Assembly (NCBI GenBank): GCA_036278635.1
Contig: DASUKQ010000165.1
Coordinates: forward strand, 4,607 to 68,606
Origin: Rhodanobacteraceae bacterium
Lineage (GTDB): Bacteria; Pseudomonadota; Gammaproteobacteria; Xanthomonadales; Rhodanobacteraceae
Length of the DNA stretch: 64,000 nt
Direction: 5' to 3'
A program made the position numbers and the translations under genes. Below are positions 1 through 64,000 of this stretch, piece by piece. How positions within the stretch are numbered: position 1 is the first letter of the stretch; every line of letters begins with the position of its first letter. Below the pieces are notes generated by a model, which was not told where the DNA came from, did no database searches, and saw only the letters and a program-made list of their open reading frames with translations.

Positions 1-1413
1 GTGGAAGATGGTGAGTACGTCGTCGTGCGTCAGCAACGACGGATGCCCGCCCGCGGGCGGCGCGAAGTTGCAGGTGAGGAACGCGATCGGCAACTGCAAC
101 GCGTCGCCGTCCCGGAAACGCGCGCGGCACACGTCCATCCAGGCGCCGCCACGCTTGCCGTTGCGTGCGTACAAGTCGAGATACACGCCCGCGATCACCG
201 CGCCGCTGGCGTCGCGTACCTCGCAATAGCGCACGTCCGGGTGCCACACGTCGACCCGCTCGCGCGCGGGTTCCACGGTGATGCCGTACAACTTGCCGGC
301 CACCGCGAACAAGCCGCTGAGGACCGCCGGCAACGGGAAGTACGCCTTGATCCGCTCCTCGTCCAGTGCGTAGCGCGAACGCCGCAATTTTTCCGACGCC
401 CAGGCGACATCCCAGCTTTCCAGTGTTTCCAGCCCGAGTTCGCTGCGCGCGAATTCACGCAGTTCCTCGAGTTCGCGTTGCGCGACCGGCTTGGCACGCG
501 CGATCAGGTCGCGCAGGAACGCAAGCACTTCGTCCGGCGTCGCCGCCATCTTGGTAGCCAGCGATTCTTCCGCGGCGTTTGCGAAGCCGAGCAGCTGCGC
601 GGCCTCGTGGCGAAGTGCCACGATTTTCTCGATGCGCGCGGAGTTGTCGAACTTGCCGGCGTCCGGGCCCTGGTCCGAGGCACGCGTCTGATACGCCCAG
701 TAGACGCGTTCGCGCAGGCCGCGGTTGTCGGCGTACGTCAACACGGCCTGCACGGATGGCTGCTTCAACGTCACCAGGTATCCGTCGAGATCGCGCTCGC
801 GCGCGTATTCGCGCAGCACCGCGCGACCGGATTCGGGGATGCCGGCGAGGTCGCGTTCGTCGTCGATGCGCTCGCGCCAGGATTCGCTCGCATCCAGCAC
901 GGCGTTGGAAAATCCGGTGGTGAGCCTGGACAGTTCGTTGACGATTTCCCGAAAGCGCGAGCGCGCTGGCTCTTCCAGCGCGACGCCGGACAACCGGAAG
1001 TCGCGCAACGCGTGCTCGACCAGCGCACGTTCGGGGCGGGAACGCCGGGCGAAGCCGGCGCCGTCGGCGACCGCCTGTACCGCCGCGTACAGATCCCGGT
1101 TCTGGCCCAGCGCGGTTTCGAAGTCGGTGATTTTCTCCAGCGCGGCATCGTACGCGGCGCGCAGTTCCCGGGTGTCCGCGACCGCGTGCAGGTGCGACAC
1201 CGGCGCCCAGGCCCGCGCGAGCCGCTGGTCGAGGCGCTCCTGCTCCAGCATCACGTGATCGAAATCGCGCGGCGTTCCGGGTGCGACCAAAACATCGATG
1301 CCGGACTGGTAGTCGGCCAGGACCGCCTCGATCGCCGGCACCACGTCGGTGGCGCGGATGCGCGAAAACGCCGGCAGTTGTGTCTCGTCGAGCAGGGAGT
1401 TGTCGGGTGGCAT
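1..1413 (-). CDS. prlC: oligopeptidase A (M3 zinc metallopeptidase), N-terminal 471 codons; 3' end runs off the window
   Basis: Absent from the ORF track because no stop codon lies in the window. My own minus-strand translation from the ATG at 1413-1411 gives MPPDNSLLDETQLPAFSRIRATDVVPAIEAVLADYQ...FLTCNFAPPAGGHPSLLTHDDVLTIFH. This is colinear with oligopeptidase A and stops just before the HEFGH zinc motif. The listed 1..1470 + ORF is its antisense shadow. Confidence 0.88.
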   Translation of the reverse strand, partial: MPPDNSLLDETQLPAFSRIRATDVVPAIEAVLADYQSGIDVLVAPGTPRDFDHVMLEQERLDQRLARAWAPVSHLHAVADTRELRAAYDAALEKITDFETALGQNRDLYAAVQAVADGAGFARRSRPERALVEHALRDFRLSGVALEEPARSRFREIVNELSRLTTGFSNAVLDASESWRERIDDERDLAGIPESGRAVLREYARERDLDGYLVTLKQPSVQAVLTYADNRGLRERVYWAYQTRASDQGPDAGKFDNSARIEKIVALRHEAAQLLGFANAAEESLATKMAATPDEVLAFLRDLIARAKPVAQRELEELREFARSELGLETLESWDVAWASEKLRRSRYALDEERIKAYFPLPAVLSGLFAVAGKLYGITVEPARERVDVWHPDVRYCEVRDASGAVIAGVYLDLYARNGKRGGAWMDVCRARFRDGDALQLPIAFLTCNFAPPAGGHPSLLTHDDVLTIFH

Positions 1414-1479
1414 CGCTGGCTCCGTCGTGATTCCACAGCGTGGCGTTGCCGCACGCCGAAATCAAGTTAGCATCGCGGC

Positions 1480-3279
1480 ATGGGCACAACCCCGGCCACG
1501 GATTTGCGCGGGCTGCTGACGGGCACCACGGTATTCGGCCACCTGAAAGGGCGTGAGCTGGACGCCCTGCTCGAAGAGATGGCCTGGTTCCTGCTGCCCG
1601 GTGGCGCACCGCTGTACGAGCGCGGCGAGGACTCCGATTCCCTGTTCCTGCTGAAGTCCGGCAGTCTCGGCCTGTTCGGCACGCCTTTGATCGGGGGGCC
1701 GCCCCGTCTGCTGGGGATCATCCCCGCCGGCGAAACCGTGGGCGAAATCGGCCTGATCGCCGGCGAGACCCGTACCCACAGTGTGCGCGCCTTGCGCGAC
1801 TCGGAACTGTTGCGCTTGTCGCGGGACGGCTTCGACAAACTCGTCGCGCGGCATCCGCAGGCAATGCTGGGCGCGGCGCGGGTTGCGGTACGGCGCCTGC
1901 TGCGCGATCCCCACGACGAGACCACCAGCTCCCCGCGCACGTTCGCGGTGCTGCCTTTCGACCACGACGTCGACCTGCATCGATTCTCCGAAGCATTGCA
2001 GCACAAGCTGTTGGCGTGGGGCGACTGCCTGGTGATCGATGCAAGCCTCGGACAGACGCGCGCCACCGACTGGTTCACCGAACGTGAATCCGAACACCGC
2101 TTCGTGCTGTACCTCGGCGACGGCGATCCGTCGTGGCGGCGGCTGTGCCAGCGCCAGGCCGATGCCTTGTTGCTCGTGGTCGGGGCCGAACGCACTGCAC
2201 AGGATTGGCCCTATCCGATCGGCAACCCGCTCCGGACAAGCGGACGGGATCCGCCGGGCCACGATGACGCCGTCGACAGCACCCATCACCGACCGCGTCA
2301 CCTGATCCTGCACCACCCGCCCGGGAAGTTCATCTATGGCGCCGCGCGCGCATGGCGAGCTCGGCTCGGTTCCGCGGAACTGCAACACCACCACTGGCGG
2401 CATGATGGCGACGTGTCGCGCATCGCCCGACTGCTGTCGGGCAACGGTACCGGACTGGTGCTTTCGGGCGGAGGCGCGCGCGGGTTCGCGCAGATCGGCG
2501 TGGTCCAGGCGCTGCGGGGAACCGGCATCAGCGTGGACACGGTGGTCGGCACCAGCATCGGCGCGATCATCGGCGCCGGGATCGCCTATGAATGGGACGA
2601 CGGCAAGCTGCGCGCGGCGTGCCGGCGCGCGCTGGTGGACGGCAAGCCGCTCGGCGACTGGACGCTGCCGCTGATCGCGCTGACCCGCGGCGCGCGCACC
2701 ACCATGCTGCTGCGCGAGGCATTCGGGGAAATCGACATCGAGGATCTTCCAATCCCGTTCGCCTGCGTATCGGCCGATCTCACGCTTGGCGTCACCGCGG
2801 TGCACCGGGAAGGACGGCTGTGGCGGTGGCTGCGTGCGTCGAGCGCGGTGCCCGGCATCCTGCCGCCGCTGTTCCACGACCAGCACGTGTACGTGGACGG
2901 CGCGGTGATCAACAATCTGCCGACCGACGTGCTGGCCGAGGACGCTCCCGGCCGCCTGATCGCCGTCGACATCGGCGCCGACGACACCCTGCGCGCGGAG
3001 ATCGACGAGTCCGCATCGCCGCCGTGGCCGACCCTGTGGGCACAACGCCGCACCCATCCCCGCCGTCCCGGCGCGTTCGCGATCCTGATCCGTGCCGGCA
3101 TGGTTAACTCGGAAAGCGGCAGCGCGCGGCGACGCGAACTGGCCGACCTGGTCCTGCGCCCGGACATGCATGAAGTCGGGATGTTCGACTGGCAGAAGTT
3201 CGACCGGGCGATCGAGATCGGCTACCGCACCACGCGGGACGCGGTGCGCGAACCCGCCGCGGGAACCGCCAAGGAGTGA
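1480..3279 (+). CDS. patatin-like phospholipase with N-terminal cyclic-nucleotide-binding domain (NTE/RssA family)
   Basis: The N-terminus has a cNMP-binding fold (FLLKSGSLGLF...GETVGEIGLIAGETRTHSVRALRDSELLRL). The patatin oxyanion motif LSGGGARG and the serine motif GTSIG are present, and the catalytic Asp region is VDGAVINNLP. Confidence 0.9.
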   Translation: MGTTPATDLRGLLTGTTVFGHLKGRELDALLEEMAWFLLPGGAPLYERGEDSDSLFLLKSGSLGLFGTPLIGGPPRLLGIIPAGETVGEIGLIAGETRTHSVRALRDSELLRLSRDGFDKLVARHPQAMLGAARVAVRRLLRDPHDETTSSPRTFAVLPFDHDVDLHRFSEALQHKLLAWGDCLVIDASLGQTRATDWFTERESEHRFVLYLGDGDPSWRRLCQRQADALLLVVGAERTAQDWPYPIGNPLRTSGRDPPGHDDAVDSTHHRPRHLILHHPPGKFIYGAARAWRARLGSAELQHHHWRHDGDVSRIARLLSGNGTGLVLSGGGARGFAQIGVVQALRGTGISVDTVVGTSIGAIIGAGIAYEWDDGKLRAACRRALVDGKPLGDWTLPLIALTRGARTTMLLREAFGEIDIEDLPIPFACVSADLTLGVTAVHREGRLWRWLRASSAVPGILPPLFHDQHVYVDGAVINNLPTDVLAEDAPGRLIAVDIGADDTLRAEIDESASPPWPTLWAQRRTHPRRPGAFAILIRAGMVNSESGSARRRELADLVLRPDMHEVGMFDWQKFDRAIEIGYRTTRDAVREPAAGTAKE

Positions 3280-3373
3280 ACCAACCCGGCAGACGCTGCG
3301 TGCGCCCGGCGGTATCCACGACCCGATGCAATCGTTACGATGCACCGATCGTGACCCACGAGGACGAAGTGCA

Positions 3374-3913
3374 ATGACCAACCTGCGGACGTATCGTGGC
3401 GTGTCGCCGAAACTCGGTGCGCGCGTGTATGTCGATCCAGCCGCGAGCGTGATCGGTGACGTGGCACTGGATGACGACGTGTCGATCTGGCCGGGGGCGG
3501 CGGTGCGCGGCGACGTGGAAAAAATCCGCATCGGCGCGCGCACCAACGTGCAGGACGGTGCGGTATTGCACGTGACCCACGACGGTCCGTATTCGCCCGG
3601 CGGATTTCCCTGCACCGTCGGCAGCGATGTCACCATCGGCCACGCGGCCGTGGTGCACGCGTGCACCGTCGAGGACTGCTGCCTGATCGGCATGCACGCG
3701 ACCGTGCTGGATGGCGCAGTGGTCAAACGCCACGGTTTCGTCGGCGCCGGCGCACTGGTCGCGCCGGGCAAGGTGGTCGGCGAAGGCGAACTCTGGATTG
3801 GCAACCCGGCACGTTGCGTGCGCCGCCTGAGTGACAGCGAGATCGAGGCATTGCATTACTCCGCCAACCATTACGTCGAATTGAAGGACGAATACCTCGC
3901 CATGGTTTTGTAG
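3374..3913 (+). CDS. gamma-carbonic-anhydrase-like / hexapeptide-repeat (LbH) protein
   Basis: MTNLRTYRGVSPKLGARVYVDPAASVIGDV...IWPGAAVRGD...IGARTNVQDGAVLH... is a typical YrdA/PaaY-type left-handed beta-helix. I chose the internal ATG at 3374 within the longer 3092 ORF. Confidence 0.85.
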   Translation: MTNLRTYRGVSPKLGARVYVDPAASVIGDVALDDDVSIWPGAAVRGDVEKIRIGARTNVQDGAVLHVTHDGPYSPGGFPCTVGSDVTIGHAAVVHACTVEDCCLIGMHATVLDGAVVKRHGFVGAGALVAPGKVVGEGELWIGNPARCVRRLSDSEIEALHYSANHYVELKDEYLAMVL

Positions 3914-4160
3914 GAGCGCGCCTGCGCGTGATAAAGCACACCATGGTTTTGTAGGAGCGCGCCTGCGCGCGATCGTTTGCCGCGAGATGCCGGTCGCCGG
4001 CAGGCCGGCTCCCACAAGAGCAACGTTCGTGAACGGTTCTTCGCAGGAGCGCGCCCTGCGCGCGATCGTTTGTCGCGAGATGCCGGTCGCCGGCAGAGAC
4101 CAGCTCCTGCAAGAGCAAAGTTCGTGAACAGCTCTTCGTAGGAGCGCGCCTGCGCGCGAC
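3910..4160. repeat. REP-like array, GTAGGAGCGCGCCTGCGCGCGAT family; about 94-bp unit in tandem plus partial copies
   Basis: The head motif (G/C)(T/C)AGGAGCGCGCC(C)TGCGCGCGA occurs at 3910, 3951, 4043 and 4138. Units 3951-4042 and 4043-4137 are colinear (…GATCGTTTG(C/T)CGCGAGATGCCGGTCGCCGGCAG…GTTCGTGAAC…TTC). Confidence 0.85.
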
Positions 4161-4188
4161 CAGGGGCTCCGACTCGTGGACGGCGCTT

Positions 4189-5034
4189 TCACGCCCGGAC
4201 GCGTTCCTGGGACCGATCGCGCAATGAGCGCAACGCGGCGTCGACATCGGGGTGTATGCCATGCCAGCGTTCGAAGGACGCGGCAGCGGTTTCGACCAGC
4301 ATCCCCAGGCCATCGAACGCGGATGCGCAACCCGCCCGGTGCGTCCACGCCAGAAACGCATCCGCAGCCCGACCATAACTCAAGTCGTAGGCGTCCGTGC
4401 GCGGATCCGCAAGCGATTCCGGCAACGCCAGATCGGCGTGATGCAGGCCCGCCGACGTCGCGTTCACGATCAGGTCGAACGGCGCGCAACGATCCAATGT
4501 GTTCCAACGCAAGACGCGCACCCTTTCCGGCGACGTCAACGCATCGGCAAGTGAGCCCGCGCGTTCAAACGTTCGGTTGGCGATGGCCAGCGTGCGCACG
4601 TCCGCATCCCGCAACGCGAACGCCGCCGCGCGCGCGGCTCCGCCGGCACCCAGCAACAATACGTTGCGGCCGCGCGGATCGATCCCGCAGCGCGAGCACA
4701 AATCGGCAAGCATCCCCGCGCCGTCGTTGCTGTCGGCCTCGAGGCGACCGTCTGGGAACCCCGTCAGCACGTTTGCCACGCCCAGGGGTTCGGCCGCCGC
4801 GGTGCGCACGTCCGCAAGATCGAACGCCGCCGCCTTGTGCGGCAGGGTGATGTTGGCGCCGCGCCCGCCCTGCGCGAAAAACGCGCGCACGGCATCTGCA
4901 AATCCGGCGGACGCGGTGTCGAGCGCGAGGTATTCCTGTTCGATGCCCGTCTGTGCCGCGAACAACGCATGCAGGCGCGGCGACAGCGAATGCGCGACCG
5001 GGTGGCCGAATACGGCGTAACGAGGGAGAGACAT
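4189..5034 (-). CDS. aroE: shikimate dehydrogenase
   Basis: MSLPRYAVFGHPVAHSLSPRLHALFAAQTGI...ANITLPHKAAAF...LLLGAGGAARAAAFAL...NATSAGL is canonical AroE. Start set at the ATG at 5034; the longer ORF to 5187 reads through a simple repeat. Confidence 0.9.
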   Translation of the reverse strand: MSLPRYAVFGHPVAHSLSPRLHALFAAQTGIEQEYLALDTASAGFADAVRAFFAQGGRGANITLPHKAAAFDLADVRTAAAEPLGVANVLTGFPDGRLEADSNDGAGMLADLCSRCGIDPRGRNVLLLGAGGAARAAAFALRDADVRTLAIANRTFERAGSLADALTSPERVRVLRWNTLDRCAPFDLIVNATSAGLHHADLALPESLADPRTDAYDLSYGRAADAFLAWTHRAGCASAFDGLGMLVETAAASFERWHGIHPDVDAALRSLRDRSQERVRA

Positions 5035-5046
5035 GTCGGGGAGATC

Positions 5047-5126
5047 GGGGACTCGGGACTTGGACTCGGGACTTGGACTCGGGACTCGGGACTCGGGACT
5101 CGGGACCCGGGACCCGGGACCCGGGG
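5047..5126. repeat. tandem heptad repeat (GGGACTC/GGGACCC)n, about 11 units, immediately upstream of the aroE start
   Basis: GGGGACTCGGGACTTGGACTCGGGACTTGGACTCGGGACTCGGGACTCGGGACTCGGGACCCGGGACCCGGGACCCGGGG, read directly from the + strand. Confidence 0.95.
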
Positions 5127-5243
5127 AGAGCGTAACAACGAACGCCGCAGCCCGCCGAATCCATGCGGGTCCGGTGCGTCGTCGCAAGCTTTGAGACGCG
5201 GCGGATACAGGCTGGGATCGACTCTCCTCAGCCCGAGCAGACC

Positions 5244-5606
5244 ATGTCCAATCTTACTTTTGTCCTCCGTGATGCACCCCGATCCGTCGTCTTTCGCCGC
5301 AGTCGCGGGCAGCCCGCACGCCACCCGGCCGCGGCAGACGCGCCGTATCGGTATGACCGTCGCAACGCTGCCCTGCCCCGTCGTCGCAGCAGCTCACCGA
5401 ACGCGGCGCCCGATCCGGTAACCCTCGCCGCCGCAACATGGCTCGCTTGCGGCATCGTGCTGCTGGGACTGACGCCCCTGCCCCTTCGCGATGCCACCCT
5501 CGGCTGGTCACCGGCATTCTGGCTGCTCGTGGCGCCCGCCATCCTGTTGCTCGCAAGATACATGTTTAGGGAGCAGTCGTCGTTGCATTCGGAGCAGCCG
5601 TGGTGA
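5244..5606 (+). CDS. hypothetical small membrane protein (weak call)
   Basis: The C-terminal half has two hydrophobic helices (VTLAAATWLACGIVLLGL, WSPAFWLLVAPAILLLARYMF). The N-terminal half is Arg/Pro-rich and may not be coding. I recognise no family and the start is uncertain. Confidence 0.25.
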   Translation: MSNLTFVLRDAPRSVVFRRSRGQPARHPAAADAPYRYDRRNAALPRRRSSSPNAAPDPVTLAAATWLACGIVLLGLTPLPLRDATLGWSPAFWLLVAPAILLLARYMFREQSSLHSEQPW

Positions 5607-5660
5607 ACAGTCAAGCCACGGAGCTCTTGGCCATGGATGGCAGCTTTGATGGCCGTTCTG
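5604..5660 (-). repeat. REP copy of the CAGAACGGCCATC...CCATGGCCAAGAGCTCC...CTGACT family (inverted orientation)
   Basis: The reverse complement of 5604-5660 aligns with 33807-33860 (cagaacggccatca(g/a)agc(c/t)gcc(g/a)tccatggccaagagctcc). Confidence 0.75.
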
Positions 5661-5870
5661 ATGTTCGCGGCCACCAGAGTGCCAATTGGTATAAGTGGGG
5701 TTGAGCGAAACGGCGTTCAGGGGCGATCGCAAAAGCTGCGGTGATCAGTCAGGCGGCGGCACCCCCGGCCCTGGATGGCGGTTCTCGATGGCCATCCTGA
5801 CGGTCGCGACCAGCGCAGCGCCAATGGGCAGGATGAGGTTCAGCGATACCCCGATGGGGGGCGCTCGCAA

Positions 5871-7352
5871 TCATGTCGCGGCGCCGCTGCGCTTGGCCTC
5901 CATCCGCCGCAGCAACTCGGCCATGATGCGTCGGTAAAGCTCGACGCCCAACTCTGCATCCTCGACCCCGGCATCGATCGATGGGTTGTCGTTGACCTCG
6001 ATCAACAGCGCGCGTTCGCGCGTCTGCTTGATGTCAACGCCGTACAGACCGTTGCCGATCGCCGCGGTACCTCGCAATGCGAGCCGGATCACGTCGTGCG
6101 GCACGTCGTCCAGGTCCAGGCACTCGAACCCGCCCGAACGCGCACTGCCGCGGGCGCTGTGGTTGTAGATCTGCCAGTGTCCGCGCGACATGAAGTATTT
6201 GCACGCATACAACGGTTTGCGATTGAGCACGCCGATCCGCCAGTCGTACTCGGTGTACAGGAATTCCTGCGCAATCAGCAGCGCCGTGCTCTGGAACAGG
6301 CGCTGCGCGGCCTCGGTCAGTTGCTTCTCGTCGTCCACCTTGACCACGCCCCGCGAGAACGACCCATCCGGGATCTTGAGCACGACGGGGAAGCCGAGTT
6401 TTTCCGGCAGCTCGCGCAACTGTTTGGCGTCTTCGCGGTACAGCACCTCCGAGCGCGGAACCGCGAGCTTCTTCGAACGCAGCAAATCGTTCAGATAAAT
6501 CTTGTTGGTGCAACGCAGGATCGAAGTCGGGTCGTCGATCACCACCATGCCCTCGCGCTCGGCCTTGTGCGCGAAGCGATAGGTGTGGTCGTCCGGCGCG
6601 GTGGTTTCGCGGATGAACAGGCCGTCGTATTCGGCCAGGCGCGGGTAGTCGTGCTTCGTAATGGGGTCGACCTCGATGTCGAGCTCGCGACCGGCCGCGA
6701 CGAAGTGCTTGAGCGCGCGCGAATTCGAGGGCGGCATCGCCTCGTTCGGGTCGACCAGCATCGCCAGGTCGTAGCGGTATTGCCTGCGGGTGCGCGGCTT
6801 GCGCCACAGGCGTTTGGAAAAGGTGTCGAGCGCCTGCGCGAACGCGTCCTCCTGGGCGTCATCCAGGGTGTGCAAGCCGACCGGCTTGATCGCGCTGATC
6901 TGCCACACGCGGTCGCGCTCGAACTCGATCCGGAGCAGCGGGCAGGGAAATGTCTCGAACACCTGTCGCGCGAGATCCTGCAACGCCGGATACGAGGTGA
7001 CACCGAAATACACCAGGATTCCGAGGTCGGTGGTGTCCTGCCCCCCGGCGGGCAGGAAATGCGCGAGTTTCTGGTTCAAATCCTCGACGTCGAGGTTGTA
7101 CAACGCGCGCTTGCGCAGGTCATTGATGGTGCGCACCGAGGGAATCACGCGGTGGCCGCGGGCCTCGCCCAGCAGCGAGACGTAGTGGCCGATCCCGAGG
7201 TACTTGTAGCTGCGGCACAGGTTGATCACGTGGGTGCGCTCGTCGCCGCCGATCGGCTCGCGCAGGTATTGCATCGCGGTGACCACGTTGTCGGACGGGT
7301 AGTACGAACCCCAGTCCGAGGCCTTTTCGACAACGATGACGAGCCGACTCAT
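5871..7352 (-). CDS. RimK-family ATP-grasp ligase with N-terminal RimK-associated domain
   Basis: 493 aa. The C-terminal ATP-grasp is FPVVLKIPDGSFSRGVVKV...LIAQEFLYTEYDWRIGVLNRKPLYACKYFM...YGVDIKQT..ALLIEVNDNPSID. Confidence 0.85.
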   Translation of the reverse strand: MSRLVIVVEKASDWGSYYPSDNVVTAMQYLREPIGGDERTHVINLCRSYKYLGIGHYVSLLGEARGHRVIPSVRTINDLRKRALYNLDVEDLNQKLAHFLPAGGQDTTDLGILVYFGVTSYPALQDLARQVFETFPCPLLRIEFERDRVWQISAIKPVGLHTLDDAQEDAFAQALDTFSKRLWRKPRTRRQYRYDLAMLVDPNEAMPPSNSRALKHFVAAGRELDIEVDPITKHDYPRLAEYDGLFIRETTAPDDHTYRFAHKAEREGMVVIDDPTSILRCTNKIYLNDLLRSKKLAVPRSEVLYREDAKQLRELPEKLGFPVVLKIPDGSFSRGVVKVDDEKQLTEAAQRLFQSTALLIAQEFLYTEYDWRIGVLNRKPLYACKYFMSRGHWQIYNHSARGSARSGGFECLDLDDVPHDVIRLALRGTAAIGNGLYGVDIKQTRERALLIEVNDNPSIDAGVEDAELGVELYRRIMAELLRRMEAKRSGAAT

Positions 7353-7497
7353 CGAACACTTCCTGATTGGTACCTGTCGGACAGCAAGCGACTTCCGATG
7401 GTCCGCGCAGTGTCGGGACGCCCGGGCCGGAACGCAAGGGGACCCCGCCGAACCTTCGAGCTTGCGCGAGGCATGGGCAGACGCCTACGCTGCGACC

Positions 7498-7971
7498 ATG
7501 GTTGTCCACGTTCGCGACCAACCCCGGCATGCGACGCCCTCCGATCTCGACAGCCTGCTGGCCCTCGAGCAGCGGACGTTCACGGGCGACCGCATCAGCC
7601 GAAGGCAATGGCGGCGGCATCTCGCCAGCACCAGCGCAAGCGTGCTGGTGGCCGGACCACCCGGCGACGTGTCTGCGGCAGCCGTGGTGTTTTACCGCGC
7701 CAATTCGCCCGGCGCACGCCTGTATTCGCTCGCAGTACGCGAGGACAGCCGCCGCGCCGGGTTGGGCGGAACGCTGCTCGCGGCGGCCGAAGCCGACGCC
7801 CGCGGGCGCGGGCGCATGGCAATGCGGCTCGAAGTCGGCGTGGACAACCGGTCCGCCATCGCGCTCTACGAGCGCTGCGGGTACCACCGACTGGCGCGCC
7901 TGCCGGCTTTTTATGAGGACGGTGCGGATGCCTGGCGTTATGCAAAACGGCTGACGACTGTCACCCGGTAA
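7498..7971 (+). CDS. GNAT family N-acetyltransferase
   Basis: LYSLAVREDSRRAGLGGTLLAAAEADARGRG...LEVGVDNRSAIALYERCGY is the acetyl-CoA-binding Q/RxxGxG/A motif region. I chose the internal ATG at 7498 (MVVHVRD). Confidence 0.8.
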   Translation: MVVHVRDQPRHATPSDLDSLLALEQRTFTGDRISRRQWRRHLASTSASVLVAGPPGDVSAAAVVFYRANSPGARLYSLAVREDSRRAGLGGTLLAAAEADARGRGRMAMRLEVGVDNRSAIALYERCGYHRLARLPAFYEDGADAWRYAKRLTTVTR

Positions 7972-8134
7972 ACCGGTGACATCCGGGACATGCGGTTCGC
8001 GTCGTGGCCGTCGATACTGGCTTGGCAAATCACGAGGTTGGCGCAACGGACGCGCAGCATGTCAAGGACACTTGACACACGCCGGCGCCGCGTTTATCTT
8101 GGGTGTCAAGCGAACTTGACAAGGAGTCCATCCG

Positions 8135-8971
8135 ATGAACCGAATCCTGCTGGCTTCACTGTGCGCCGCGCTGTTCGGCATGGCCGTCCCGGCGACTGCC
8201 GCAACCCTGCCCACCGCAACGACCGCCCCGTCCACCGCACGGGCGGCGAAGCCACTCCCGCCGCCTCGCGAAACCCCGGCGATCAAGCACATCCTCGAGG
8301 CCATGAGCAATGCCTCGACCTGGGGACACCCCGACCTCTTCGGCGAATTTGCCGGGATGAAGCGCCTGTTCAAGGGCGACTATGCAGGCGCACTGAAGTA
8401 CTTCAAGTATGGCGCCCGCTATGCGGACAAGTTTTCCCAGTACAGCATCGGCATGATGTACCTCAAAGGGCGCGGCGTGCAGCGCGATCCCGCCACGGGC
8501 TGCGCGTGGCTCGCGCTCGCGGCCGAACGCAAATATCCCAAGTTCGTCGAGGCACACGACTACCTGTGCGCCGGATTGACCTTCGCACAACGCGCGCAGT
8601 CCGCAGCCGTACTCGACAAATTGTTGCCCGTGTACGGCGACAAGGTTGCCAAACGGCGCATGAAGGTGGAACTGGAGCACGACCGGACCGAACTGACCGG
8701 CTCGCACGTCGGATACGACTTCGGCGTCCAGACGGCCACCGCCCTCGATCCGTCGGGCCACGCGCGAAGCGGGAACCGTTGCGACGAACCGATTCTCTAT
8801 CTGGGCGGGGTGGGCATCCCCTCCAGTTGCGGCAAGTTCAATCCGGCGCTGCTGAATCCGTCGAAATACTTCGCCGCGCGCGATGCGCAATTCACGGGCA
8901 CGGTCACGGTCGGCGCGTTGCAACCCGACGACGCGGCCGCACCGGCCTCCGCGTCCAGCGCGAACCCCTGA
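8135..8971 (+). CDS. secreted Sel1-repeat (SLR) protein
   Basis: Signal peptide MNRILLASLCAALFGMAVPATAA. Sel1-like repeat YAGALKYFKYGARYADKFSQYSIGMMYLKGRGVQRDPATGCAWLALAAE. Confidence 0.7.
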   Translation: MNRILLASLCAALFGMAVPATAATLPTATTAPSTARAAKPLPPPRETPAIKHILEAMSNASTWGHPDLFGEFAGMKRLFKGDYAGALKYFKYGARYADKFSQYSIGMMYLKGRGVQRDPATGCAWLALAAERKYPKFVEAHDYLCAGLTFAQRAQSAAVLDKLLPVYGDKVAKRRMKVELEHDRTELTGSHVGYDFGVQTATALDPSGHARSGNRCDEPILYLGGVGIPSSCGKFNPALLNPSKYFAARDAQFTGTVTVGALQPDDAAAPASASSANP

Positions 8972-9082
8972 ACGGGGCGGCGGCGGGCCATGGACGGCCC
9001 GCGCGGACGGGGAGCGTCGGGCGGAGGACTCGCGATGCCGCCGCGGCCGTATACTCGACCCTTTCCACACTGGATCGCGCGC

Positions 9083-9292
9083 ATGCGCCGTCATCCCGTT
9101 GTCGCGACGCTGCTGTTGTTCGGTGCGGGGCTGCTCGCCGGTTGCGGGCAGAAGGGCCCGCTGTTCTTGCCGAAGCCGAACGTCGAGACGCCGGCGTCCG
9201 CACCTTCGACTCCTTCGCCGGCGGCTTCCGCTGCATTGCCGGCCGGTGCCGCGTCGGCGGCCACGCCGGCGTCGGCAACCCGCGGCCGTTGA
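9083..9292 (+). CDS. lptM: LPS-assembly lipoprotein LptM (YifL family)
   Basis: MRRHPVVATLLLFGAGLLAGCGQKGPLFLP contains a lipobox followed by the conserved GQKGPL(Y/F)LP motif. It sits directly upstream of dapF, as in many proteobacteria. Confidence 0.7.
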   Translation: MRRHPVVATLLLFGAGLLAGCGQKGPLFLPKPNVETPASAPSTPSPAASAALPAGAASAATPASATRGR

Positions 9293-9309
9293 CCGCGCCC
9301 GGAAGCCCC

Positions 9310-10146
9310 GTGGGATTGCGCGTCACCAAGATGCACGGCCTCGGCAACGACTTCGTCGTGCTCGATGCGCGCGCCGCGGCGCAGTTGCCGGATCCCGCCA
9401 TGGTTCGCGCCATGGGCGACCGCCACACCGGGATCGGCTTCGACCAGTTGCTGGTGATCGAGCGACCGCGCGATACGGCGTGTGTCGCCGCCTACTCGAT
9501 CCGCAATGCCGACGGCTCGTTCGCCGAACAATGCGGCAACGGCGCGCGCTGCATCGGCGCCTGGTTGCACCGCGACGGGGCGATCGCGATCGGCGACGAA
9601 GCGAAACTGCAAAGCCCCGCCGGTCCGATCGGCATGCGCCTGATCGATCCGGCCACCGTTGCCGTGGAGATGGGCGAACCCGAATTCGACCCCGCGCGAA
9701 TCCCGTTCGACGCCCCCGCCGAAGCCGACACGTACCCGCTCGACGTCGAGGGCGAGCACATCGAAATTTCCATGGTGTCGATGGGCAACCCGCATGCGGT
9801 GCTGGAAGTCGACGACGTCGGGGATGCGTGCGTGGATCGCCTCGGCCCGCGCATCACCCTGCACCCGCGTTTTCCCCGGGGCGTCAACGCCGGTTTCGCG
9901 CAAGTGCTGGATGCGCGCAACATCCGCCTGCGCGTGCACGAACGTGGCGCGGGATGGACGCTGGCTTGCGGCAGCGGCGCCGGGGCGGCGGTTGCCGCAC
10001 TGCGTCGTCGGGGTCGCGTCGGAGAAGAGGTCCGCGTGGAACTGCCCGGCGGCGCGTTGCAGATCGAGTGGCACGGCGCCGGACACGCGCTCTGGATGAC
10101 CGGGCCCGCGGCGTTCGTCTTCGACGGGACCTGGCTCGGCGACTGA
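9310..10146 (+). CDS. dapF: diaminopimelate epimerase
   Basis: VGLRVTKMHGLGNDFVVLD...EQCGNGARC...SMGNPHAVL...ERGAGWTLACGSGAGAA, with both catalytic Cys motifs. GTG start at 9310; the ATG at 9331 is an alternative. Confidence 0.92.
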   Translation: MGLRVTKMHGLGNDFVVLDARAAAQLPDPAMVRAMGDRHTGIGFDQLLVIERPRDTACVAAYSIRNADGSFAEQCGNGARCIGAWLHRDGAIAIGDEAKLQSPAGPIGMRLIDPATVAVEMGEPEFDPARIPFDAPAEADTYPLDVEGEHIEISMVSMGNPHAVLEVDDVGDACVDRLGPRITLHPRFPRGVNAGFAQVLDARNIRLRVHERGAGWTLACGSGAGAAVAALRRRGRVGEEVRVELPGGALQIEWHGAGHALWMTGPAAFVFDGTWLGD

Positions 10147-10205
10147 TGCACGGAACCTCCCGGCGGGAAGTTGCGCGCGCCGACGTGATTCACCACACTT
10201 CCCCC

Positions 10206-10907
10206 ATGCCACCGGAAGCCGCCATGCCCGACCTGACCCTGAAGCAAGGCCTCGAAGCGATGGACGTCGCCGAGTACCTGCGCCAGCATCCACGCATCCT
10301 GGAAAATTTTCCGGACGTGGCGGCGGAACTGGTGATCCCGCGCGAGGACGGCCCGGCGGCATCGCTGGCCGCCTACCAACTCGAAACGTTGCGCGCGCGC
10401 AACCACGAACTCAACCAGCGGCTGGCGGAACTGGTCGCCATCGCCACCGACAACGAACAGTTGATGGTGCGCGTGCACACCCTCACGGTCGGCCTGCTGC
10501 GCGACGACAACCTGGCGGACACCTGCCGCAGTTTCGTCGGCGCGCTCAACGAAGACTTCCATACCGACCTGGTGCGGTTGGTGCTGTTCCGCGACGGCGC
10601 CGGGCTGCCGCGCGCCGACTGGCTGATCGCGGTGCCACAAGGCGCCGCGGCGCTGCCGGTGTTTGCCGATTTCCTGGCCCGCGGCGAACCTGCGTGCGGG
10701 CGGCTCGCACAGCAAAAACTCGATCGCCTGTTCGGCGCCGAAGCGACCAAGGTGCAGTCGGCGGCGCTGCTCAGGATCGGCAGCCAGGGCATGCTCGCGA
10801 TCGGCAGCGAAGACCCCAACCGTTTCCATCCCGGCATCGGGACGATCTTCCTGAAGCTGATCGCGCAGGCGCTCGACGCCGCGATCTCGCGGTTCCCGGC
10901 CGAATGA
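10206..10907 (+). CDS. DUF484 (YigA-like) protein
   Basis: Sits between dapF and xerC as in enterics and xanthomonads. The sequence ...VAEYLRQHPRILENFPDVAAELVIP...LETLRARNHELNQRLAELV... ends in a GAF-like domain. The start could be the ATG at 10206 or at 10224. Confidence 0.8.
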   Translation: MPPEAAMPDLTLKQGLEAMDVAEYLRQHPRILENFPDVAAELVIPREDGPAASLAAYQLETLRARNHELNQRLAELVAIATDNEQLMVRVHTLTVGLLRDDNLADTCRSFVGALNEDFHTDLVRLVLFRDGAGLPRADWLIAVPQGAAALPVFADFLARGEPACGRLAQQKLDRLFGAEATKVQSAALLRIGSQGMLAIGSEDPNRFHPGIGTIFLKLIAQALDAAISRFPAE

Positions 10908-10908
10908 G

Positions 10909-11799
10909 ATGCCGCCAGGCCTTGCCGTCGATACCGCAAGATTCCTCGAATACCTCAAGGTCGAGCGGCGCTATTCACCCGGCACGCTGCGCAACTACAC
11001 CCACGCACTGGACGCCCTGACCCGCTTCGCCGGCGGACTTGCGCTGCGCGACTGGAACGAGCTGCGCAGCGAACAATTGCAGACGTTCATCGCGGCCGAG
11101 CACCGCCGCGGCCTGGAGCCGCCCTCGCTTCGTGCGATGCTGTCGGCGTTCCGCAGCTTCTTCCGTTTTCTCGCGCGCGACGGCAAGCTCCGCAACAATC
11201 CCGCCGCCGGCGTGCGCTCGCCCAAGGTGCGTCGCAAGCTGCCGGAAGTGCTGGACGTGGACGAGGCCGCGACGCTGGTCGAGGTCAAGCCGGGCGATCC
11301 GCTGGCGCTGCGCGATCACGCGATGCTGGAGTTGCTGTACTCGAGCGGCCTGCGCGTATCGGAACTGTGCGGCGTGCGCTGGCGCGACCTTGATCCCGAG
11401 CAGGGCCTGTTGCGCGTCACCGGCAAGGGCAACAAGACCCGCATCGTGCCGGTCGGGCGGGTGGCGTTGTCTGCGCTCGATGCGTTGCGCAACGCGCAGG
11501 CGGCCGGCGCGGACGAACCGGTCCTGCGCGGTCGCGGCGATCACGCGCTCACGCCCGGCGCGGTGCGCGCCGCGATCAAGCGCCGCGCGCGCTCACAGGG
11601 CGTGTGGAAACGGGTGTACCCGCACCTCCTCCGGCATTCCTGCGCGAGCCACCTGCTGGAATCCTCGGGCAACCTGCGCGCGGTGCAGGAACTGCTGGGC
11701 CACGCCGACATCGGCACCACCCAGATCTACACCCACCTCGATTTCCAGCACCTGGCCAAGGTCTACGACGCCGCCCATCCGCGCGCGAAACGCAAGTAG
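10909..11799 (+). CDS. xerC: site-specific tyrosine recombinase XerC
   Basis: [23 protein letters not shown]...[12 protein letters not shown]...[39 protein letters not shown], with the R..H-R-H..Y catalytic signature. Confidence 0.92.
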
Positions 11800-11925
11800 G
11801 AGCCTGCGTGCAGGCGACCTTGTCATGGGTTCGCTAGCACGCCGGGTCGCGAGCACGCTCGCTCCTGCAGCGCTTGTCCCGTCCACGCGAGAACCGTAGG
11901 AGCCTGCGTGGAGGCGACCTGTCAC
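11796..11925. repeat. REP-like pair, GTAGGAGCCTGCGTG(C/G)AGGCGACCT, variant of the GTAGGAGC family
   Basis: Copies at 11796-11820 and 11896-11920. They fill the whole xerC/sulfotransferase convergent spacer and overlap both stop codons. Confidence 0.8.
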
Positions 11926-13784
11926 ACCACATAACCGAAACGTTCGATCCACGGACGCAAGATCGGCAGTACCGGTTCGAACTGCTCGAGATAATCCCTC
12001 CAGTGCCCCACGGCCGCGTTGCTCACGGGTTGCGTGACCTGCGCGTAGCTTGGCGTGTCGATGAACCGCTTTGCTCCTGCGTGCCGAGCAAAGTCCAGCA
12101 TCGGCGCAGCGTCCTCGACATCCAGGTATTCCCCGAGCCGTGCGACGGATCCCTCGAAATCCGCGACGACCGACTCGTAGCGCCACTCCAGCATCTTCGG
12201 CGCGAACACGTCAAGGTGTCCGCAACATTGTTCGAATGCCTGCGCGTACCCGCGTGCCAGGCGCGGCAACGATGAGCACATGACCATGAAGGCCGGCGAG
12301 CGGAACGACTGCATGCTGCAACTGAGCAACACATCGCACGGATGCCGCAGGCACAGGATGATGCGGGCCGCGGGGTACAACCGCAGGATCATCGGCAGGC
12401 ACAGCATGTTGAGTGGATTCTTGTCCACCAGTCGTCGCTGGCCGAGGTCCGGCAGCACGCGACGAACCAACCCGTCGTAGACGGCGCGCAACTGGTCCGC
12501 GTCGTCCTGGGCGAGGTCGGCGAGATCGTCCGGATAGCGCTGGCCCGCGTGCTCCATGCGCTCGATCAGGTTGTAAACGTGGCCGCGCTCACCCATCGAC
12601 CGGAAATCCGGGTGGGCATCGAGCATCTGTTCCAGCAAGGTCGTTCCCGAGCGCGGAAAACCGATTACGAACACCGGGCTGTGCCGGGATGAAGGCCCCG
12701 CCAGGGGCTTCCATGCGGCGAAGCCGTTTGCATCGACCGATTTCGCCGCCATCGGCAATGGCTGGCTGTCGGGCGCCAACAGTTCCGGCGCGACCTCGCG
12801 GACCAGTTCCCTCTGTGCCGCGTGGGCCAGTTCGACGGTTTGCCACGCATCGTGGCGGCGCGCTTGGCGATCGAGCGCCACGGCCAGGCCGAAGGCCGCG
12901 GCGGCCCGAACCTCGGCGTCCCCGGCCGCGTCCAGCACGCGCCGGTAAAGCGCGGCCGCATCGGCATGGCGGCCTTCGCGCATGGCCACCACGGCATGGG
13001 CGCGCCAGCCCTCGACGCGCGCCTGCTCCGCGCCGACCGGCAATGCATCCAGCCCGGCCAGGGGCAACTGTCGCAGCTCGCGTTGCGCATCCCCGAGAAG
13101 ATTGTTCCGCTCGTACAACGCAACGCGCTGCGCCGTGATGCGAAGCCGCAACGGGTCGGCGGCCGACGATTCGGGCAGGCGGGCTTGCACCAGCACCCCC
13201 AGCGCCTCTTCCAACCGGCCCTGCGCGGACAGCATCGCGGCCAGCACCAGGGCCTGCGCGGCCGGCTGCGGCGGCCAGTCGCCGGCCTGCTCCAGCATGG
13301 CTTCCTCGCCGTCGCTGTCGCCGCACATGTGGCAGGCGTGGGCGGCCCGCAACCGCGCCTCGACATGCTGCGGCGCGAGTTGTACCGCGTCCAGCAACGC
13401 TTCGCGCGCCTGCGGCCAACGCCTCTGCCCGATGTAAAGCAGCCCGAGGTTGAAATGTACGTCGGCGTCCCGGGGCGCCAGCGATTTCGCCGTCAGCAGC
13501 GCATGCTCCGCGGCCACGGGGTCGCCGGCGTGGCGACACGCGACGCCAAGATTGTTCCAGTATGCGGAGACGTCCGGCCGCATCCGCGACAACCGTTCGA
13601 ACGTGGCCATCGCCTGCGCGTGACGCCCGGTCTGCTGCTGCGACATGCCCAGCAACGCGAGAACCTGTTCATCGCCCGCGGCCTCCGCGTGAGCGCGCCC
13701 GGCGAGCGCGATGACCTGCTCGAAACGGCCGGCCTGCCATGCATCCACCATGGACTTGGCAAGTTCGGTGGCCGAGGCCGACAT
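11922..13784 (-). CDS. TPR-repeat protein with C-terminal sulfotransferase domain
   Basis: The N-terminal ~330 aa are TPR-like. The C-terminus carries the PAPS-binding 5'-PSB motif FVIGFPRSGTTLLEQML and a sulfotransferase fold (...DKNPLNMLCLPMILRLYP...). Confidence 0.85.
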   Translation of the reverse strand: MSASATELAKSMVDAWQAGRFEQVIALAGRAHAEAAGDEQVLALLGMSQQQTGRHAQAMATFERLSRMRPDVSAYWNNLGVACRHAGDPVAAEHALLTAKSLAPRDADVHFNLGLLYIGQRRWPQAREALLDAVQLAPQHVEARLRAAHACHMCGDSDGEEAMLEQAGDWPPQPAAQALVLAAMLSAQGRLEEALGVLVQARLPESSAADPLRLRITAQRVALYERNNLLGDAQRELRQLPLAGLDALPVGAEQARVEGWRAHAVVAMREGRHADAAALYRRVLDAAGDAEVRAAAAFGLAVALDRQARRHDAWQTVELAHAAQRELVREVAPELLAPDSQPLPMAAKSVDANGFAAWKPLAGPSSRHSPVFVIGFPRSGTTLLEQMLDAHPDFRSMGERGHVYNLIERMEHAGQRYPDDLADLAQDDADQLRAVYDGLVRRVLPDLGQRRLVDKNPLNMLCLPMILRLYPAARIILCLRHPCDVLLSCSMQSFRSPAFMVMCSSLPRLARGYAQAFEQCCGHLDVFAPKMLEWRYESVVADFEGSVARLGEYLDVEDAAPMLDFARHAGAKRFIDTPSYAQVTQPVSNAAVGHWRDYLEQFEPVLPILRPWIERFGYVV

Positions 13785-13892
13785 GCAAGCGCGATCCGTT
13801 GCCCGGGCGTTCCAGTGTAACCACGAAGGGCGCCGCGCTGGCGGCGCCCTCGTCCATGGCGTGGCCTCCCGGATTTCCCCGGGAAGGGAGGT

Positions 13893-16757
13893 TCAGAACC
13901 TCAGCGTCGCCCGCGCCCAGTAGTAGCGACCCATCGTTTCGTACGTCGCGGTATCGGTGTTGACCTGGCCGTTCTGGTAATACAACGGCGGCCGCCGGTC
14001 GCTGATGTTGTCGACGCCCACGTCGAACCGCGTGTGGATCGTCGGCACCGCGACCCCGAGCTGCAGATCGCTGTAGACCACCGAAGCCATCGGCAGGCTG
14101 GCGTTGGTCGCGGCGTCGGCCTGCAGCGCGGTCACCGAGCTGATGTAGCGCGTCCGCCACTGCGCATCCCAGTTGCCGAGGGCCCAGTTGATCGTCGCGG
14201 CGGCGCGCCAGCGGGAGATGTTGCCGAACTGCGGGCTCAGCGTGCCGGCGTACTCGATGGTCTCCTCGCCCGGCTGGCCGGGGGTCGCGCTGTTCTTGAA
14301 GGTGGACGTGTACGACGTGTCGAGGCCGACCTTGAAATCGCCCGGGTTCACGCTGCCGAAGTTGAAGTGCGGAATCTTGTAGTTGATCGTGAAATCGATG
14401 CCGCTGGTGCTCAGGGAGCCGAGGTTGACCACCGGCGTGTCGATGACGAACACCTGGCCCGGGTTCCGGGTGGTGGTGTCCTGGCGGTGGATGAATGCGC
14501 AGAACGGACTGGCGTTGTTGTCGAAGCACGCATTGACGACCGTGCGCCCGTCGATCGGCACCAGCGTGTCGTACAAATAGATGTGCCAGAAATCGAGGCT
14601 GGTGTTCAGACCGGGCAGCCAGGCCGGGTCATAGACCAACCCGAAATCGACGGACTTGCCGTGTTCGGGCTTGAGGTTGGCGCCGACGACCCTGGCGCCC
14701 GAGTAGAACGTGTTGACCTGCGCGACGTCGTTGCCGTTCCAGTTGACCGGCACGTACTGGCAAGCGGCGGCGTGTGCCGCAAGCTCCGCCGCCGTGAGAT
14801 GGACGCAGGGATCGTTCAGGGCGGGCTGGACCAGGGAACGTCCGTTGTACAACTGGTCGAGGTTGGGGGCGCGGAACACTTCCGAGATCGTGCCGCGAAC
14901 CAGCAGGTCCTGGATCGGCCGCCATTCGATCGCGATCTTCTTGTTGGTGGTCGAACCCGCGCTGGCGTAGTCGGATGCGCGGATCCCCAGGTCGACGTTC
15001 AGCGAATATGCGCCGGGCACGTTGGACAACAGCGGGATCAGGGTTTCGGCAAACAGCTCCTTGACGTTGTCGCTGCCGCGACCGGGCGAACCGCAGGCTT
15101 CCTGCAGGATCGCGCAAGTGGTCGTCACCGGATCCAGCACCGCGAACGGGTCCACGGTGTAGTTCATCGTTTGCTTGCGGTACAGGCCGCCGACCGAGAG
15201 TTGCATCGGTCCGGCCGGCAAGGACCACAGTTCGCCGTCGGCGCCGAACTGGATTTGCCGCAGCGATTCGAACTTCTCGTAGGTCGCGGTGAGGGCGCCC
15301 GCCGATAGCGCCTCGCCGTTGTTGGCCTGGTCGAAAATATTGACGCCCCGGTCGATGGCCGCCTGCAAATCGGGGATCGACAATTCGTTCTCGTCGCGCT
15401 GGGTGCGTGCGGTGTGGCCGTAATTGAGGGTGACGTTCCAGTTCCAGCTGCTGTCGCCGAAGCGCCCGCGCAAGCCGCCGATCGCCTGTCCGGTGCTGGT
15501 GGTGTAGGGATGGATGCGGGTCCCCGCGCCGGTGAGGCGGGTCTGGAAGGTGTAGCCGCTGTCCGGGTCGCCGGGCAGCACGTTCTGGCTGAAGGTGACG
15601 CCGAACGGGTTGAAGGGCGCCGAGGACGGGATGATCAGGCCGTCGCCGGTCCCCACCGGCGCGGCGGCGTCCTGCCCGGCCGAATTGGTGTGGTTGTAGA
15701 AGACATCGAGGAAGGCCGTGACGTTGTCGGTCAGGTTGTAGCTGCCGAGGATGAAGCCGTCGGTGCGTTTCTGTTCGACCTGGATGTAGTTGAACGCCGC
15801 ATAGTTGAACGTGTCGTCCGGGTTCCGGCACCGGTAGTCGTCCAGGCTCGTGCCGTCACCACTTGCCAGCGTGACCTGGCCGGTGGCGGGGCAATCGAAC
15901 CTGCCGGCCAGCGAATCCGGGATCTGCATCCTGCCGGCGGGGATCGAGCTGGACCCTGCAACGACCACCTGTCCGCCCGAAAGGTACAACTGCGCCTTCG
16001 AGAAATCGCGCCGGGTGGCGGGCACGGCGTTGTATTTGTTGTAGTCGATGCCGCCGGCAAGGCTGTACTTGTCCGTCGAGCGCCCCATCGTCAGGCTGAA
16101 GCCGTGCCGCTGGCCATCGCCGTGGCTGGAAATGCCGTCGTTCAACGTCACTTCGGCGCCGTTGAAATCGTTGCGCAGGATGAAATTGACCACGCCGCCC
16201 ACCGCATCGGAGCCGTAGGTGGTCGAAGCGCCTTCGGCGAGGACGTCCACGCGCTCGATCATCGCTTGCGGAATCAGGTTCATGTCCGCATTGAGCATCC
16301 GCTGGCCATTGATCAACACCAGCGTGCGGCCGGTGCCCAGGCCACGCAGCGACACCCGCGAGGCGCCGTCGCCGCCTTCGGTCAGCGGGGACGCCACGCC
16401 GCCGCCATTGGAATTGTTCTGCGTGTTGGTCGCGTTGCCGCGAATGCTGGGCAGTTGCTGCAGCACGTCGCCCAGCGTCGGCTTGCCGGTGTTGGCGATG
16501 TCCTGGCGATCGATCATGACCACCGGGCTGGCCGTCTCGAGGTCGACACGCCGGATCAGCGAGCCGGTGACCACCACCGCCTTGAGGGTTTTGGGCTGGC
16601 TGTCGGCCTGGTTCTGGTCGGTCTGGTTCTGGCTGGCCGCCGCCTGGTTCTGGTTGTTCGACGTCTGCTGCGCCTGGGCCAGACCTGCGCCGGCGACAAG
16701 GCCCGCGGTCAATCCAACTCGCACGGCCAGCGACAAACGCTTCATTTTGTGGTTCAT
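13893..16757 (-). CDS. TonB-dependent outer-membrane receptor
   Basis: Signal peptide MNHKMKRLSLAVRVGLTAGLVAGAGLAQA. Plug domain (LKAVVVTGSLIRR...ASPVVMIDRQDI...RGLGTGRTLVLINGQR) and C-terminal ...YYWARATLRF. Start set at the ATG at 16757. Confidence 0.9.
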   Translation of the reverse strand: MNHKMKRLSLAVRVGLTAGLVAGAGLAQAQQTSNNQNQAAASQNQTDQNQADSQPKTLKAVVVTGSLIRRVDLETASPVVMIDRQDIANTGKPTLGDVLQQLPSIRGNATNTQNNSNGGGVASPLTEGGDGASRVSLRGLGTGRTLVLINGQRMLNADMNLIPQAMIERVDVLAEGASTTYGSDAVGGVVNFILRNDFNGAEVTLNDGISSHGDGQRHGFSLTMGRSTDKYSLAGGIDYNKYNAVPATRRDFSKAQLYLSGGQVVVAGSSSIPAGRMQIPDSLAGRFDCPATGQVTLASGDGTSLDDYRCRNPDDTFNYAAFNYIQVEQKRTDGFILGSYNLTDNVTAFLDVFYNHTNSAGQDAAAPVGTGDGLIIPSSAPFNPFGVTFSQNVLPGDPDSGYTFQTRLTGAGTRIHPYTTSTGQAIGGLRGRFGDSSWNWNVTLNYGHTARTQRDENELSIPDLQAAIDRGVNIFDQANNGEALSAGALTATYEKFESLRQIQFGADGELWSLPAGPMQLSVGGLYRKQTMNYTVDPFAVLDPVTTTCAILQEACGSPGRGSDNVKELFAETLIPLLSNVPGAYSLNVDLGIRASDYASAGSTTNKKIAIEWRPIQDLLVRGTISEVFRAPNLDQLYNGRSLVQPALNDPCVHLTAAELAAHAAACQYVPVNWNGNDVAQVNTFYSGARVVGANLKPEHGKSVDFGLVYDPAWLPGLNTSLDFWHIYLYDTLVPIDGRTVVNACFDNNASPFCAFIHRQDTTTRNPGQVFVIDTPVVNLGSLSTSGIDFTINYKIPHFNFGSVNPGDFKVGLDTSYTSTFKNSATPGQPGEETIEYAGTLSPQFGNISRWRAAATINWALGNWDAQWRTRYISSVTALQADAATNASLPMASVVYSDLQLGVAVPTIHTRFDVGVDNISDRRPPLYYQNGQVNTDTATYETMGRYYWARATLRF

Positions 16758-17025
16758 GGTTTTTCCCGGCAAATGTGGAACAACGCAAGCGCGTCCACTG
16801 GCTGGGATGTACCGATTCCCCGGTGCAACACATCCAAATGTACCGCGCGCCAACCCCCCGTCGTGCCGCTAACAGCGATTTAACGATACTCTTGGCGAAT
16901 ACTTCCCGCAATGGCCCCCGACCCGCCTGCAATACCGCCGGGGAAGTGTCCCCCGTCCCGGCCCGCTTGCGATTGCCGCGCCCGGCCCCCACCTTGGCGG
17001 CAGTCTCCCGCGTCAAGAGGTGCCC

Positions 17026-17598
17026 ATGGAATCGTTCCACGCCACCACCATCCTGTCCGTGCGCAAGAATGGCAAGGTCGTGCTCGGCGGTGACGGCCAG
17101 GTCACGCTGGGCAACACCGTGGTCAAGGCCAACGCCCGGAAGATCCGCCGGCTCGGCAAGAACTCCGACGTACTCGCGGGGTTCGCCGGCGCGACCGCCG
17201 ACGCCTTCACCCTGTTCGAGCTGTTCGAGGACAAGCTGGCCAAGCACAACGGCCAGTTGACCCGGTCGGCCGTGGAACTGGCCAAGGAATGGCGCACCGA
17301 CCGCAGGCTGGGGCGGCTCGAAGCGATGCTGGCGGTGGCGGACAAGGACGCATCACTGCTGATTTCCGGCAACGGCGACGTACTGGAACCCGAACACGGC
17401 CTGATCGCGATCGGTTCCGGCGGCCCCTTCGCGCAAGCCGCGGCCAAGGCGCTGCTCGACAATTCCGATCTCGATGCGCGGCAGATCGTCGAAACCGCCC
17501 TCGGGATCGCCGGCGACATCTGCATCTACACCAACCACAACGTCACGATCGAGGAACTCGGAACCGGGGACCCGGGACCGGGGACCCGTACGCCATGA
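17026..17598 (+). CDS. hslV: ATP-dependent protease subunit HslV
   Basis: [43 protein letters not shown]... includes the Thr active-site N-terminus. The last ~10 codons ([12 protein letters not shown]) are encoded by the heptad repeat arm. Confidence 0.93.
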
Positions 17599-17705
17599 TC
17601 GGCCATCGCCCGGCAGCCGACACCCGTTCTTCGCCGACACCACGAACAGCCCACACCTCTGCTTTTGATCTTCCCGGGTCCCCGATCCCGGGTCCCCGGT
17701 TCCGG
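17560..17705. repeat. MITE-like element: 29-nt inverted arms of the GGGACCC heptad family around an ~84-nt spacer, in the hslV-hslU junction
   Basis: Left arm 17560-17588 is ggaaccggggacccgggaccggggacccg. The reverse complement of 17675-17703 is ggaaccggggacccgggatcggggacccg, 28/29 identical. Confidence 0.85.
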
Positions 17706-17713
17706 ACTTACTT

Positions 17714-19066
17714 ATGAGCGAACTCACTCCCCGCGAAATCGTCAACGAACTCGATCGCTTCGTCATCGGCCAACACGACGCCAAGCGCGCGGTCGCGATT
17801 GCGCTGCGCGACCGCTGGCGGCGGATGCAACTCGATCCCGCCTTCCGCAACGAAGTGACGCCCAAGAACATCCTGATGATCGGGCCGACCGGCGTCGGCA
17901 AGACCGAGATCGCGCGCCGCCTCGCGACGCTCGCGAAGGCGCCGTTCGTCAAGATCGAGGCGACCAAGTTCACCGAGGTCGGCTACGTCGGAAAGGATGT
18001 CGATTCGATCGTGCGCGACCTCGCCGACTTTGCCTACAAGCTGACCCGCGACCAGGCCAAGGAACGCGTGAAGTCGCAGGCCGAAGAGCATGCCGACGAA
18101 CGCATCCTCGATGCCCTGCTGCCGCGCCGGCAGCACGGCGACGCCTGGGACCAGCAAACCGAATCCGATACCGCGCGGATCGAACAGGATTCGTCCACCC
18201 GCACGAAGCTGCGCAGGCAACTGCGCGAAGGCGCACTGGACGATCGCGAAATCGAGCTGGAATTTTCCGCAAATGTCGGCGTCGAGATCATGGCGCCACC
18301 CGGCATGGAGGAAATGTCGCAGCAGTTGCGTTCGATGTTCCAGAACCTCGGCGGCAACAAGACGCAAAAGCGGAAATTGACGATCAAGGCCGCGCGGCCC
18401 CTGCTGATCGACGAGGAAGCCGGCAAGCTGCTCAACGACGACGAACTGCGGGCGCAGGCCATCGAGAACTGCGAGCAGAACGGCATCGTGTTCATCGACG
18501 AAATCGACAAGGTCGCGCAGCGCAGCGACTGGGGCAACGGCGCGGGCGTTTCGCGCGAGGGCGTACAGCGCGACCTGCTGCCCCTCGTCGAAGGCTCGAC
18601 CGTGTCGACCAAATACGGGCCGGTCAAGACCGACCACGTGCTGTTCATCGCCTCGGGCGCCTTCTCGATGGCCAAGCCGTCCGACCTGATCCCCGAACTC
18701 CAGGGCCGACTGCCAATCCGAGTCGAGCTGTCGGCGCTGTCGGTCGATGACTTCAAGCGGATCCTCGAGGAGCCGAACAACGCGTTGACCAAACAGTACG
18801 CGGCAATGCTGGGCACCGAGGGCGTGACCCTGGAATTCACGGACGAGGGCATTGCCCGGCTGGCCGAGGTGGCCTTCAACGTGAACGAAAGCACCGAGAA
18901 CATCGGGGCCCGGCGCCTGCAGACCGTGATGGAGCGGCTGCTGGAAACCATTTCGTTCGAAGCGGCGGACAAAAGCGGCGAAAAGTACGTGATCGACGCC
19001 GAATACGTAGACAAAAGCCTCAAAGATCTCGCATCGGACGAAGATCTGTCGCGCTATATCCTGTGA
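17714..19066 (+). CDS. hslU: ATP-dependent protease ATPase subunit HslU
   Basis: [37 protein letters not shown]...[19 protein letters not shown]...IVFIDEIDK. Confidence 0.95.
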
Positions 19067-19115
19067 GGAATTCTGGAATCGGGCCGGGTTTGCCGTGCCC
19101 GGCTACAATGACGCC

Positions 19116-19730
19116 ATGGGCAAGGTTCTGAAATTCAAGTCCAGCAGTCCGCGCCCGAAACTCCGTGGCGCCCTGCAACGCGGCGAGTTGGTGCGGGTGT
19201 GGCGCAGCGACCTCGAAGACGGCAGCTTCTGCGGCTACCTCGCCGGCATCGGTCGCGAGTGGCTGCTGATGTGGGTCGTCGGCGACCAGATCGGCTTCGA
19301 CGGCATGTACGCGATGCGCCTGGCCGACATCACCGAGGTCGAGGCCCCGGACGGCCATCACGTCTTCATGGAAAAGGCACTGGCGGTCCGCAACATCCAT
19401 CCACGCCTGCCGCACAATTTTCCACTCGACGACATCAACCAGGTGGTGCGCGCCACGGCCGAATATGCGGCGGTGATGTGCGTGCACGTCGACACCGAGG
19501 ACGAGCACGAAGTCTGCTATATCGGCCGGCCGCTCGGAATCGAGGACGATGGATTCACGTTGCAGGAGATCACTCCGGACGCCGAATGGTTGCGCGAGCC
19601 GTCATTTTTCGGTTGGGACGAGATTTCCACCGTGAGTTTCGACGAACCGTACGCCCAGGTGCTGCTGGATGTCGCCGGACAGCCGCCGCGGATCGACTTT
19701 GCGGGATCGGGCTTCGGATCGGTGCACTGA
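19116..19730 (+). CDS. conserved hypothetical protein
   Basis: Clean 204-aa ORF with normal composition (MGKVLKFKSSSPRPKLRGALQRGELVRVW...). I recognise no family. Confidence 0.6.
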   Translation: MGKVLKFKSSSPRPKLRGALQRGELVRVWRSDLEDGSFCGYLAGIGREWLLMWVVGDQIGFDGMYAMRLADITEVEAPDGHHVFMEKALAVRNIHPRLPHNFPLDDINQVVRATAEYAAVMCVHVDTEDEHEVCYIGRPLGIEDDGFTLQEITPDAEWLREPSFFGWDEISTVSFDEPYAQVLLDVAGQPPRIDFAGSGFGSVH

Positions 19731-19780
19731 GAGCCGTGAATCGGGAATCGGGGATCGGGAAAGCGCAACACTCGAAACTT

Positions 19781-19834
19781 CCACCCCCTTCCGCAGGAAG
19801 GGGGTCACGCGCTGCAGGCGCGCGGGGGGATGTG
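19781..19834. repeat. REP copy, CCCCCTTCC-N4-GGAAGGGGG hairpin + CGCGGGGGGATGTGC family
   Basis: ccacccccttccgcaggaagggggtcacgcgctgcaggcgcgcggggggatgtgc. The related copy is at 51767-51807. Confidence 0.7.
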
Positions 19835-19893
19835 CTCTGCCTTGCTGACTCGCATCAGCCCCCCTTCCGTCGTGCACCGATAACATCGTCGGC

Positions 19894-20310
19894 ATGACCG
19901 CCCCCAAACCCACCGACATCATCCTGCACAAGAAATCGCGCACGCTGGAAGTCGCTTTCGATTCCGGCGAAGCGTTCGTCCTGCCCGCCGAATACCTGCG
20001 TGTGTACTCGCCCAGCGCCGAGGTGCAAGGCCACGGTCCCGGCCAGCAGGTGCTGGTTGCGGGCAAACGCGAGGTCGGGGTCATGGAACTGGAACCGGTC
20101 GGCAATTACGCGGTGGCGCTGCGCTTCACCGACGGCCACGCCACCGGGATCTATTCGTGGGAGGTGCTGCACGAGCTCGGCGTCAAGCAGGCACAGAACT
20201 GGCAGTCCTACCTCGACGCGCTGGAAAAGAACGGCTTGTCGCGCGACCCGTCGTCGTTGTATGGCCATGCCGTACCCCTGCGCGGACCGAAGCCGCGGCA
20301 GGAAACGTAG
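19894..20310 (+). CDS. DUF971 (gamma-butyrobetaine-hydroxylase-like N-terminal domain) protein
   Basis: ...LEVAFDSGEAFVLPAEYLRVYSPSAEVQGHGPGQQVLVAGKREVGVMELEPVGNYAVALRFTDGHATGIYSWEVLHEL matches the DUF971 pattern. Confidence 0.8.
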   Translation: MTAPKPTDIILHKKSRTLEVAFDSGEAFVLPAEYLRVYSPSAEVQGHGPGQQVLVAGKREVGVMELEPVGNYAVALRFTDGHATGIYSWEVLHELGVKQAQNWQSYLDALEKNGLSRDPSSLYGHAVPLRGPKPRQET

Positions 20311-20397
20311 GTTGGGCTGAGCGCTCTTTGCGAAGCCCAACGCTCGTTGCGGAAACGTTGGGCTTCCGCCGATGAAGCCGGCGTCAACCCAACCTAC
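20308..20397. repeat. REP-like palindromic element, GTAGGTTGGGCT...AGCCCAAC...CCCAACCTAC
   Basis: Outer arms gtaggttggg (20308-20317) and cccaacctac (20388-20397), plus internal gttgggct/agcccaac hairpins. The element overlaps both convergent stop codons. Confidence 0.8.
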
Positions 20398-20878
20398 CAG
20401 CGCTGTCGAGCAACGCCGCGCGACGTTCCAGACTTGCCTTCGGCCAGTATTTTTCGCGTTCGTAGTACTCGTGCATCACTGGCACGTTGTCCGGCAGGAT
20501 CACCCACGGCTGCTTCGACATCGTGAAGATGTGGATGTCGGGTGGCAAGCGATCGGGATCGTCGAGCGTACCGACCCGCACGAAGGCGAACAGCGGACCT
20601 GCGCCGGGGTAATGGCTCCACAGCGCGACGCGGCAACGCGGGCAGCGTGCGAAGTCCTGGCCCTTGCCGCTCGCGGAGGGCGTCATGACCATTTCGGGTT
20701 CGCCGTGCAGCCGCTCGACGCACGCGGTCTCGATCAATGCGTTCAACGCGAATGCACTGCCCGATTCGCGCTGGCACCAGCGGCAGTGGCAGCAATGCAC
20801 GAACAACGGCGCGCGCGCGAGCCGGTAACGGATGAACCAGCAATCGCAGCCCCCGTCGAAAGTTTCGGATCGCGTCAT
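20384..20878 (-). CDS. GFA family protein (glutathione-dependent formaldehyde-activating / CENP-V-like zinc protein)
   Basis: GGCDCWFIRYRL...FVHCCHCRWCQRESGSAF...ARCPRCRVALWS shows the characteristic Cys clusters. Confidence 0.85.
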   Translation of the reverse strand: MTRSETFDGGCDCWFIRYRLARAPLFVHCCHCRWCQRESGSAFALNALIETACVERLHGEPEMVMTPSASGKGQDFARCPRCRVALWSHYPGAGPLFAFVRVGTLDDPDRLPPDIHIFTMSKQPWVILPDNVPVMHEYYEREKYWPKASLERRAALLDSAGRLG

Positions 20879-21041
20879 CGTTGTTTCGACTTCGGCATTG
20901 ATCGCACGGCGAGCATCGCGTGGCCAAGACCGGGGTCAGCGTTCGCCTTCCACTGCCACCGTTGGGCGCCGGCAAGTACTGAAAAGGGGACAGTGCCCCG
21001 CAGCAATGCACTCTGGCGCGGTTCCCGCGACGGGGAAAGTC

Positions 21042-24000
21042 TCATTCGACAGCGAACAACGCGTTCAAGTCATCCTCGTCGAACTTCAGCTTGTCGCGGG
21101 TGCCGCCGCCTTCGAGCACGGCCTGCGCCAGCTCGGCCTTGCGCGCCTTCAGGTCCTCGATGCGTTCCTCGACGGTGTCGGCACAAATCAGCCGATACAC
21201 GAACACCGGCTTGTCCTGGCCGATGCGGTGGGCGCGGTCCGACGCCTGCGTCTCCGCCGCGGGATTCCACCACGGATCGTAGTGGATCACCGTATCGGCG
21301 GCGGTGAGGTTGAGGCCCACGCCGCCGGCCTTCAGCGACAGCAGGAACAGCGGTACCTCGCCGTCCTGGAACTTGCGCACCGGTTCGGCGCGGTCGCGGG
21401 TATCCCCGGTCAACGTGACGTACTGCAGGTGACGCCGATTCAATTCGCGCGCGATCAGTGCCAGCATCTCGGTGAACTGGCTGAACAACAGCACCCGCCG
21501 ACCTTCGCTTAGCAGGGCGGGCACCATTTCCATCAGCAGCTCCATCTTGGCGGACTCGCGCACGCCGTGGGCGGCTTCGAGTTTGACGAGGCGCGGGTCG
21601 CAACAGGTCTGGCGCAGCTTCAACAGCGCGTCCAGCACGATGATGCCGCTGTGTTCGATGCCGCGCTGGCGTACCACCTCGCGCACCTCTTCGCCCAGTG
21701 AAACGCGCAAGGCGTCGTACAGTTCGCGTTGCTTCCCCGACAACACCACCCGGCGCGCGATCTCGGTCTTTTCGGGAAGCTCGGCGACCACCTGCGCCTT
21801 CGTGCGGCGCAGGATGAAAGGCGCAATGCGGTGGTTCAGGCGCGCCTGGGAATCGGCGTCGGCCTGGCGTTCGATCGGAATGCGATAGTGGCGACGGAAC
21901 GAGCCTTCGTCGCCCAGCAATCCCGGCACCGCGAGATCGACCTGCGACCACAATTCGCCCAGATGATTTTCCAGCGGCGTGCCGGTCATGCACACCCGCC
22001 GCTTGGCGCCTATGGAGAGCAGCGCACGCCGCGCCTGGGTGCGCGGATTCTTGACCTGCTGCGCCTCGTCCAGCACCACCAGCGCAAAGGGTTGTTCGCG
22101 CAGCACCGACAGGTCGCGCGGCAGCAGCGCATAGCTGGTGAGGATCACGTCGTTGCCAGCCAGGCGGTCGAAGCTCTTGACGCGTTCGGGCCCGTGCAAT
22201 GTCAGGATCTTCAACGAGGGCGCGAAGCGTTCGGTTTCGGCCTGCCAGTTCGGGATCAGGCTGGTGGGCGCCACCACCAGCGCAGGTTGCGTCAGCGCCG
22301 AGTTCTGCTTGAGCGCGAGAATGTGCGCAAGCATCTGCACAGTCTTGCCGAGCCCCATGTCGTCGGCCAGCACTCCACCGAGTCCCGCGCTTGCCAACGC
22401 GTTGAGCCAGCGCAGGCCCTCACGCTGGTAAGGCCGCAACTCGGCATTCAGGCCTTCGGGCACGGCATCGGAAGCATGCTCCGACGCTTCGCGCAGGCGC
22501 GTGGTGAACCCGGTCAGGTCTTTCGGTGCATCGAGCTTGCCGTTCTTCGGCAAGGCTTCGCCGAACTCCTCCAACCGCCCGGCCTGCACGCGTGGCAGGC
22601 GCAGTTTGTCGCGCGGATGCGCGAGATATTCGGCAAGCGGCGCCAACAGCTTGCGCAACGTCGCCAGCGGCACGGCCACCCGGCGGCGGTCGTCGACCGG
22701 CGCGTACCAGATTGCGTCTTCGGTCTCGTTCTCGGGCGCCGTCAGCGACAACGTGTGTTCGGACAATGCCCGGGCGACGGTGGGCAGCAGGTTGACGCGC
22801 TTGCCTTCGACTTCGATGCCCATCTCGAACTCGAATGCCTCGCCGCCGTCGTCCGTGCGCGCGACGCCGTACCAGCGCGGCGGCCCTTCCAGCACCTCGA
22901 ACGGAAAACTCGATGCGTACTCGACGGCGAATCCGTCGTGCTCGAGCTTCTCGCGCACGCCCAGCCAGCGCGCCGGCGTGTTGACCTCCAGCGCGCCGGC
23001 ATAGCCCTTGCCCGGGAATACCCAGGCATCCTCGGGCAGCGTGTCGGCCATGTCCCACGGCAGGCCTTCGCAATCGACCGCGGGGGCCAGCCCGAATGCC
23101 TCGAGGCGTTCCATCGTCGCCAGTTCTTCGGCCCGCTTGCGGATGATCTCGACCAGCTTGCCACTGCGCACGCGACGCACGATCGCTTCACCGCCGCGGC
23201 CGGGCAGACGCTCGCCGCCGTAATCGAAGGCAAGCCGCGCGTAGGCGAGCGGCGGCGTGCCGGCGCCGATCCGCGCGTGGCGGGTCAGTGCCTGGAAGAC
23301 CATCACGGGCTTGGGCGCCAGATCCGAGCGCTGGGCCGTGTCGAACGCCTGCGGCGCCGGCACGCGCGCCGCCCACGGTGATGCGGCCACGCGCTCGGCG
23401 AGGGCTTCCGCATACTCGGGCGCGAGCGGCGGCGCATCGATCAGCGCCACTTCCGCGGGACCCGCATCGAGTGGTCCGAGTTCGGCGCGTTCGGGGTCGA
23501 GATACCACAGGCCGCCGACCCGGACCACACGTTGGTGCGGCGGCAGTTCCGGCAGCAGGCGCTGGCGGCCATCCCGCTCGAGCTGCCAGGCCCATGCCAG
23601 CGGGCGCGGCTTGCCCAACGCAAGGCGCAAGCCGGCAACGCCGCCGAGCAGGCTCGGTGCGGAAGTCAGGAGATCGCGCAGCAAGGCATCGCTGAATGCA
23701 CCGGACAGCTGGGCGTAACTGCGCCCCTTGCGCCGGGTTTGCGGCAGGCCCAGCACGCTCGCTGCGAGCCGGGTCCCGGCTTCCGGCAACCCCGCGTGCA
23801 ACAGTTGCCGGGGATCGAGCGGCACCGCCCTTCCCAGCCGGCCCTTGGCCACGCGTTCCAGCAGCACGGGCGCAACCTCGATGCGCGCCAGCGGCGGCTC
23901 GTGCAGCATTTCCAGCAGGAACCCGAGCGTCGGCGCGTCGGATCTCGTCTCTGCGCCATCGGGACCGGACGACAGCAGGCGCACCCATTCTGCCGGCAAC

Positions 24001-24068
24001 GGGGCGGCCGCGCGGCGCGACGCGGCGCGGGAAGTCGACGCTCCCTGATGATTGCTGTGGTGCTGCAT
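21042..24068 (-). CDS. SNF2-family DEAD/DEAH helicase with large N-terminal domain
   Basis: LRPYQREGLRWLN...LADDMGLGKTVQML...VLDEAQQVKNP...MTGTPLENHL... plus the C-terminal helicase domain (LLFSQFTEML...GGVGLNLTAADTVIHYDPWWNPA.E.QA.DRAHRIGQ). Confidence 0.9.
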   Translation of the reverse strand: MQHHSNHQGASTSRAASRRAAAPLPAEWVRLLSSGPDGAETRSDAPTLGFLLEMLHEPPLARIEVAPVLLERVAKGRLGRAVPLDPRQLLHAGLPEAGTRLAASVLGLPQTRRKGRSYAQLSGAFSDALLRDLLTSAPSLLGGVAGLRLALGKPRPLAWAWQLERDGRQRLLPELPPHQRVVRVGGLWYLDPERAELGPLDAGPAEVALIDAPPLAPEYAEALAERVAASPWAARVPAPQAFDTAQRSDLAPKPVMVFQALTRHARIGAGTPPLAYARLAFDYGGERLPGRGGEAIVRRVRSGKLVEIIRKRAEELATMERLEAFGLAPAVDCEGLPWDMADTLPEDAWVFPGKGYAGALEVNTPARWLGVREKLEHDGFAVEYASSFPFEVLEGPPRWYGVARTDDGGEAFEFEMGIEVEGKRVNLLPTVARALSEHTLSLTAPENETEDAIWYAPVDDRRRVAVPLATLRKLLAPLAEYLAHPRDKLRLPRVQAGRLEEFGEALPKNGKLDAPKDLTGFTTRLREASEHASDAVPEGLNAELRPYQREGLRWLNALASAGLGGVLADDMGLGKTVQMLAHILALKQNSALTQPALVVAPTSLIPNWQAETERFAPSLKILTLHGPERVKSFDRLAGNDVILTSYALLPRDLSVLREQPFALVVLDEAQQVKNPRTQARRALLSIGAKRRVCMTGTPLENHLGELWSQVDLAVPGLLGDEGSFRRHYRIPIERQADADSQARLNHRIAPFILRRTKAQVVAELPEKTEIARRVVLSGKQRELYDALRVSLGEEVREVVRQRGIEHSGIIVLDALLKLRQTCCDPRLVKLEAAHGVRESAKMELLMEMVPALLSEGRRVLLFSQFTEMLALIARELNRRHLQYVTLTGDTRDRAEPVRKFQDGEVPLFLLSLKAGGVGLNLTAADTVIHYDPWWNPAAETQASDRAHRIGQDKPVFVYRLICADTVEERIEDLKARKAELAQAVLEGGGTRDKLKFDEDDLNALFAVE

Positions 24069-24198
24069 CCGCAGTCGTTCCGGCGCTCAAAAGGCTCAAG
24101 CATAGCGCAGTCTGTGCGATCGTCGTACTTGTGCGTTCATCCGTGAACGCTGCTTCGTTCGATGGCACGCGAGGCTCGTGGGCATTGACGATTCGAAA

Positions 24199-24233
24199 GG
24201 CCCTGACTGTTTACAACAGCCGCTTCGAGCGGG
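24199..24233. repeat. REP copy, CTGACT(G/T)T(T/C)(T/C)ACAACAGCCGCTTCGAG family
   Basis: ggccctgactgtttacaacagccgcttcgagcgg aligns with 33852-33880 and 61105-61132. Confidence 0.7.
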
Positions 24234-24250
24234 GCCCCTCCTGAGATCGC

Positions 24251-25270
24251 TCAGCCGAACAGGGTTTCGGGGTATTCGGGCTTGCGTTCGCGTGCCAGCA
24301 GCGAATGCAGGGCGTCGGTGGGGGTCATTTCGCCACGCAGCACGGCCTGCACGTGCTGCGAAATCGGCAGGTCGAGATCGTGGCGACCAGCCAGACGCAT
24401 CACCTCGTCGGCAGTCACCGTGCCCTCGACCACCTGGCCGATGTCGGCGAGTGCCTGCTGGAGCGGCACCCCGCGGCCGAGCGCCTGGCCGAAGCGGTAA
24501 TTGCGCGACAGTTGACCGGTGCAGGTGAGGACCAGGTCGCCCAGGCCCGCGAGGCCCATCAAGGTTTGTGGCTGTGCGCCCAGCGCCGCACCGAGCCGCA
24601 GCATCTCGTTCATGCCGCGGGTGATCAGGCCGGCGCGCGCGTTGAGGCCAAGCTCCATGCCGTCGGCCACCCCGGTCGCCACCGCCAACACGTTCTTCAT
24701 GGCGCCACCCAGTTCGGCCCCCAGCATGTCGTTGCCGGTGTAGGCGCGGAAGGTGTGGGTATGCAGCAGTTCGGCGACGCGATGGGCGAAGGCATCCCCA
24801 CGGGAATGCACCGTGACCGCGGTCGGCATCCCGGCCGCCACTTCGCGCGCGAACGAAGGGCCGGTGACGATCGCCGCCGGGGCCGCCGGCAGGCGCTCGG
24901 CCACGAGTTCATGCAGGAACCGTCCGGTGCCCGGCTCGAAGCCTTTCGTCGCCCACGCAAAGCCGGCGTCATTCGGCAACAGGGGCGCCGCTTCGTCTAG
25001 CATCTGCCGAAAGGCGTGGCTCGGAACCGCCACCAGCGCCAGGTCGACGCCCTGCAGCGCCTCGCCCAGATCCGGTACGCAGGCCAGTTCCGCCGGCAAC
25101 TCGAGGTCCGGCAGATAGCGCCGGTTGCGGCGGCTGGCGGCGATCTGCGCAAGCGCGTCGGCGTCGCGGCCCCACAATCGGGTCGTGACGCCATTGCCAC
25201 ACAACAACGCGGCCAGTGCGGTGCCCCACGAGCCGGCGCCGAGGACGGCAACCGTCGCGCGCGCAACCAT
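24251..25270 (-). CDS. gpsA: NAD(P)H-dependent glycerol-3-phosphate dehydrogenase
   Basis: [17 protein letters not shown]...KGFE...GPSFAREVA...[12 protein letters not shown]. Confidence 0.93.
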
Positions 25271-25273
25271 GGC

Positions 25274-25780
25274 TCAGGCGTTCAGCGTCGGCTTGTCGCC
25301 GCCATCGACGGGTTGCCCCTGCTGCGCCTGCTGCTGTTGCTGGGCGTACAGCGCGTCGAAGTTGATCGGCTGCAACAGCAGCGGCGGGAAGCCGCCATTC
25401 AGGACCAGATCGGAAACAACCTGCCGCGCAAACGGGAACAGCACGTTCGGGCAATAGGTCGCCAGCACCGCCGAGAGATTCTCCTGATCGAAGCCGACGA
25501 AGGAAAACACGCCCGCCTGGTGAACTTCGGCCAGATACGCGGTGCGCTCGTTCAGGGTGCAGGTCACCGTTAGCGTCAGCACGATCTCGTAATTGTTGCC
25601 CTCGATCGCGGTGGCCTTGTGGCTCAGGTTGAGCTGGACCTGCGGCTGGCCCTCCTCCTGGAACACCTTTGGCGCATTCGGAACCTCGAACGACACGTCG
25701 CGGGCATAGATTTTCTGCAGCGACATCTGCATCTGGGGGGCGGCTTGGCCGTTGCTCTGGGCCGGGGTCTGCTCTGCCAT
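25274..25780 (-). CDS. secB: protein-export chaperone SecB
   Basis: [20 protein letters not shown]...[36 protein letters not shown]. Start set at the ATG at 25780. Confidence 0.9.
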
Positions 25781-26026
25781 GGTCTTGAAGCTCCACTCGG
25801 AAAGGTCAAAGGGTGGAGATTGTCCCACACCCTCGGCCTGCATGCACGTTCCGGATTGCCCGAACCCACTTCGCCTGCTACGCTAAGCGGCTGTCTTGAA
25901 GCCGGCCCGGTGATCCGGGCGTCCCGTCGCGCGACGCGGGGCCGTGCGGCAGTTCCGGCAGATCGCGCTGTACGAAGCCGGGCCGACCTTCCGCGGGCCA
26001 CGCGGAACATCATGAGGAGAACCGCC

Positions 26027-26263
26027 ATGGCACGCGTCTGCCAGGTTACCGGGAAAGGCACGACCACCGGCAACAACGTTTCGCACGCCAACAACAAGAC
26101 CCGCCGCCGCTGGCTGCCCAACCTGCACGAGCGCCGGTTCTGGGTCGCAAGCGAGAACCGCTGGGTGAAACTGCGGGTGTCGGGCAAGGCCCTGCGTACC
26201 ATCGACAAGAACGGCATCGACGCCGTGCTCGCGGATCTGCGGGCGAAAGGGCAAAAGGTCTAA
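26027..26263 (+). CDS. rpmB: 50S ribosomal protein L28
   Basis: [40 protein letters not shown]... Confidence 0.95.
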
Positions 26264-26274
26264 GGAGAACTCCC

Positions 26275-26439
26275 ATGGCAAGCAAACGCGACAAGATCCG
26301 GCTGATTTCCTCGGCCGGCACCGGCCACTTCTATACCACCGACAAGAACAAGAAGAACACCCCGGACAAGATGTCGGTCAAGAAATACGACCCCGTCGTC
26401 CGCAAGCACGTGATCTACAAGGAAGGCAAGATCAAGTGA
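26275..26439 (+). CDS. rpmG: 50S ribosomal protein L33
   Basis: Too short for the ORF track. My own translation is [59 protein letters not shown] lies upstream, and the gene starts 11 nt after the rpmB stop. Confidence 0.93.
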
Positions 26440-26477
26440 CGCATCGGCGCGCGCACGCAGTGCGCGCCTTTGCCGAT

Positions 26478-26638
26478 GCGTCATCCCGGGGCAACGCGAA
26501 GCGTTGAACCCGGGATCCAGTTTCAAGCGCAAGGCCGCCGCAAGGCGGCCTTCCTTTTTGGCGTGTTCGCGTTTCGTGCGAACGCCTGTGCCATCGCGTC
26601 ATCCCGGGGCCGCGCGAAGCGTTGAACCCGGGATCCAG
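26478..26638 (+). repeat. two direct copies of a GCGTCATCCCGGGG-N-CGCGAAGCGTTGAACCCGGGATCCAG element (the 'VIPAQAGIQ'-like REP class)
   Basis: Copies at 26478-26520 and 26596-26638 are nearly identical, 118 bp apart, and each is followed by a hairpin with a T-tract. Confidence 0.85.
26531..26560 (+). terminator. rho-independent terminator of rpmB-rpmG
   Basis: aaggccgcc-gcaa-ggcggcctt followed by cctttttg. Confidence 0.75.
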
Positions 26639-26776
26639 TGCCTGCTCGTACAGAGCGCGCCGCGAGGCGGCCTTTTCTTTTGTTGGGCGGGGCGACGGCC
26701 CGCGATGGCCGCGACGGGGCGGAATGCGATTCGCCAGTCCCGGCCCGCCGCGCGTCGCGAGCGGTTTTTCCCCGCC

Positions 26777-27418
26777 TCACTGTGCCGCGTGCATGCGCTT
26801 GATGCGAACGACACTGCCGCCGGCGTAGGTCACAACGAAGGTTGCGCCGTCGTGCTCGTAGGACTTCACCGGAATCGGATGGCTGATTTTTTCGTCCTGC
26901 AATTCGAACCGATGCAGGGCCGCCTCCCTGCCGGCGGGAATCAGGGTGAGCGGCGGGCTGATCAGCATGAACTGGGTAAACCCCGTGGGAGTCGGAATGT
27001 CCGGCAGGCGCATCAGCCAGATGAAATACTTGTTTTCGTGCGTGATCCAGATCCGGTAATCGTTGTTGCCGACCGGGGTGAGCGCTCCCGTGTGGCCCCA
27101 CACCCGAACCAGGTGCGCCCGGCTGCAGTCGGCCACCGCGCATTCCTGCAACACCAGGTATTCGTTGTCGTTCAAGCGAAGGGGCCGCACGCTGAGGATG
27201 TCGTCCTTGACCAAGGCACGCGCCGGGAACACTACGTCGGGCATGCGCGGATCGACCTTGAAATCGCCCGAAATCACGTAGCCCCCGTGGTGTTTGGTGT
27301 ACGGAGTCCCGGTCACCGTGATGCCTGGCAGGGTGGTGGTGGTCTGTGCCGATGCGTGCGGAACGCCCGCGCACAGGCACAGCGCGAACAACGCGATGCC
27401 GGCACGTTGCGTCCTCAT
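26777..27418 (-). CDS. secreted hypothetical protein
   Basis: Signal peptide MRTQRAGIALFALCLCAGVPHASA; 213 aa with normal composition; no family recognised. Start set at the ATG at 27418. Confidence 0.6.
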   Translation of the reverse strand: MRTQRAGIALFALCLCAGVPHASAQTTTTLPGITVTGTPYTKHHGGYVISGDFKVDPRMPDVVFPARALVKDDILSVRPLRLNDNEYLVLQECAVADCSRAHLVRVWGHTGALTPVGNNDYRIWITHENKYFIWLMRLPDIPTPTGFTQFMLISPPLTLIPAGREAALHRFELQDEKISHPIPVKSYEHDGATFVVTYAGGSVVRIKRMHAAQ

Positions 27419-27512
27419 CTGCTGGAGACGTTGAGGCTCATGCCATCGGATCGTACTCCAACAGCGCTTCCCGACTGCCCCTTCCCGCGGGAAGAACGAG
27501 CCGGTGGTGGCG

Positions 27513-28037
27513 TCACGCTCCGCAGGCCTCCGCCATCGCATCTTCAAGCGAACGCGCCGGGTGTTCGCGCATCGCCGCAAGGATGGGGCTCGCGACCAGC
27601 GCCAGGTCGATCCCCGCCAGTGCGTACACCAGGTCGCCGCGGTGTGGCGCAAACGCGGAAATGCCCAGCAACAGTACCGTGACGAATGCCACCGAGGCCA
27701 TCAATGCGGCGATAGTGACCAGCGACAACGTGCACGTCGTCGCGCTCCGTGCGACCGGCAACGCGGCGCACCAACCCAACCGCCATCGCTCCACGGCACC
27801 CAGCAATCGTTCGTGCGCGACGGCTGTGCGGCCGTCGCATGCGGCGATTTTTACGGCGGTTACGGGTGGCCGCCCGACGCGAGCAACGAGGTGGCCGCCA
27901 GGCCAACACGCCAGCAGCAACGCGGGAACGCCGACGATTCGCAGGAGCGCAACGGTCCCCGTGCGTCGCAGCACAAGCCAGTCGGCACGGATCGCGGGGT
28001 GCCACAAGGCGCTCATCGCCGCGGATTGTGTCACCAC
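27513..28037 (-). CDS. hypothetical integral membrane protein (weak call)
   Basis: 3-4 hydrophobic segments (VALLRIVGVPALLLACW, LSLVTIAALMASVAFVTVLLLGISAF, LVYALAGIDLALVASPILAA). The third codon position is mostly G/C. An alternative start lies at 28016. Confidence 0.4.
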   Translation of the reverse strand: MVTQSAAMSALWHPAIRADWLVLRRTGTVALLRIVGVPALLLACWPGGHLVARVGRPPVTAVKIAACDGRTAVAHERLLGAVERWRLGWCAALPVARSATTCTLSLVTIAALMASVAFVTVLLLGISAFAPHRGDLVYALAGIDLALVASPILAAMREHPARSLEDAMAEACGA

Positions 28038-28051
28038 AACACGTGTGCAGC

Positions 28052-28081
28052 AAAAAAGCCCGCCTTGCGGGCGGGCTTTTT
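28052..28081. terminator. bidirectional-looking rho-independent terminator, downstream of the desaturase gene
   Basis: aaaaaagcccgcc-ttgc-gggcgggcttttt, a GC stem flanked by an A-tract and a T-tract. Confidence 0.7.
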
Positions 28082-28115
28082 GCCGTGAGGCACTCCAACC
28101 GACGCGGTTGTCCAG

Positions 28116-29321
28116 CTACGCCCGCGCCACCGAATACCGCTTCAACCGGTGCGCGAATTCGATCAGCTTGCGGTTGCCGCTGGCTTCCGCCTCGCGGCAC
28201 CATTGCTGCAATGCGGCCAGCGTGGATTCGGGCTTGCCGCGCTGTTCCATCAGCGCCGCAAGGCGCGCGCGATATTCCGCGATTTGCTTCAGGCGCGGGC
28301 GGTTCTCGACGACCGCCGCAAGGCGTGCCTTGCCGTTCTTGTCCAGCCAGCGGCCGCCATTGGCCAGGGCGCGGCGCAGTCGGCGACGGGGCATCGCGCC
28401 GAAACGGCGGGTGCCCTCGGCGGTCGATTGTTCGCGCACGGTCGGCTTGATGACCGTCTTGTAGTAGTCGGTCATGGCCTCGAAGCGATGCGTCAGCAAC
28501 GCCTTCAGGGTGTCCATGTCGGGCAGCGACACGTTCGGGCGCACGTCCAGCGCCGGTGCCACCCGCAGCACCTTGGCCATACGAAGCTTTTCCAGTCCGC
28601 GGATCACCAGCCAGCCGATGTCAACCTCGAACTTGCGCAGCGCGAACTTCGCGGAACTCGGGAAGGCGTGGTGATTATTGTGCAGTTCCTCGCCGCCGAC
28701 CCACACGCCCCACGGCGTGAGGTTCGTGGCCTTGTCGGCGGTTTCGAAGTTGCGATACCCCCACCAGTGCCCCAGGCCGTTGACGACGCCCGCGGCCCAG
28801 AACGGGATCCACGCCATCTGCAGCGCCCAGATCGCGCCCCCGATGACGCCGAACAGTGCGATGTCGATCACCGCCAGCAAAGTGATGCCGAGATACGGAT
28901 GCGGTGTATAGAGGTGCCGTTCGATCCAGTCGTCGGGCGTGCCACGACCATACTTCTGGAGATCGGCTTCGTTGGCCGCAGCGTCGCGGTACAGCTCGGC
29001 ACCCTCGAAGAACACCTTGCCGATGCCGGCGATCTGCGGGCTGTGGGGATCCTGCTCGGTCTCGCAATGTGCGTGGTGCTTGCGGTGCACCGCGACCCAT
29101 TCCCTGGTCACCATGCCCGTGCCCAGCCAGTTCCAGAAGCGCAGGAAATGCGACACGACGGGATGGAAATCGACGCCGCGGTGGGCCTGGCTGCGATGCA
29201 GGAACAAGGTGACGGCAAAAATGGTGAGCTGGGTCGTGACCAGCAGGTACAGCAGCATCGTGAGCCAGCCAGCGTTCGCCAGGCCGTTCGAGGCGAAATT
29301 CAGGAAGGTGTCGAGCATCAT
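28116..29321 (-). CDS. acyl-CoA (delta-9-type) fatty acid desaturase
   Basis: Three histidine boxes: HRSQAHRG, HRKHHAHCETEQDPHSP and HNNHHAFPSSA. Four N-terminal TM segments. Confidence 0.9.
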   Translation of the reverse strand: MMLDTFLNFASNGLANAGWLTMLLYLLVTTQLTIFAVTLFLHRSQAHRGVDFHPVVSHFLRFWNWLGTGMVTREWVAVHRKHHAHCETEQDPHSPQIAGIGKVFFEGAELYRDAAANEADLQKYGRGTPDDWIERHLYTPHPYLGITLLAVIDIALFGVIGGAIWALQMAWIPFWAAGVVNGLGHWWGYRNFETADKATNLTPWGVWVGGEELHNNHHAFPSSAKFALRKFEVDIGWLVIRGLEKLRMAKVLRVAPALDVRPNVSLPDMDTLKALLTHRFEAMTDYYKTVIKPTVREQSTAEGTRRFGAMPRRRLRRALANGGRWLDKNGKARLAAVVENRPRLKQIAEYRARLAALMEQRGKPESTLAALQQWCREAEASGNRKLIEFAHRLKRYSVARA

Positions 29322-29499
29322 GATCTCAGGGAGGGGATGGACGGGTCGGTTCGGTTCAAACCCGCAATGGCCAGTCTAGGGGATAAAACCCCCACCTGCC
29401 ACAGGCTTGCCTAAACAATGTGATGGCCGCGACAATTCTTTCAATGGGCCGGGCCTTCGACGGGCGTGGCGTTCAGCTAACCAGGGCCGTTGACGCCAA

Positions 29500-30234
29500 A
29501 TGACCGCAACCCCGGCATTGCTGCAACTCGACCGCGTCAGCCGCCGGCTGGGCGGGCGTGAAGTACTTCGGGACGTGTCGTTCGTCCTGCAGTGTGGCGA
29601 GGTGCTGGGCCTGCTGGGCGTGAACGGCGCCGGGAAGTCGACGACGCTCGCGATCATCGCCGGGGTGCTGGTCCACGATTCCGGCAGTGTGCTGATCGAC
29701 GGACGCAGCGTGGCCGACGACCCCCGCCCGTTCAGCCATCGCATGGGCTGGGTTCCCGAAAGCGTGCCGCTGTGGCCGGAACTGACCGTCACCGAGGCGC
29801 TGGATGCTTCCGGACGGTTGCGCGGGCTTTCGCGCAGCCTGCGCCGGAGTGCGATCGAACGCGAATTGGCACGACTTGGACTGGAAAGCGTCGCAACACG
29901 GCTGTGCGGACAATTGTCCCTGGGTCTGAAGCGTCGCGTGGGCCTGGCCCAGGCACTGCTGCACGATCCCGACCTGCTGGTGCTGGATGAACCGGGCAAC
30001 GGCCTCGACCCGGTGCAGACCGCGCAACTGCGCGAGCTGATCGGCAAACTTTCGCCCGGGCGCGGGATCATCCTGTCCAGCCACGAGTTGCCCGAGGTGG
30101 AAGCCATGTGCGGCCGGGTGGTGATCCTGCACGACGGCGTGGTGCGCCACGATGCGAAACTCGACGGCCAGCGCGGACGACTGGACGCGCAATTTCGGGC
30201 GATCGGCTGTCCGCCCGCAAGCGCCGCCGCATGA
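29500..30234 (+). CDS. ABC transporter ATP-binding protein (ABC-2 type)
   Basis: Walker A GVNGAGKST, signature LSLGLKRR, Walker B LLVLDEP. Confidence 0.9.
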   Translation: MTATPALLQLDRVSRRLGGREVLRDVSFVLQCGEVLGLLGVNGAGKSTTLAIIAGVLVHDSGSVLIDGRSVADDPRPFSHRMGWVPESVPLWPELTVTEALDASGRLRGLSRSLRRSAIERELARLGLESVATRLCGQLSLGLKRRVGLAQALLHDPDLLVLDEPGNGLDPVQTAQLRELIGKLSPGRGIILSSHELPEVEAMCGRVVILHDGVVRHDAKLDGQRGRLDAQFRAIGCPPASAAA

Positions 30235-30986
30235 AGGCGTTGGCGATCGCACGCCTCGACCTGCATCGCCTTGCGGTGCGGCCGTTCGCGTGGACGCTGG
30301 CAGGGATCGCGCTGGCGATGATGGCGTGGCAATTCCTGCTGGGGCTGTCTGCGTTCATGCACGCGCAGCCGACCGTCCCCGGCGCTGTCGGCACGCTCGG
30401 CTTCACCGACAGCGTGGTCGGGCCGTATCTGCTGAATTACCTGCAACTGTGCCTGGTGATCGTTCCGCTGGTCACGATGCAGGCGCTGGCAGGCGAACGC
30501 GGCGCACAACGCCTCGCGCTGCTCGGCGCGACCGGTGCCTCGGGGGTCCAGATCGTCGTCGGCAAGTTTCTCGCGCGACTGGTGTTCCTGTGGCTGCTGC
30601 TGATCCTCGTCGCCAGCATGCCGCTGGTGCTCAGCGGCGCGACCCAGCTCGACTGGGGCCAGCTCGGCGCGGCCTTGATCGCATCGGCCTTGTGCGTCGC
30701 GGCATTGACCGCGATCGGCATCGCCTGCTCGGCGTTCGCCCGTGAACCCGCCCTGGCCGCGGCTGCCGCGCTGCTGATCGGTGAAGGGCTGTCGCTGATC
30801 GACGCCGGTGTGCGCATGACCGGCGCCGGCACGGGCTGGCTGGGTTACCTCGCGCTGCACACCCACCTTGCGCCAGCGCTGCGCGGGCTGATGCGCAGCG
30901 GGGACATCGTCTATTTCCTGTTGATCACCGCGCTGGCGTTGGCGCTCGCGGTTCGCCGCATCGGCGCGGAACGGGGGTACGGCTGA
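30231..30986 (+). CDS. ABC-2 family permease
   Basis: ATGA overlap with the ATPase stop. Six hydrophobic segments. Confidence 0.8.
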   Translation: MKALAIARLDLHRLAVRPFAWTLAGIALAMMAWQFLLGLSAFMHAQPTVPGAVGTLGFTDSVVGPYLLNYLQLCLVIVPLVTMQALAGERGAQRLALLGATGASGVQIVVGKFLARLVFLWLLLILVASMPLVLSGATQLDWGQLGAALIASALCVAALTAIGIACSAFAREPALAAAAALLIGEGLSLIDAGVRMTGAGTGWLGYLALHTHLAPALRGLMRSGDIVYFLLITALALALAVRRIGAERGYG

Positions 30987-32317
30987 TGCGTGCCGGGTGG
31001 CAGGCCTGGACGCACGCACTGCTGGTGGTGGTGATCGCGGTGTGCATTGCCGCATTGTCTGCACGTTTCGGATTCACCGCCGACTGGAGTGCCGGGGCGC
31101 GCGCAACCATCACGTCGCAGAGCCGGGCGTTGCTCGCGCAAGTGAAGGGACCACTCGAGGCGGTGGGCTACGCGCGGCCGGGCACGCTGCGCGCGAAGAC
31201 CCGCCTGCTGGTCTCGCGCTACCAGCGCTTCAAGCCCGACCTCGCGCTGAAGTTCGTCGATCCCGACCTCGACCCGATCGCGACCCAGGACGCCGACATT
31301 ACGACCGATGGCGAGATCGTGTTGCACTGGCACGGTCGCACCGAGCACGTCACGCAACTCGACGAGCCCGATTTCTCGGACGCGCTGGCACGCCTTGCGC
31401 GTGGCGGCACCCGGTTGGTTGCCTTCGTCACCGGCGACGGCGAACGCGACGCCACCGGCATGCACGCGGCCGACCTCGGTGAGTTCGTGGCGCGGATGAC
31501 AAGTCGCGGCGTGCGCGCGCTCCCGCTGAACCTCGCCGAAGCCGCGCAGGTGCCCCGCAACGCCGATCTCGTGGTATTGGCGAGCCCGCAGGCGGCGTTG
31601 CTGCCGGGCTCGGCGAGGAAACTCGAGGACTACGTTGCCGACGGCGGCAATCTCCTGTGGCTGACGGAGCCCGGCGCCGACGACCTCGGCCTGGCGCCGC
31701 TGGCGCAAATGCTGGGGATCAAGCGCCTGCCCGGCACGTTGATCGACACGCAGGGCGCTGCGGCCGGCGGGCGCGACCCACGCATCATCGTCGCGACCCG
31801 GTACCCGGCACAGACGATCACCGATGGTTTCCAGGTGAATACCCTTTTCCCGCGCGCGGCGGTGCTGGCGTCGCTGACCGGCGCCGAATGGAACGTGCAC
31901 CCGATCCTGCAATCGAGCGCGCAAAGCTGGAACCGAACCGCGCCCGTGGACTCCGCGCATCCCGCGTCCGGCCCGGGCGCGGGCGACCTGAAAGGCCCTC
32001 TCGGCTTCGGCTACGCGTTGAGCCGGTTGTCACCCACTCCCGCCAAAACCCGGCAACGCGTCGTCGTGATCGGCGATGGCGACTTTCTTTCAAACGCGTA
32101 CCTCGCCGACGCCGGCAACCTTGCGTTCGGCGAGCGCATCGTCGACTGGCTGCTCGGTGACGATGCATTGGCGAGCGTGCCGCAACCCCTGCCCGATCGT
32201 ACGCTCAAACCGACCCGCGCCGAACTCGGCGTGGTTACGTTCGGATACCTGATCGCGCTGCCGATCGTGCTGATCCTGATCGGTCTTGCGATCACCTGGC
32301 GCCGGCGTCGGCGGTGA
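30986..32317 (+). CDS. GldG-like ABC-transporter auxiliary protein
   Basis: TGATG overlap with the permease. N- and C-terminal TM anchors, with ...RFKPDLALKFVDPDLDP...GEIVLHWHGRTEHV...VAFVTGDGE... typical of GldG/ABC-type uncharacterised transport system proteins. Confidence 0.8.
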   Translation: MRAGWQAWTHALLVVVIAVCIAALSARFGFTADWSAGARATITSQSRALLAQVKGPLEAVGYARPGTLRAKTRLLVSRYQRFKPDLALKFVDPDLDPIATQDADITTDGEIVLHWHGRTEHVTQLDEPDFSDALARLARGGTRLVAFVTGDGERDATGMHAADLGEFVARMTSRGVRALPLNLAEAAQVPRNADLVVLASPQAALLPGSARKLEDYVADGGNLLWLTEPGADDLGLAPLAQMLGIKRLPGTLIDTQGAAAGGRDPRIIVATRYPAQTITDGFQVNTLFPRAAVLASLTGAEWNVHPILQSSAQSWNRTAPVDSAHPASGPGAGDLKGPLGFGYALSRLSPTPAKTRQRVVVIGDGDFLSNAYLADAGNLAFGERIVDWLLGDDALASVPQPLPDRTLKPTRAELGVVTFGYLIALPIVLILIGLAITWRRRRR

Positions 32318-32802
32318 CCCGCGCAACCCGCAACCTCGGAATCCTCGCGCTGATCGCCGTGACGCTGGTCGCGACCGTGTTGTGGCAGGGGCGGCGCGCC
32401 TACGTGGCCAATCCGCCGGCGTTGACCGGACTTGCTCCGGACGCGGTGACGCGTGTCGGGCTCGATATTCCGCCGCTCGCGCCACACACTTTCGAGAAGC
32501 GCCATGGCGGCTGGTGGAGTGCGCAGCCTTCGAACGCGCGCGCCGACGACACCCGGGTGCAGCGCCTCGCCGATCTCGCCGCGACGCCGGTCGCGCGCTG
32601 GATCCCGGCCGCGGCGATCACGCCCGCCAAGGTCGGCCTGGCGCATCCATCGGCGACCCTGACCCTCGACGGCACGCGCCTCGAATACGGGGGCCTCACC
32701 GTGCTCGACGACCTGCGTTACGTGAAGGTCGGCGACAAAGTGGCCCTGGTGCCGCGACAATACAGTCCCGAAGTGATGTTGGCCAGGAACGGCAAAGGAT
32801 GA
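32314..32802 (+). CDS. DUF4340-like protein
   Basis: GTGA overlap with the GldG-like gene. N-terminal anchor LGILALIAVTLVATVLW. This position is usual for DUF4340 after GldG. Confidence 0.65.
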   Translation: MTRATRNLGILALIAVTLVATVLWQGRRAYVANPPALTGLAPDAVTRVGLDIPPLAPHTFEKRHGGWWSAQPSNARADDTRVQRLADLAATPVARWIPAAAITPAKVGLAHPSATLTLDGTRLEYGGLTVLDDLRYVKVGDKVALVPRQYSPEVMLARNGKG

Positions 32803-32922
32803 AGTCGCAGGCCTGCGGCCCGCCATGAAGCGCGAAACCGGTTCGGCTTCCGGTCCGCACGATGCCCGCTTTACTCTTTGCAGCGCCGCATTGCGTCGCG
32901 ACCTTGCCGTTAACTCATTCTC

Positions 32923-33735
32923 ATGCCCGAACTCCCGGAAGTCGAAACCACCCGGCGCGGCATCGCACCGTTCGTGACCGGACGCGTGGTCGAACGCGTG
33001 CTGCTGCGCCGGCGCGACCTGCGCTGGCCGATTCCGCGCGCCGTCGCTGCGAAGTTGCCGGGCCAGCGCATCGAGGCGGTGGAACGCCGCGCCAAGTATC
33101 TGCTGCTGCACACGCAGGCCGGCAGCGCATTGCTCCACCTCGGGATGTCGGGCTCGCTGCGGCTCACCGATCCCGCACTGCCGCCGCGCAAACACGACCA
33201 TTACGATCTGGTGTTCGACTCGGGCAAGGCACTGCGTTTCAACGATCCGCGCCGCTTCGGCTGCCTGCTGTGGCAGAAGCCCGGCGAAATCCATCCCTTG
33301 CTGCGCGGACTGGGTCCGGAGCCGCTGGCCGACGCGTTCGACGGCGACTGGTTGTGGGCGCGTTCACGAGGGCGCAGCGCAGCGGTGAAGACTTTCCTGA
33401 TGGACCAGGCCACCGTGGTCGGCGTCGGCAACATCTACGCCAGCGAAGCGTTGTTCGCTGCGCGCGTGCATCCCAGGCGCGCCGCGGGTGCGGTATCGCG
33501 CGCGCGTTACGCACGCATCGCGGGCGAAATCCGGCGGGTCTTCGAGTACGCCATCACCCGGGGCGGCACGTCGCTGCGCGATTACCTCGCACCCGACGGC
33601 GCGCCCGGCTACTTCGAACGGGAACTCGTCGTGTATGGCCGCGCGGGCGAACCGTGCAAGGTGTGCGACACGCCGATCCGCGCGGCGGTGATCGGCCAAC
33701 GGATGAGCTATTGGTGCCCGCACTGCCAGCATTGA
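32923..33735 (+). CDS. mutM: formamidopyrimidine-DNA glycosylase
   Basis: [14 protein letters not shown]...; C-terminal zinc finger [25 protein letters not shown]. Confidence 0.93.
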
Positions 33736-33806
33736 TGTGCGATCGTCCGTGATCGCGTCGTTACCGAACGATGGTGCGCACACTGGCATCACCGCATTTC
33801 AGACAC

Positions 33807-33885
33807 CAGAACGGCCATCAGAGCCGCCGTCCATGGCCAAGAGCTCCCTGGCCTGACTTCTCACAACAGCCGCTCCGCTCGGAGA
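33807..33885 (+). repeat. REP copy (full length) of the CAGAACGGCCATC...CCTGACTTCTCACAACAGCCGCTCCG family
   Basis: Aligns with 5604-5660 (reverse complement), 61087-61132, 34427-34472 (reverse complement) and 24199-24233. Confidence 0.8.
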
Positions 33886-34042
33886 TCCTGATGTCCGATA
33901 GAGCAGCAACGGCGCACAACCAATGACGATCGCACGCTCTTCCGAAAAGTCAGGCCATGGATGGCCGTTGTGGTGCTGCAAGCTTTCCAGTCCAGTCCAC
34001 TCGAAACAGCTTCCCGGAAACCGCAGTCAGGGATGAGCGCAC

Positions 34043-34417
<375 letters not shown>

Positions 34418-34426
34418 TCACCCCAT

Positions 34427-34472
34427 CCGAAGCGGCTGTTGTGAGAAGTCAGGCCATGGATGGCCGTTCCGG
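34427..34472 (-). repeat. REP copy (inverted) of the CTGACTTCTCACAACAGCCGCTTCG family
   Basis: tccgaagcggctgttgtgagaagtcaggccatggatggccgttccgg. Confidence 0.8.
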
Positions 34473-34639
34473 ACTTTCAAGCTGCCAAGCGCCGTCGTCT
34501 GCGCCATGGTTGAACGAAGCTGCGGTCATGGATGACCGCATAACTTTTTTGTAGGAAAATCCCTACACCACAACAAGGCATCCGCCGATGGTCGCGCCAA
34601 TCCCGGCGGCGTAACCTGCGGATGCATCGAGGCAACGAC

Positions 34640-34888
34640 ATGATTGACGTGCACTCCATAGACCAACTCGCGCACCGGCTGGCTACCCTGGTTCCTCCGG
34701 GACTGGCGCAGGCGCGGGACGACATGGAAGCCAATTTTCGGGATGTGCTGGCGCATGGATTGCGCCGCCTCGATCTTGTCACCCGCGAGGAATTCGACGC
34801 CCAGCGCGCCGTCCTCGACCGGGCCCGCGAACAGGTTGCGCAATTGGAAGCGCGCGTGGTCGAACTGGAAGCTGCGCGCAAGGCATAG
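34640..34888 (+). CDS. ubiK: ubiquinone biosynthesis accessory factor UbiK (YqiC/BMFP family)
   Basis: MIDVHSIDQLAHRL...RLDLVTREEFDAQRAVLDRAREQVAQLEARVVELE is colinear with E. coli UbiK. Confidence 0.8.
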   Translation: MIDVHSIDQLAHRLATLVPPGLAQARDDMEANFRDVLAHGLRRLDLVTREEFDAQRAVLDRAREQVAQLEARVVELEAARKA

Positions 34889-35117
34889 GGACCGCCCATC
34901 TCGCCAGGGGTGACGACGACGCTGGCCTCCTGGCCGGCGTTTTCGTCCGTGGATTCAGGGGGGAGAGCGGGTTGGAAACCATCGCGCGCGAAGGTCCCAT
35001 TCGCGACCGCTGTTGCGGGAAGTCGGGCCAGGGACGGTCGTTCTGGCCTCTTCGCCCCGCCGGCGGCCCCCTTCGCCACACGTTCCCACGCGCAGCAATC
35101 ATGGACGATCGCACGAC

Positions 35118-36626
35118 ATGAGCCTCGCCGTCGCACTGACCCGCGCTTCCGAAGGCGTGGTCGCGCCGCTGGTGACGGTGGAAGTGCATCTGTCCGGCGG
35201 CCTGCCCGGCACTTCGATCGTCGGCCTGCCGGAAGCCGCCGTGCGCGAGGCGCGCGATCGCGTACGGGTCGCAATCCAGAATACGCGATTCGAGTATCCC
35301 AACCGGCGCGTCACGGTGAACCTCGCGCCGGCCGAACTGCCCAAGGATGGCGGGCGCTTCGACCTCGCGATCGCGCTCGGCATCCTCGCGGCCGGCGGGC
35401 AGGTGCCGCGCGAGGCATTGAAGGGTTGCGAGTTCCTCGGCGAGCTGGCGCTGTCCGGCGAACTGCGCCCGGTACCGGGTGTGTTGCCCGCCCTGTTGCG
35501 CGCGCGCCACGGCAAACGTTGCGTGATCGTTCCCGCCGGGAATGCGCACGAAGCCTCGCTGCTCGCCGACGTGGACGTGCGGGTCGCCCGCACGCTGGCC
35601 GATGTCTGCGCGCACCTGCGTGGCGTCGACGCCCTGCCTGCACCCACCACCGACAAGCCCGACAGCGCTGTCGCCTATCCCGATCTCGCCGACGTGCGCG
35701 GGCAACGCCAGGCGCGACGCGCGCTCGAAATCGCCGCCGTGGGAGGGCATCACCTCTTGATGGTGGGCCCGCCCGGCACCGGCAAGTCGATGCTGGCGGC
35801 GCGTCTGCCGGGCATCCTGCCACCCATGACCGAAGCCGAAGCCATCGAGGCGTGCGCGGTGCGGTCGGTCGCGGGCGTGCCGGTCGACGCCATCGGCTGG
35901 CGGCAACGGCCTTATCGCGCGCCGCACCACACCGCCTCGGGTGTCGCACTGGTTGGCGGCGGCTCGCACCCGCGCCCCGGCGAGATCTCGCTCGCCCACA
36001 ACGGCGTGCTGTTCCTCGACGAGCTGCCCGAATTCGACCGACGCGTACTCGAGGTGCTGCGCGAACCGCTGGAATCGGGCCGCATCGTGATTTCGCGCGC
36101 GGCGCACCAGGCCGAATTCCCCGCGCGCTTTCAACTGGTAGCGGCGATGAACCCCTGCCCCTGCGGCTACGCCGGCGACCCCGATGGCCGCTGCCGTTGC
36201 ACGCCGGATCAGATCGCGCGTTATCGCGGGCGGATTTCCGGACCCCTGCTGGACCGGATCGACATCATGGTCGACGTGCCGCGCATGTCGCTGGTCGAAC
36301 TGGACGTCGCGCGAAATCCACACGATGAGGATTCCGCGGCGGTGCACGCTCGCGTCACCGTCGCGCACGAGCGTGCCCTGCAGCGGGCCGGCAAACCCAA
36401 TGCGGCGCTGGGCACCCGCGAACTCGAGCGCGATTGCGCACTGGGTGACGCCGAGCGCGTGCTGCTGCAACGCGCGATGGACAAACTGGGCATGTCCGCG
36501 CGTGCCTGGCACCGCGTGCTGCGTGTGGCACGCACCATCGCCGATCTCGCCGGCGACGAGCACATCGCACGCGAACACCTCGCTGAAGCGGTGCAGTACC
36601 GCCGCTGCACTCGCGACACGGCCTAG
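35118..36626 (+). CDS. comM: YifB/ComM family Mg-chelatase-like AAA+ protein
   Basis: VTVEVHLSGGLPGTSIVGLPEAAVREARDRVR...LLMVGPPGTGKSMLA...GVLFLDELPEF...MNPCPCGY... Start set at the ATG at 35118. Confidence 0.9.
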   Translation: MSLAVALTRASEGVVAPLVTVEVHLSGGLPGTSIVGLPEAAVREARDRVRVAIQNTRFEYPNRRVTVNLAPAELPKDGGRFDLAIALGILAAGGQVPREALKGCEFLGELALSGELRPVPGVLPALLRARHGKRCVIVPAGNAHEASLLADVDVRVARTLADVCAHLRGVDALPAPTTDKPDSAVAYPDLADVRGQRQARRALEIAAVGGHHLLMVGPPGTGKSMLAARLPGILPPMTEAEAIEACAVRSVAGVPVDAIGWRQRPYRAPHHTASGVALVGGGSHPRPGEISLAHNGVLFLDELPEFDRRVLEVLREPLESGRIVISRAAHQAEFPARFQLVAAMNPCPCGYAGDPDGRCRCTPDQIARYRGRISGPLLDRIDIMVDVPRMSLVELDVARNPHDEDSAAVHARVTVAHERALQRAGKPNAALGTRELERDCALGDAERVLLQRAMDKLGMSARAWHRVLRVARTIADLAGDEHIAREHLAEAVQYRRCTRDTA

Positions 36627-36631
36627 AGTCG

Positions 36632-36781
36632 CTGGGTCCCGGCTTGCGCCGGGATGACGGCAATTTGACCGCTCGTACGTGATGACACGATTTTACGAAT
36701 CGTGCAGGGATGAAAGAGCTTCGCGAGCTTGCCGCGGAACGACATAAACACTTCGTCATCCCGGCGCAAGCCGGGACCCAG
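36632..36781. repeat. inverted pair of CTGGGTCCCGG-hairpin-CCGGGATGACG ('VIPAQAGIQ'-type) elements upstream of the GIY-YIG gene
   Basis: 36632-36660 ctgggtcccggcttgcgccgggatgacgg and 36754-36781 cgtcatcccggcgcaagccgggacccag are reverse complements of each other. Confidence 0.85.
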
Positions 36782-36805
36782 TGTCTTCATTCGGGAATCG
36801 TTCCC

Positions 36806-37093
36806 ATGCAACCCTGCGCCTACATGCTCGCCAGTCGCCGCAACGGCACGCTGTACGTCGGAGTAACGTCCGATCTGCTCAAACGCGTGCACGAGCACAA
36901 GAGCGGCGCCATCAGCGGATTCACGCGCCGCTACCACGTCCATCAACTGGTCTGGTTTGAAGAACACGCGACCATGGAATCCGCAATTGCACGCGAGAAG
37001 GCCATCAAGGAATGGAAACGCAAGTGGAAGCTCGAATTGATCGAAAAGCAAAACCCGTACTGGCACGATCTGTACGGCGCGCTGTTTGATTGA
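36806..37093 (+). CDS. GIY-YIG nuclease-family protein (UPF0213-like)
   Basis: CAYMLASRRNGTLYVGVTSDLLKRVHEHKSG...VWFEEHATMESAIAREKAIKEWKRKWKLELI carries the GIY...YVG motif, the conserved Arg and the Glu. Confidence 0.85.
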   Translation: MQPCAYMLASRRNGTLYVGVTSDLLKRVHEHKSGAISGFTRRYHVHQLVWFEEHATMESAIAREKAIKEWKRKWKLELIEKQNPYWHDLYGALFD

Positions 37094-37129
37094 GGCCTCG
37101 CTCAATCTTCCAGACGCAGAGGGGGAAGT

Positions 37130-37272
37130 CACTGGCTTCCGGATCGCGACTGCGTCGCGTCCGGAATGACGACAATTCGGCAATTGACGCAAACCTTGCG
37201 GTCCGACTTTGTGCGCGGGCAATAAGGCACTCGTCACTCCGGGCGTCGCAAAGCGACGATCCGGAACCCAGC
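37130..37272. repeat. second inverted pair of the same REP class downstream of the GIY-YIG gene
   Basis: 37130-37172 actggcttccggatcgcgactgcgtcgcgtccggaatgacgac and 37230-37272 ctcgtcactccgggcgtcgcaaagcgacgatccggaacccagc. Confidence 0.75.
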
Positions 37273-37313
37273 AGCCCTGGATTTGGAAAGAACCGGGGCA
37301 ATGCAGAAAGAGG

Positions 37314-38498
37314 TCAAGCGTCAGCCCACACCTTGTGCGCGGGATCGAACTCGACAGTGACGCGCTCTTTGGCACGCGCGCCGAAACCGCACACGCACAA
37401 CGGGCCTTCGGCCATCGGCTCAAGGCCGAACGCCTGCTCGATCTCGACCTCGTTGATCGCGGCGGTGATGAAGGCGCCGAGGTTCATCTCGGTGGCGGTG
37501 AGGTAGAGGTTCTGCGAGATGTGGCCCATCTCCAGCAGGATCGCGCGGTAGATCTTGGGATGGTTGCGGTACTTCCACATCGAACGTGCGAAGCGCGCGG
37601 CCATCACCAGCAGCACCGGCGCATCGGCAAAATAGTCCTGGCCTGCCACCGCCGTCATCGCGAACGCGCGCGCATCGTCGGGCGACAGCGCGCGCAACAA
37701 ATCCAGTGCGTGCGCTTCGACGGTGTAGTGGTACAGCCCCGGCGCCAGGCCTTCCGCCAGCTGCACGACCAGATACGCCTCGGTGGGATGCAGCCCGCCA
37801 CCGGAGGGATGGTTCTTCTTGAGCGCGACCGCGCCGGGTGCAAGTTCTTCCATTCCGCGCACGCCGAACACGCGTTTCAGCAGGGCCGACAACTGCGCCG
37901 CGGAGACCGATTGCGCCAGATCGAAATTGCGGCAGGTCGCGCGGCGTTCCAGCAGATCATCCAGCGGGGTGCGTGCAGGTTCGTCCAGCGCCACGCGCGC
38001 AACAGCGTCCGCACGCCGGTGGAAATGCGGCGGCGGCGGGCCGAACGCCGCGACCATGTCGTCCACCGATTGCGGGCGCGATTCGCGCTGCGTTGCGGTG
38101 CTGTCGTCGTGCGACCAGCGCGAGAAGGCGTGCATCACGGCGCAATCGTCCTGCCAAGCCGCCTCGCGCAGCTGTCGATCGCGTCGTGTGCGCGGGGAGT
38201 CGTCTTCTTCAGCCAGCAGCAGCCCGTTCGCCAGCAGGCGATTGATGGCGGTTTCGCCCCACGCGCCACAGGCCTTCTCCCGCCGCACCCAATCGTCGGC
38301 GCTGACATGAACCAGGACCTGCATCTCCGCGTCATCTATTTCGACCGGATGATCAAGATGCGCCGCAAGAACTTCGACCACGACTTCGCGACCAACCGCT
38401 TCATCCCCAGCAAGCAACGCGGAGAAATCAACCGTCGCGTGTTCCGTCGTTCGAAACCGCAGCGACTGACAGCGACGCAGCCTTGAACCATTCTCCAC
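37314..38498 (-). CDS. SagB-type (nitroreductase-fold, FMN) dehydrogenase; putative peptide-maturation dehydrogenase
   Basis: The C-terminal ~220 aa has nitroreductase/SagB signatures (RRATCRNF, KKNHPSGGGLHPTEAYLVV, GQDYFADAPVLLVMAARFARSMWKYRNHPKIYRAILLEMGHISQNLYL, LGAFITAAINE). The N-terminal ~170 aa is unassigned. I prefer the GTG at 38498, which has CAGGGG 7 nt upstream and leaves a 100-bp divergent spacer. The ORF stays open to the ATG at 38576. Confidence 0.8.
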   Translation of the reverse strand: MENGSRLRRCQSLRFRTTEHATVDFSALLAGDEAVGREVVVEVLAAHLDHPVEIDDAEMQVLVHVSADDWVRREKACGAWGETAINRLLANGLLLAEEDDSPRTRRDRQLREAAWQDDCAVMHAFSRWSHDDSTATQRESRPQSVDDMVAAFGPPPPHFHRRADAVARVALDEPARTPLDDLLERRATCRNFDLAQSVSAAQLSALLKRVFGVRGMEELAPGAVALKKNHPSGGGLHPTEAYLVVQLAEGLAPGLYHYTVEAHALDLLRALSPDDARAFAMTAVAGQDYFADAPVLLVMAARFARSMWKYRNHPKIYRAILLEMGHISQNLYLTATEMNLGAFITAAINEVEIEQAFGLEPMAEGPLCVCGFGARAKERVTVEFDPAHKVWADA

Positions 38499-38598
38499 CG
38501 GTAACCCCTGTCCAGTTGCAAGGTTCGGATATGCTAGCCGCGCCGCAAGCGCAGTACGCATTGTTCGCGGCACCATTCACACCCAAAGGGGCATCGAC

Positions 38599-38856
38599 AT
38601 GATCAAGGGCAAAGTCTCCAGCGAAACCGTCGGCAGGATCCTCGATCGCCTGTCGCAGGATCACGACTTTCGGGAGCACTTCATCGGCGATCCGGCTGGC
38701 GCGCTCAAGCCGTTCGGCATCGAGGTTGACGCCAGCAAGGTTCCCGCCGTGCGACGATTGCCCTCGAAGGATGAGATTGCGAAGGTCCGGGACAAGGCGA
38801 AAGGGATTGACGACCCCATCACGAAAGTTGGGCTTGCCGTTTTCCTGTTGAAGTAG
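38599..38856 (+). CDS. 85-aa NHLP/Nif11-like putative RiPP precursor peptide
   Basis: AAAGGGG lies 8 nt upstream of the ATG. VGRILDRLSQDHDFREHFIGDPAGALKPFGIEV matches the helix-turn signature of Nif11/NHLP-type leaders. The ORF is sandwiched between the dehydrogenase and the cyclase/TPR gene. Confidence 0.7.
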   Translation: MIKGKVSSETVGRILDRLSQDHDFREHFIGDPAGALKPFGIEVDASKVPAVRRLPSKDEIAKVRDKAKGIDDPITKVGLAVFLLK

Positions 38857-38880
38857 GGCCCATCCAGTGCAAACGGCGCA

Positions 38881-41421
38881 TCAATGGACGCTCGACGTCT
38901 CTTGATGCGCCGTGGCTTCCAACGACTGAAGCGCCAGCAAGTTGGGGATCAGTGCCGGTTCGTTTTCCAATTCCGCGATGGCTTGCCCGCGATGCGCCTC
39001 CAACCATTTTGCCTGTTGACGCGCGCCGTCCGCATCCTTGTCGGCCTCGTAGGCCAACATCAAGGCAACGTGGGTCTGGAAGTATTCGTGCCCGTCAACC
39101 AGCTTGGCAAGGCACGCGATTCGATCCTTGAGCGCGCTGATGTACTGCGTTTCGCAATCCGCGGTGTTCCACAGCGCGGCGCGGTCGTAATAACCATGAT
39201 TCAACGCCAGCTCGCGTGAGCTGTCCAGCGCCTTGCGCGCCAGCGCAGGCTGATCGTTGCGTACCGCCAGCATGGCTGCCAGAGCCAGGTGGATCGCGGC
39301 ACTGCCATCGACGGCCGGGCCAGTCTGCGCGATGCGTGTCGACTCGTCATTCACTATGTGCGTCAATTCCAACTTGGCGTCAGTTGTGCCTGTTGAGAAA
39401 TCCAATGCCGCACGTGCCAGCGCGATCCGCGCACGCTGCGGTTTTGCAGTGGCCGGCGCCATGGCTTCGGCCTTGTCAAGCAACCCGCGCGCATCTGCAT
39501 CCCTGCCCTGTTCGACCGCGACGGCCGCAAGACGCACCAGCTTCGCCGCCTCGATCGACGGAGGAATTCGTTTCGGCGCTGCATCAAGACGCGCCAGCAC
39601 CGCTTTGTAGTCCCGCAGCGCGAGATCAAGGCCCACATCCTCGTAATGCGGGGCAAGCATTCCGAGCTTGCGGCCCTGCTCAAGATAGCCTCGCGCCATC
39701 TTGTAATCATTGCGCTCCATTTCGATCATCGCCAGCGAATACCAACTGAGGCCTCGCAGCGGATTGCGCGAGTGCGCAACTGCAAGGAAATGCGGAATCG
39801 CTTCCGAAAGTCTGTGCTCGTACCACCAAAACCCCAAGCCCACATTCTGCTGGGCGCCACTGTCGTCAGGATAGAGCTGTGTCAAAGCCTGCCAGTTGGA
39901 TATCCATTTGTTGGCATCCGCGTACTGGCCGATCGTGGCATCCACGGTCAAGCGTTCGCGCGTGCTCAGGCGGTCGCGATTGGCTTCGGCCTTTTGGAGG
40001 CTTGCGTACGAAGCCGCGGGGTCATTCAGGAATGCGTTTTGCAGGGTTGCCACACGTGCCCAAGCCATCGCGAAATCAGGATCGATGGTGGTCGCCTGCC
40101 GCAGCAATGCCAAAGCTTCATTGATTTTGCCTTGTCCATACGCTGATTCGGCTTCTGCAAAGGCCCGCAACGCGTCGATATTGCTGGTCGTGATCTGCTG
40201 CAGTGGCATCGAGGTCTTCTGGATCGACGCCAACGATTCGCCCAGCCGCGAGCGCAGCTTGCCGAGCAACTTGTCGGTGGCCGGCAGGATCTGTTGCTCA
40301 CCATCGGCCTGGGTGGAATCGCTGTACACGGTGACGCCGGTGTGCGGATCGATCACCTCGGCACTGATCTGGATGCGCCCGCCGACCTGCGCGAGACTGG
40401 GCAGGATCAAAGCGCGCGCGCCTTCGCGCATCGCGACGTCCGCGCCGATGGTGCGGTTGACCGGCGTGCCGACGGGTTTCTCCATGCGCTTTAGCGCATT
40501 GTCCACCTGCATGTCGGGGATCACGTTGACGTACTGCGACTGCTCCAGTCCGATCTTGAACGCGGCGTCCAGCGGCGTGCCGAGCTGTTGCTGGTTGGTG
40601 TGGTTCTGCACGTTGCCAACCACCACCCAGTCGCGCGCGGCAAACGCCAGCGTGGGCGGGCTCTGCAGCAGGAACCACGCGGAGACGCCGATGGCGATCG
40701 CCAGCATCGCCGCTTCGGCAGCCAGCGTCAGCGGCCGCCGCCACCATGGCAACACCCGCTTCGCGGTGCGGCCGGATTTCGGCGCGTGGAGCGGCGCGAG
40801 ACCGACCTCGCCCGCTTCGACGATGGCCAGTGATTCGTGCAGGCCCTTGAAGCGGTAGCGTCCGTGGTTCTTCCATTGCACACGTTCGGCGGCGTCGTGG
40901 CCCAATTCCCCCTCGGCGCGATGCGCGATGCGGGCTGCGGCGGAGGACATCAGGATCTGCTGCGGCCGCGCCAGTTGCGCGAGGCGTGCGGCCACGGGCT
41001 TGACCAGACCTTCCACCTCGGTGGGCTTGGCGCCGCGCGCGACGTCTTCGGGTGCGTTTTCCCAGACGACCACGTCGCCCATGTGAATACCAACGCGCGC
41101 GCGCACCACGACTCCTTCGGCGGCCGAGAGGTGCTTCAGGCCGCGTTGGTAATCCAGCGCGAATGCCGCGGCCTGGATGGGGCGCTCGAACATCAGCAGG
41201 AAACCATCGGTCTTGTCGATCTCGCGGCCATGGTGCTGCTCGATGAGCGCACGCGCGAGGCGGTCGTGCTTGCGGATGATGTTGGCGGCGTTCTGGTCGC
41301 CCATGCGCTCGACCAGCGCGGTGGAATCGGCGATGTCGCACACCACCAGCGTACGCAATTGCGGGGTGGCCATGCGGCCCGGGCCGGGGGTCGTTTCCAG
41401 CTGGTGGATTTCGGCGGTCAT
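38881..41421 (-). CDS. membrane-anchored class III nucleotidyl-cyclase-domain / TPR protein (putative peptide-modification-system cyclase)
   Basis: N-terminal cyclase homology domain (LRTLVVCDIADSTALVERMGD...REIDKTDGFLLMFE...RVGIHMGDVVV), one TM segment (LTLAAEAAMLAIAIGVSAWFLL), then ~580 aa of periplasmic and TPR-like repeats. I prefer the ATG at 41421, with GGAG 9 nt upstream, over the GTG at 41457. Confidence 0.85.
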   Translation of the reverse strand: MTAEIHQLETTPGPGRMATPQLRTLVVCDIADSTALVERMGDQNAANIIRKHDRLARALIEQHHGREIDKTDGFLLMFERPIQAAAFALDYQRGLKHLSAAEGVVVRARVGIHMGDVVVWENAPEDVARGAKPTEVEGLVKPVAARLAQLARPQQILMSSAAARIAHRAEGELGHDAAERVQWKNHGRYRFKGLHESLAIVEAGEVGLAPLHAPKSGRTAKRVLPWWRRPLTLAAEAAMLAIAIGVSAWFLLQSPPTLAFAARDWVVVGNVQNHTNQQQLGTPLDAAFKIGLEQSQYVNVIPDMQVDNALKRMEKPVGTPVNRTIGADVAMREGARALILPSLAQVGGRIQISAEVIDPHTGVTVYSDSTQADGEQQILPATDKLLGKLRSRLGESLASIQKTSMPLQQITTSNIDALRAFAEAESAYGQGKINEALALLRQATTIDPDFAMAWARVATLQNAFLNDPAASYASLQKAEANRDRLSTRERLTVDATIGQYADANKWISNWQALTQLYPDDSGAQQNVGLGFWWYEHRLSEAIPHFLAVAHSRNPLRGLSWYSLAMIEMERNDYKMARGYLEQGRKLGMLAPHYEDVGLDLALRDYKAVLARLDAAPKRIPPSIEAAKLVRLAAVAVEQGRDADARGLLDKAEAMAPATAKPQRARIALARAALDFSTGTTDAKLELTHIVNDESTRIAQTGPAVDGSAAIHLALAAMLAVRNDQPALARKALDSSRELALNHGYYDRAALWNTADCETQYISALKDRIACLAKLVDGHEYFQTHVALMLAYEADKDADGARQQAKWLEAHRGQAIAELENEPALIPNLLALQSLEATAHQETSSVH

Positions 41422-41547
41422 GTTCGCTGCTCCGTTCGCGCTGAGCGTAGCGAGCACAGCGATCGGCGTCCTTCGACTCCGGCCCCGTCTTTTTCAAAGC
41501 CGGGGCCCACGCTCAGGACGAGCGGTTTCTCCATCCGCCCGGAAAAA

Positions 41548-42567
41548 TCAACTCATCACGTGCGCGCCGTCACCGCCGGAACCTTTCACGTGGTACAGCG
41601 CGCAATCGGCCTCGCTGTACCACACCGACCACTCGCCATCCTCGCGGCACAGGCCACCGCCGACGCTGACGGACACCGTGAGGTCCGGCGCGGATTGCGG
41701 AAAGCGCAACCGGCGCACGCCCTCGGCGATGCGCAGGGCGCGCTCGGCCAGTTCGCGCTGGTCGTGGACCTGGGTGAGCAGTGCGAACTCGTCGCCACCC
41801 AGCCTGCACGGCAGGTCGGTCGCGCCGGCAGCGTCCTGGATTTCCGCCGCGATCGCGCGCAGCACCTCGTCGCCGGTCAGGTGACCGCTGGTGTCGTTGA
41901 TCTGCTTGAAATGGTCGATGTCGATCAGCAGCAACCCGAAGCGGTGGTGGCGGTCGCGCATCTCGGGCGCTTTCTCGAGCAACTGGTAGAGGCCGCGCCG
42001 ATTGCTCAACCCCGTCAGGTCGTCGGTACAAACCTGGTGGCGCGCCAGTTGCAACTGGTCGCGCGTCTGCCGCAGCGAGTCCAGGGTCTGCATCAGGTCT
42101 TCGTTGCGACGCTTGTAATTGGCAATCAACTGCCTCTCGCTGGCGACCAGATAGGTAAACGAGCGCAACATGAAATGTGCCATCTGCAACGGTTCGCGCC
42201 GCAGCAGGTCCTCGAAGGCATCCGGATCGATCAGGTGCACGACGCTCGGCTCGGCAGCGAGGGCGCTACCGGAACGTGCATGGTTGCCGACGAACAACGC
42301 CAGCTCACCGAAGTATTCGTCGGGACCGATCAACTTGTCGGGCAGGTCGCCGGCGAATTCGAGCAGCACGCGTCCGGACTCAATCACGAACATGCTGCGC
42401 CCGTATTCGCCGCGCCGGAACACGGCGCGACCTGCGTCCAGTTCCACGCGCCGTCCGGCGCCGGCGAACAACGCCATTTCTTCGGCCGACAGCTGCCGCG
42501 GCAGGCGCCCCAGCCTGGGCGCCTCGGGTTCCGGTTCCGAGAAAACTGCTGAAGCATCACTGGACAC
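41548..42567 (-). CDS. cyclic-nucleotide-binding domain / GGDEF diguanylate cyclase
   Basis: cNMP-binding fold (VFRRGEYGRSMFVIESGRVLLEF...DEYFGELALFVGNHARSGSALAA) followed by GGDEF (DDLTGLSNRRGL...LLLIDIDHFKQINDTSGHLTGDEVL...RLGGDEFALL). Start reassigned to the GTG at 42567, after GGGAGGGGGG. The upstream part of the 582-aa ORF overlaps aceA out of frame. Confidence 0.85.
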   Translation of the reverse strand: MSSDASAVFSEPEPEAPRLGRLPRQLSAEEMALFAGAGRRVELDAGRAVFRRGEYGRSMFVIESGRVLLEFAGDLPDKLIGPDEYFGELALFVGNHARSGSALAAEPSVVHLIDPDAFEDLLRREPLQMAHFMLRSFTYLVASERQLIANYKRRNEDLMQTLDSLRQTRDQLQLARHQVCTDDLTGLSNRRGLYQLLEKAPEMRDRHHRFGLLLIDIDHFKQINDTSGHLTGDEVLRAIAAEIQDAAGATDLPCRLGGDEFALLTQVHDQRELAERALRIAEGVRRLRFPQSAPDLTVSVSVGGGLCREDGEWSVWYSEADCALYHVKGSGGDGAHVMS

Positions 42568-42817
42568 GACCACCCCCCTCCCGTCCACCGGATCATACCG
42601 CAGTGTGGAAGCCACCGCAGGTGAGCGGCTGCGGCCCGTCCATCGAGCACAACGGTTGTCCGCGGGGTGGTCGGAAACGCTGGTCGACCCGCGCGATACC
42701 CGTCTCCCCGGCGAAACCCGCAGGCGCGCGTCTTGCGGTCGGACATCGCGTCCGGAAGCCCGCGGCGTCGCGGACAGGTCCTTCGCGATTGCGGGATGAC
42801 GGGTGGATCGGGTCGCG

Positions 42818-44116
<1,299 letters not shown>

Positions 44117-44174
44117 CGGGATTCTCCGTGTAGAGTGCAACCTGTGGATCCCGGGCTGCGCCGGGACGACGAGT

Positions 44175-45776
44175 TCAGATTTGCTCGTAGGCGGGCAGGG
44201 TCAGGAAATCGGCCAGGGTCGACGCGCCGACCAGTTCGCCCAACAACACCGCGGCGGCGGCGGCGCGCTCCGCACCCGGCAGCGTGCTTTCGTGCAGCAC
44301 GTGGACGGCCGTGGTCAACGCGCGCTTGAACCGTGTCGGCGTGATCGGAGCACCGTCGTCGAAGGCGAGCCCGCCGTCATGATGCAGCCAGCACCACAAC
44401 TGGGTGCGCGCGATCTCGGCGGTTGCGGCGTCTTCCATCAGGTGGTGGATCGGCACGCAACCCATCCCCGACAACCACGCCGCGGTGTAGCGCAATGCGA
44501 CTTCGACGTTGTTGTCGAAGCCCGCGTGGGTGATGCTGCCGCCACACGGCGCGATCAACATGTCGCGGGTGACGTGCACGTCGGAGCGCTCGACGTGCAA
44601 CTGGTTCGGGGTCGGCATGTGACGGTCGAAGACCTCGCGCGCGACTGCGACCAGCGCCGGATGCGCGACCCAGGTGCCGTCGTGGCCGTCCTCCACTTCG
44701 CGCAGCTTGTCGGCGCGGACCTTGGCGAGGGCTGCCTCGTTGGCCGCCGCGTCGCCCTTGATCGGAACCTGCGCGGCCATGCCGCCCATCGCGAAGGCGC
44801 CCCGCCGGTGGCAGGTCTTGACCAGGTAGCGCGAATAATTGCGCAGGAACGGCACCGTCATCGTCACCTGGCCGCGCTCGGGCAACACGCGGTCGGGGTG
44901 CGCACGCAGGGTTTTCAGATACGAGAAGATGTAGTCCCAGCGTCCGCAGTTGAGTCCGACCGCGCGCCGCCGCAGCGCGTACAGGATCTCGTCCATCTGG
45001 AACGCCGCGGGCAGGGTTTCGATCAGGACCGTGGTCCTGAACGTGCCGCGCGCGAGCCCGAGTTCGCGCTCGACATGCGCCATCACGTCCTCCCACAGCG
45101 CGGCCTCTTCCATCGACTGCAGTTTCGGCAGGTAGAAGTACGGGCCGAGATCCTTCGCCGCCAGCGCCCGCGCGTTGTGGAACGCGAACAGGGCGAAGTC
45201 GAACAGCGCGCCGGACAGCGGCTCGCCATCCACGCGAACGTGGTTTTCCGGAAGGTGCCAGCCGCGCGGGCGCACCATCAGCACCGCAATCCGAGGGTCG
45301 AGGCGGTACACGCGGCCGTCGTCGGCACGATGTTCGATGGTGCCGGCGACCGCGTCGCGCAGGTTGACCTGCCCGTCGAGCAGGTTGGTCCAGGTCGGGG
45401 TGGTGGAATCCTCGAAGTCGGCCATGAATACGTTGGCGCCGGAGTTCAGCGCGTTGATCACCATCTTGCGATCGACCGGCCCGGTGATCTCGACGCGGCG
45501 GTCGGCCAGCGCGGCCGGGATCGGCGCGACCGCCCATTCGGCCTGGCGGATCGCCCGGGTATCGGGGCGAAAATCGGGCAACCCGCCCTGGTCGTAGCGT
45601 GTTTGCAACCTGGCCCGTTCGGCCATCAGCGCCTGGCGCCGCGGTTCGAAGAGGCGGTGCAGGTCGACCAGCAGCGCCAGGACCCCGTCACCGAGCACCG
45701 CCTCGTGCTCCGCATGCGGCAGATCCCAAACCTCGATCTCCGTGTTTTCCTGCAAGGCTTCCATCGGTACGGCCAT
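44175..45776 (-). CDS. aceB: malate synthase A
   Basis: ...[35 protein letters not shown]...RPRGWHL...; 533 aa. Confidence 0.93.
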
Positions 45777-45858
45777 GGTGCGCTCCCGTGCGGTTGTCGA
45801 AAATCGAAGCTAGACGGGAGCCGTGCATTTGACAAAGCAAAGCTTTCAATCTATATAG

Positions 45859-45871
45859 TTGACAATGTCAA
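45859..45871. promoter_or_regulatory. perfect 13-bp dyad TTGACAATGTCAA (T-N11-A LysR-type box) in the aceB/LysR divergent spacer
   Basis: Read directly from the sequence. It lies in the most AT-rich stretch of the window (45830-45900), 37 nt upstream of the LysR start codon. Confidence 0.45.
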
Positions 45872-45907
45872 CGTCTATTCCAAACTATTGAATCCACGCG
45901 TGCAATC

Positions 45908-46933
45908 ATGGCTGAACGCCCCGTAAAAACCACTCGAAAGGGACCCGGCAAGCACGGCAGGCGCGGTGCAGACCAGTCGGGGAACCGGGCGCGCTTCTAC
46001 TACAAGGGCAATCGCTACAAGCAACTGCGCGCCTTCGTCGCGATCGCCAAGCTCGGCACCCTCGCCCGCGCGGCGGAATCGCTGTTCCTGTCGGCCCCGT
46101 CGATCAGCCTGCAATTGCAGGCCCTGGAGCGCGAGCTGGGCACGCTGCTGGTCGAACGCGGCCGGCGCCGCGTCACCCTGACGCGTGCCGGGCAGGCGCT
46201 GTTCGAACAGGCCCGGCCCCTGGTGGAGGGCCTGGATGCCCTGGACGCGCAATTCCACGGCGCGCTGGCGGGACTCGGCGCCGGCGAACTCACCATCGCG
46301 GCCGGATCGTCCACGATCCAGTACCTGCTGCCGCCGCTGGTTGCGGGTTACCGCGAGAAATTTCCCGGCGTGCGCCTGCAGCTGGCCAACGTGACCGGCA
46401 AGGACGGCCTCGCCCTGTTGCGTTCCAACGCGGCGGACTTCGCGGTGGGCTCCATGCTGGATGTGCCGCACGACATCAGCTATCAGCCGTTCCGGCGCTA
46501 CGATCCGATGTTGATCGTGCCGATCGGGCATCCGTTGGCCGACAAGCCCGACCTTCAGCTCGCGGACCTGTCGCCGCACGGCCTGATCCTCCCGCCGCAT
46601 CGCCTGACGACCTACCGACTCGTCGATCTCGTCTTCCAGCAACGCAAGGTGCCCTACACCGTCGCGATCGAAGTCGGCGGCTGGGAAGTCATCAAGCAAT
46701 ATGTCGCGATGGGGCTCGGCATTTCCATCGTCACCGGCATCTGCCTGACCGACGCCGACAACCAGCGCCTGGTCGCACGCAACATGCGCGCGTGGTTCCC
46801 GCAGCGCAGCTACGGCGTGGTGATGCGCAAGGGCACGTACCTGTCGCCCGAGGCGCGCGGTTTCATCGACCAGATCAAGCCGGGCCTGCTCACCCACCGC
46901 GAACATGACGAGACGGGGGATTCGGAGCGTTGA
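45908..46933 (+). CDS. LysR-family transcriptional regulator
   Basis: HTH LRAFVAIAKLGTLARAAESLFLSAPSISLQLQALERELGTLLVER followed by a substrate-binding domain. Divergent from aceBA. Confidence 0.88.
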   Translation: MAERPVKTTRKGPGKHGRRGADQSGNRARFYYKGNRYKQLRAFVAIAKLGTLARAAESLFLSAPSISLQLQALERELGTLLVERGRRRVTLTRAGQALFEQARPLVEGLDALDAQFHGALAGLGAGELTIAAGSSTIQYLLPPLVAGYREKFPGVRLQLANVTGKDGLALLRSNAADFAVGSMLDVPHDISYQPFRRYDPMLIVPIGHPLADKPDLQLADLSPHGLILPPHRLTTYRLVDLVFQQRKVPYTVAIEVGGWEVIKQYVAMGLGISIVTGICLTDADNQRLVARNMRAWFPQRSYGVVMRKGTYLSPEARGFIDQIKPGLLTHREHDETGDSER

Positions 46934-47001
46934 CGCACGGGTGGCGGCCCATGGCATGCATCCTGCTTGTCGATTGTCGCCATCATCAGGGGAGAACGGG
47001 C

Positions 47002-47571
47002 ATGAAGCCACGCTGGTTGCTGCTGGTGCTGCTCGCGGCGCTGAGCTGCGGGTGCGTCACCCACATCCGTCCAACCGTCAATTACAACCCGCCACCGAGC
47101 GAACCGCTGTCGCATTTCCAGCACTTCATGCTGGCGCCGCTGAAGGTCTCGGGCGGGGCAGCGCATGAAGAGGCCGCGGTCAACAAGATTTCGCTCTACA
47201 TGCGGCAACGCGTAGGCGGGACGCTCATGAGTTGGGAAAACCGCAACCAGAGCGGGCGCGTGCTCGAGGTCAAGCCTTGCATCGACCAGCTGAAGTTCGT
47301 GGGCGGTGGCACACGCTTTTTTGCCGGCGCGCTTGCTGGCAGTTCCGCCGTGCTGATGCACGTTGCACTGGTCGACGCGCAAACCGGACGCATGATCGCG
47401 AATCCAGAGTTCTACCAGCGCGCCGCTGCCTACGGCGGCGCCTGGAGCTTCGGTGGCACCGACAACGGCATGCTGGCCCGCATCGCGACCGTCGTGCAGC
47501 AATACCTGGACCGCAACTACCTGCGGGCGGTGGGTGGTCCGACCGGGCTCGACGGAACGGAGCAGGACTGA
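47002..47571 (+). CDS. putative lipoprotein
   Basis: MKPRWLLLVLLAALSCGC contains a lipobox (LSC). Internal ATG within the 46930 ORF. Confidence 0.7.
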   Translation: MKPRWLLLVLLAALSCGCVTHIRPTVNYNPPPSEPLSHFQHFMLAPLKVSGGAAHEEAAVNKISLYMRQRVGGTLMSWENRNQSGRVLEVKPCIDQLKFVGGGTRFFAGALAGSSAVLMHVALVDAQTGRMIANPEFYQRAAAYGGAWSFGGTDNGMLARIATVVQQYLDRNYLRAVGGPTGLDGTEQD

Positions 47572-47603
47572 CGCGCCGGGCGGAGACGCGATCCAGTCTT
47601 CCG

Positions 47604-48203
47604 CTACACCCCGCGGTGCTTGCCCCGATAGGGCGCGTAGAACGCGCGCAGCGCGGCGATGTCGGCATCCTTGTCGTCGCCGGGGTGGAACAACGGGCCC
47701 AGGCCGATCACCTTGCGCGGGTAATCGAAATAGCCCGGCAGGATAGGCACGCCGGCCTGGCGCGCGATGTGCCAGAAGCCGCTCTTCCACTTCGTGACCG
47801 GTTTGCGGGTGCCTTCCGGTTCGATACCGAGCCACAGTCGCTCGCGCGCGCGGAAGCGTTCGACCATCTGCTCGACCACATCGTGCGCGGCGCGGCGTTC
47901 GATCGGCAGACCGCCAAGGCGGCGCAAGGCGCCTCCCAGTGGCCAGCGGAACAACTCGCGCTTGGCCATGAAGGAAATGTCCGCGCCCAGCGCGACCTTG
48001 AACAGCAGGCCCCAGATGCCGTCCCACCACGACGAGTGCGGCGCAACGATCAGAACCAGTTTCGGGACGGCGGGCAATTCGCCTTCCAGGCGCCAGCCGC
48101 TCGCGCGCACCCACGCACGAAAAACATGCCGCCATGCGCGGTCGGGGTGCTGCGGCATGGCCGCGGGCAGCCGCGGCGGGAGCGACGACGCACCTGCCAT
48201 CAA
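47604..48203 (-). CDS. PlsC-family (lysophospholipid) acyltransferase
   Basis: The HSSWWD (HX4D) motif and EPEGTR block are present. Confidence 0.8.
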
Positions 48204-48619
48204 TCGTCCCCGCCCGGGCGTGCGCGATCGCGTTTCACCGCCCCGCGCCGCTTCTTGCCCACCAGGCGTCGCTCCTTCGACGCGCGCGTCGGTCGGGTGG
48301 CGACACGTTTCTTCGGCGGCGCCAGGGCGGCCTGCAACAACTCGACGAGGCGTTCGCGCGCGTCCGCACGATTCCGCGACTGGTCGCGGAAACGCCGCGC
48401 CTGGATCACCAGTACCCCATCGTCGGTGAGCCGGCGGTCGTGGCGCGCCAGCACACGCGTCCGCACCACGTCCGGCAGCGAAGGTGAACGCGCGACATCA
48501 AATCGCAATTCCACCGCGCTTTCGGTGCGATTGACGTGTTGGCCGCCGGGGCCGTCCGCGCGCAGGAATCGCTCGGTCAATTCCGATTCGGGAATGTCGA
48601 TGGAAGCGGAAATGCGCAT
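48200..48619 (-). CDS. arfB: alternative ribosome-rescue factor ArfB (peptidyl-tRNA hydrolase, YaeJ)
   Basis: [20 protein letters not shown] contains the GGQ motif, and the C-terminal tail is basic ([30 protein letters not shown]). Confidence 0.9.
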
Positions 48620-48768
48620 CCGGCAAGGTTACGCGATAAATGTGCGATCGTCCGTGATCGCCGCACCACGGCCGCGCGAGCGGGCTGCAGGGTTCACGGT
48701 ATACGCAGGCGAGAACGACCCTCGAAGCCACCGTGGTCCGACTTCCACGACAGCCGCTTCGCAAGACG

Positions 48769-49527
48769 TCATGCGGCGGGCCAGACGATCTCCAGATGCG
48801 TGTTGTTGAACGCCGGATCGTCCAGTGATCCTCCCCGCGTCAACCGCAAGCCGTCCGGCAGCCCATCGACATCCACTTTCGAGCCGTCGCCGAAACGCAT
48901 TCCGCGCGCCTGCAGCTCGACCAGTCTTGCAGCCACGGCGCCGGCGCGCTGCATATCATCCTGCGGAACTTGCCGCACGCTGACATCGAGCCGCGCGAAC
49001 TTGCGCATCCCCCGGGTCTTGATCCACGCGTGGTCCTTGTCGTCATCCTGGCGCAGGATCGCCACGTGGTTGCGCGGCACGGAGCATTCCGCGCCGCCAT
49101 AACGCGCGCGCCAGTCGGCCGCGGAAAAGATTTCCAGGATCTGCGGATCGACGACCGCGACGCCACCCGCATCCAGCAGCGCCCCCACCACGCCCAGCGT
49201 GTCGCGCAGGTACGCGAGCGAATCCGCGTCCGGCAACTCGCCGCGCAGCATCAGGCATCCCGATGCCTTGCGCGCGGCCTCGAAAGCCGCGGGATTGCCG
49301 TCGCGCAGGATGTCGCCCAGGGCGCCGCGCAAGGGATGGCCATCCCAATGGGCAAGTGTCGCCTTCGGGATGCGTCGCATCTCCACCCCTCGCGGCAGGC
49401 CTGTGCTGCCGTGCGCCGACAGGTTCAGCTCGAGCTGTTCGGCGAAGTCCCCGAACACGAAGTACAGCAGCATCGCCTGCGCCTCGTCCCGCGACCAGTG
49501 CGGGCGCGTCCAGTCGGTTTCGGTCAT
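48769..49527 (-). CDS. conserved hypothetical protein
   Basis: 252-aa ORF from the ATG at 49527 (MTETDWTRPHWSRDEAQAMLLYFVFGDF...). No family assigned with confidence. Confidence 0.6.
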   Translation of the reverse strand: MTETDWTRPHWSRDEAQAMLLYFVFGDFAEQLELNLSAHGSTGLPRGVEMRRIPKATLAHWDGHPLRGALGDILRDGNPAAFEAARKASGCLMLRGELPDADSLAYLRDTLGVVGALLDAGGVAVVDPQILEIFSAADWRARYGGAECSVPRNHVAILRQDDDKDHAWIKTRGMRKFARLDVSVRQVPQDDMQRAGAVAARLVELQARGMRFGDGSKVDVDGLPDGLRLTRGGSLDDPAFNNTHLEIVWPAA

Positions 49528-49784
49528 GGAGAAGATTCCTCGGCGCGGTCGGAGTTGCAGCAGCATCCGCTGCACGCGACACGGTAACATCGTCGATCCG
49601 ACAGGGTGCCGGGAACACCTTGTCAACACTGGCCTTGTCGGTGCCGGCCATGGATGGCCAGCCGCGGATCAAACACTCCGGGTGTTCGATCCGGCGAAGC
49701 CGGGTCGGGCATGTACCGGACCCGGCGTGTGGGAAAAGTGCAGGAAAGCACTTTTTCCAGAATCAACCAACTCCGGATTGCATC

Positions 49785-51761
49785 ATGCTCAATCCCCAAC
49801 AACGCGTCGCCGTGGAATACACCGACGGCCCCCTGCTGGTGCTGGCCGGCGCGGGATCGGGCAAGACGCGCGTGATCAGCGAGAAGATCGCGCATCTCGT
49901 GGCACGCGGAGAGGTCGCACCCTCGAAAATTGCGGCGATCACGTTCACCAACAAGGCTGCGCGCGAAATGCGCGAACGGGTCACGCGGCGCGTGAAGGGC
50001 GACGCCGCGGACGCGTTGTCGGTCTGCACGTTCCATGCGCTGGGCCTGAAATTCCTCCAGATCGAACACGCGCGCGCCGGACTGCGCCGCGGCTTTTCGG
50101 TGCTGGATGCCGACGACAGCGCGGGGCTGGTGAAGGAACTGGCGGGCGCGTCGGTGAAATCCGACAAGCTGTTCCAGTTGCGTTCGTTGCTGTCGCGCCT
50201 GAAAGGCGACGGCCTGACGCCCGACGCCGCCATCGAGGCCGCGCGCGCGCCGCGCGAACTGGAAGCCGCGCAGTTGTATGCCGCCTACCAGAAGCGCCTC
50301 GCGGCGTTCAACGCGGTGGATTTCGACGACCTGATCCGGCTGCCCGTCGCGGTGCTGCAACGCGACGAGGAGACGCGACTCGCGTGGCGCGAACGCATCC
50401 GCTACCTGTTGGTCGATGAATGCCAGGATACCAACGTCGCGCAATACGAAATGCTGAAGCTGCTGGCGGGCGAACGCGGCGCGTTCACGTGCGTGGGCGA
50501 CGACGACCAGTCCATTTATGCGTGGCGTGGCGCCGATCCCGGCAACCTCGACAAGCTCGCGCGGGATTATCCGAAGCTGCGCGTGGTCAAGCTGGAGCAG
50601 AATTACCGCTGTGCCCAGCGCGTGTTGCGTGCCGCGAACGCATTGATTGCCCACAACCCGCACGCGCACCCGAAAAAGCTGTGGAGCGCCCATGGCGACG
50701 GCGAGCGAATCCGGGTGCTGGAGTGCCGCGACACCGACCACGAAGCCGAACGGGTCGCCTCGCAACTCCTGTACCTGCGCGAGATGCACAGGCTGGCCTG
50801 GTCCGACTGCGCGGTGCTGTATCGCGGCAACCACCAGGCGCGGCCGCTTGAAAAGGCGCTGCGGCTTGCGCGCGTACCGTACCACCTGACTGGTGCGCTG
50901 TCGTTCCTGGACCGCGCGGAAGTCAAGGACGTCCTGGGATACCTTCGCCTCGTCGCCAATCCCGACGACGATGCGGCGTTCCTGCGGGTGGTCAATGTGC
51001 CGCGCCGCGAGATCGGTGCGACCACCCTGGAAAAGCTGGGCGAACTTGCGCAATCGAAACGTCTTTCGCTGTTGCGCGCGGCGCACAGCCACGCGGTCCT
51101 GCAGCAACTTTCCTCGCGTCCCGCCGCGGCGCTCGCCGGTTTCGTCGATCTCATCCAGGCCTTGGCGCACGACTCGAAAGCACTCGGGGCGGCCGATCTC
51201 GTCGAAACCATCCTCAAGCGCACCCGTTACGTCGAGCACCTCGCACATACGGCAAAGGATCGTGCGTTGCAGGAACGCAGGCTCGGCAACGTGCACGAAC
51301 TCACGGACTGGTTCCGCGCGATGGACGGCGGCAGGATCCGCGTGGGCGACCTCGCCGCGCAGCTCGCGTCGCTCGGCCATGTCGACAGGGACGATGGCGG
51401 CGATGCGGTGCGATTGATGACCCTGCACTCGGCGAAAGGGCTCGAATTCCGGTCGGTGCACATCGTAGGCTGCGAGGACGGCACCCTGCCGCACGATGGC
51501 GCCATCGACGAAGGGCGGCTCGAAGAGGAACGGCGCCTGCTGTACGTCGGCATCACCCGCGCCAGGGAACTGCTGCATCTGAGTTTCAGCGTGCAGGGAC
51601 GCCGCTACGGACAAACATTCAAGCGCAAGCCCAGCCGGTTTCTCGATGAACTGCCTGCCTCAGAGCTGCACCGCGACGGCGACGATCCGGAAGCCGAGGC
51701 CGAAGCGCGCCGCGATGTCGCGGCCACGCAACTTGCCAAGATCGCGGCGATGCTGGGGTGA
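49785..51761 (+). CDS. rep: ATP-dependent DNA helicase Rep
   Basis: MLNPQQRVAVEYTDGPLLVLAGAGSGKTRVISEKIAHLV...AAITFTNKAAREMRERV is colinear with E. coli Rep, and the 658-aa length fits. Confidence 0.9.
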   Translation: MLNPQQRVAVEYTDGPLLVLAGAGSGKTRVISEKIAHLVARGEVAPSKIAAITFTNKAAREMRERVTRRVKGDAADALSVCTFHALGLKFLQIEHARAGLRRGFSVLDADDSAGLVKELAGASVKSDKLFQLRSLLSRLKGDGLTPDAAIEAARAPRELEAAQLYAAYQKRLAAFNAVDFDDLIRLPVAVLQRDEETRLAWRERIRYLLVDECQDTNVAQYEMLKLLAGERGAFTCVGDDDQSIYAWRGADPGNLDKLARDYPKLRVVKLEQNYRCAQRVLRAANALIAHNPHAHPKKLWSAHGDGERIRVLECRDTDHEAERVASQLLYLREMHRLAWSDCAVLYRGNHQARPLEKALRLARVPYHLTGALSFLDRAEVKDVLGYLRLVANPDDDAAFLRVVNVPRREIGATTLEKLGELAQSKRLSLLRAAHSHAVLQQLSSRPAAALAGFVDLIQALAHDSKALGAADLVETILKRTRYVEHLAHTAKDRALQERRLGNVHELTDWFRAMDGGRIRVGDLAAQLASLGHVDRDDGGDAVRLMTLHSAKGLEFRSVHIVGCEDGTLPHDGAIDEGRLEEERRLLYVGITRARELLHLSFSVQGRRYGQTFKRKPSRFLDELPASELHRDGDDPEAEAEARRDVAATQLAKIAAMLG

Positions 51762-51766
51762 TTTTC

Positions 51767-51888
51767 TTCCCCCTTCCAAGGGAAGGGAGATCGCGGGGGA
51801 TGTGCCTTTTGCTTCGCGCAAGGTCCCGGCACGCCGTACGCCGGCATCCCCCGCGCGCGTCGCGCGCCCCTTCGTTCCGAAGGGGTGA
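51767..51888. repeat. REP copies of the CCCCCTTCC-N4-GGAAGGG / CGCGGGGGATGTGC family
   Basis: cttcccccttccaagggaagggagatcgcgggggatgtgcc (51767-51807), plus the inverted partner catcccccgcgcgc...ccccttcgttccgaaggggtg (51846-51888). Confidence 0.7.
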
Positions 51889-51914
51889 ATCTGCAATTGC
51901 TATCATCGCCCGCC

Positions 51915-52874
51915 ATGCCTGCATTGCCGCCATTCCCGCGCAAACTGCTCGCGCCGCGCCATTGGCCGGCATGGGTCGGCATCGGTTTCATCCGGCTGCT
52001 GGTGCGGTTGCCGACGCACTGGATCCTTGCACTGGGCGCCGCGTTCAGTGCGACGATCTCGCCACTGATCCGCGACCGGCGCCACGTGATCGCGCGCAAC
52101 TTGGAGCTGTGTTTTCCCGAACTCGATCCGCCACAACGCGATTTGTTGCGTCGCGAGGCGACCCGCGAGATGGGACGGATGCTGGGTGAGTTCGCGCTGG
52201 GCTGGTTCGCATCCGATGCCAGGCTCGCCCGCCTCGACGTTGCGGTCGAAGGACTGGAACACCTCGAGGCCGCGCACGCCGAAGGACGCGGGGTGTTGCT
52301 GGTCGGCGGGCATTTCTCGCACCTTGAATTGTGCGCGCGCCTGATTTCCCGGCGGATCCGCATCGCGGGGATGTACCGGCGCATGGATTCGGATGTATTC
52401 GAGTACACGGTGCTGCGCGCACGGCTGCGTTATGCCGAAACGATGTTCGACAAGGACCAGTTGCGCGCGACCGTGAAATACCTCAAGCGCGGCGGCGCCA
52501 TCTGGTACGCCCCCGATCAGGACATGCGCGGCAAGGACACCGTATTCGCGCCGTTTTTCGGCATCCCGGCGTCCACGATCACCGCGACGCACCATCTGGC
52601 GCGGCTGTCGGGCGCCGCAGTGATGCCGTTCTTCCACCGACGCACCCCCGAAGGCGGCTACGCCCTGCGGCTGGAAGCGCCGCTCGCGGATTTTCCCACC
52701 GACGATGTCGTCGCCGACACCGCCCGCGTCAACGCCGCGATCGAACGCATGGTGCGCGAAGCCCCTGCGCAGTACCTGTGGGCGCACAAGCGGTTCAAGA
52801 CCAGGCCGCCGGGGATGCCGCCGGTGTATGGCCGGGACTCGGTACCCGGGACCCGGGACCCGGGGAAGAGCTGA
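51915..52874 (+). CDS. lpxL: lipid A biosynthesis lauroyl/myristoyl acyltransferase (LpxL/HtrB family)
   Basis: ...VLLVGGHFSHLEL (HX4-type block) ...WYAPDQD...FFGIPASTITATHHLARLSGAAVMPFF...YLWAHKRFKTRP. Start at the ATG at 51915, or the GTG at 51885. Confidence 0.85.
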   Translation: MPALPPFPRKLLAPRHWPAWVGIGFIRLLVRLPTHWILALGAAFSATISPLIRDRRHVIARNLELCFPELDPPQRDLLRREATREMGRMLGEFALGWFASDARLARLDVAVEGLEHLEAAHAEGRGVLLVGGHFSHLELCARLISRRIRIAGMYRRMDSDVFEYTVLRARLRYAETMFDKDQLRATVKYLKRGGAIWYAPDQDMRGKDTVFAPFFGIPASTITATHHLARLSGAAVMPFFHRRTPEGGYALRLEAPLADFPTDDVVADTARVNAAIERMVREAPAQYLWAHKRFKTRPPGMPPVYGRDSVPGTRDPGKS

Positions 52875-53000
52875 AAAAGCGGCGCCAAGCGAATCCGGGA
52901 TTCTTGGCGTGACGCGGGCAAGACGCTGGTCGGCGCGCCCGATACGTTGCTTACGCGTGGCCGCTTTTCCGGGTCCCCGGTCCCGGGTCCCGGGTCCCGG
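52834..53000. repeat. MITE-like element: ~32-nt inverted arms of the GGGACCC heptad family around a ~103-nt spacer, between convergent lpxL and GT2
   Basis: Left arm gggactcggtacccgggacccgggacccgggg (52834-52865); right arm ccgggtccccggtcccgggtcccgggtcccgg (52969-53000). Confidence 0.85.
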
Positions 53001-53745
53001 CCCTACGCGCCTCATGCAACTTGGCGTATTTCAGGAACACGTAGTACGCGCCCAGCATGCTGGCGACGAAACCGGCCCAGCCTGAAAGAAAATAGCGCTT
53101 GAAGACGTACTGGCGCACAAAGAAGATTGGCGGGTACACCACCATCATCGGGCCGCTGAAGCGTTGCCTGCGCGCCAGCTTGTCGGCGACCATGCCGGAC
53201 GAATAACGGTTGATCTTGTCGACGCGCGCGGCGATGTCGTCGTCGCCCAGGTTGACGAAATCGGCGCGGCGCAACGTTTCCACCGGCCCGTCCACCTCCA
53301 CCGCGGCATGGACCGGCACCGCGTTCATGCGTCCGCGCCGGCGGTCGAACAGGCGCAAGTGTCCGTTGCGATGGCTCCACGGATGCTGCACGCTCCAGAA
53401 CATCCGCTCGCGCCGCGGCAGGCGGAATCCCGCCACGCCGGGGTCCTCCAGCGCGTGTTCGATCACTTCGCGGGTCTCCGGCGACAACACCTCGTCGGCA
53501 TCGAGATTGAGAATCCAGTCATGGGCCGCCATGTCGATGGCCCGCTGTTTCTGCGGACCATAATCGTCGAATGGGTGCACCGCCACCCGCGCGCCGTGGC
53601 GCCTCGCGATCTCCACCGTCGCGTCGGTCGAACCCGAGTCCAGCACCAAGATCTCGTCCGCGAAGTCGGCCGCGGCCAGACACCGTTCCAGCGTGTCGGC
53701 GTTGTTGTACGAGATGATGACCAGCGAAAATCTTTCACGCGCCAT
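52951..53745 (-). CDS. family-2 glycosyltransferase (LPS core, WaaE/KdtX-like)
   Basis: FSLVIISYNNADTLERCL...EILVLDSGSTDATVEIA...LNLDADEV shows the GT-A DxD. Start set at the ATG at 53745. Confidence 0.88.
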   Translation of the reverse strand: MARERFSLVIISYNNADTLERCLAAADFADEILVLDSGSTDATVEIARRHGARVAVHPFDDYGPQKQRAIDMAAHDWILNLDADEVLSPETREVIEHALEDPGVAGFRLPRRERMFWSVQHPWSHRNGHLRLFDRRRGRMNAVPVHAAVEVDGPVETLRRADFVNLGDDDIAARVDKINRYSSGMVADKLARRQRFSGPMMVVYPPIFFVRQYVFKRYFLSGWAGFVASMLGAYYVFLKYAKLHEARRAGTRDPGPGTRKSGHA

Positions 53746-55063
53746 GCATCTTGCTCCCCGTGCGCACGTGCATCCGTGGCATCGAGACGGGCGTCTCCTC
53801 GGGCACGTCCGCGTACAACGCCGCGCACCACAACGCCAGCAGCCACCAGAACAACAACCCCCACCACGCCGAATAGAACGCAAGGTGGGTGTTCAACGGA
53901 AACACCGTGACCGCCAACGCGACGGTCACCGGGAATGCCCGCCGGCGCGCCTCGGCGCCCACGCGGCGCCACGCACGCAACGCCAGGCCCAGGGCAGCCA
54001 GCCATAGCGCAAGTCCGACAACGCCCGTATTGGTCAGGATTTCCAGCACGATCTGGTGCGGGTGGCAGGCGCCCGTGTCCTCGCCACACGCCTCGGCGCC
54101 GAGGAAATGATCGCCCGGTGACGCATACTGCGGGTACGCGTAGCGGAAATCGCGCACGCCGACGCCGTTCACCGGATGTGCCGCGACCATGTCCACCGCC
54201 ACTCGCCAGATGTCGAGTCGTCCGCTCAGCGCCTGGTTCAATGTATGGGGGGTGTCGTTGAGGGCGGCGAGGGTGCGTTGCATGCGCGCATTGAAACGCG
54301 GCGAGGTCTGCCACGCCACGCCCATGGCGGCGGCGACCACCACGCACGCGCCCAGCACCCACGCGGCAAACCACGCGGGCCTGCGCGTGTCGAACCAGAA
54401 AAACGCCAGCAGCACCAGGCCGTAGGTGATCCAGGCCGCACGCGAGCCGGCCAGCAGGATCGGCCCCAACAGGAAGACCATCGCGACGACCAGGCCCGCG
54501 CGTCCGTACCGGCGGCGCGCGCCCCACAACACGAACGGCGACAACGAGGCCAGCACCGGACCGAGCTTGAGGTTGTCCGCACCGAAGATCCCCGAAATCC
54601 GCTGTGCCTGCGCGTGGCCGCCGAGGCTGAAGCCGGTCAACGCCTGCACCCACGCGTCCAGCGCCCACAGCGCGACGACCACGCCGGTGGCGAGGCACAA
54701 CGCGGTCAGGCGCGATTCCCGCCGCACCGCGAAACAGGCGTACACGCCGAACGGCCCGAAGCGCAGGTACGCGGCGCTCTCGCTCCAGCTGCGCGCGGGT
54801 TCGATCGCATCCGGCGCCGAAATCAGCGCGGCCAGGAAATACGCCGCCCACAGCCACAGCAGCAAGCGCGCGCCCGGATGCCCGGCCAGAGCGTGGCGAT
54901 CGCGCACGAACAGAAAAATCGCACCCAGCAGGCACAGCAAGGTGCCGAGTTCACTGGCCCGCCCGAACGGCAGCAGGAAGACCACCAGCCAGATCGGCGT
55001 CAGCGGCGATTGCAGGATCGCGGTGAGTTGGGCGCGCAGGGAAACCGTCACCACCGGGGCCAT
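53735..55063 (-). CDS. O-antigen ligase (Wzy_C) family membrane protein
   Basis: About 10-12 TM segments and a periplasmic loop with the ...GSRAAW... region. Sits in an LPS-core context. 11-nt overlap with the GT2 start. Confidence 0.82.
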   Translation of the reverse strand: MAPVVTVSLRAQLTAILQSPLTPIWLVVFLLPFGRASELGTLLCLLGAIFLFVRDRHALAGHPGARLLLWLWAAYFLAALISAPDAIEPARSWSESAAYLRFGPFGVYACFAVRRESRLTALCLATGVVVALWALDAWVQALTGFSLGGHAQAQRISGIFGADNLKLGPVLASLSPFVLWGARRRYGRAGLVVAMVFLLGPILLAGSRAAWITYGLVLLAFFWFDTRRPAWFAAWVLGACVVVAAAMGVAWQTSPRFNARMQRTLAALNDTPHTLNQALSGRLDIWRVAVDMVAAHPVNGVGVRDFRYAYPQYASPGDHFLGAEACGEDTGACHPHQIVLEILTNTGVVGLALWLAALGLALRAWRRVGAEARRRAFPVTVALAVTVFPLNTHLAFYSAWWGLLFWWLLALWCAALYADVPEETPVSMPRMHVRTGSKMHGA

Positions 55064-55098
55064 CGGACCAAAGCGCGCATCCTAACGCGCGTCGCCCC

Positions 55099-56268
55099 TC
55101 ACGCGTCGCGCGGCGGAGCCGCGGCGAGTTCCTGATACAGCGCGAGTACGCTCGCCTGCATGTCGGCGAGGTGATAGCGCTGCAGCGGTGCGATCGGCGG
55201 CGCGCGGCCGAGCAATTCGGCAGCCCGGACGATCAGCTTGTCGACGTCGCCCACCGGTATCCGGCCCGCCGGATACAGTTCAGCCAGCAATTCGCCGACC
55301 CCGCCGTGGGCATACCCGAGCACGGGACGGCACAGCGACAACGCCTCGATCACGGTGCGACCGAAGCTTTCCGGCTTGTTGGAGAGCTGCAGGACGAGAT
55401 CCGAGACCGCGAACACGTCGCGCACGTCGTTGCGGGGCGGCGAAAACGCCACGATGTCGGCGACCTTCCGGGTTTGCGCCAACTCCTGCATCTCGCGCAG
55501 ATACGCCTCGCGCCCGCGTTCGGCGATGCCGAGCAGCAGCAGCCGCGCATCGATGCCGCGTTCGCGCAAGCCGTGGACCAGCGCGATCGCGTCGGCATGC
55601 CCCTTCAGCCGCGTGCCGCGACCCGGCAAGGTCAGCAACGGGGCTCCGGTGAGCTGAGGGTATTCCTCGAAGAATTGGGCACGCCAGGCCGCCTCGGGCC
55701 GATAGCCGTAAGCGAAGACTTCCGGATCGATCCCGCGTGGAATGACGGTGAGCTTCGTCGTATCCACCCGCGGGTAATGGCTCAACACGAAATCACGGAC
55801 CGTCTGCGAAACCGCGATGATGCGGTCGCCGCGGGTCATGATGCCACTCCACATGCCGGGCGAGTTGAGCCCGTGCACCGTGGTGACGAAACGCGGGCGC
55901 GGCCGCATGCCGCGCAGCGCAAACCAGGCCAGCCACGCCGGCACCCGCGAGCGCACGTGCACGATGTCCGGGCCGATCCCGGCCAACATGCGGCGCAATG
56001 TGCCGATCCGCGTCAGGCTGCGCAGCGACTTGGAACCGATGTCCAGGGTGAGGTGTTCGCTGCCTTCGGCTTGCAGCCGCTCGACCAGCCGACCGCCACC
56101 GGAGATGACCACAGAGCGATGCCCCGCCGCGACCAACGCGCGCGCCACTTCCAGCGTCGAGCGTTCCGCGCCGCCGGTTTCCAGTGCCGGTAGCAGCTGG
56201 ACGACGGTCAGACGGCGGACTGAGGCGGCGGGCTCGATCACGAATCCCTGCGGAAGGGCATCGGACAT
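55099..56268 (-). CDS. family-4 (GT-B) glycosyltransferase
   Basis: VVQLLPALETGGAERSTLEVARAL... at the N-terminus and ...ESFGRTVIEALSLCRPVLGYAHGG (the E-x7-E region) at the C-terminus. Confidence 0.88.
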   Translation of the reverse strand: MSDALPQGFVIEPAASVRRLTVVQLLPALETGGAERSTLEVARALVAAGHRSVVISGGGRLVERLQAEGSEHLTLDIGSKSLRSLTRIGTLRRMLAGIGPDIVHVRSRVPAWLAWFALRGMRPRPRFVTTVHGLNSPGMWSGIMTRGDRIIAVSQTVRDFVLSHYPRVDTTKLTVIPRGIDPEVFAYGYRPEAAWRAQFFEEYPQLTGAPLLTLPGRGTRLKGHADAIALVHGLRERGIDARLLLLGIAERGREAYLREMQELAQTRKVADIVAFSPPRNDVRDVFAVSDLVLQLSNKPESFGRTVIEALSLCRPVLGYAHGGVGELLAELYPAGRIPVGDVDKLIVRAAELLGRAPPIAPLQRYHLADMQASVLALYQELAAAPPRDA

Positions 56269-56335
56269 GCAGAAAGGCTTGCAAGAATCACGCCCGGCCA
56301 CGCCGGTCGCACCACCCCGGACCCGAACGGGCGAT

Positions 56336-56557
56336 TCAGATTTCGGAATGCTTCAGGACGAACGTGGACCCGCAATACGGACACAACGTTTCGCCGCCAT
56401 CGTCGACGATCGGCAGGTAGATGCGCGGATGCGAATTCCACAGCGTCATTTCGGGCAACGGGCAGGCCAGCGGCAAGTCCGCCGCGGTCACTTCGTAGCG
56501 GCGCTTGGCGTTGGCGGGCTCACCCACGGGGAAGGAGGGAGACGGCAGCGAAGGCAT
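56336..56557 (-). CDS. zinc-finger (CHCC-type, NDUFS6-like) domain protein
   Basis: ...LACPLPEMTLWNSHPRIYLPI...ETLCPYCGSTFVLK. Confidence 0.7.
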   Translation of the reverse strand: MPSLPSPSFPVGEPANAKRRYEVTAADLPLACPLPEMTLWNSHPRIYLPIVDDGGETLCPYCGSTFVLKHSEI

Positions 56558-56817
56558 GCTTCAAATCCACGGGATCGACCGGGCCAATTCTAGCGCACCG
56601 CACGGCCGGGCGATTTCCACCGCGGCGCAAGTCCGCGTCCAGCGGAACCGGCTCGACCACGGCCAGGCCACGCAGCGCGTCCGCGAGGCCAGCAAGCGTG
56701 ACACGATCGGGACCCCGAGCGAATGCGATCGCCGCCCGTCATCGTCGTCCGGGACCGGCATCCGCGTGCGGCGACTCCCGCATAATCGTGGCACCGCCGT
56801 TGAGAACCGGACCCCCG

Positions 56818-57774
56818 ATGCCCAACCCGCCACGCACCGCCTGGGTCATCAGCGACGGGGCTGCCGGCAACGAGCGCCAGGCGTTGGCGCTGGCGTCCGC
56901 GCTCGGCACCTCGGCGAGGGTCCTGTCGCTGCCGTTGCGGGCGCCATGGCAATGGGTCGCGCCGCGCCGTCTGCCCGGCGGACGACTGGCGCTGGTACCC
57001 CGCGACCGCGCGGCATTCGCTCCGCCATGGCCCGATGTGGCCATCGGCTGCGGGCGCAGCGCCGCGTTGTTGACCCGCATGTTGCGCGGCTTGTCGCGCG
57101 GCCATTGCTACACCGTGCAGATCCTCGATCCGCGCATCGACCCACGCCATTGGGATGCGGTGGTCGCACCCCGCCACGACCGCCTCGAAGTCCCGAACGT
57201 GCTGACCACGCTGGGCTCGCTCAATCAGGTCGACGATGGCTGGCTCGCGTCGGGGCGCGGGGCGTTTCCCGATTTTGCAACGCTGTCGCGTCCGCGCATC
57301 GCGCTGCTGGTCGGCGGGCCGCGCCGTGGCATCGAATTCGATGCGACGCTGTCGCGGCGGCTTGCCGGGATGGTGCGCGACCTCGCGGAAGGGGGCAGCG
57401 TGCTCGCCACCACGTCGCGCCGCACTCCGGCCGCTTTCACCGCGGCACTGCGTGACGAACTCGCGGATTTTCGCGGCATGTTCTGGGATGGCGAGGGCGC
57501 CAATCCCTACCCCGGCCTGCTCGGCTGGGCCGATCGCATCGTGGTGACGCCGGACTCGGTCAACATGCTGTCGGAGGCCTGCGCGACCGGCGTACCGGTC
57601 CACACCGCCACCACCACGCCATTGCCCGACAAGCTCGCGCGTTTCCATGCGGCGCTGCGCGGGCAAGGCTTGCTGACCGATCCGGATGAACCTCGCGGTG
57701 ACGTGCCGCCGCTGCGCGAAACGCAGGCCATCGCAGCGGCACTGCGCAAACGCATGGCGGCACGCACGCCTTGA
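56818..57774 (+). CDS. ELM1/DUF1022 family protein (predicted GT-B-like enzyme)
   Basis: AWVISDGAAGNERQALALASAL...VAIGCGRSAA...QILDPRIDPRHWDAVVAPRHD...VTPDSVNMLSEACATG. Confidence 0.8.
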   Translation: MPNPPRTAWVISDGAAGNERQALALASALGTSARVLSLPLRAPWQWVAPRRLPGGRLALVPRDRAAFAPPWPDVAIGCGRSAALLTRMLRGLSRGHCYTVQILDPRIDPRHWDAVVAPRHDRLEVPNVLTTLGSLNQVDDGWLASGRGAFPDFATLSRPRIALLVGGPRRGIEFDATLSRRLAGMVRDLAEGGSVLATTSRRTPAAFTAALRDELADFRGMFWDGEGANPYPGLLGWADRIVVTPDSVNMLSEACATGVPVHTATTTPLPDKLARFHAALRGQGLLTDPDEPRGDVPPLRETQAIAAALRKRMAARTP

Positions 57775-57849
57775 CCATCCTGGGCGCTCCCTCGTGAAAA
57801 TGGCCCGCAAGTCGGTCGCGCGCAAGCGCGCTCCCACGAAAGCGGCTCG

Positions 57850-58133
57850 GCAGGAGCGCGCCTGCGCGCGATTGGCTACCAACAATGCGACGCAAAGATC
57901 GTGCCGGTCGCCTGCAGGCAGGCTCCTGCACAAGCAAGCCGTGGCGTAACAATTCGCGTCCTGCGGTATTCGCCTTCCACCGCAGGAGCGCGCCTGCGCG
58001 CGATTGACTACCAACCATGCGACGCAAAGATCGTGCCGGTCGCCTGCAGGCAGGCTCCTGCACAAGCAAGCCGTGGCGTAACAATTCGCGTCCTGCGATA
58101 TCCGCCTTCCACCGCAGGAGCGCGCCTGCGCGC
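57850..58133. repeat. 132-bp tandem repeat, 2.15 copies, GCAGGAGCGCGCCTGCGCGCGAT family
   Basis: Unit heads at 57850, 57982 and 58114, an exact 132-nt period. The two full units are nearly identical. Confidence 0.9.
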
Positions 58134-58159
58134 ACGGGAGAAGCGAAACGGATCCCACC

Positions 58160-61006
58160 CTACGCTGCGAAATCGAAACCCGCGCGGCGCGCGACATCCA
58201 GCACCTTGGCACAGCGCGCATCCAGCACGAGGTCCCGCGGCACCACCCGGTGCTGGCCGGCGAGCGTCGCCGACAGGGCGCGCGCAAGCAGCTCTGCGTG
58301 CGCAACGTGCAAGGCCTCCACGTCTTCGCCGGACAACACCCCGGCGCGCGCGCAGGCCGCAAGCAGACGCGGCGTGTCGCCATGGACGGCCAGATCGGGC
58401 TCCGCGTGCGCGTGGACCAGCACCAGCCCCTGCAGCAGGAACTGGATGTCCAGCAACGCACCGGCGCCCTGCTTGAGATCAAGGTAACCAGCATTGGAGC
58501 GGTCGCGCTGGCCCCGCCATTCCGCGCGCATCCGGCGCACGTCCGCGATCACCTGCGCAGGCGCACGCTCGCGCCGCATGATCTCACCGCGTTCGCGCGC
58601 GAAGGCCTCGCCCAACGCGACGTCGCCCGCCACCATGCGCGCGCGCACCAGCGCCTGTTGCTCCCAGGTCCAGGCGCGTTCGCGCTGGTAGGCGATGAAC
58701 GCCGACAGGCTCGCGACCAGCAGCGATTTGCCGCCATCGGGGCGCAACCGGGTGTCGACTTCGTACAACCGTCCGCCGCGCGTCGACGCCGACAGCCAGT
58801 GCACCACCCGCTGTGCCAGTCGCGCGTACCAGCGCGCGCCGTCCAGCGGCCGTGCGCCATCACTGCTCGCCTCGCCGCGCGCGGGATCGTAGACGAACAC
58901 GAGGTCGAGATCGGAATTGAAGCCGAGCTCCCCGCCGCCCAGGCTGCCGTAACCCAGTACCGCGATGCCGCTGCCTGCGCCCGGCGGGTGGCCATGTTGG
59001 GCGTCCAGCTCGCGCTCGGCGAGGTCCAGCACCGCGCCGACCACGGCGTCGGCGAGTTCCGCCAACGCACGCGCCGTCGCGATGGCATCGACATCGCCAT
59101 CGCGGAACGCAAGTCCGGTGCGCATACGATAACTGCCACGCCATTCGGCGATCGCCGCGAGCACCGCCTCGGGATCCCCGCCCGCCTGCGCGGCCACGAG
59201 TTGCTGCCCGAGTTCCGCGCGCAGGTTCGCGACGCCGCGGGCGAGGTATTCCACGCGCGGCGCCAGCACGTCGTCGAGCAGCAGCGGCTGCGCGATCACG
59301 CGTTCGGCCAGGAATGCACTGTCCGCGCACAACGTCGCCACCCGTTCCCGCGCGGCGGGTTGTTCCTGCAGCAACGCGAGATACGCCGAACGCCTTGAGA
59401 CCGCCTGCACCAGCCGGCACAGCCGGAGCAATGCGTCGGCGGGCTCGGAGGTCGCCGACGCCGCGTCGACGAGGTCCGGCATGAGGTGTTCGATGCGACG
59501 CGCCGAACGCGCACTGAGTCCGTGCAGTCCCGCGACCTGGCGCAGCGCATCCAGGCAAGGCTCTGGCGGCGCAAAACCCGCGACCGCCAAGGTTGCGTGG
59601 TCGAGGTTGCCTTCCCGGAGGCGTCGCCAGATTCGCGCTCCGTCGCGCTGCGACGCCTGGCTGCCGCGTGGGGGCTCGGCATCGTCGCGAGGCTGCAATA
59701 CGTCCACGAAAATCGCCGAGACCCGCTCCCGCTGCCGGTTCAGTGCGACCGTCAGCGCCTGCCACCCCGGGTAATCCAGGGCCCCGGCGAGCCGTGCGCG
59801 GTCGGTCGCATCGACGAACAGGGTGTGGGTCTGGCGATCGCCGAACATCTGCAGACGGTTCTCCAGCCGCCGCAGGAACAGGTACGCCTCGCGCAGCGCG
59901 CGGGCCTGGCGCTGCGACAGATAGCCGCGTGCCGCGCAGGCCTCGAGCGCCGGCAGCAGGCCGCGGGCGCGCAGGCTGGCGTCGCGGCCGCCACGGATCA
60001 GTTGCTGCAACTGCACCACGAATTCGATCTCGCGGATGCCGCCGGCGCCGAGTTTCAGGTCGTCGGCCAGGTCGCGACGCGCAACCTCCGCGTCGATCAG
60101 GGCCTTCATGTCGCGCAGCCCGGCCAGCGCGGTGTAATCGAAATAGCGCCGGTATACGAACGGCCGCAGGATCTCCAGAAGCCGCTTGCCTGCCGCGAGA
60201 TCGCCCGCAACGGGTCGCGCCTTGATCCACGCGTAGCGCTCCCAGTCGCGCCCCTCGCGCTGGTAGTACTGTTCCATTGCCGCGAACGACGCCGCCACGG
60301 GACCAGCCTCGCCGAACGGCCGCAGCCGCAGGTCGACGCGCGCGGCGATGCCGTCGGCGGTCGCCTCGGTCATCAGCCGCACGAATTCGCGCGCGACCCG
60401 CGCAAAAAATTCGATGTTGTCCAGCGGGCGCGCACCATCGGTTGCGCCGCCTTCCGGGTACGCCAGCACCAGGTCGACGTCGGACGAGAAATTGAGTTCG
60501 CCGCCACCCAGCTTGCCGAGCGCCACGACCACCATCGCCTGTGGCTCGCCTTCGGCATTGCGCGGCGTGCCGTGCCGCGCGCGCGCAGCATTTTCGGCGT
60601 GCTGCAACGCCGCGCGGATCAGGATCTCGTACAGTGCGGTCGTGCCGGCCAGCGTGTCAGTCACCTCGTCGAGGCCATTGACGTCGCGGAACACCAGGCG
60701 CACCGACTCGGCGCGCCGGAACCGCCGCAACGCGGCGAGCACGTCGCCGGAGGGATCCCGCAACACGCCAGCGCGCGCTGTCGCCGGCGCCGGATCGCGC
60801 AGCCGCTCCAGCCCGTCGGCGGTCAACAAGCCGGGGTCCGCGCGCAACGCCTCGAATGCAAAATCGCTGGCCAGCAGCAGGCGGCGCACGCGCTCGCCGA
60901 CCCCGGCGTCGTCGTGCATCACCACGCCGGCGGCGCGGCAATGCGCGGCCAACTCGGCATAACGTTCGGCAACGAGGTGTTCGATCGCGGGCGGCAGCGG
61001 CGGCAT
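58160..61006 (-). CDS. glnE: bifunctional glutamine synthetase adenylyltransferase / adenylyl-removing enzyme
   Basis: Two nucleotidyltransferase domains (GKLGGGELNFSSDVDLV and GYGSLGGGELGFNSDLDLVF). Start set at the ATG at 61006 (MPPLPPAIEHLVAERY); the ORF extension to 61414 is rejected. Confidence 0.92.
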   Translation of the reverse strand: MPPLPPAIEHLVAERYAELAAHCRAAGVVMHDDAGVGERVRRLLLASDFAFEALRADPGLLTADGLERLRDPAPATARAGVLRDPSGDVLAALRRFRRAESVRLVFRDVNGLDEVTDTLAGTTALYEILIRAALQHAENAARARHGTPRNAEGEPQAMVVVALGKLGGGELNFSSDVDLVLAYPEGGATDGARPLDNIEFFARVAREFVRLMTEATADGIAARVDLRLRPFGEAGPVAASFAAMEQYYQREGRDWERYAWIKARPVAGDLAAGKRLLEILRPFVYRRYFDYTALAGLRDMKALIDAEVARRDLADDLKLGAGGIREIEFVVQLQQLIRGGRDASLRARGLLPALEACAARGYLSQRQARALREAYLFLRRLENRLQMFGDRQTHTLFVDATDRARLAGALDYPGWQALTVALNRQRERVSAIFVDVLQPRDDAEPPRGSQASQRDGARIWRRLREGNLDHATLAVAGFAPPEPCLDALRQVAGLHGLSARSARRIEHLMPDLVDAASATSEPADALLRLCRLVQAVSRRSAYLALLQEQPAARERVATLCADSAFLAERVIAQPLLLDDVLAPRVEYLARGVANLRAELGQQLVAAQAGGDPEAVLAAIAEWRGSYRMRTGLAFRDGDVDAIATARALAELADAVVGAVLDLAERELDAQHGHPPGAGSGIAVLGYGSLGGGELGFNSDLDLVFVYDPARGEASSDGARPLDGARWYARLAQRVVHWLSASTRGGRLYEVDTRLRPDGGKSLLVASLSAFIAYQRERAWTWEQQALVRARMVAGDVALGEAFARERGEIMRRERAPAQVIADVRRMRAEWRGQRDRSNAGYLDLKQGAGALLDIQFLLQGLVLVHAHAEPDLAVHGDTPRLLAACARAGVLSGEDVEALHVAHAELLARALSATLAGQHRVVPRDLVLDARCAKVLDVARRAGFDFAA

Positions 61007-61086
61007 GCGGTCATTATGCGATCGTCCCTGGTCGCTGCGCCGCTCGACGCACAGGCAAGCAGAATCATCCACGGCTCGCGGCGCAC

Positions 61087-61132
61087 CAGAACGGCCTTCC
61101 CTAGCCTGACTTCTCACAACAGCCGCTTCGAG
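61087..61132 (+). repeat. REP copy, CAGAACGGCC...CCTGACTTCTCACAACAGCCGCTTCGAG
   Basis: Aligns with 33807-33885. Confidence 0.8.
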
Positions 61133-61220
61133 CCAACATCGTGGCAGCGGGTGCGGCCGCCTGAAATCGTTCATCCGGGTTGGGGTACGCTCTTGCGTCG
61201 GCCTTCCGTCCACCGCCCGC

Positions 61221-63158
61221 ATGGCTTCTCCAACAGCTCCCGACACGGCACGCCATTCCCCCGCCGCCCGCATTGCGGTCATCGTGGCGCTCGCGATCGC
61301 GTTCGTCCTGTGCACGGCGTGGTTCGATGGTGGCAAGGACATCGTGCCGTTGTCACTGTGGATGCACCCCGACTGGATGCCATGGTGGAACACCCCGCTG
61401 CGGATGTTCTGCAATGCGTTGCCGGGCCTGTTGCTGGCGGGCGTCCTGTTGGCGTGGACCCGCCGCGCGGGCTGGTCGTTCGTGCTCGCGTTCGGGATCC
61501 AGACACTGCTCTACGGCGTCAACACGATCAAGGTCCACAACCTCGCGATCCCGCTGATGCCCGCCGATTTCCGACTGCTCGGACAACTCGGGGCGGGGGT
61601 CGGCGAGCTGCTCTCGGGGTATCTGCCCCACGTTGCGCTGCTGCTGGTGGCGTTGCTCGTCGTCATCGTGATCCTGGTCTTCTGGTTCCGGGTCGAACCG
61701 CCGTTGTTGCCCCGACGTTCGCGTCCGTGGCGCGCCGGTTTCGCGGTCGTGCTGTTTGCGGCGCTGGTCACCCTGACGGCGGCGGTACCGTTCTGGAACG
61801 GGTTGTACAACCCCAAACTGCTGGGGATGCAGCCGTGGTCGCCGATGGCCACCCGACAGCACAACGGACTGATCGGCTCGTTGATGCTGTTCCACCTGCA
61901 ATACGGCGCACAACACCGCAAGGCCAACGTGCCCGATGCGCTCGCGCTGATGGCCGAATACGAGCCGCAGATCGCCGCACGCACACGGGCGCCGGCCGCG
62001 GAGACGCAGAAACCCGACATCGTCGTGATCCTCTCCGAATCGTTTTTCGATCCGACGATCATGAACGGCTACCCGCCCGGCACGGACCTCACGCCGAACC
62101 TGCATCGCCTCGAACGGCACGGGGTTTCGGGATGGCTGCACGTGCCGACCTTCGGCGGCGGCACCATCCGCACCGAATTCGAAGTGCTGACCGGGTTGCC
62201 GCTTCGCTACTTCCCGGAAGTGCAGTTTCCGTACCTGCAGATCCACCGGAAGGAGATTCCGGGCATCGTGCGCACACTCGAGAAAATCGGATACAGGACA
62301 CTGGCCGTGCACGGCAACAATCCGGGTTTCTGGAATCGCACCGAAGCCTTCAAGGAACTCGGGTTCGACAAGTTCATCTCGATCGCCGACTTTCCGCCCA
62401 ACGACGATGCCGACGACGGCAAGTACATGTCGGACAAGGCGTTCACCGACGAGGTACTTCGCCAGTTGCCGGCTTCGGGGCCGCCGCGGTTCGTGCTCGG
62501 CATCAGCATCGAGGCGCACGGCCCGTACGACCAGAGCTACGGCATCGACAGCGCGGCACGTGACGCGATCCCGGTCCCGAAGGGCGTCACCGATTCACAG
62601 GCCAAACTGGAGCTGCAGAATTACATCTACCACATGCAGCACGCCGACCGGCAATTGGGTCGCCTCGTCGATACGCTTGCGCAGCGCAAACGCCGCACCC
62701 TGGTCGTGTTTTTCGGCGACCACCTGCCGGCGCTGGTCCCGGCGTTCCAGCAAGCCGGATTCACGAATGGTGAGGGTTTTCTGGAGCAGACGGTGCCCTA
62801 CGTCCTGATCGATACCGCACACATGGATCATGCGACACGACAAAACGTGGCGGCATGGCAGTTGCCCGGGATGCTGCTCGACAAGGCCGACATCCGCGAC
62901 CCGTGGTTCGTGTTGACACAGTTGGTCGGTCCGGAACTGGCGTCGCTGACCCGCGCCCCGGATGCACCCGTCGCTCCGGAAACCGCGCAACAAAAGCGAC
63001 TCGACGAAGGCATGCGCAACGTCGCCGACCTGCGCCTGCATGACAAGCTGGACGCGCTCTGGCCCAGGGCGGCTGCGATGGCACGGCAACGTCCGTCACC
63101 CGAGACGCAGCCGGCGACCACGCACGCGTCGTCGCTGGCCGCCCACGGCGCCGGATGA
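61221..63158 (+). CDS. LTA-synthase / phosphoglycerol-transferase family sulfatase-fold membrane protein
   Basis: 5 N-terminal TM segments, then DIVVILSESFFDP...GGGTIRTEFEVLTG...VHGNNPGFWNRTEAF...GDHLP. Confidence 0.85.
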   Translation: MASPTAPDTARHSPAARIAVIVALAIAFVLCTAWFDGGKDIVPLSLWMHPDWMPWWNTPLRMFCNALPGLLLAGVLLAWTRRAGWSFVLAFGIQTLLYGVNTIKVHNLAIPLMPADFRLLGQLGAGVGELLSGYLPHVALLLVALLVVIVILVFWFRVEPPLLPRRSRPWRAGFAVVLFAALVTLTAAVPFWNGLYNPKLLGMQPWSPMATRQHNGLIGSLMLFHLQYGAQHRKANVPDALALMAEYEPQIAARTRAPAAETQKPDIVVILSESFFDPTIMNGYPPGTDLTPNLHRLERHGVSGWLHVPTFGGGTIRTEFEVLTGLPLRYFPEVQFPYLQIHRKEIPGIVRTLEKIGYRTLAVHGNNPGFWNRTEAFKELGFDKFISIADFPPNDDADDGKYMSDKAFTDEVLRQLPASGPPRFVLGISIEAHGPYDQSYGIDSAARDAIPVPKGVTDSQAKLELQNYIYHMQHADRQLGRLVDTLAQRKRRTLVVFFGDHLPALVPAFQQAGFTNGEGFLEQTVPYVLIDTAHMDHATRQNVAAWQLPGMLLDKADIRDPWFVLTQLVGPELASLTRAPDAPVAPETAQQKRLDEGMRNVADLRLHDKLDALWPRAAAMARQRPSPETQPATTHASSLAAHGAG

Positions 63159-63335
63159 ATCAACGCGGGAGGTACCGCGCTGCCTTGCGGAGGCTTGCAA
63201 CGACACGCTCACCGAGGCACCGGGGGGCGCTGTCCGGGCCAACGCACGCGGCAAGCATCCGCGCACGCACGCGCCAACGACGTCTGACGGGCGCGGTGCG
63301 ACAATTTGCCGCATTGCCGGACACGCGGGCGTGCC

Positions 63336-63354
63336 TATCATGCGAATAATTATC
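63336..63354. promoter_or_regulatory. candidate Fur box upstream of the TonB-dependent receptor
   Basis: tatcatgcgaataattatc matches 14 of 19 positions of GATAATGATAATCATTATC by hand alignment, 38 nt upstream of the receptor ATG. Confidence 0.35.
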
Positions 63355-63391
63355 ACTTGCATGGAACACGAGCTTGTTCGTGGGGATACTC

Positions 63392-64000
63392 ATGGCCGCG
63401 TCGGCGGCTTCCGGCGTTGCGTCCATGGCCCCGTCGCCGCAGACCCTGCCGACTGTCAACGTGGAAGCCGCGCCATTGCCGTCCGCACCCGTCGGCGTGA
63501 GCGTGCGCACGACGCGCAAGCAGTTGGCGAAGCAGAACATCGCCGACAGTGCGGCGGTGCTGCGTTACTTTCCCAACCTGCAAGTGCGCCAGCGCTACAT
63601 CGGCGACCCCAATGCCATCATCAGCGGGCGCGATTCCGGCACCCTGCAGAGCGCACGCAGCCTGGTCTATGCCGACGGCCTGCTGCTTTCCAACTTCATG
63701 ACCAATGGCTGGAACGGCGGGCCGCGCTGGGGAATGGTGGCGCCGCAGTCGATCGAGTCGGTGGAGGTGCTGTACGGGCCGTACTCCGCGCTATATCCGG
63801 GCAACTCGATCGGCAACACCGTGCTGATCCACACCCGGCTGCCGGATGGCTTCACCGCCGGCGCCGCTGCGCAGTTTCTCTCGCAGGACTACCACGACGA
63901 TTACGGTGCGCGCAGCCGCTACGACGGGCATCGTCTCGCGGCACACCTGGGCGACCACAACGGACGCTGGCGCTGGCTGGTGTCGGTCGACCAGCTCGAC
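63392..64000 (+). CDS. TonB-dependent receptor, N-terminal plug region (partial; runs off the window)
   Basis: Absent from the ORF track because it has no stop. My own translation is ...LPTVNVEAAPL...SVRTTRKQLAKQNIADSAAVLRYFPNLQVRQRYIGDPNAIISGRDSGTLQSARSLVYADGLLLSN...VESVEVLYGPYSALYPGNSIGNTVLI, which looks like a plug domain. The start is uncertain: the signal peptide is weak, and in-frame TTG 63374 and GTG 63380 are possible. Confidence 0.8.
   Translation, partial: MAASAASGVASMAPSPQTLPTVNVEAAPLPSAPVGVSVRTTRKQLAKQNIADSAAVLRYFPNLQVRQRYIGDPNAIISGRDSGTLQSARSLVYADGLLLSNFMTNGWNGGPRWGMVAPQSIESVEVLYGPYSALYPGNSIGNTVLIHTRLPDGFTAGAAAQFLSQDYHDDYGARSRYDGHRLAAHLGDHNGRWRWLVSVDQLD

Follow-up and report, generated by a model that had tools for sequence, protein, structure and literature searches.

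A peptide, a SagB-type dehydrogenase and a membrane cyclase as parts of a candidate cyclic-nucleotide signalling module in Rhodanobacteraceae

Introduction

In Xanthomonas campestris 8004, cGMP synthesis and effects on virulence and biofilm have been reported for XC_0250, and XC_0249, which adjoins it, has been reported to be a cGMP-activated diguanylate cyclase (An et al. 2013, PMC3770947). The signal for the XC_0250 pathway was described as 'as yet unknown', and the paper mentions neither a peptide nor a dehydrogenase (PMC3770947). NCBIfam holds a trio of families named NHLP-related RiPP peptide (TIGR04509), putative peptide maturation dehydrogenase (TIGR04511) and putative peptide modification system cyclase (TIGR04510), whose functions are not experimentally based and whose names imply a modifying cyclase, which the evidence presented here disfavours. 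Among known peptide-signalling systems, the hypervariable region of agr (AgrB/AgrD/AgrC) takes in the peptide along with its processing enzyme and the sensing portion of its receptor, and the RRNPP receptors (Rgg, PlcR, Rap) have a TPR domain and peptides with short hydrophobic C-terminal ends. The animal receptor guanylyl cyclases NPR-A and GC-C are peptide-activated, single-pass proteins with an external ligand domain and an internal class III cyclase that makes cGMP.

Here we describe a locus in a 64,000-nucleotide stretch (the window) of a Rhodanobacteraceae MAG. Our reading, which as a whole we hold at about even chances, is that it is a four-gene cyclic-nucleotide signalling module rather than a peptide-modification complex.

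The locus and its proteins

Three proteins of the window are described here: an NHLP-like peptide of 85 aa, a SagB-type dehydrogenase (DH) of 394 aa and a membrane cyclase-TPR protein of 846 aa. Their open reading frames all exist where a preliminary description had placed them. The features of the locus are:

37314..38498, minus strand: SagB-type FMN dehydrogenase (DH), 394 aa (TIGR04511, TIGR03605; start set by homologue alignment)
38499..38598, no strand: divergent intergenic region, 100 bp, from DH start to peptide start (sequence)
38599..38856, plus strand: NHLP-related precursor-like peptide, 85 aa (TIGR04509)
38881..41421, minus strand: cyclase gene, 846 aa (TIGR04510)
38881..40161, minus strand: cyclase residues ~421-846, variable TPR region, predicted periplasmic (TPR Pfam matches)
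40162..40656, minus strand: cyclase residues ~256-420, juxtamembrane domain, predicted periplasmic, fold not assigned (conservation)
40663..40734, minus strand: single TM helix of the cyclase, residues 230-253 (hydropathy scan)
40786..41421, minus strand: N-terminal class III nucleotidyl-cyclase domain of the cyclase, predicted cytoplasmic (homology to the XC_0250 domain)
41548..42567, minus strand: cNMP-binding and GGDEF protein, 339 aa, start GTG 42567 (Pfam cNMP_binding and GGDEF)

The peptide is encoded on the plus strand and both DH and the cyclase on the minus strand. The region between the DH and peptide starts presumably holds both promoters; a promoter consensus scan of it gave one weak match, at 38576..38603, overlapping the peptide start codon. 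The cNMP-binding/GGDEF gene lies 126 nt upstream of the cyclase gene on the same strand, and no YcaO, lanthionine synthetase, radical-SAM enzyme, protease or exporter was found among the neighbour genes in the window. The preliminary description had missed the strand of the peptide gene, the cNMP-GGDEF gene, the kinship with XC_0250 and the mosaic nature of the cyclase.

All three proteins score above the curated NCBIfam cut-offs, namely the peptide with 50.6 bits on TIGR04509 (cut-off 34), DH with 475.7 bits on TIGR04511 (240) and the cyclase with 757.7 bits on TIGR04510 (400), which bears out the trio named in the preliminary description. Family membership in the window is thus identical to that of the trio, whose names GenBank and IMG already carry on identical or near-identical proteins; the cyclase is identical to a GenBank protein of equal length. 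The trio belongs to a catalogued but unexplained family.

The peptide gene has AAAGGGG upstream of its ATG and encodes the motif D-HD-F-R-EH-F-IG-D-P-AG-A-L-KPF-G-I, in line with the good SD and the NHLP/Nif11 leader signature noted earlier, and its codon-position GC (0.62/0.37/0.78) is typical of coding sequence in the host genome. The conserved N-terminal domain of the protein takes up ~48 aa and is followed by an RLPSK motif and then a helix; the C-terminal tail, VGLAVFLLK, is short and hydrophobic. Throughout the family (80-125 aa) conservation runs the full length and includes the first ~48 aa, the LPxK motif and the next helix. The peptide has neither a signal peptide nor a double-glycine motif, and no conserved Cys, Ser or Thr was found in the tail across homologues. 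Since the window peptide has no Cys and a YcaO partner is missing, both as previously stated, the canonical SagB substrate is missing too.

The DH reading frame extends over 37314..38576 on the minus strand, and homologue alignment sets its start at GTG 38498. DH also scores 127 bits on TIGR03605. The C-terminal nitroreductase/SagB domain carries an invariant Lys-Tyr pair (WKYR), which aligns with the catalytic pair of ThcOx, and the best PDB folds for the AlphaFold2 (AF2) model of DH (pLDDT 87) are BmdC, ThcOx and McbC. Azoline oxidases are its best structural and profile matches, and it shares the nitroreductase/SagB fold, the FMN-binding motifs and the Lys-Tyr pair with McbC (microcin B17), ThcOx (cyanobactins), BmdC (bacillamide NRPS) and SagB. 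In contrast to azoline-oxidase pathways, neither the window nor the recurrent neighbours include a YcaO/cyclodehydratase, and the window peptide lacks Cys. The N-terminal domain of DH (~130 aa; three strands, three helices, one strand) is also distinct from azoline oxidases; it has no significant structural match, including to RRE (RiPP recognition element) structures, for which the best E was 0.14.

The cyclase has one hydrophobic segment in a hydropathy scan, residues 230-253, in agreement with the single TM helix described before. The stretch KSGRTAKRVLPWWRRP flanks this helix on its N-terminal side, and on a positive-inside reading of the sequence the N-terminal domain is predicted to be cytoplasmic and the TPR region periplasmic. 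The cyclase domain matches Ma1120 in the PDB (E 9e-14) and scores 21.6 bits on Pfam Guanylate_cyc, slightly below the cut-off of 21.9. D29, D72 and R146 are invariant; in our own alignment, from sequence, Pro replaces the transition-state Asn in the window cyclase and the specificity residues are non-canonical. The TPR region is the least conserved part (column identity 0.42-0.61) and is proposed to be the sensor or specificity module, and column conservation of the juxtamembrane domain is 0.69-0.77.

Kinship with XC_0250 and the cNMP-GGDEF gene

The first 210 aa of XC_0250 score 396 bits on TIGR04510, and the window cyclase domain is 54% identical to XC_0250 residues 19-209 (E 2e-64). The two proteins share the CYC and TPR architecture (886 aa in XC_0250, 846 aa in the window) and both adjoin a cNMP-GGDEF gene. 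Since XC_0250 falls in the TIGR04510 family, the "modification cyclase" would be a signalling enzyme. The earlier statement that no product or phenotype is known does not hold for this family, given the reported cGMP synthesis and virulence and biofilm effects of XC_0250 (PMC3770947). PDB code 4KG1, cited in that paper (PMC3770947), was absent from the PDB copy that we searched.

The best PDB match of the window cNMP-GGDEF protein is the cNMP domain 5H5O (E 1e-25), and the protein is likely the counterpart of XC_0249, acting both as receptor for a cyclic nucleotide and as diguanylate cyclase. Its cNMP domain has Ser-Glu at the positions of the Asn-Glu of 5H5O, a difference from XC_0249 if 5H5O is that protein, in which case we take Asn-Glu to be the guanine-contacting pair. 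A closer relative of XC_0250 is the cyclase of Solilutibacter tolerans (70% identical), whose locus shares the chromosomal neighbourhood of the window. Besides the cyclase, this locus has the cNMP-GGDEF gene, a DH (536 bits on TIGR04511) and, on the opposite strand, a peptide (65 bits on TIGR04509). Support for cGMP production comes from one paper, on a homologue 54% identical to the window domain; other work from the same laboratory has reportedly been questioned since.

Linkage and co-divergence

Linkage was counted over 79 Lysobacterales loci, with evaluable genes as denominators. A peptide gene followed the cyclase in 84 of 86 cases and a DH gene in 67 of 73, and the peptide strand was opposite to both enzymes for all 107 peptide genes (107/107) of related loci. 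A cNMP-GGDEF gene lay directly upstream of 44 of the 76 evaluable cyclase genes and of ~85% of the first cyclases of arrays; cyclases not preceded by one mostly followed an earlier cassette. The cNMP-GGDEF gene is thus a fourth conserved member of what had been called a three-gene module. Cyclase, peptide and DH are duplicated together as cassettes, and no protease, exporter, YcaO or immunity gene recurs across the Lysobacterales loci.

A second architecture was found in ~30 metagenome loci, where a soluble Zn-ribbon / class III cyclase / AAA_16 / TPR protein is followed by peptide(s) and a TIGR04511 DH. These loci lie in unrelated genomic contexts with smc/ffh flanks, the TPR domain is cytoplasmic, and the peptide tail has 16-18 hydrophobic residues, nearly the length of a membrane anchor. 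The protein has the Guanylate_cyc, AAA_16 and TPR parts of STAND-type class III cyclases (cyclase / AAA ATPase / TPR; e.g. mycobacterial Rv0386-like), whereas the window cyclase is itself of the membrane type. Its best NCBIfam match, TIGR03903 (167 bits), is far under the cut-off of 705, and unlike that family it has neither a kinase nor a LuxR domain. Cyclase-free copies of the peptide-DH pair were seen in S. meliloti pSymA, where an S8 protease adjoins the pair, and in one other locus (L087). Because the pair is separable from the membrane cyclase, a peptide-modifying role for the cyclase is unlikely. The earlier interpretation, a peptide-modification or peptide-sensing system, is partly supported: the evidence favours sensing and speaks against the cyclase as modifier.

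Comparison of the window with a related locus (L021) showed DNA 90.6% identical from LysR into the cyclase gene, within which similarity collapses. The same mosaic pattern was seen in 229 cyclase pairs with at least 80% identity in residues 20-360 and at most 55% in the TPR part, and in no pair (0) of the reverse kind; in most mosaic pairs the juxtamembrane domain belonged to the constant block. Cyclases with N-terminal parts 80-100% identical, from relatives or tandem paralogues, had TPR parts ~25-35% identical, and for tandem paralogues the values were 99-100% and 25-33%. Across 68 cassettes, TPR divergence correlated with that of the peptide leader (rho 0.72), the peptide tail (0.61) and DH (0.71), whereas the cyclase N-module correlated with none of them (0.15-0.31). 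With the recombination boundary inside the cyclase gene, the TPR part travels with peptide and DH. On the best reading, a specificity cassette made up of TPR region, peptide and DH diverges and is exchanged as a unit beside a constant output module. Such co-divergence could also stem from physical linkage and gene conversion of the 5' part of the cyclase gene, with no ligand-receptor relation.

Discussion

In the signalling module that we favour, with DH chemistry, peptide export and TPR ligand binding as steps that we infer, the 85-aa protein would be a precursor whose NHLP-like N-terminal domain serves for recognition and whose C-terminal tail is short and hydrophobic. The DH N-terminal domain would bind this peptide and DH would perform an FMN-dependent two-electron oxidation, most likely a C-alpha/C-beta dehydrogenation in or near the tail (-2 Da). 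The product, probably after proteolysis and export via unlinked genes, would be recognised by the variable TPR domain of the neighbouring cyclase, in the periplasm for the window type and in the cytoplasm for the STAND-type variant. The class III cyclase domain would then make cGMP, as reported for XC_0250, which would bind the cNMP domain of the adjoining GGDEF protein and raise c-di-GMP synthesis, as reported for XC_0249, and the raised c-di-GMP would change biofilm and virulence-type behaviour. Several observations run against this scheme: the canonical SagB substrate is missing, the peptide has neither signal peptide nor double-glycine motif, no exporter or protease is linked although the TPR domain is predicted to be periplasmic, the N-terminal domain of DH has no significant match to RRE structures, the window cyclase has non-canonical residues at the transition-state and specificity positions, and conservation is fair over all of the 85-110 aa protein, as would also suit a small protein that is not processed.

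By analogy, the module would work like agr, with a hypervariable processing enzyme, peptide and sensor part beside a constant output, and like RRNPP systems, with a TPR receptor domain and short hydrophobic peptide ends. It has no sequence relationship to either, its output would be a cyclic nucleotide, where theirs is phosphorylation or DNA binding, and export, cleavage and binding are putative. A similar functional analogy can be drawn with NPR-A and GC-C, since the window cyclase is single-pass with a predicted external domain and an internal class III cyclase domain; here, however, the cyclase domain is N-terminal (the order is reversed), the ectodomain is unrelated and the ligand putative.

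The conserved full length of the 80-125 aa protein would also suit a small folded regulator with a hydrophobic tail, not a RiPP precursor, in a scheme with neither cleavage nor export. This regulator would act on the cyclase from the cytoplasm or the membrane, jointly with the flavoprotein, which would sense redox state, oxygen or a metabolite. The lack of a linked protease or exporter, of a GG motif and of conserved tail Cys/Ser/Thr agrees with this, as do the near-anchor tail and cytoplasmic TPR of the STAND type. We nevertheless consider it rather unlikely, since the peptide passes the NHLP leader clan model, DH retains the catalytic Lys-Tyr of peptide azoline oxidases, the folds nearest to DH all use peptide-bound substrates, the co-diverging part in the membrane type is a predicted periplasmic TPR region out of reach for a cytoplasmic partner, and an S8 protease adjoins the pair in S. 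meliloti.

The NCBIfam names imply instead a maturation complex in which the TPR-cyclase is a scaffold or modifying enzyme (e.g. a nucleotidyl transferase) that cooperates with DH in the synthesis of some secreted natural product, for instance a bacteriocin, and cGMP is incidental. Besides the curated names and the three-gene co-occurrence, this could draw on the use of TPR proteins as scaffolds in certain RiPP pathways, with HaaT as a weak match, and on TIGR03903, a related comparative-genomics family named 'TOMM system kinase/cyclase fusion', as best match of the STAND variant. It is made improbable by the membrane that separates the catalytic from the TPR domain, the cGMP reported for the homologous XC_0250 domain, the cNMP-receptor gene as conserved upstream neighbour, the peptide-DH pairs lacking a cyclase, and the absence of recurrent immunity or export genes. 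Finally, the module occupies one conserved site across Lysobacterales, between glyoxylate-shunt genes and comM, so shared ancestry alone could explain the linkage within the order, and peptide and DH might make an unrelated product beside cGMP genes through ancient, vertically inherited synteny. This we regard as very improbable, because the pair is also linked to a differently built cyclase-TPR protein in unrelated smc/ffh contexts, cassettes duplicate as units, and the recombination boundary lies inside the cyclase gene, so that the TPR part moves with peptide and DH.

The link from this peptide and DH to cGMP signalling appears to be undescribed so far. Altogether, the analysis suggests that the small peptide, together with its flavin enzyme, is the input signal that has been missing for a membrane guanylate cyclase in control of biofilm and virulence signalling in relatives of Xanthomonas.

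Gene content of the locus

All three open reading frames claimed in the preliminary description were found in the window, and they are listed here with the gene next to them:

37314..38576 (-): open reading frame of 420 aa for a SagB-type FMN dehydrogenase; alignment with homologues sets its start at GTG 38498, which gives 394 aa
38599..38856 (+): open reading frame of 85 aa for an NHLP-like small protein (the peptide), from ORF reading of the window
38881..41457 (-): open reading frame of 858 aa for a membrane class III cyclase with TPRs; start ATG 41421, which gives 846 aa
41548..42567 (-): cNMP-GGDEF protein of 339 aa, with both Pfam domains (cNMP-binding and GGDEF); true start GTG 42567

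The peptide gene lies between the dehydrogenase and cyclase genes, on the strand opposite to both; it is divergent from the former (spacer of 100 bp) and convergent with the latter (24 nt between stop codons). The cNMP-GGDEF gene is on the cyclase strand, 126 nt upstream of the cyclase. The trio of NCBIfam families named in the preliminary description was the correct one, since all three models scored above their curated cut-offs in HMM searches: TIGR04509 with 50.6 bits on the peptide (E 1.5e-13, cut-off 34), TIGR04511 with 475.7 bits on the dehydrogenase (cut-off 240; the SagB model TIGR03605 gave 127.1 bits, cut-off 78.4), and TIGR04510 with 757.7 bits on the cyclase (cut-off 400), covering model positions 2-801 of 814. 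The features ascribed to the peptide gene were likewise seen, with AAAGGGG 5' of the ATG as a good Shine-Dalgarno sequence, the leader motif in place and Cys absent; its codon-position GC (0.62/0.37/0.78) is what a genuine gene shows in this 67% GC genome. The trio locus itself is not new: the family is catalogued, the trio names already stand on the same or near-identical proteins in public records, and the 846-aa cyclase is identical to a GenBank protein of a Rhodanobacteraceae MAG.

The neighbouring genes encode Fpg, P-II, a ComM/YifB-like ATPase, isocitrate lyase, malate synthase and a LysR regulator, and, as the preliminary description had it, none encodes a YcaO protein, lanthionine synthetase, radical-SAM enzyme, protease or exporter. 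Promoter and terminator consensus scans and an Rfam search over 33-44 kb returned nothing informative. The stretch of ~690 bp between the ComM-like gene and the dehydrogenase stop (36627..37313) has no convincing ORF, a lower GC content (~0.61) and no Rfam match; a Na+/H+ exchanger gene fills the equivalent slot in Solilutibacter tolerans. A role in anti-phage defence was considered and rejected because PADLOC models matched none of the three proteins; the neighbouring cNMP domain and the STAND-type cyclase described below matched at the generic domain level only.

Two further genes of the window were recorded:

1471..3279 (+): cyclic-nucleotide-binding domain fused to a patatin-like phospholipase (NTE-type), which could be a second cNMP effector of the same genome region
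11922..13892 (-): 656-aa protein with TPRs and a sulfotransferase domain (Sulfotransfer_3), adjoining a TonB-dependent receptor gene at 13893..16868 (-)

The TPR-Sulfotransfer_3 protein may resemble the tyrosine sulfotransferases that act on peptides, for example Xanthomonas RaxST.

The cyclase family includes a reported guanylate cyclase

In Xanthomonas campestris 8004, XC_0250 is a protein of 886 aa with a CYC domain (residues 32-191) and TPRs, whose cyclase domain, when isolated, converts GTP to cGMP, and XC_0249 makes more c-di-GMP when it has bound cGMP; mutants of either gene lose both virulence and biofilm formation, the input signal of XC_0250 is 'as yet unknown' (Fig. S5 legend), and further cGMP effectors must exist according to the authors (An et al. 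2013, PMC3770947). The window resembles this system in pairing a CYC-TPR cyclase with an adjoining cNMP-GGDEF gene. For comparison, we used the first 210 residues of XC_0250, as printed in the supplement of PMC3770947. Over 193 aa this fragment shares 54% of its residues with the window cyclase (E 2e-64), and by itself it scores 396 bits on TIGR04510 positions 1-194, so that the family named 'modification system cyclase' includes a reported guanylate cyclase.

In Solilutibacter (Lysobacter) tolerans, the protein named 'putative peptide modification system cyclase' shares 70% identity with the same fragment, and the peptide and dehydrogenase genes of that species adjoin this close relative of XC_0250. 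The order there is LysR, malate synthase, isocitrate lyase, repeat protein, cNMP-GGDEF, cyclase, peptide, dehydrogenase, Na+/H+ exchanger, ComM and P-II; the peptide (TIGR04509, 65 bits) is on the opposite strand, the dehydrogenase scores 536 bits on TIGR04511, and the modules of S. tolerans and of the window share one chromosomal neighbourhood. The S. tolerans peptide gene (locus L162, 10595..10970, -) was missed in the gene calls that come with the source collection, despite its 65 bits, and small opposite-strand genes of TIGR04509 are therefore probably under-annotated.

The cNMP domain of the window matches PDB entry 5H5O with E 1e-25. If 5H5O is XC_0249, its N145/E146 would be the guanine-contacting pair. 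At residues ~135-140 the window protein has Ser-Glu where 5H5O has Asn-Glu, and its nucleotide preference might differ. A search of the protein collection with the 5H5O cNMP domain gave no Xanthomonas protein, only fragments. The PDB code given in PMC3770947, 4KG1, was absent from the PDB copy searched, in which the matching cNMP domain was 5H5O.

Synthesis of cGMP by the window cyclase would follow by analogy from PMC3770947, the single source for it, which concerns a 54%-identical homologue. Support for a cyclic mononucleotide signal as the product of the cyclase comes, independently of that paper, from the conserved neighbour gene for a cNMP receptor. Doubts were reportedly raised later about other studies by the senior author's group. 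For the XC_0250 paper in EMBO J, an uninformative search turned up no notice of correction or retraction.

In the cyclase itself, Pfam PF00211 scored 21.6 bits, slightly under its gathering cut-off of 21.9, and the matching class III cyclases in the PDB were Ma1120 (E 9e-14) and Rv1900c (E 2.6e-10). Of the canonical set (two metal Asp, transition-state Asn and Arg), D29, D72 and R146 are invariant across the family. When the sequence was aligned by hand with the canonical motif, Pro142 took the place of the transition-state Asn and the specificity residues were non-canonical, so that nucleotide specificity is unreadable from the cyclase sequence. The residues A150, L157 and A161, which carry the 'transition-state' numbering in PMC3770947, do not match the alignment to canonical cyclase motifs and were used as a numbering fingerprint only. 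A single transmembrane segment (residues 230-253), with an Arg/Lys cluster just before it, predicts a cytoplasmic location for the N-terminal cyclase domain and a periplasmic one for the last ~590 residues.

Gene order is conserved in Lysobacterales

A scan with one genome per species gave 422 relatives, of which we retained the best 79 loci; these come from Rhodanobacteraceae, Dokdonella, Mizugakiibacter, Tahibacter, Pseudolysobacter and similar groups, with no Xanthomonas among them. The four genes were mapped with profiles built from the window proteins; peptide profiles were made from trimmed sequences because long antisense ORFs overlap the dehydrogenase gene. The co-occurrence proposed as a check on the preliminary description was borne out by these best 79 of 422 loci, with 92 complete cyclase genes: one to three peptide genes directly follow the cyclase in 84 of the 86 evaluable cases (median inter-ORF gap -2 nt), the peptide strand is opposite to the cyclase for all peptide genes (107/107), and a dehydrogenase follows 67 of 73 cyclases. 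A cNMP-GGDEF gene is upstream of the cyclase in 44/76 cases and the dehydrogenase or peptide of a preceding cassette (cyclase, peptide and dehydrogenase) in 23 more, because tandem arrays of the form GGDEF, cyclase-peptide-DH, cyclase-peptide-DH are common; among the first cyclases of arrays in the same best 79 loci, ~85% are headed by cNMP-GGDEF. Other recurrent neighbours were housekeeping genes (isocitrate lyase, malate synthase, LysR, ComM and molybdenum-enzyme genes), and no protease, exporter or cyclodehydratase recurred among the neighbours of the related loci. The family is large: 1399 clusters at 50% identity match it with E <= 1e-30.

In the tandem arrays one cNMP-GGDEF gene precedes two, sometimes three, cassettes, of which typically one has a long and one a short peptide (loci L004, L007, L008, L010, L031, L035, L038, L041, L042, L045, L053, L073, L150, L158, L160 and others). 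An extra peptide-dehydrogenase pair without its own cyclase was seen in L035, L044, L150 and L151. Two loci depart from the synteny and may be decayed cassettes: L024 (10001..12655) has cyclase and cNMP-GGDEF with no peptide or dehydrogenase over ~10 kb downstream, and L037 (5118..8605) lacks a peptide gene, its cyclase being followed at once by a dehydrogenase of which just the C-terminal half is present. Glyoxylate-shunt genes and a divergent LysR gene flank the module in the window (42818..46933), in S. tolerans (L162 1..3949) and in 18-31 related loci, depending on the gene, which points to a fixed, vertically inherited chromosomal site.

A constant output module is joined to variable putative sensors

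Comparison of the window with L021, another Rhodanobacteraceae MAG, gave 90.6% DNA identity from LysR through the glyoxylate genes and cNMP-GGDEF into the cyclase, to position 40324. Beyond this point the similarity collapses: the dehydrogenase genes share 70% over 671 nt, and no nucleotide match between the two was found in the peptide and TPR regions. The cyclase proteins are accordingly 87-100% identical to residue 270, ~50-67% at 271-360 and ~25% past residue 420. Among 90 cyclases, 229 pairs had at least 80% identity in residues 20-360 together with at most 55% in 440-830, and the reverse pattern, with a divergent N-terminal part and conserved TPRs, occurred in 0 pairs. Tandem paralogues within one genome reach 99-100% up to residue ~390-420 and then drop to 25-33% (L076, L063). 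The constant block thus ends repeatedly at the start of the TPRs, which suggests selection for distinct sensor specificities, with the constant output module probably maintained by gene conversion.

We then compared the divergence of gene parts over 68 cassettes (2278 pairs, Spearman rho). Divergence of the TPR region followed that of the adjacent peptide leader (rho 0.72), peptide tail (0.61) and dehydrogenase catalytic domain (0.71), whereas the N-terminal cyclase module was uncorrelated with leader, tail, dehydrogenase or its own TPRs (rho 0.15-0.31). By these comparisons TPR region, peptide and dehydrogenase are inherited together and diverge together, as a single unit would. The rho values could also arise from the contiguity of these three parts combined with gene conversion at the 5' side, without a ligand-receptor relation.

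Peptide and dehydrogenase resemble a precursor and a modifying enzyme

All peptide variants share one layout, consisting of an N-terminal domain of ~48 aa (LL.KLA.DD.FR..F...P..AL...G), L-P-x-K, a helix, and a C-terminal stretch that varies and contains many hydrophobic and aromatic residues. Identity between pairs averages 0.41 in the leader and 0.19 in the tail, so that the leader is conserved and the core varies, as in RiPP precursors. In Lysobacterales, a short type (83-89 aa, ending like GLAVFLLK of the window, Cys in 40% only) can be distinguished from a long type (92-111 aa, Cys in all); the two pair with different cyclase and dehydrogenase subtypes and are often in tandem in one genome. 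The window peptide has a single Thr among its last 12 residues. No signal peptide or double-glycine motif was found in the peptides.

The AlphaFold2 model of the dehydrogenase (pLDDT 87) has BmdC, ThcOx and McbC as its best PDB folds, all of them oxidases of azolines bound to peptide or carrier, and the family profile also retrieves these three by sequence. An invariant W-K-Y of the family aligns with the W-K-Y of ThcOx, and in McbC, Lys201-Tyr202 serve in abstraction of the C-alpha proton with hydride transfer to FMN (PMC6395948). Fold, motif and the McbC mechanism together indicate that the protein is very probably an active FMN-dependent C-alpha/C-beta dehydrogenase. Azole-forming (TOMM/LAP) systems would be expected to have a YcaO cyclodehydratase and a core peptide rich in Cys, Ser and Thr, but neither was seen at this locus; no YcaO gene was found within ~5 kb to either side in the window, and none recurs in the related loci. 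The N-terminal 130 residues are modelled with pLDDT 90.6 as three strands, three helices and a strand. Foldseek returned no PDB match with E <= 0.001 for this domain; its weak top matches include RiPP-pathway enzymes with a RiPP recognition element (RRE), namely TigE (probability 0.92), TglHI, CteB, SuiB and TruD, a likeness to leader-recognition domains that is suggestive only.

The peptide-dehydrogenase pair in further genomic settings

A search of plasmids gave mostly unrelated SagB genes of NRPS-like clusters (e.g. in S. medicae), the only relevant case being pSymA of Sinorhizobium meliloti KH35c. Here a peptide gene (TIGR04509, 38.5 bits) is just 5' of a dehydrogenase gene (TIGR04511, 270 bits) on the same strand, with an adjoining S8 serine protease, an IS110 transposase and an integrase nearby, and no cyclase. 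The peptide ORF of this locus (L080, 7260..7691, +) runs in frame upstream to MRRRNFVASTAAFMAASAIANA, which resembles a twin-arginine signal; if this extension is used, the S. meliloti homologue would be exported.

A metagenome scan anchored on the pSymA dehydrogenase yielded 80 loci. In ~30 of them, which we call the STAND type, the dehydrogenase and one peptide gene are downstream of, and on the same strand as, the gene for a soluble protein of ~1020-1080 aa with a zinc ribbon, a class III cyclase domain, an AAA_16 STAND ATPase, TPRs and no membrane segment. Its cyclase domain is canonical: the usual motifs contain Lys, Asn and Arg, and this Lys predicts cAMP as the product. The best NCBIfam match of the protein is 'TOMM system kinase/cyclase fusion', far under the cut-off. 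The STAND-type loci sit between smc and ffh, and their dehydrogenase scores 339 bits on TIGR04511. The membrane type accounts for 17 of the 80 loci, some with co-directional peptide and dehydrogenase genes, and a few loci (such as L087 and L089) have two peptides and a dehydrogenase with no cyclase within 6-7 kb upstream. Since the pair is found without a cyclase and in varied contexts, it appears to be an autonomous core, which fits an enzyme and its substrate.

Proposed mechanism and alternatives

We favour a signalling reading, in which the dehydrogenase would bind and oxidise the peptide and the product, or a fragment of it, would be recognised by the cognate TPR domain. The cyclase would then make cGMP, and the cNMP-GGDEF protein would convert this signal into c-di-GMP, both as reported for the homologues. 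The part formed by cyclase, cNMP and GGDEF domains is likely, and for the chain as a whole we consider the chances evenly balanced. We infer the first two steps from the gene linkage, the recurrence with two cyclase architectures, the mosaic pattern and the catalytic signature of the dehydrogenase. The TPR sensor is cytoplasmic in the STAND type; the periplasmic prediction applies to the membrane type.

In its most specific form, which we offer tentatively, the proposal describes a Gram-negative peptide-pheromone system. A leader-guided SagB-type flavoenzyme would produce, without YcaO, a new modified hydrophobic peptide as the TPR-ectodomain ligand of a receptor guanylate cyclase, and enzyme, peptide and sensor would be hypervariable pherotype cassettes recombined onto a constant cGMP/c-di-GMP output. 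Such a system would be a bacterial counterpart of the peptide-activated receptor guanylyl cyclases of animals.

The main rival, which we judge unlikely yet serious, leaves the small protein unprocessed and acting with the flavoprotein as a cytoplasmic regulator. It would be at home with the membrane-free STAND type and has to accommodate the NHLP-like leader and the catalytic signature of the dehydrogenase. The family names imply instead a maturation complex. This is improbable, because the membrane separates the catalytic domain from the TPR domain in the membrane type, the peptide-dehydrogenase pair is found without the cyclase, and the conserved neighbour is a cNMP receptor. Mere co-location, with peptide and dehydrogenase functionally unlinked to the cyclase, we regard as highly improbable; the tie of the pair to a TPR cyclase in two architectures would be hard to account for if the two had no functional connection.

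Significance

Our literature searches, which also covered RiPPs in connection with guanylate cyclases and XC_0251/XC_0252, found no paper on the trio. Nor did the searchable literature yield a description of the connection between the trio and the XC_0250/XC_0249 pathway, of the cNMP-GGDEF protein as a fourth member, of a constant-output/variable-sensor mosaic co-diverging with peptide and dehydrogenase, or of the second, STAND-type partner. The public name 'modification system cyclase' probably misdirects its users. New peptide chemistry could come to light through the SagB-type dehydrogenase, which stands alone, has a defined candidate substrate and lacks a cyclodehydratase partner. The mosaic suggests specificity groups of the sort seen in peptide quorum sensing by Gram-positive bacteria; the bacteria concerned here are known mainly for fatty-acid (DSF) signalling. 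XC_0250 belongs to one of the very few bacterial cGMP pathways described and is reportedly needed for full virulence and biofilm formation of Xanthomonas, and its input signal has been an open question since 2013. The peptide and dehydrogenase beside the cyclase provide a concrete and cheap hypothesis for the input of this virulence-tied guanylate cyclase, and the pheromone reading, if true, would identify it.

Follow-up and report, generated by a model that had tools for sequence, protein, structure and literature searches.

What does the gene of an 85-residue peptide do between a nucleotide cyclase gene and a SagB-type dehydrogenase gene, and why does it lie on the strand opposite to both? 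The question is raised by a locus of the window, i.e., the whole stretch of 64,000 nucleotides from a Rhodanobacteraceae bacterium that was analyzed here. An earlier note, made from the letters alone, had described the peptide as an atypical precursor of uncertain kind. The features on which the answer depends are collected in Table 1.

Table 1. Coordinates of the genes and sequence elements of the peptide locus, numbered from the first nucleotide of the window.
Feature	Position	Strand	Remarks
SagB-type FMN dehydrogenase, TIGR04511	37314..38498	-	394 aa from GTG 38498; 475.7 bits
Divergent spacer between peptide and dehydrogenase starts	38499..38598	.	100 bp; presumably holds both promoters
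Candidate -10-like TATGCT	38530-38535		Inside GATATGCTA in the divergent spacer; candidate only
Shine-Dalgarno-like AAAGGGG	38585..38591	+	7 nt 5′ of the peptide ATG; read from sequence
Peptide gene	38599..38856	+	85 aa; TIGR04509 ‘NHLP-related RiPP peptide’, short-tailed subfamily ‘type A’
NHLP-like helical domain, residues 1-~67	38599-38799	+	Family-wide conservation; AF2 model
Flexible tail, residues 68-85, ending VGLAVFLLK	38800-38853	+	AF2 model; subfamily-specific
Gap between convergent peptide and cyclase stops	38857..38880	.	24 bp; read from sequence
GC-rich hairpin, 12-bp outer and 5-bp inner stem	38873..38913	.	Spans the cyclase stop and last ~10 codons
Membrane-anchored class III nucleotide cyclase, TIGR04510	38881..41457	-	757.7 bits; XC_0250 counterpart
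cNMP-binding and GGDEF diguanylate cyclase	41548..42573	-	341 aa; PF00027 + PF00990; XC_0249 counterpart

Before any function is assigned, the reading frame has to be accepted as a gene. Its translation is exactly the 85-residue sequence that the earlier note gave, with the composition claimed for it: no Cys and seven Ser/Thr (five Ser and two Thr), of which three (S46, S56, and T75) fall in the C-terminal half, with no Cys, Ser, or Thr beyond T75. A chance ORF would not be surprising in a window of 67% GC, where long spurious frames are frequent, and the JGI gene caller erred nearby, leaving a truncated dehydrogenase and a 59-aa ORF; the antisense frame 38428..38679(-) had also been put forward as a possible better fit to the conservation. 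However, this antisense frame matches no family, while the peptide frame is under purifying selection (dN/dS 0.12–0.38; 0.42/0.30/0.59 differences per codon position), scores above a curated family cut-off, and is preceded by a ribosome-binding site, with GGGG/GGAG-rich sites at the equivalent position in orthologous spacers. The conserved small ORF that the earlier note proposed to look for at homologous loci is indeed kept at the equivalent position in every related locus, and it is conserved in about 80 loci from two phyla. Open antisense frames were counted in the orthologous loci as well, where GC-rich DNA makes such counts uninformative. The small ORF is almost certainly a real gene and a member of TIGR04509; the reading that it arose by chance, or that the antisense frame is the true gene, has a negligible probability and is effectively refuted.

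The peptide matches TIGR04509 with 50.6 bits (E = 1.5e-13), against a curated NCBIfam cut-off of 34 bits, and all three proteins of the TIGR04509/TIGR04510/TIGR04511 cassette exceed their curated cut-offs. NCBI names an identical protein ‘NHLP-related RiPP peptide’, and both NCBI and JGI names agree with the curated-family assignment of the cassette proteins. Gene order and strands in the window are as in every other member locus. The match is confined to profile positions 2–67 of 87 and thus does not cover the full profile; the Xanthomonas campestris member matches positions 1–86 with 113.6 bits. The prototypes of the family, which are of the Xanthomonas type, have tails that run ~12 residues beyond that of the window peptide, whose tail is shorter, more hydrophobic (VGLAVFLLK), and collinear but divergent. 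The label ‘atypical’ cannot be upheld, since Cys is absent from the last 35 residues in 53 of the 108 relatives, and GG is present in only 12 of them. As a sequence feature, the window peptide is an ordinary, correctly annotated member of a curated family. Literature searches on TIGR04509, TIGR04510, TIGR04511, and the family names found no usable paper, and the cassette is defined by computation only.

In classical NHLP precursors, a Gly-Gly cleavage motif ends the conserved region and is followed by a core rich in Cys, Ser, and Thr (Haft et al. 2010, PMC2887384). The window peptide resembles classical NHLP/Nif11 precursors (PMC2887384) in its helical N-terminal domain, distantly akin to the beginning of the α subunit of nitrile hydratase, and shares with them and with TOMM systems a variable C-terminal region and a SagB-type dehydrogenase partner. 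Nonetheless, it is distinct from NHLP/Nif11 precursors, as had been claimed. It scores 19.1 bits against TIGR03793, the classical NHLP leader (cut-off 50.9), and lacks both the Gly-Gly boundary and a Cys/Ser/Thr-rich core; unlike in classical NHLP/Nif11 and TOMM systems, its gene lies on the strand opposite its enzymes, and neither a C39-peptidase ABC exporter nor a YcaO cyclodehydratase accompanies it. No peptidase-domain ABC exporter was found within 8 kb on either side, and none is conserved across loci; YcaO is absent from the locus and is not conserved in any locus examined. The further statement that the peptide has no GG/GA site holds for GG and fails for GA, which is literally present at residues 34–35. 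This GA belongs to the leader-like domain, where it is part of the conserved ‘GDPxxAL’ helix, and is not at a leader/core boundary, so the lack of a double-glycine cleavage site is true in substance.

Os1348/PosA is the only sequence relative of the window peptide in the PDB (6lk7, E = 0.012) and also its top Foldseek hit. The Os1348/PosA–PflA system of Pseudomonas is like that of the window in having an ~85-aa NHLP-clan precursor without a double-Gly site and a SagB-type nitroreductase partner, with neither YcaO nor a protease in the cluster, and the chemistry demonstrated for it is the conversion of Phe to Z-dehydro-Phe (PMC12636437). The window peptide is related to the Os1348 family without being a member (NF038399, 38.7 bits against a cut-off of 40). 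The GNAT and HEXXH genes that are Os1348-type partners are absent from the surroundings of the window locus, which has no MNIO fusion, and the tail contains neither the Gln run nor the ARMD motif of Os1348/PosA. Unlike the window locus, Pseudomonas Os1348 clusters have co-directional genes and contain no cyclase or GGDEF gene (PMC7726476).

The AF2 model of the window peptide is built by four helices (residues 8–20, 22–30, 32–39, and 57–67), and its last 18 residues have a pLDDT of only 46–58. Conservation is family-wide over residues 1 to ~66 and restricted to the subfamily in the tail, although within the subfamily the peptide is conserved over its whole length. Most matches among 147 library relatives end at positions ~60–68, and just 17 extend beyond position 80. 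The profile, the model, and the library matches all describe a leader followed by a variable tail, contrary to the earlier suggestion that the peptide may not be a classical leader-plus-core precursor. Tandem multi-copy precursors with unlike tails also occur, e.g., five in Kribbella (locus L041). In a Foldseek search with the peptide model, the top matches were Os1348, nitrile hydratase α, and a proteusin precursor, a coherent set in which no match is significant. The best-conserved tail residue of the type-A subfamily is Phe82, present in 27 of the 29 tails. It was rejected as a modification site common to the whole family: outside type A and part of the Xanthomonas-type subfamily, the column holds Pro or other residues, which leaves the target residue uncertain.

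The enzyme encoded on the other side of the divergent spacer has a full ORF of 37314..38576(-). Its homologues are 391–400 aa long, and their invariant R8 and R9 and near-invariant C10 align with a start at GTG 38498, which is therefore the best start. An RRE-like β3α3 domain makes up the N-terminal ~115 residues of the AF2 model, and residues ~165–375 belong to an azoline-oxidase-type nitroreductase domain. Sequence matches in the PDB are ThcOx/CyaGox, BmdC, and McbC, and Foldseek aligns the protein full-length with ThcOx (E ~1e-15, ~406 columns). The dehydrogenase carries an invariant W308 K309 Y310 R311; a Lys-Tyr motif of this WKYR type is what we take to be the mark of TOMM dehydrogenases. 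Nothing usable on a ‘Lys-Tyr motif’ in azoline dehydrogenases emerged from the literature searched.

The earlier suggestion that the N-terminal domain of the dehydrogenase recognizes the peptide fits the RRE-like fold and the full-length match to ThcOx. Moreover, the YcaO-independent nitroreductase domain of PflD installs Z-dehydro-Phe in an NHLP-clan precursor that lacks a double-Gly site and whose gene cluster encodes no protease (PMC12636437). We consider it probable that the peptide is a substrate of the dehydrogenase. Judging from the folds, the NHLP-like domain of the peptide would dock on the RRE-like domain of the enzyme, and the nitroreductase domain, by analogy with PflD, would remove two hydrogens within the flexible tail. 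Given the absence of a YcaO cyclodehydratase, α,β-dehydrogenation is the most likely tail modification.

The protein encoded on the opposite side of the peptide gene is a cyclase of 858 aa from GTG 41457, or 846 aa from ATG 41421. In the 858-aa numbering, a cytoplasmic cyclase domain (~30–230) is followed by a transmembrane helix (~245–267), a TolB_N/LpoB-like segment, and TPR repeats. The cyclase domain aligns to the Ma1120 cyclase and keeps both metal-binding Asp, and 51 of 51 homologues share the transmembrane helix. The TPR region lies beyond this helix and is thus predicted, from sequence, to be probably periplasmic. Directly upstream of the cyclase gene, and co-directional with it, is the GGDEF gene, whose product has its best PDB match in 5h5o, the 129-aa cNMP domain of a diguanylate cyclase (E = 1e-25). 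It had escaped the earlier note that the cyclase is the counterpart of XC_0250, with the gene of a cGMP-binding diguanylate cyclase beside it.

XC_0250 of X. campestris is a proven guanylate cyclase, and XC_0249 is a cGMP-activated diguanylate cyclase (An et al. 2013, PMC3770947). XC_0250 is required for cellular cGMP; its isolated cyclase domain makes cGMP in vitro; residues D41, D71, L73, A150, L157, and A161 are needed for its guanylate cyclase activity; and the XC_0250/XC_0249 pathway affects virulence and biofilm formation (PMC3770947). The same paper calls the function of the TPR domain uncharacterized and mentions neither a transmembrane segment nor the peptide and dehydrogenase genes (PMC3770947). 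Since the isolated cyclase domain is active alone, catalysis does not require the peptide.

P0147, an 886-aa protein of X. campestris, has precisely the six residues published for XC_0250 and shares 38% identity with the window cyclase over 817 aa (E = 4e-148). The equivalent residues in the window are D54, D84, F86, A163, M170, and A174. Four of the six are identical, namely the metal-binding Asp and the equivalents of A150 and A161, whereas L73 and L157 are replaced by F and M, both conservative hydrophobic changes; among 51 homologues, F occurs most often at the position of L73. The two systems are also alike in pairing a class III cyclase with TPR repeats, ~850–890 aa in length, beside a cNMP-binding GGDEF protein. 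By alignment reading, the window GGDEF protein differs from XC_0249 in that N145 of the guanine-contacting N145/E146 diad appears as Ser. Synteny between the window and X. campestris extends over LysR, malate synthase, isocitrate lyase, GGDEF, cyclase, peptide, and dehydrogenase, and the order GGDEF/cyclase/peptide/dehydrogenase is common to X. campestris, Stenotrophomonas, and Lysobacter. The cNMP-GGDEF gene directly precedes the first cyclase gene in 37 of the 41 loci that could be assessed. We are confident that the locus is orthologous to XC_0249/XC_0250; the synthesis of cGMP and the cGMP-stimulated synthesis of c-di-GMP are demonstrated for the X. campestris proteins, whereas the window counterparts are known from their sequences.

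On balance, we favor reading the four genes as one signaling locus, encoding a cGMP-binding diguanylate cyclase, a receptor-type guanylate cyclase with periplasmic TPR repeats, a peptide on the opposite strand, and a SagB-type dehydrogenase, in which the peptide would be oxidized and the product would tune the cyclase. The modified peptide, or a hydrophobic tail released from it, would modulate the guanylate cyclase, probably via the periplasmic TPR region after export. For such a release, the Lys/Arg often found ahead of the hydrophobic tail is a candidate cleavage site. This would set cGMP and then, via the neighboring GGDEF protein, c-di-GMP, the cGMP-to-c-di-GMP steps being those shown for the Xanthomonas counterparts. 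What suggests the step from peptide to cyclase is conserved gene linkage; taken by itself, control of the cyclase by the peptide is possible, if somewhat less than an even prospect. The most specific version is tentative and rather doubtful as a whole: the oxidized peptide would be the input signal of the XC_0250-type cyclase, sensed by the periplasmic TPR region and driving the cGMP-to-c-di-GMP cascade, and the head-on genes would be part of a signal/receptor switch. Because peptide, cyclase, and dehydrogenase genes are passed on together as a cassette, a correlation between the trees of the peptide tail and of the cyclase or dehydrogenase domains is expected under every model.

Several observations speak against this signaling model. 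The cassette is not flanked by a conserved exporter or protease, although a periplasmic location is predicted for the TPR region; the fold match of the peptide to NHLP-type structures is below significance (best E = 0.31); Phe82 is conserved in only part of the family; the isolated cyclase domain of XC_0250 is active by itself; the promoter and terminator scans described below gave nothing convincing; and actinobacteria have the peptide–dehydrogenase pair without a cyclase or GGDEF gene. The topology also bears on the earlier proposal that the TPR domain recognizes the peptide directly, which we do not follow in that form, because a cytoplasmic peptide could not reach a periplasmic TPR region without export. 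Neither leader removal nor export would be required if the product were an unprocessed cytoplasmic protein of 85 aa, oxidized or not, that serves the cytoplasmic cyclase domain or the GGDEF protein as an adaptor or as a redox-dependent regulator. Conservation of the whole length within the subfamily, the predicted folding of most of the chain, and the lack of a cleavage motif, protease, or exporter are consistent with such a role, as is the finding that Os1348 is present full-length in cells and crystallizes as a dimer. However, the tail is the variable part, in which tandem paralogues differ, and this is typical of cores and not of protein–protein interfaces. Furthermore, the cyclase has no large ligand-binding region other than the TPR part, for which a position outside the cytoplasm is predicted. 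We regard a purely cytoplasmic role as unlikely.

Curated names such as ‘peptide modification system cyclase’ imply another role, in which the peptide is a conventional secreted RiPP, e.g., an antimicrobial, a role in maturation or as a scaffold falls to the cyclase-TPR enzyme, which might nucleotidylate or hold the peptide, and the link to cGMP is incidental. In actinobacteria, the peptide–dehydrogenase pair occurs without a cyclase or GGDEF gene, sometimes beside MFS-type transporters, so the pair can work independently of cGMP signaling. Tandem double cassettes, in which each peptide–dehydrogenase pair has its own cyclase paralogue, also fit enzyme–substrate specificity, and antibiotic activity depends in part on the related Os1348 cluster. 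Against this role stand the cyclase of X. campestris, which makes cGMP in vitro and is needed for cellular cGMP, and the linkage of the cGMP-binding GGDEF gene reported above. TPR and cyclase domains on opposite sides of the membrane would be awkward for one cytoplasmic maturation enzyme, and an all-against-all clustering of flanking ORFs turned up no exporter, protease, or immunity gene that is conserved beside the cassette, the recurring flanking ORFs being synteny genes only, e.g., comM and malate synthase. We consider the secreted-product reading distinctly unlikely. ATP-grasp partners, expected in actinobacterial loci from the literature on the Pfam family ‘Frankia_peptide’, are absent from three such loci, L041, L067, and L073.

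The remaining part of the question concerns orientation. Some ~70 loci have the layout cyclase→ ←peptide dehydrogenase→, and the peptide gene is antiparallel to its dehydrogenase in 108 of 108 cases, which settles whether the arrangement is shared by other genomes. The lengths given in the earlier note for the divergent spacer and the convergent gap are exact, and its conclusion that the peptide gene has its own promoter follows from the opposite-strand position. The layout suggests that this promoter would lie in the ~100-bp divergent region and transcribe the peptide gene from there. The motif GATATGCTA, which contains the candidate -10-like element, is common to the four closest loci (L001–L004), 68–77 nt 5′ of the peptide ATG; the transcription start of the peptide gene is predicted to lie a few nt 3′ of 38535. 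A consensus scan of 37200–41700 gave no convincing sigma-70 promoter, its sole plus-strand hit overlapping the peptide start codon, and no conserved promoter is definable across the orthologous spacers.

At the convergent side, the stops of peptide and cyclase genes are a median of 8 bp apart across the family, and ~30 of 81 junctions overlap, the overlap in X. campestris being 61 nt, so the 3′ ends of the two mRNAs must overlap. A terminator scan of 37200–41700 found none between the genes, including the minus strand from cyclase to dehydrogenase, and an Rfam search of 37000–42800 had no match. The GC-rich hairpin at the cyclase stop folds better than shuffled sequences (z = -3.6 on the plus strand and -4.5 on the minus strand) and may be a transcript-end or stabilizer element for one or both convergent mRNAs. 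A bidirectional terminator hairpin was rejected as a feature of the family, because the junctions are no more structured than random windows of the same loci (Mann-Whitney p = 0.998).

Antisense or interference control by convergent transcription, as the earlier note had envisaged, is plausible. In its strong form, the orientation would be mainly regulatory, and head-on transcription, through antisense RNA or RNA-polymerase collision, would make expression of the peptide and of the cyclase and dehydrogenase mutually exclusive. This explanation is compatible with any of the functional models. It draws on the invariant antiparallel orientation, the close or overlapping stops, and the minus strand free of terminator-like sites between cyclase and dehydrogenase. 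On the other hand, the window hairpin could stop or stabilize both transcripts with an overlap of only ~40 nt, there is no definable conserved promoter, and the packing could merely reflect inheritance of an ancient cassette. We consider a mainly regulatory orientation possible but less likely than not. Within the signaling model that we favor, the antiparallel genes with their abutting or overlapping 3′ ends probably allow separate, perhaps antagonistic, expression of the peptide and the cyclase operon.

Head-on arrangements of this kind have a counterpart in the RRNPP pheromone systems of Firmicutes, where the gene of a small hydrophobic peptide adjoins and opposes the gene of a TPR-type sensor. 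In prgQ/prgX of plasmid pCF10, convergent transcription is itself the switch. RRNPP receptors are cytoplasmic transcription factors, and their peptides are re-imported. In contrast, the TPR region of the window protein probably faces the periplasm, a nucleotide cyclase provides the output, and the two systems have no sequence relationship; the likeness is one of functional analogy only.

Few bacterial cGMP pathways are established by experiment, and XC_0250/XC_0249 is among them; it seems that the computational ‘peptide modification system’ has not been joined to it in the literature searched. The peptide and dehydrogenase genes lie immediately downstream of the cyclase and are conserved with it in Xanthomonas, Stenotrophomonas, Lysobacter, Dokdonella, and Rhodanobacteraceae; those that follow XC_0250 in X. 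campestris encode proteins of 112 and 398 aa, respectively. A peptide oxidized by the dehydrogenase is a concrete and testable candidate input for the XC_0250-type guanylate cyclase. The one-peptide, one-enzyme pair also offers a second, simpler system for YcaO-independent SagB-type dehydrogenases, whose dehydro-amino acid chemistry was recently discovered. If the proposal is true, the product would be the first case in Gram-negative bacteria of a RiPP-type autoinducer linked to cyclic-nucleotide signaling, and a modified peptide would control biofilm formation and, in Xanthomonas, virulence.

The 85-residue frame between the SagB-type dehydrogenase and cyclase-TPR genes is a real gene and belongs to the curated family TIGR04509 ('NHLP-related RiPP peptide'). 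Four lines of evidence carry this assignment: a family score of 50.6 bits (cut-off 34); an identical 85-aa protein in NCBI, from a Rhodanobacteraceae metagenome-assembled genome, already named as TIGR04509; a dN/dS of 0.12-0.38 against five orthologues, with third codon positions the most changeable; and zero family matches for the antisense frame, which the earlier note had put forward as a possible refutation of the peptide gene. The translation reproduces the residues quoted in that note, and the composition it gave is correct (no Cys, five Ser and two Thr, three of these in the second half). Both partners also exceed their curated NCBIfam cut-offs, the dehydrogenase for TIGR04511 (475.7 bits) and the cyclase for TIGR04510, 'putative peptide modification system cyclase' (757.7 bits). 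The peptide, annotated before, is a typical member of a known family; no papers were found by accession or name for TIGR04509, TIGR04510, or TIGR04511. At 58.9%, the GC content of its gene is below that of the window (66.7%) and of the cassette (63.7%).

Coordinates of features in and around the cassette (window positions)
Feature	Position	Strand	Remark
GIY-YIG nuclease-family gene, 127 aa	36710-37093	+	between comM and dehydrogenase; outside the conserved cassette elsewhere
Dehydrogenase	37314-38498	-	GTG start
JGI dehydrogenase call, 336 aa	37314-38324	-	L080 (identical contig), 6716-7726
JGI 59-aa ORF	38307-38486	+	L080, 7709-7888; within dehydrogenase 5' part
TATGCT, candidate -10 element	38530-38535		
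Ribosome-binding site AAAGGGG		+	7 nt upstream of peptide ATG, from sequence
Peptide	38599-38856	+	85 aa
Weaker second hairpin	38829-38862		covers peptide stop codon
Strong GC-rich hairpin	38873-38913	both	z -3.6, -4.5; covers cyclase stop and last ~10 codons
Cyclase-TPR	38881-41457	-	
cNMP-binding + GGDEF protein, 341 aa	41548-42573	-	directly upstream of cyclase, same strand
Malate synthase, isocitrate lyase	42818-45776	-	LysR beyond

The features for which the earlier note called the peptide atypical, namely the lack of Cys, the lack of a Gly-Gly site, and the antiparallel orientation, are traits of the family and not peculiar to this locus. A six-frame search with an iterated peptide profile across 79 genomic loci around dehydrogenase relatives yielded 107 peptide genes, or 108 with that of the window. 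Cys is entirely absent from 16 of these peptides and from the last 35 residues of 53, and GG occurs anywhere in only 12. The window peptide does contain a literal 'GA' at residues 34-35, contrary to the earlier claim; since this lies within a conserved 'GDPxxAL' helix rather than at a leader/core boundary, the absence of a double-glycine site still holds in substance. The contrast with classical NHLP/Nif11 precursors, which have a Gly-Gly boundary and a peptidase-ABC exporter, is borne out: the window peptide lacks both and scores 19 bits against a cut-off of 50.9.

The orientation and neighbours of the peptide gene are conserved. In the window, both flanking genes lie on the minus strand, with a 24-bp convergent gap to the cyclase stop; family-wide, all 108 peptide genes lie opposite to their own dehydrogenase, and the order cyclase(+), peptide(-), dehydrogenase(+) recurs in all loci with enough sequence. 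The layout is common to three peptide subtypes, to tandem double cassettes (~14 genomes), in which every peptide-dehydrogenase pair comes with a separate cyclase paralogue, and to actinobacterial loci with only peptides and dehydrogenase. In the duplicated cassettes (L002, L009, L010, L012, L013, L018, L021, L045, L052, L053, L057, L059, L060, and L077), copy 1 usually encodes a ~95-aa Cys-containing 'type B' peptide and copy 2 a window-like, short-tailed 'type A' peptide, with one GGDEF gene upstream of both where upstream sequence is available; the window has the cassette once only. The actinobacterial loci L041 (Kribbella antibiotica, 5055-6832), L067, and L073 (Kitasatospora, Streptomyces) hold 1-5 tandem TIGR04509 genes facing away from TIGR04511, with no cyclase or GGDEF gene; putative MFS-type transporters, judged by N-terminal sequence only, adjoin the cassette in two of the three.

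As the earlier note held, the peptide must have its own promoter. The motif GATATGCTA is found 68-77 nt upstream of the ATG both in the window and in the four loci closest to it, and its TATGCT hexamer is a candidate -10 element only, because a consensus promoter scan gave nothing convincing. At the other end, convergent stop codons lie a median of 8 bp apart family-wide and overlap in about 30 of 81 cases, so both mRNAs must overlap at their 3' ends. Two hairpins mark this junction in the window, and junction hairpins are not enriched across the family. Antisense or collision control, suggested in the earlier note, is a plausible candidate mechanism that would match the invariant orientation.

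The earlier note also doubted a leader-plus-core arrangement, and here the peptide proves more precursor-like than it supposed. The 29 type A relatives share a strongly conserved segment, LDRL..D..FRE..LGDP..AL...G..VD...PAVRxLP; they vary at residues 57-76 and end in a semi-conserved hydrophobic motif, [VLS]-[G/C]-[LIM]-x-[VIFW]-F-[LIV]-[LV], in which Phe82 reaches 93% and position 78 is Gly or Cys. The tail is collinear family-wide and subtype-dependent, the Xanthomonas type (…NHTVIFAFESE…) being ~12 residues longer; of 147 relatives found in 1.84 billion representative proteins, only 17 match past position 80, the majority ending at 60-68. The AlphaFold model is confident for a helical domain (helices 8-20, 22-30, 32-39, and 57-67) and of low confidence in the tail, and some loci carry tandem paralogues with differing tails, e.g., five in Kribbella. 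A conserved, folded N-terminal part, a variable tail, and tandem paralogues form the pattern of a structured leader plus variable core. The nearest structure and sequence neighbours, Os1348/PosA, the nitrile hydratase α N-terminus, and a proteusin precursor, are coherent but weak (Foldseek E 0.31; profile-to-PDB E 0.012). In type A, Lys/Arg often stands just before the hydrophobic tail, at residue 76 of the window peptide (…TK/VGLAVFLLK, …GR/VGLAFFLLST, …DK/SCIAVFIVIGAK), a speculative candidate cleavage point that would free a 9-12-residue hydrophobic peptide. Several library proteins (P0278, 236 aa; P0282, 351 aa; P0263; P0300; P0322; P0378) carry 2-4 tandem NHLP-like domains in one chain and may represent either precursor fusions or neighbouring genes called as one.

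For the dehydrogenase, homologue lengths of 391-400 aa and the placement of the invariant R8 and R9 and near-invariant C10 favour the GTG start, leaving a 100-bp divergent spacer. JGI calls on identical contigs truncate this gene and add an opposite-strand ORF, probably an annotation artefact given the homologue lengths. The C-terminal half matches the azoline oxidases ThcOx/CyaGox, BmdC, and McbC; the whole AlphaFold model resembles ThcOx by Foldseek (E about 1e-15, ~406 columns), also reaching the cyclodipeptide oxidase AlbAB, and its confident N-terminal β3α3 domain (residues 1-115) is, as modelled, of the kind that binds RiPP leaders. Azole formation is unlikely, because no YcaO cyclodehydratase occurs in the window cassette or is conserved across loci. 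An analogy is offered by the YcaO-independent nitroreductase domain of PflD, which converts Phe to Z-dehydro-Phe on an NHLP-clan precursor likewise lacking a double-Gly site or cluster protease (2025 preprint, PMC12636437); the precursor family of that system (Os1348/PosA) is the closest solved relative of the window peptide (PMC7726476). By this analogy, we propose an α,β-dehydrogenation in the peptide tail; since the subtypes do not all keep Phe82, the site is uncertain. The dehydrogenase would bind the N-terminal domain of the peptide.

The cyclase and its GGDEF neighbour place the cassette in a signalling context. XC_0250 of Xanthomonas campestris, an 886-aa class III cyclase with TPRs, synthesises cGMP in vitro, and the cell requires it for its cGMP, for biofilm, and for full virulence; XC_0249 is a cGMP-activated diguanylate cyclase (PMC3770947). 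An 886-aa protein of X. campestris, listed by NCBI as 'putative peptide modification system cyclase', matches the published XC_0250 residues D41, D71, L73, A150, L157, and A161 exactly. The window cyclase is 38% identical to it over 817 residues, keeping both metal-binding Asp and the two Ala, while the two Leu are replaced by F and M. Gene order is also the same in both: LysR, malate synthase, isocitrate lyase, cNMP-GGDEF, cyclase, peptide gene (in X. campestris 112 aa, on the minus strand, with a 61-nt overlap with the cyclase end), and nitroreductase (398 aa in X. campestris). Over its full length the 112-aa protein matches TIGR04509 (113.6 bits), and the nitroreductase belongs to TIGR04511. 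Cyclase-started look-ups found the four genes cNMP-GGDEF, cyclase, peptide, and dehydrogenase in Stenotrophomonas and Lysobacter too, and a cNMP-GGDEF homologue sits at the corresponding position in 37 of 41 assessable loci. The window locus corresponds to the cGMP/c-di-GMP locus of Xanthomonas. The 2013 paper on XC_0250/XC_0249 mentions neither peptide nor dehydrogenase (PMC3770947), and we found no paper joining the peptide-modification and cGMP-pathway descriptions. The locus lies immediately downstream of the glyoxylate-shunt genes, an old, stable neighbourhood that, with LysR, is common to Rhodanobacteraceae, Xanthomonas, Stenotrophomonas, and Lysobacter (L083, L085, L086). In our reading of an alignment of the window GGDEF protein, the counterpart of XC_0249, with 5h5o, Ser stands in place of N145, which contacts guanine in the published N145/E146 diad ('VASERQ' vs. 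'VNNEQL'), so the nucleotide preference of the window protein might differ.

Whether the peptide could be a TPR ligand, as the earlier note suggested, depends on topology. A hydrophobic segment (mean Kyte-Doolittle 1.7-2.7 over 19 residues), preceded by WWRRP, recurs at one position in all 51 full-length homologues of the cyclase. On this basis the cyclase domain is predicted to be cytoplasmic and the C-terminal ~600 residues periplasmic. The C-terminal region shows a weak, sub-threshold LpoB/TolB_N-like segment (E 0.011), then TPR repeats. A TPR-binding ligand would thus need export, and it is here that the ligand model is weakest, since no exporter is conserved near the cassette across loci.

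Every duplicated cassette retains a cyclase of its own, which argues for a specific relationship between peptide and cyclase. The dehydrogenase product of the peptide may act on the paired cyclase, and the antiparallel orientation may contribute to control. Since actinobacteria keep the peptide-dehydrogenase pair alone, the pair is a self-sufficient module that Lysobacterales have coupled to cGMP signalling. The finding is of value because it ties a RiPP-like module to a bacterial cGMP pathway that is proven, a link directly testable in Xanthomonas.
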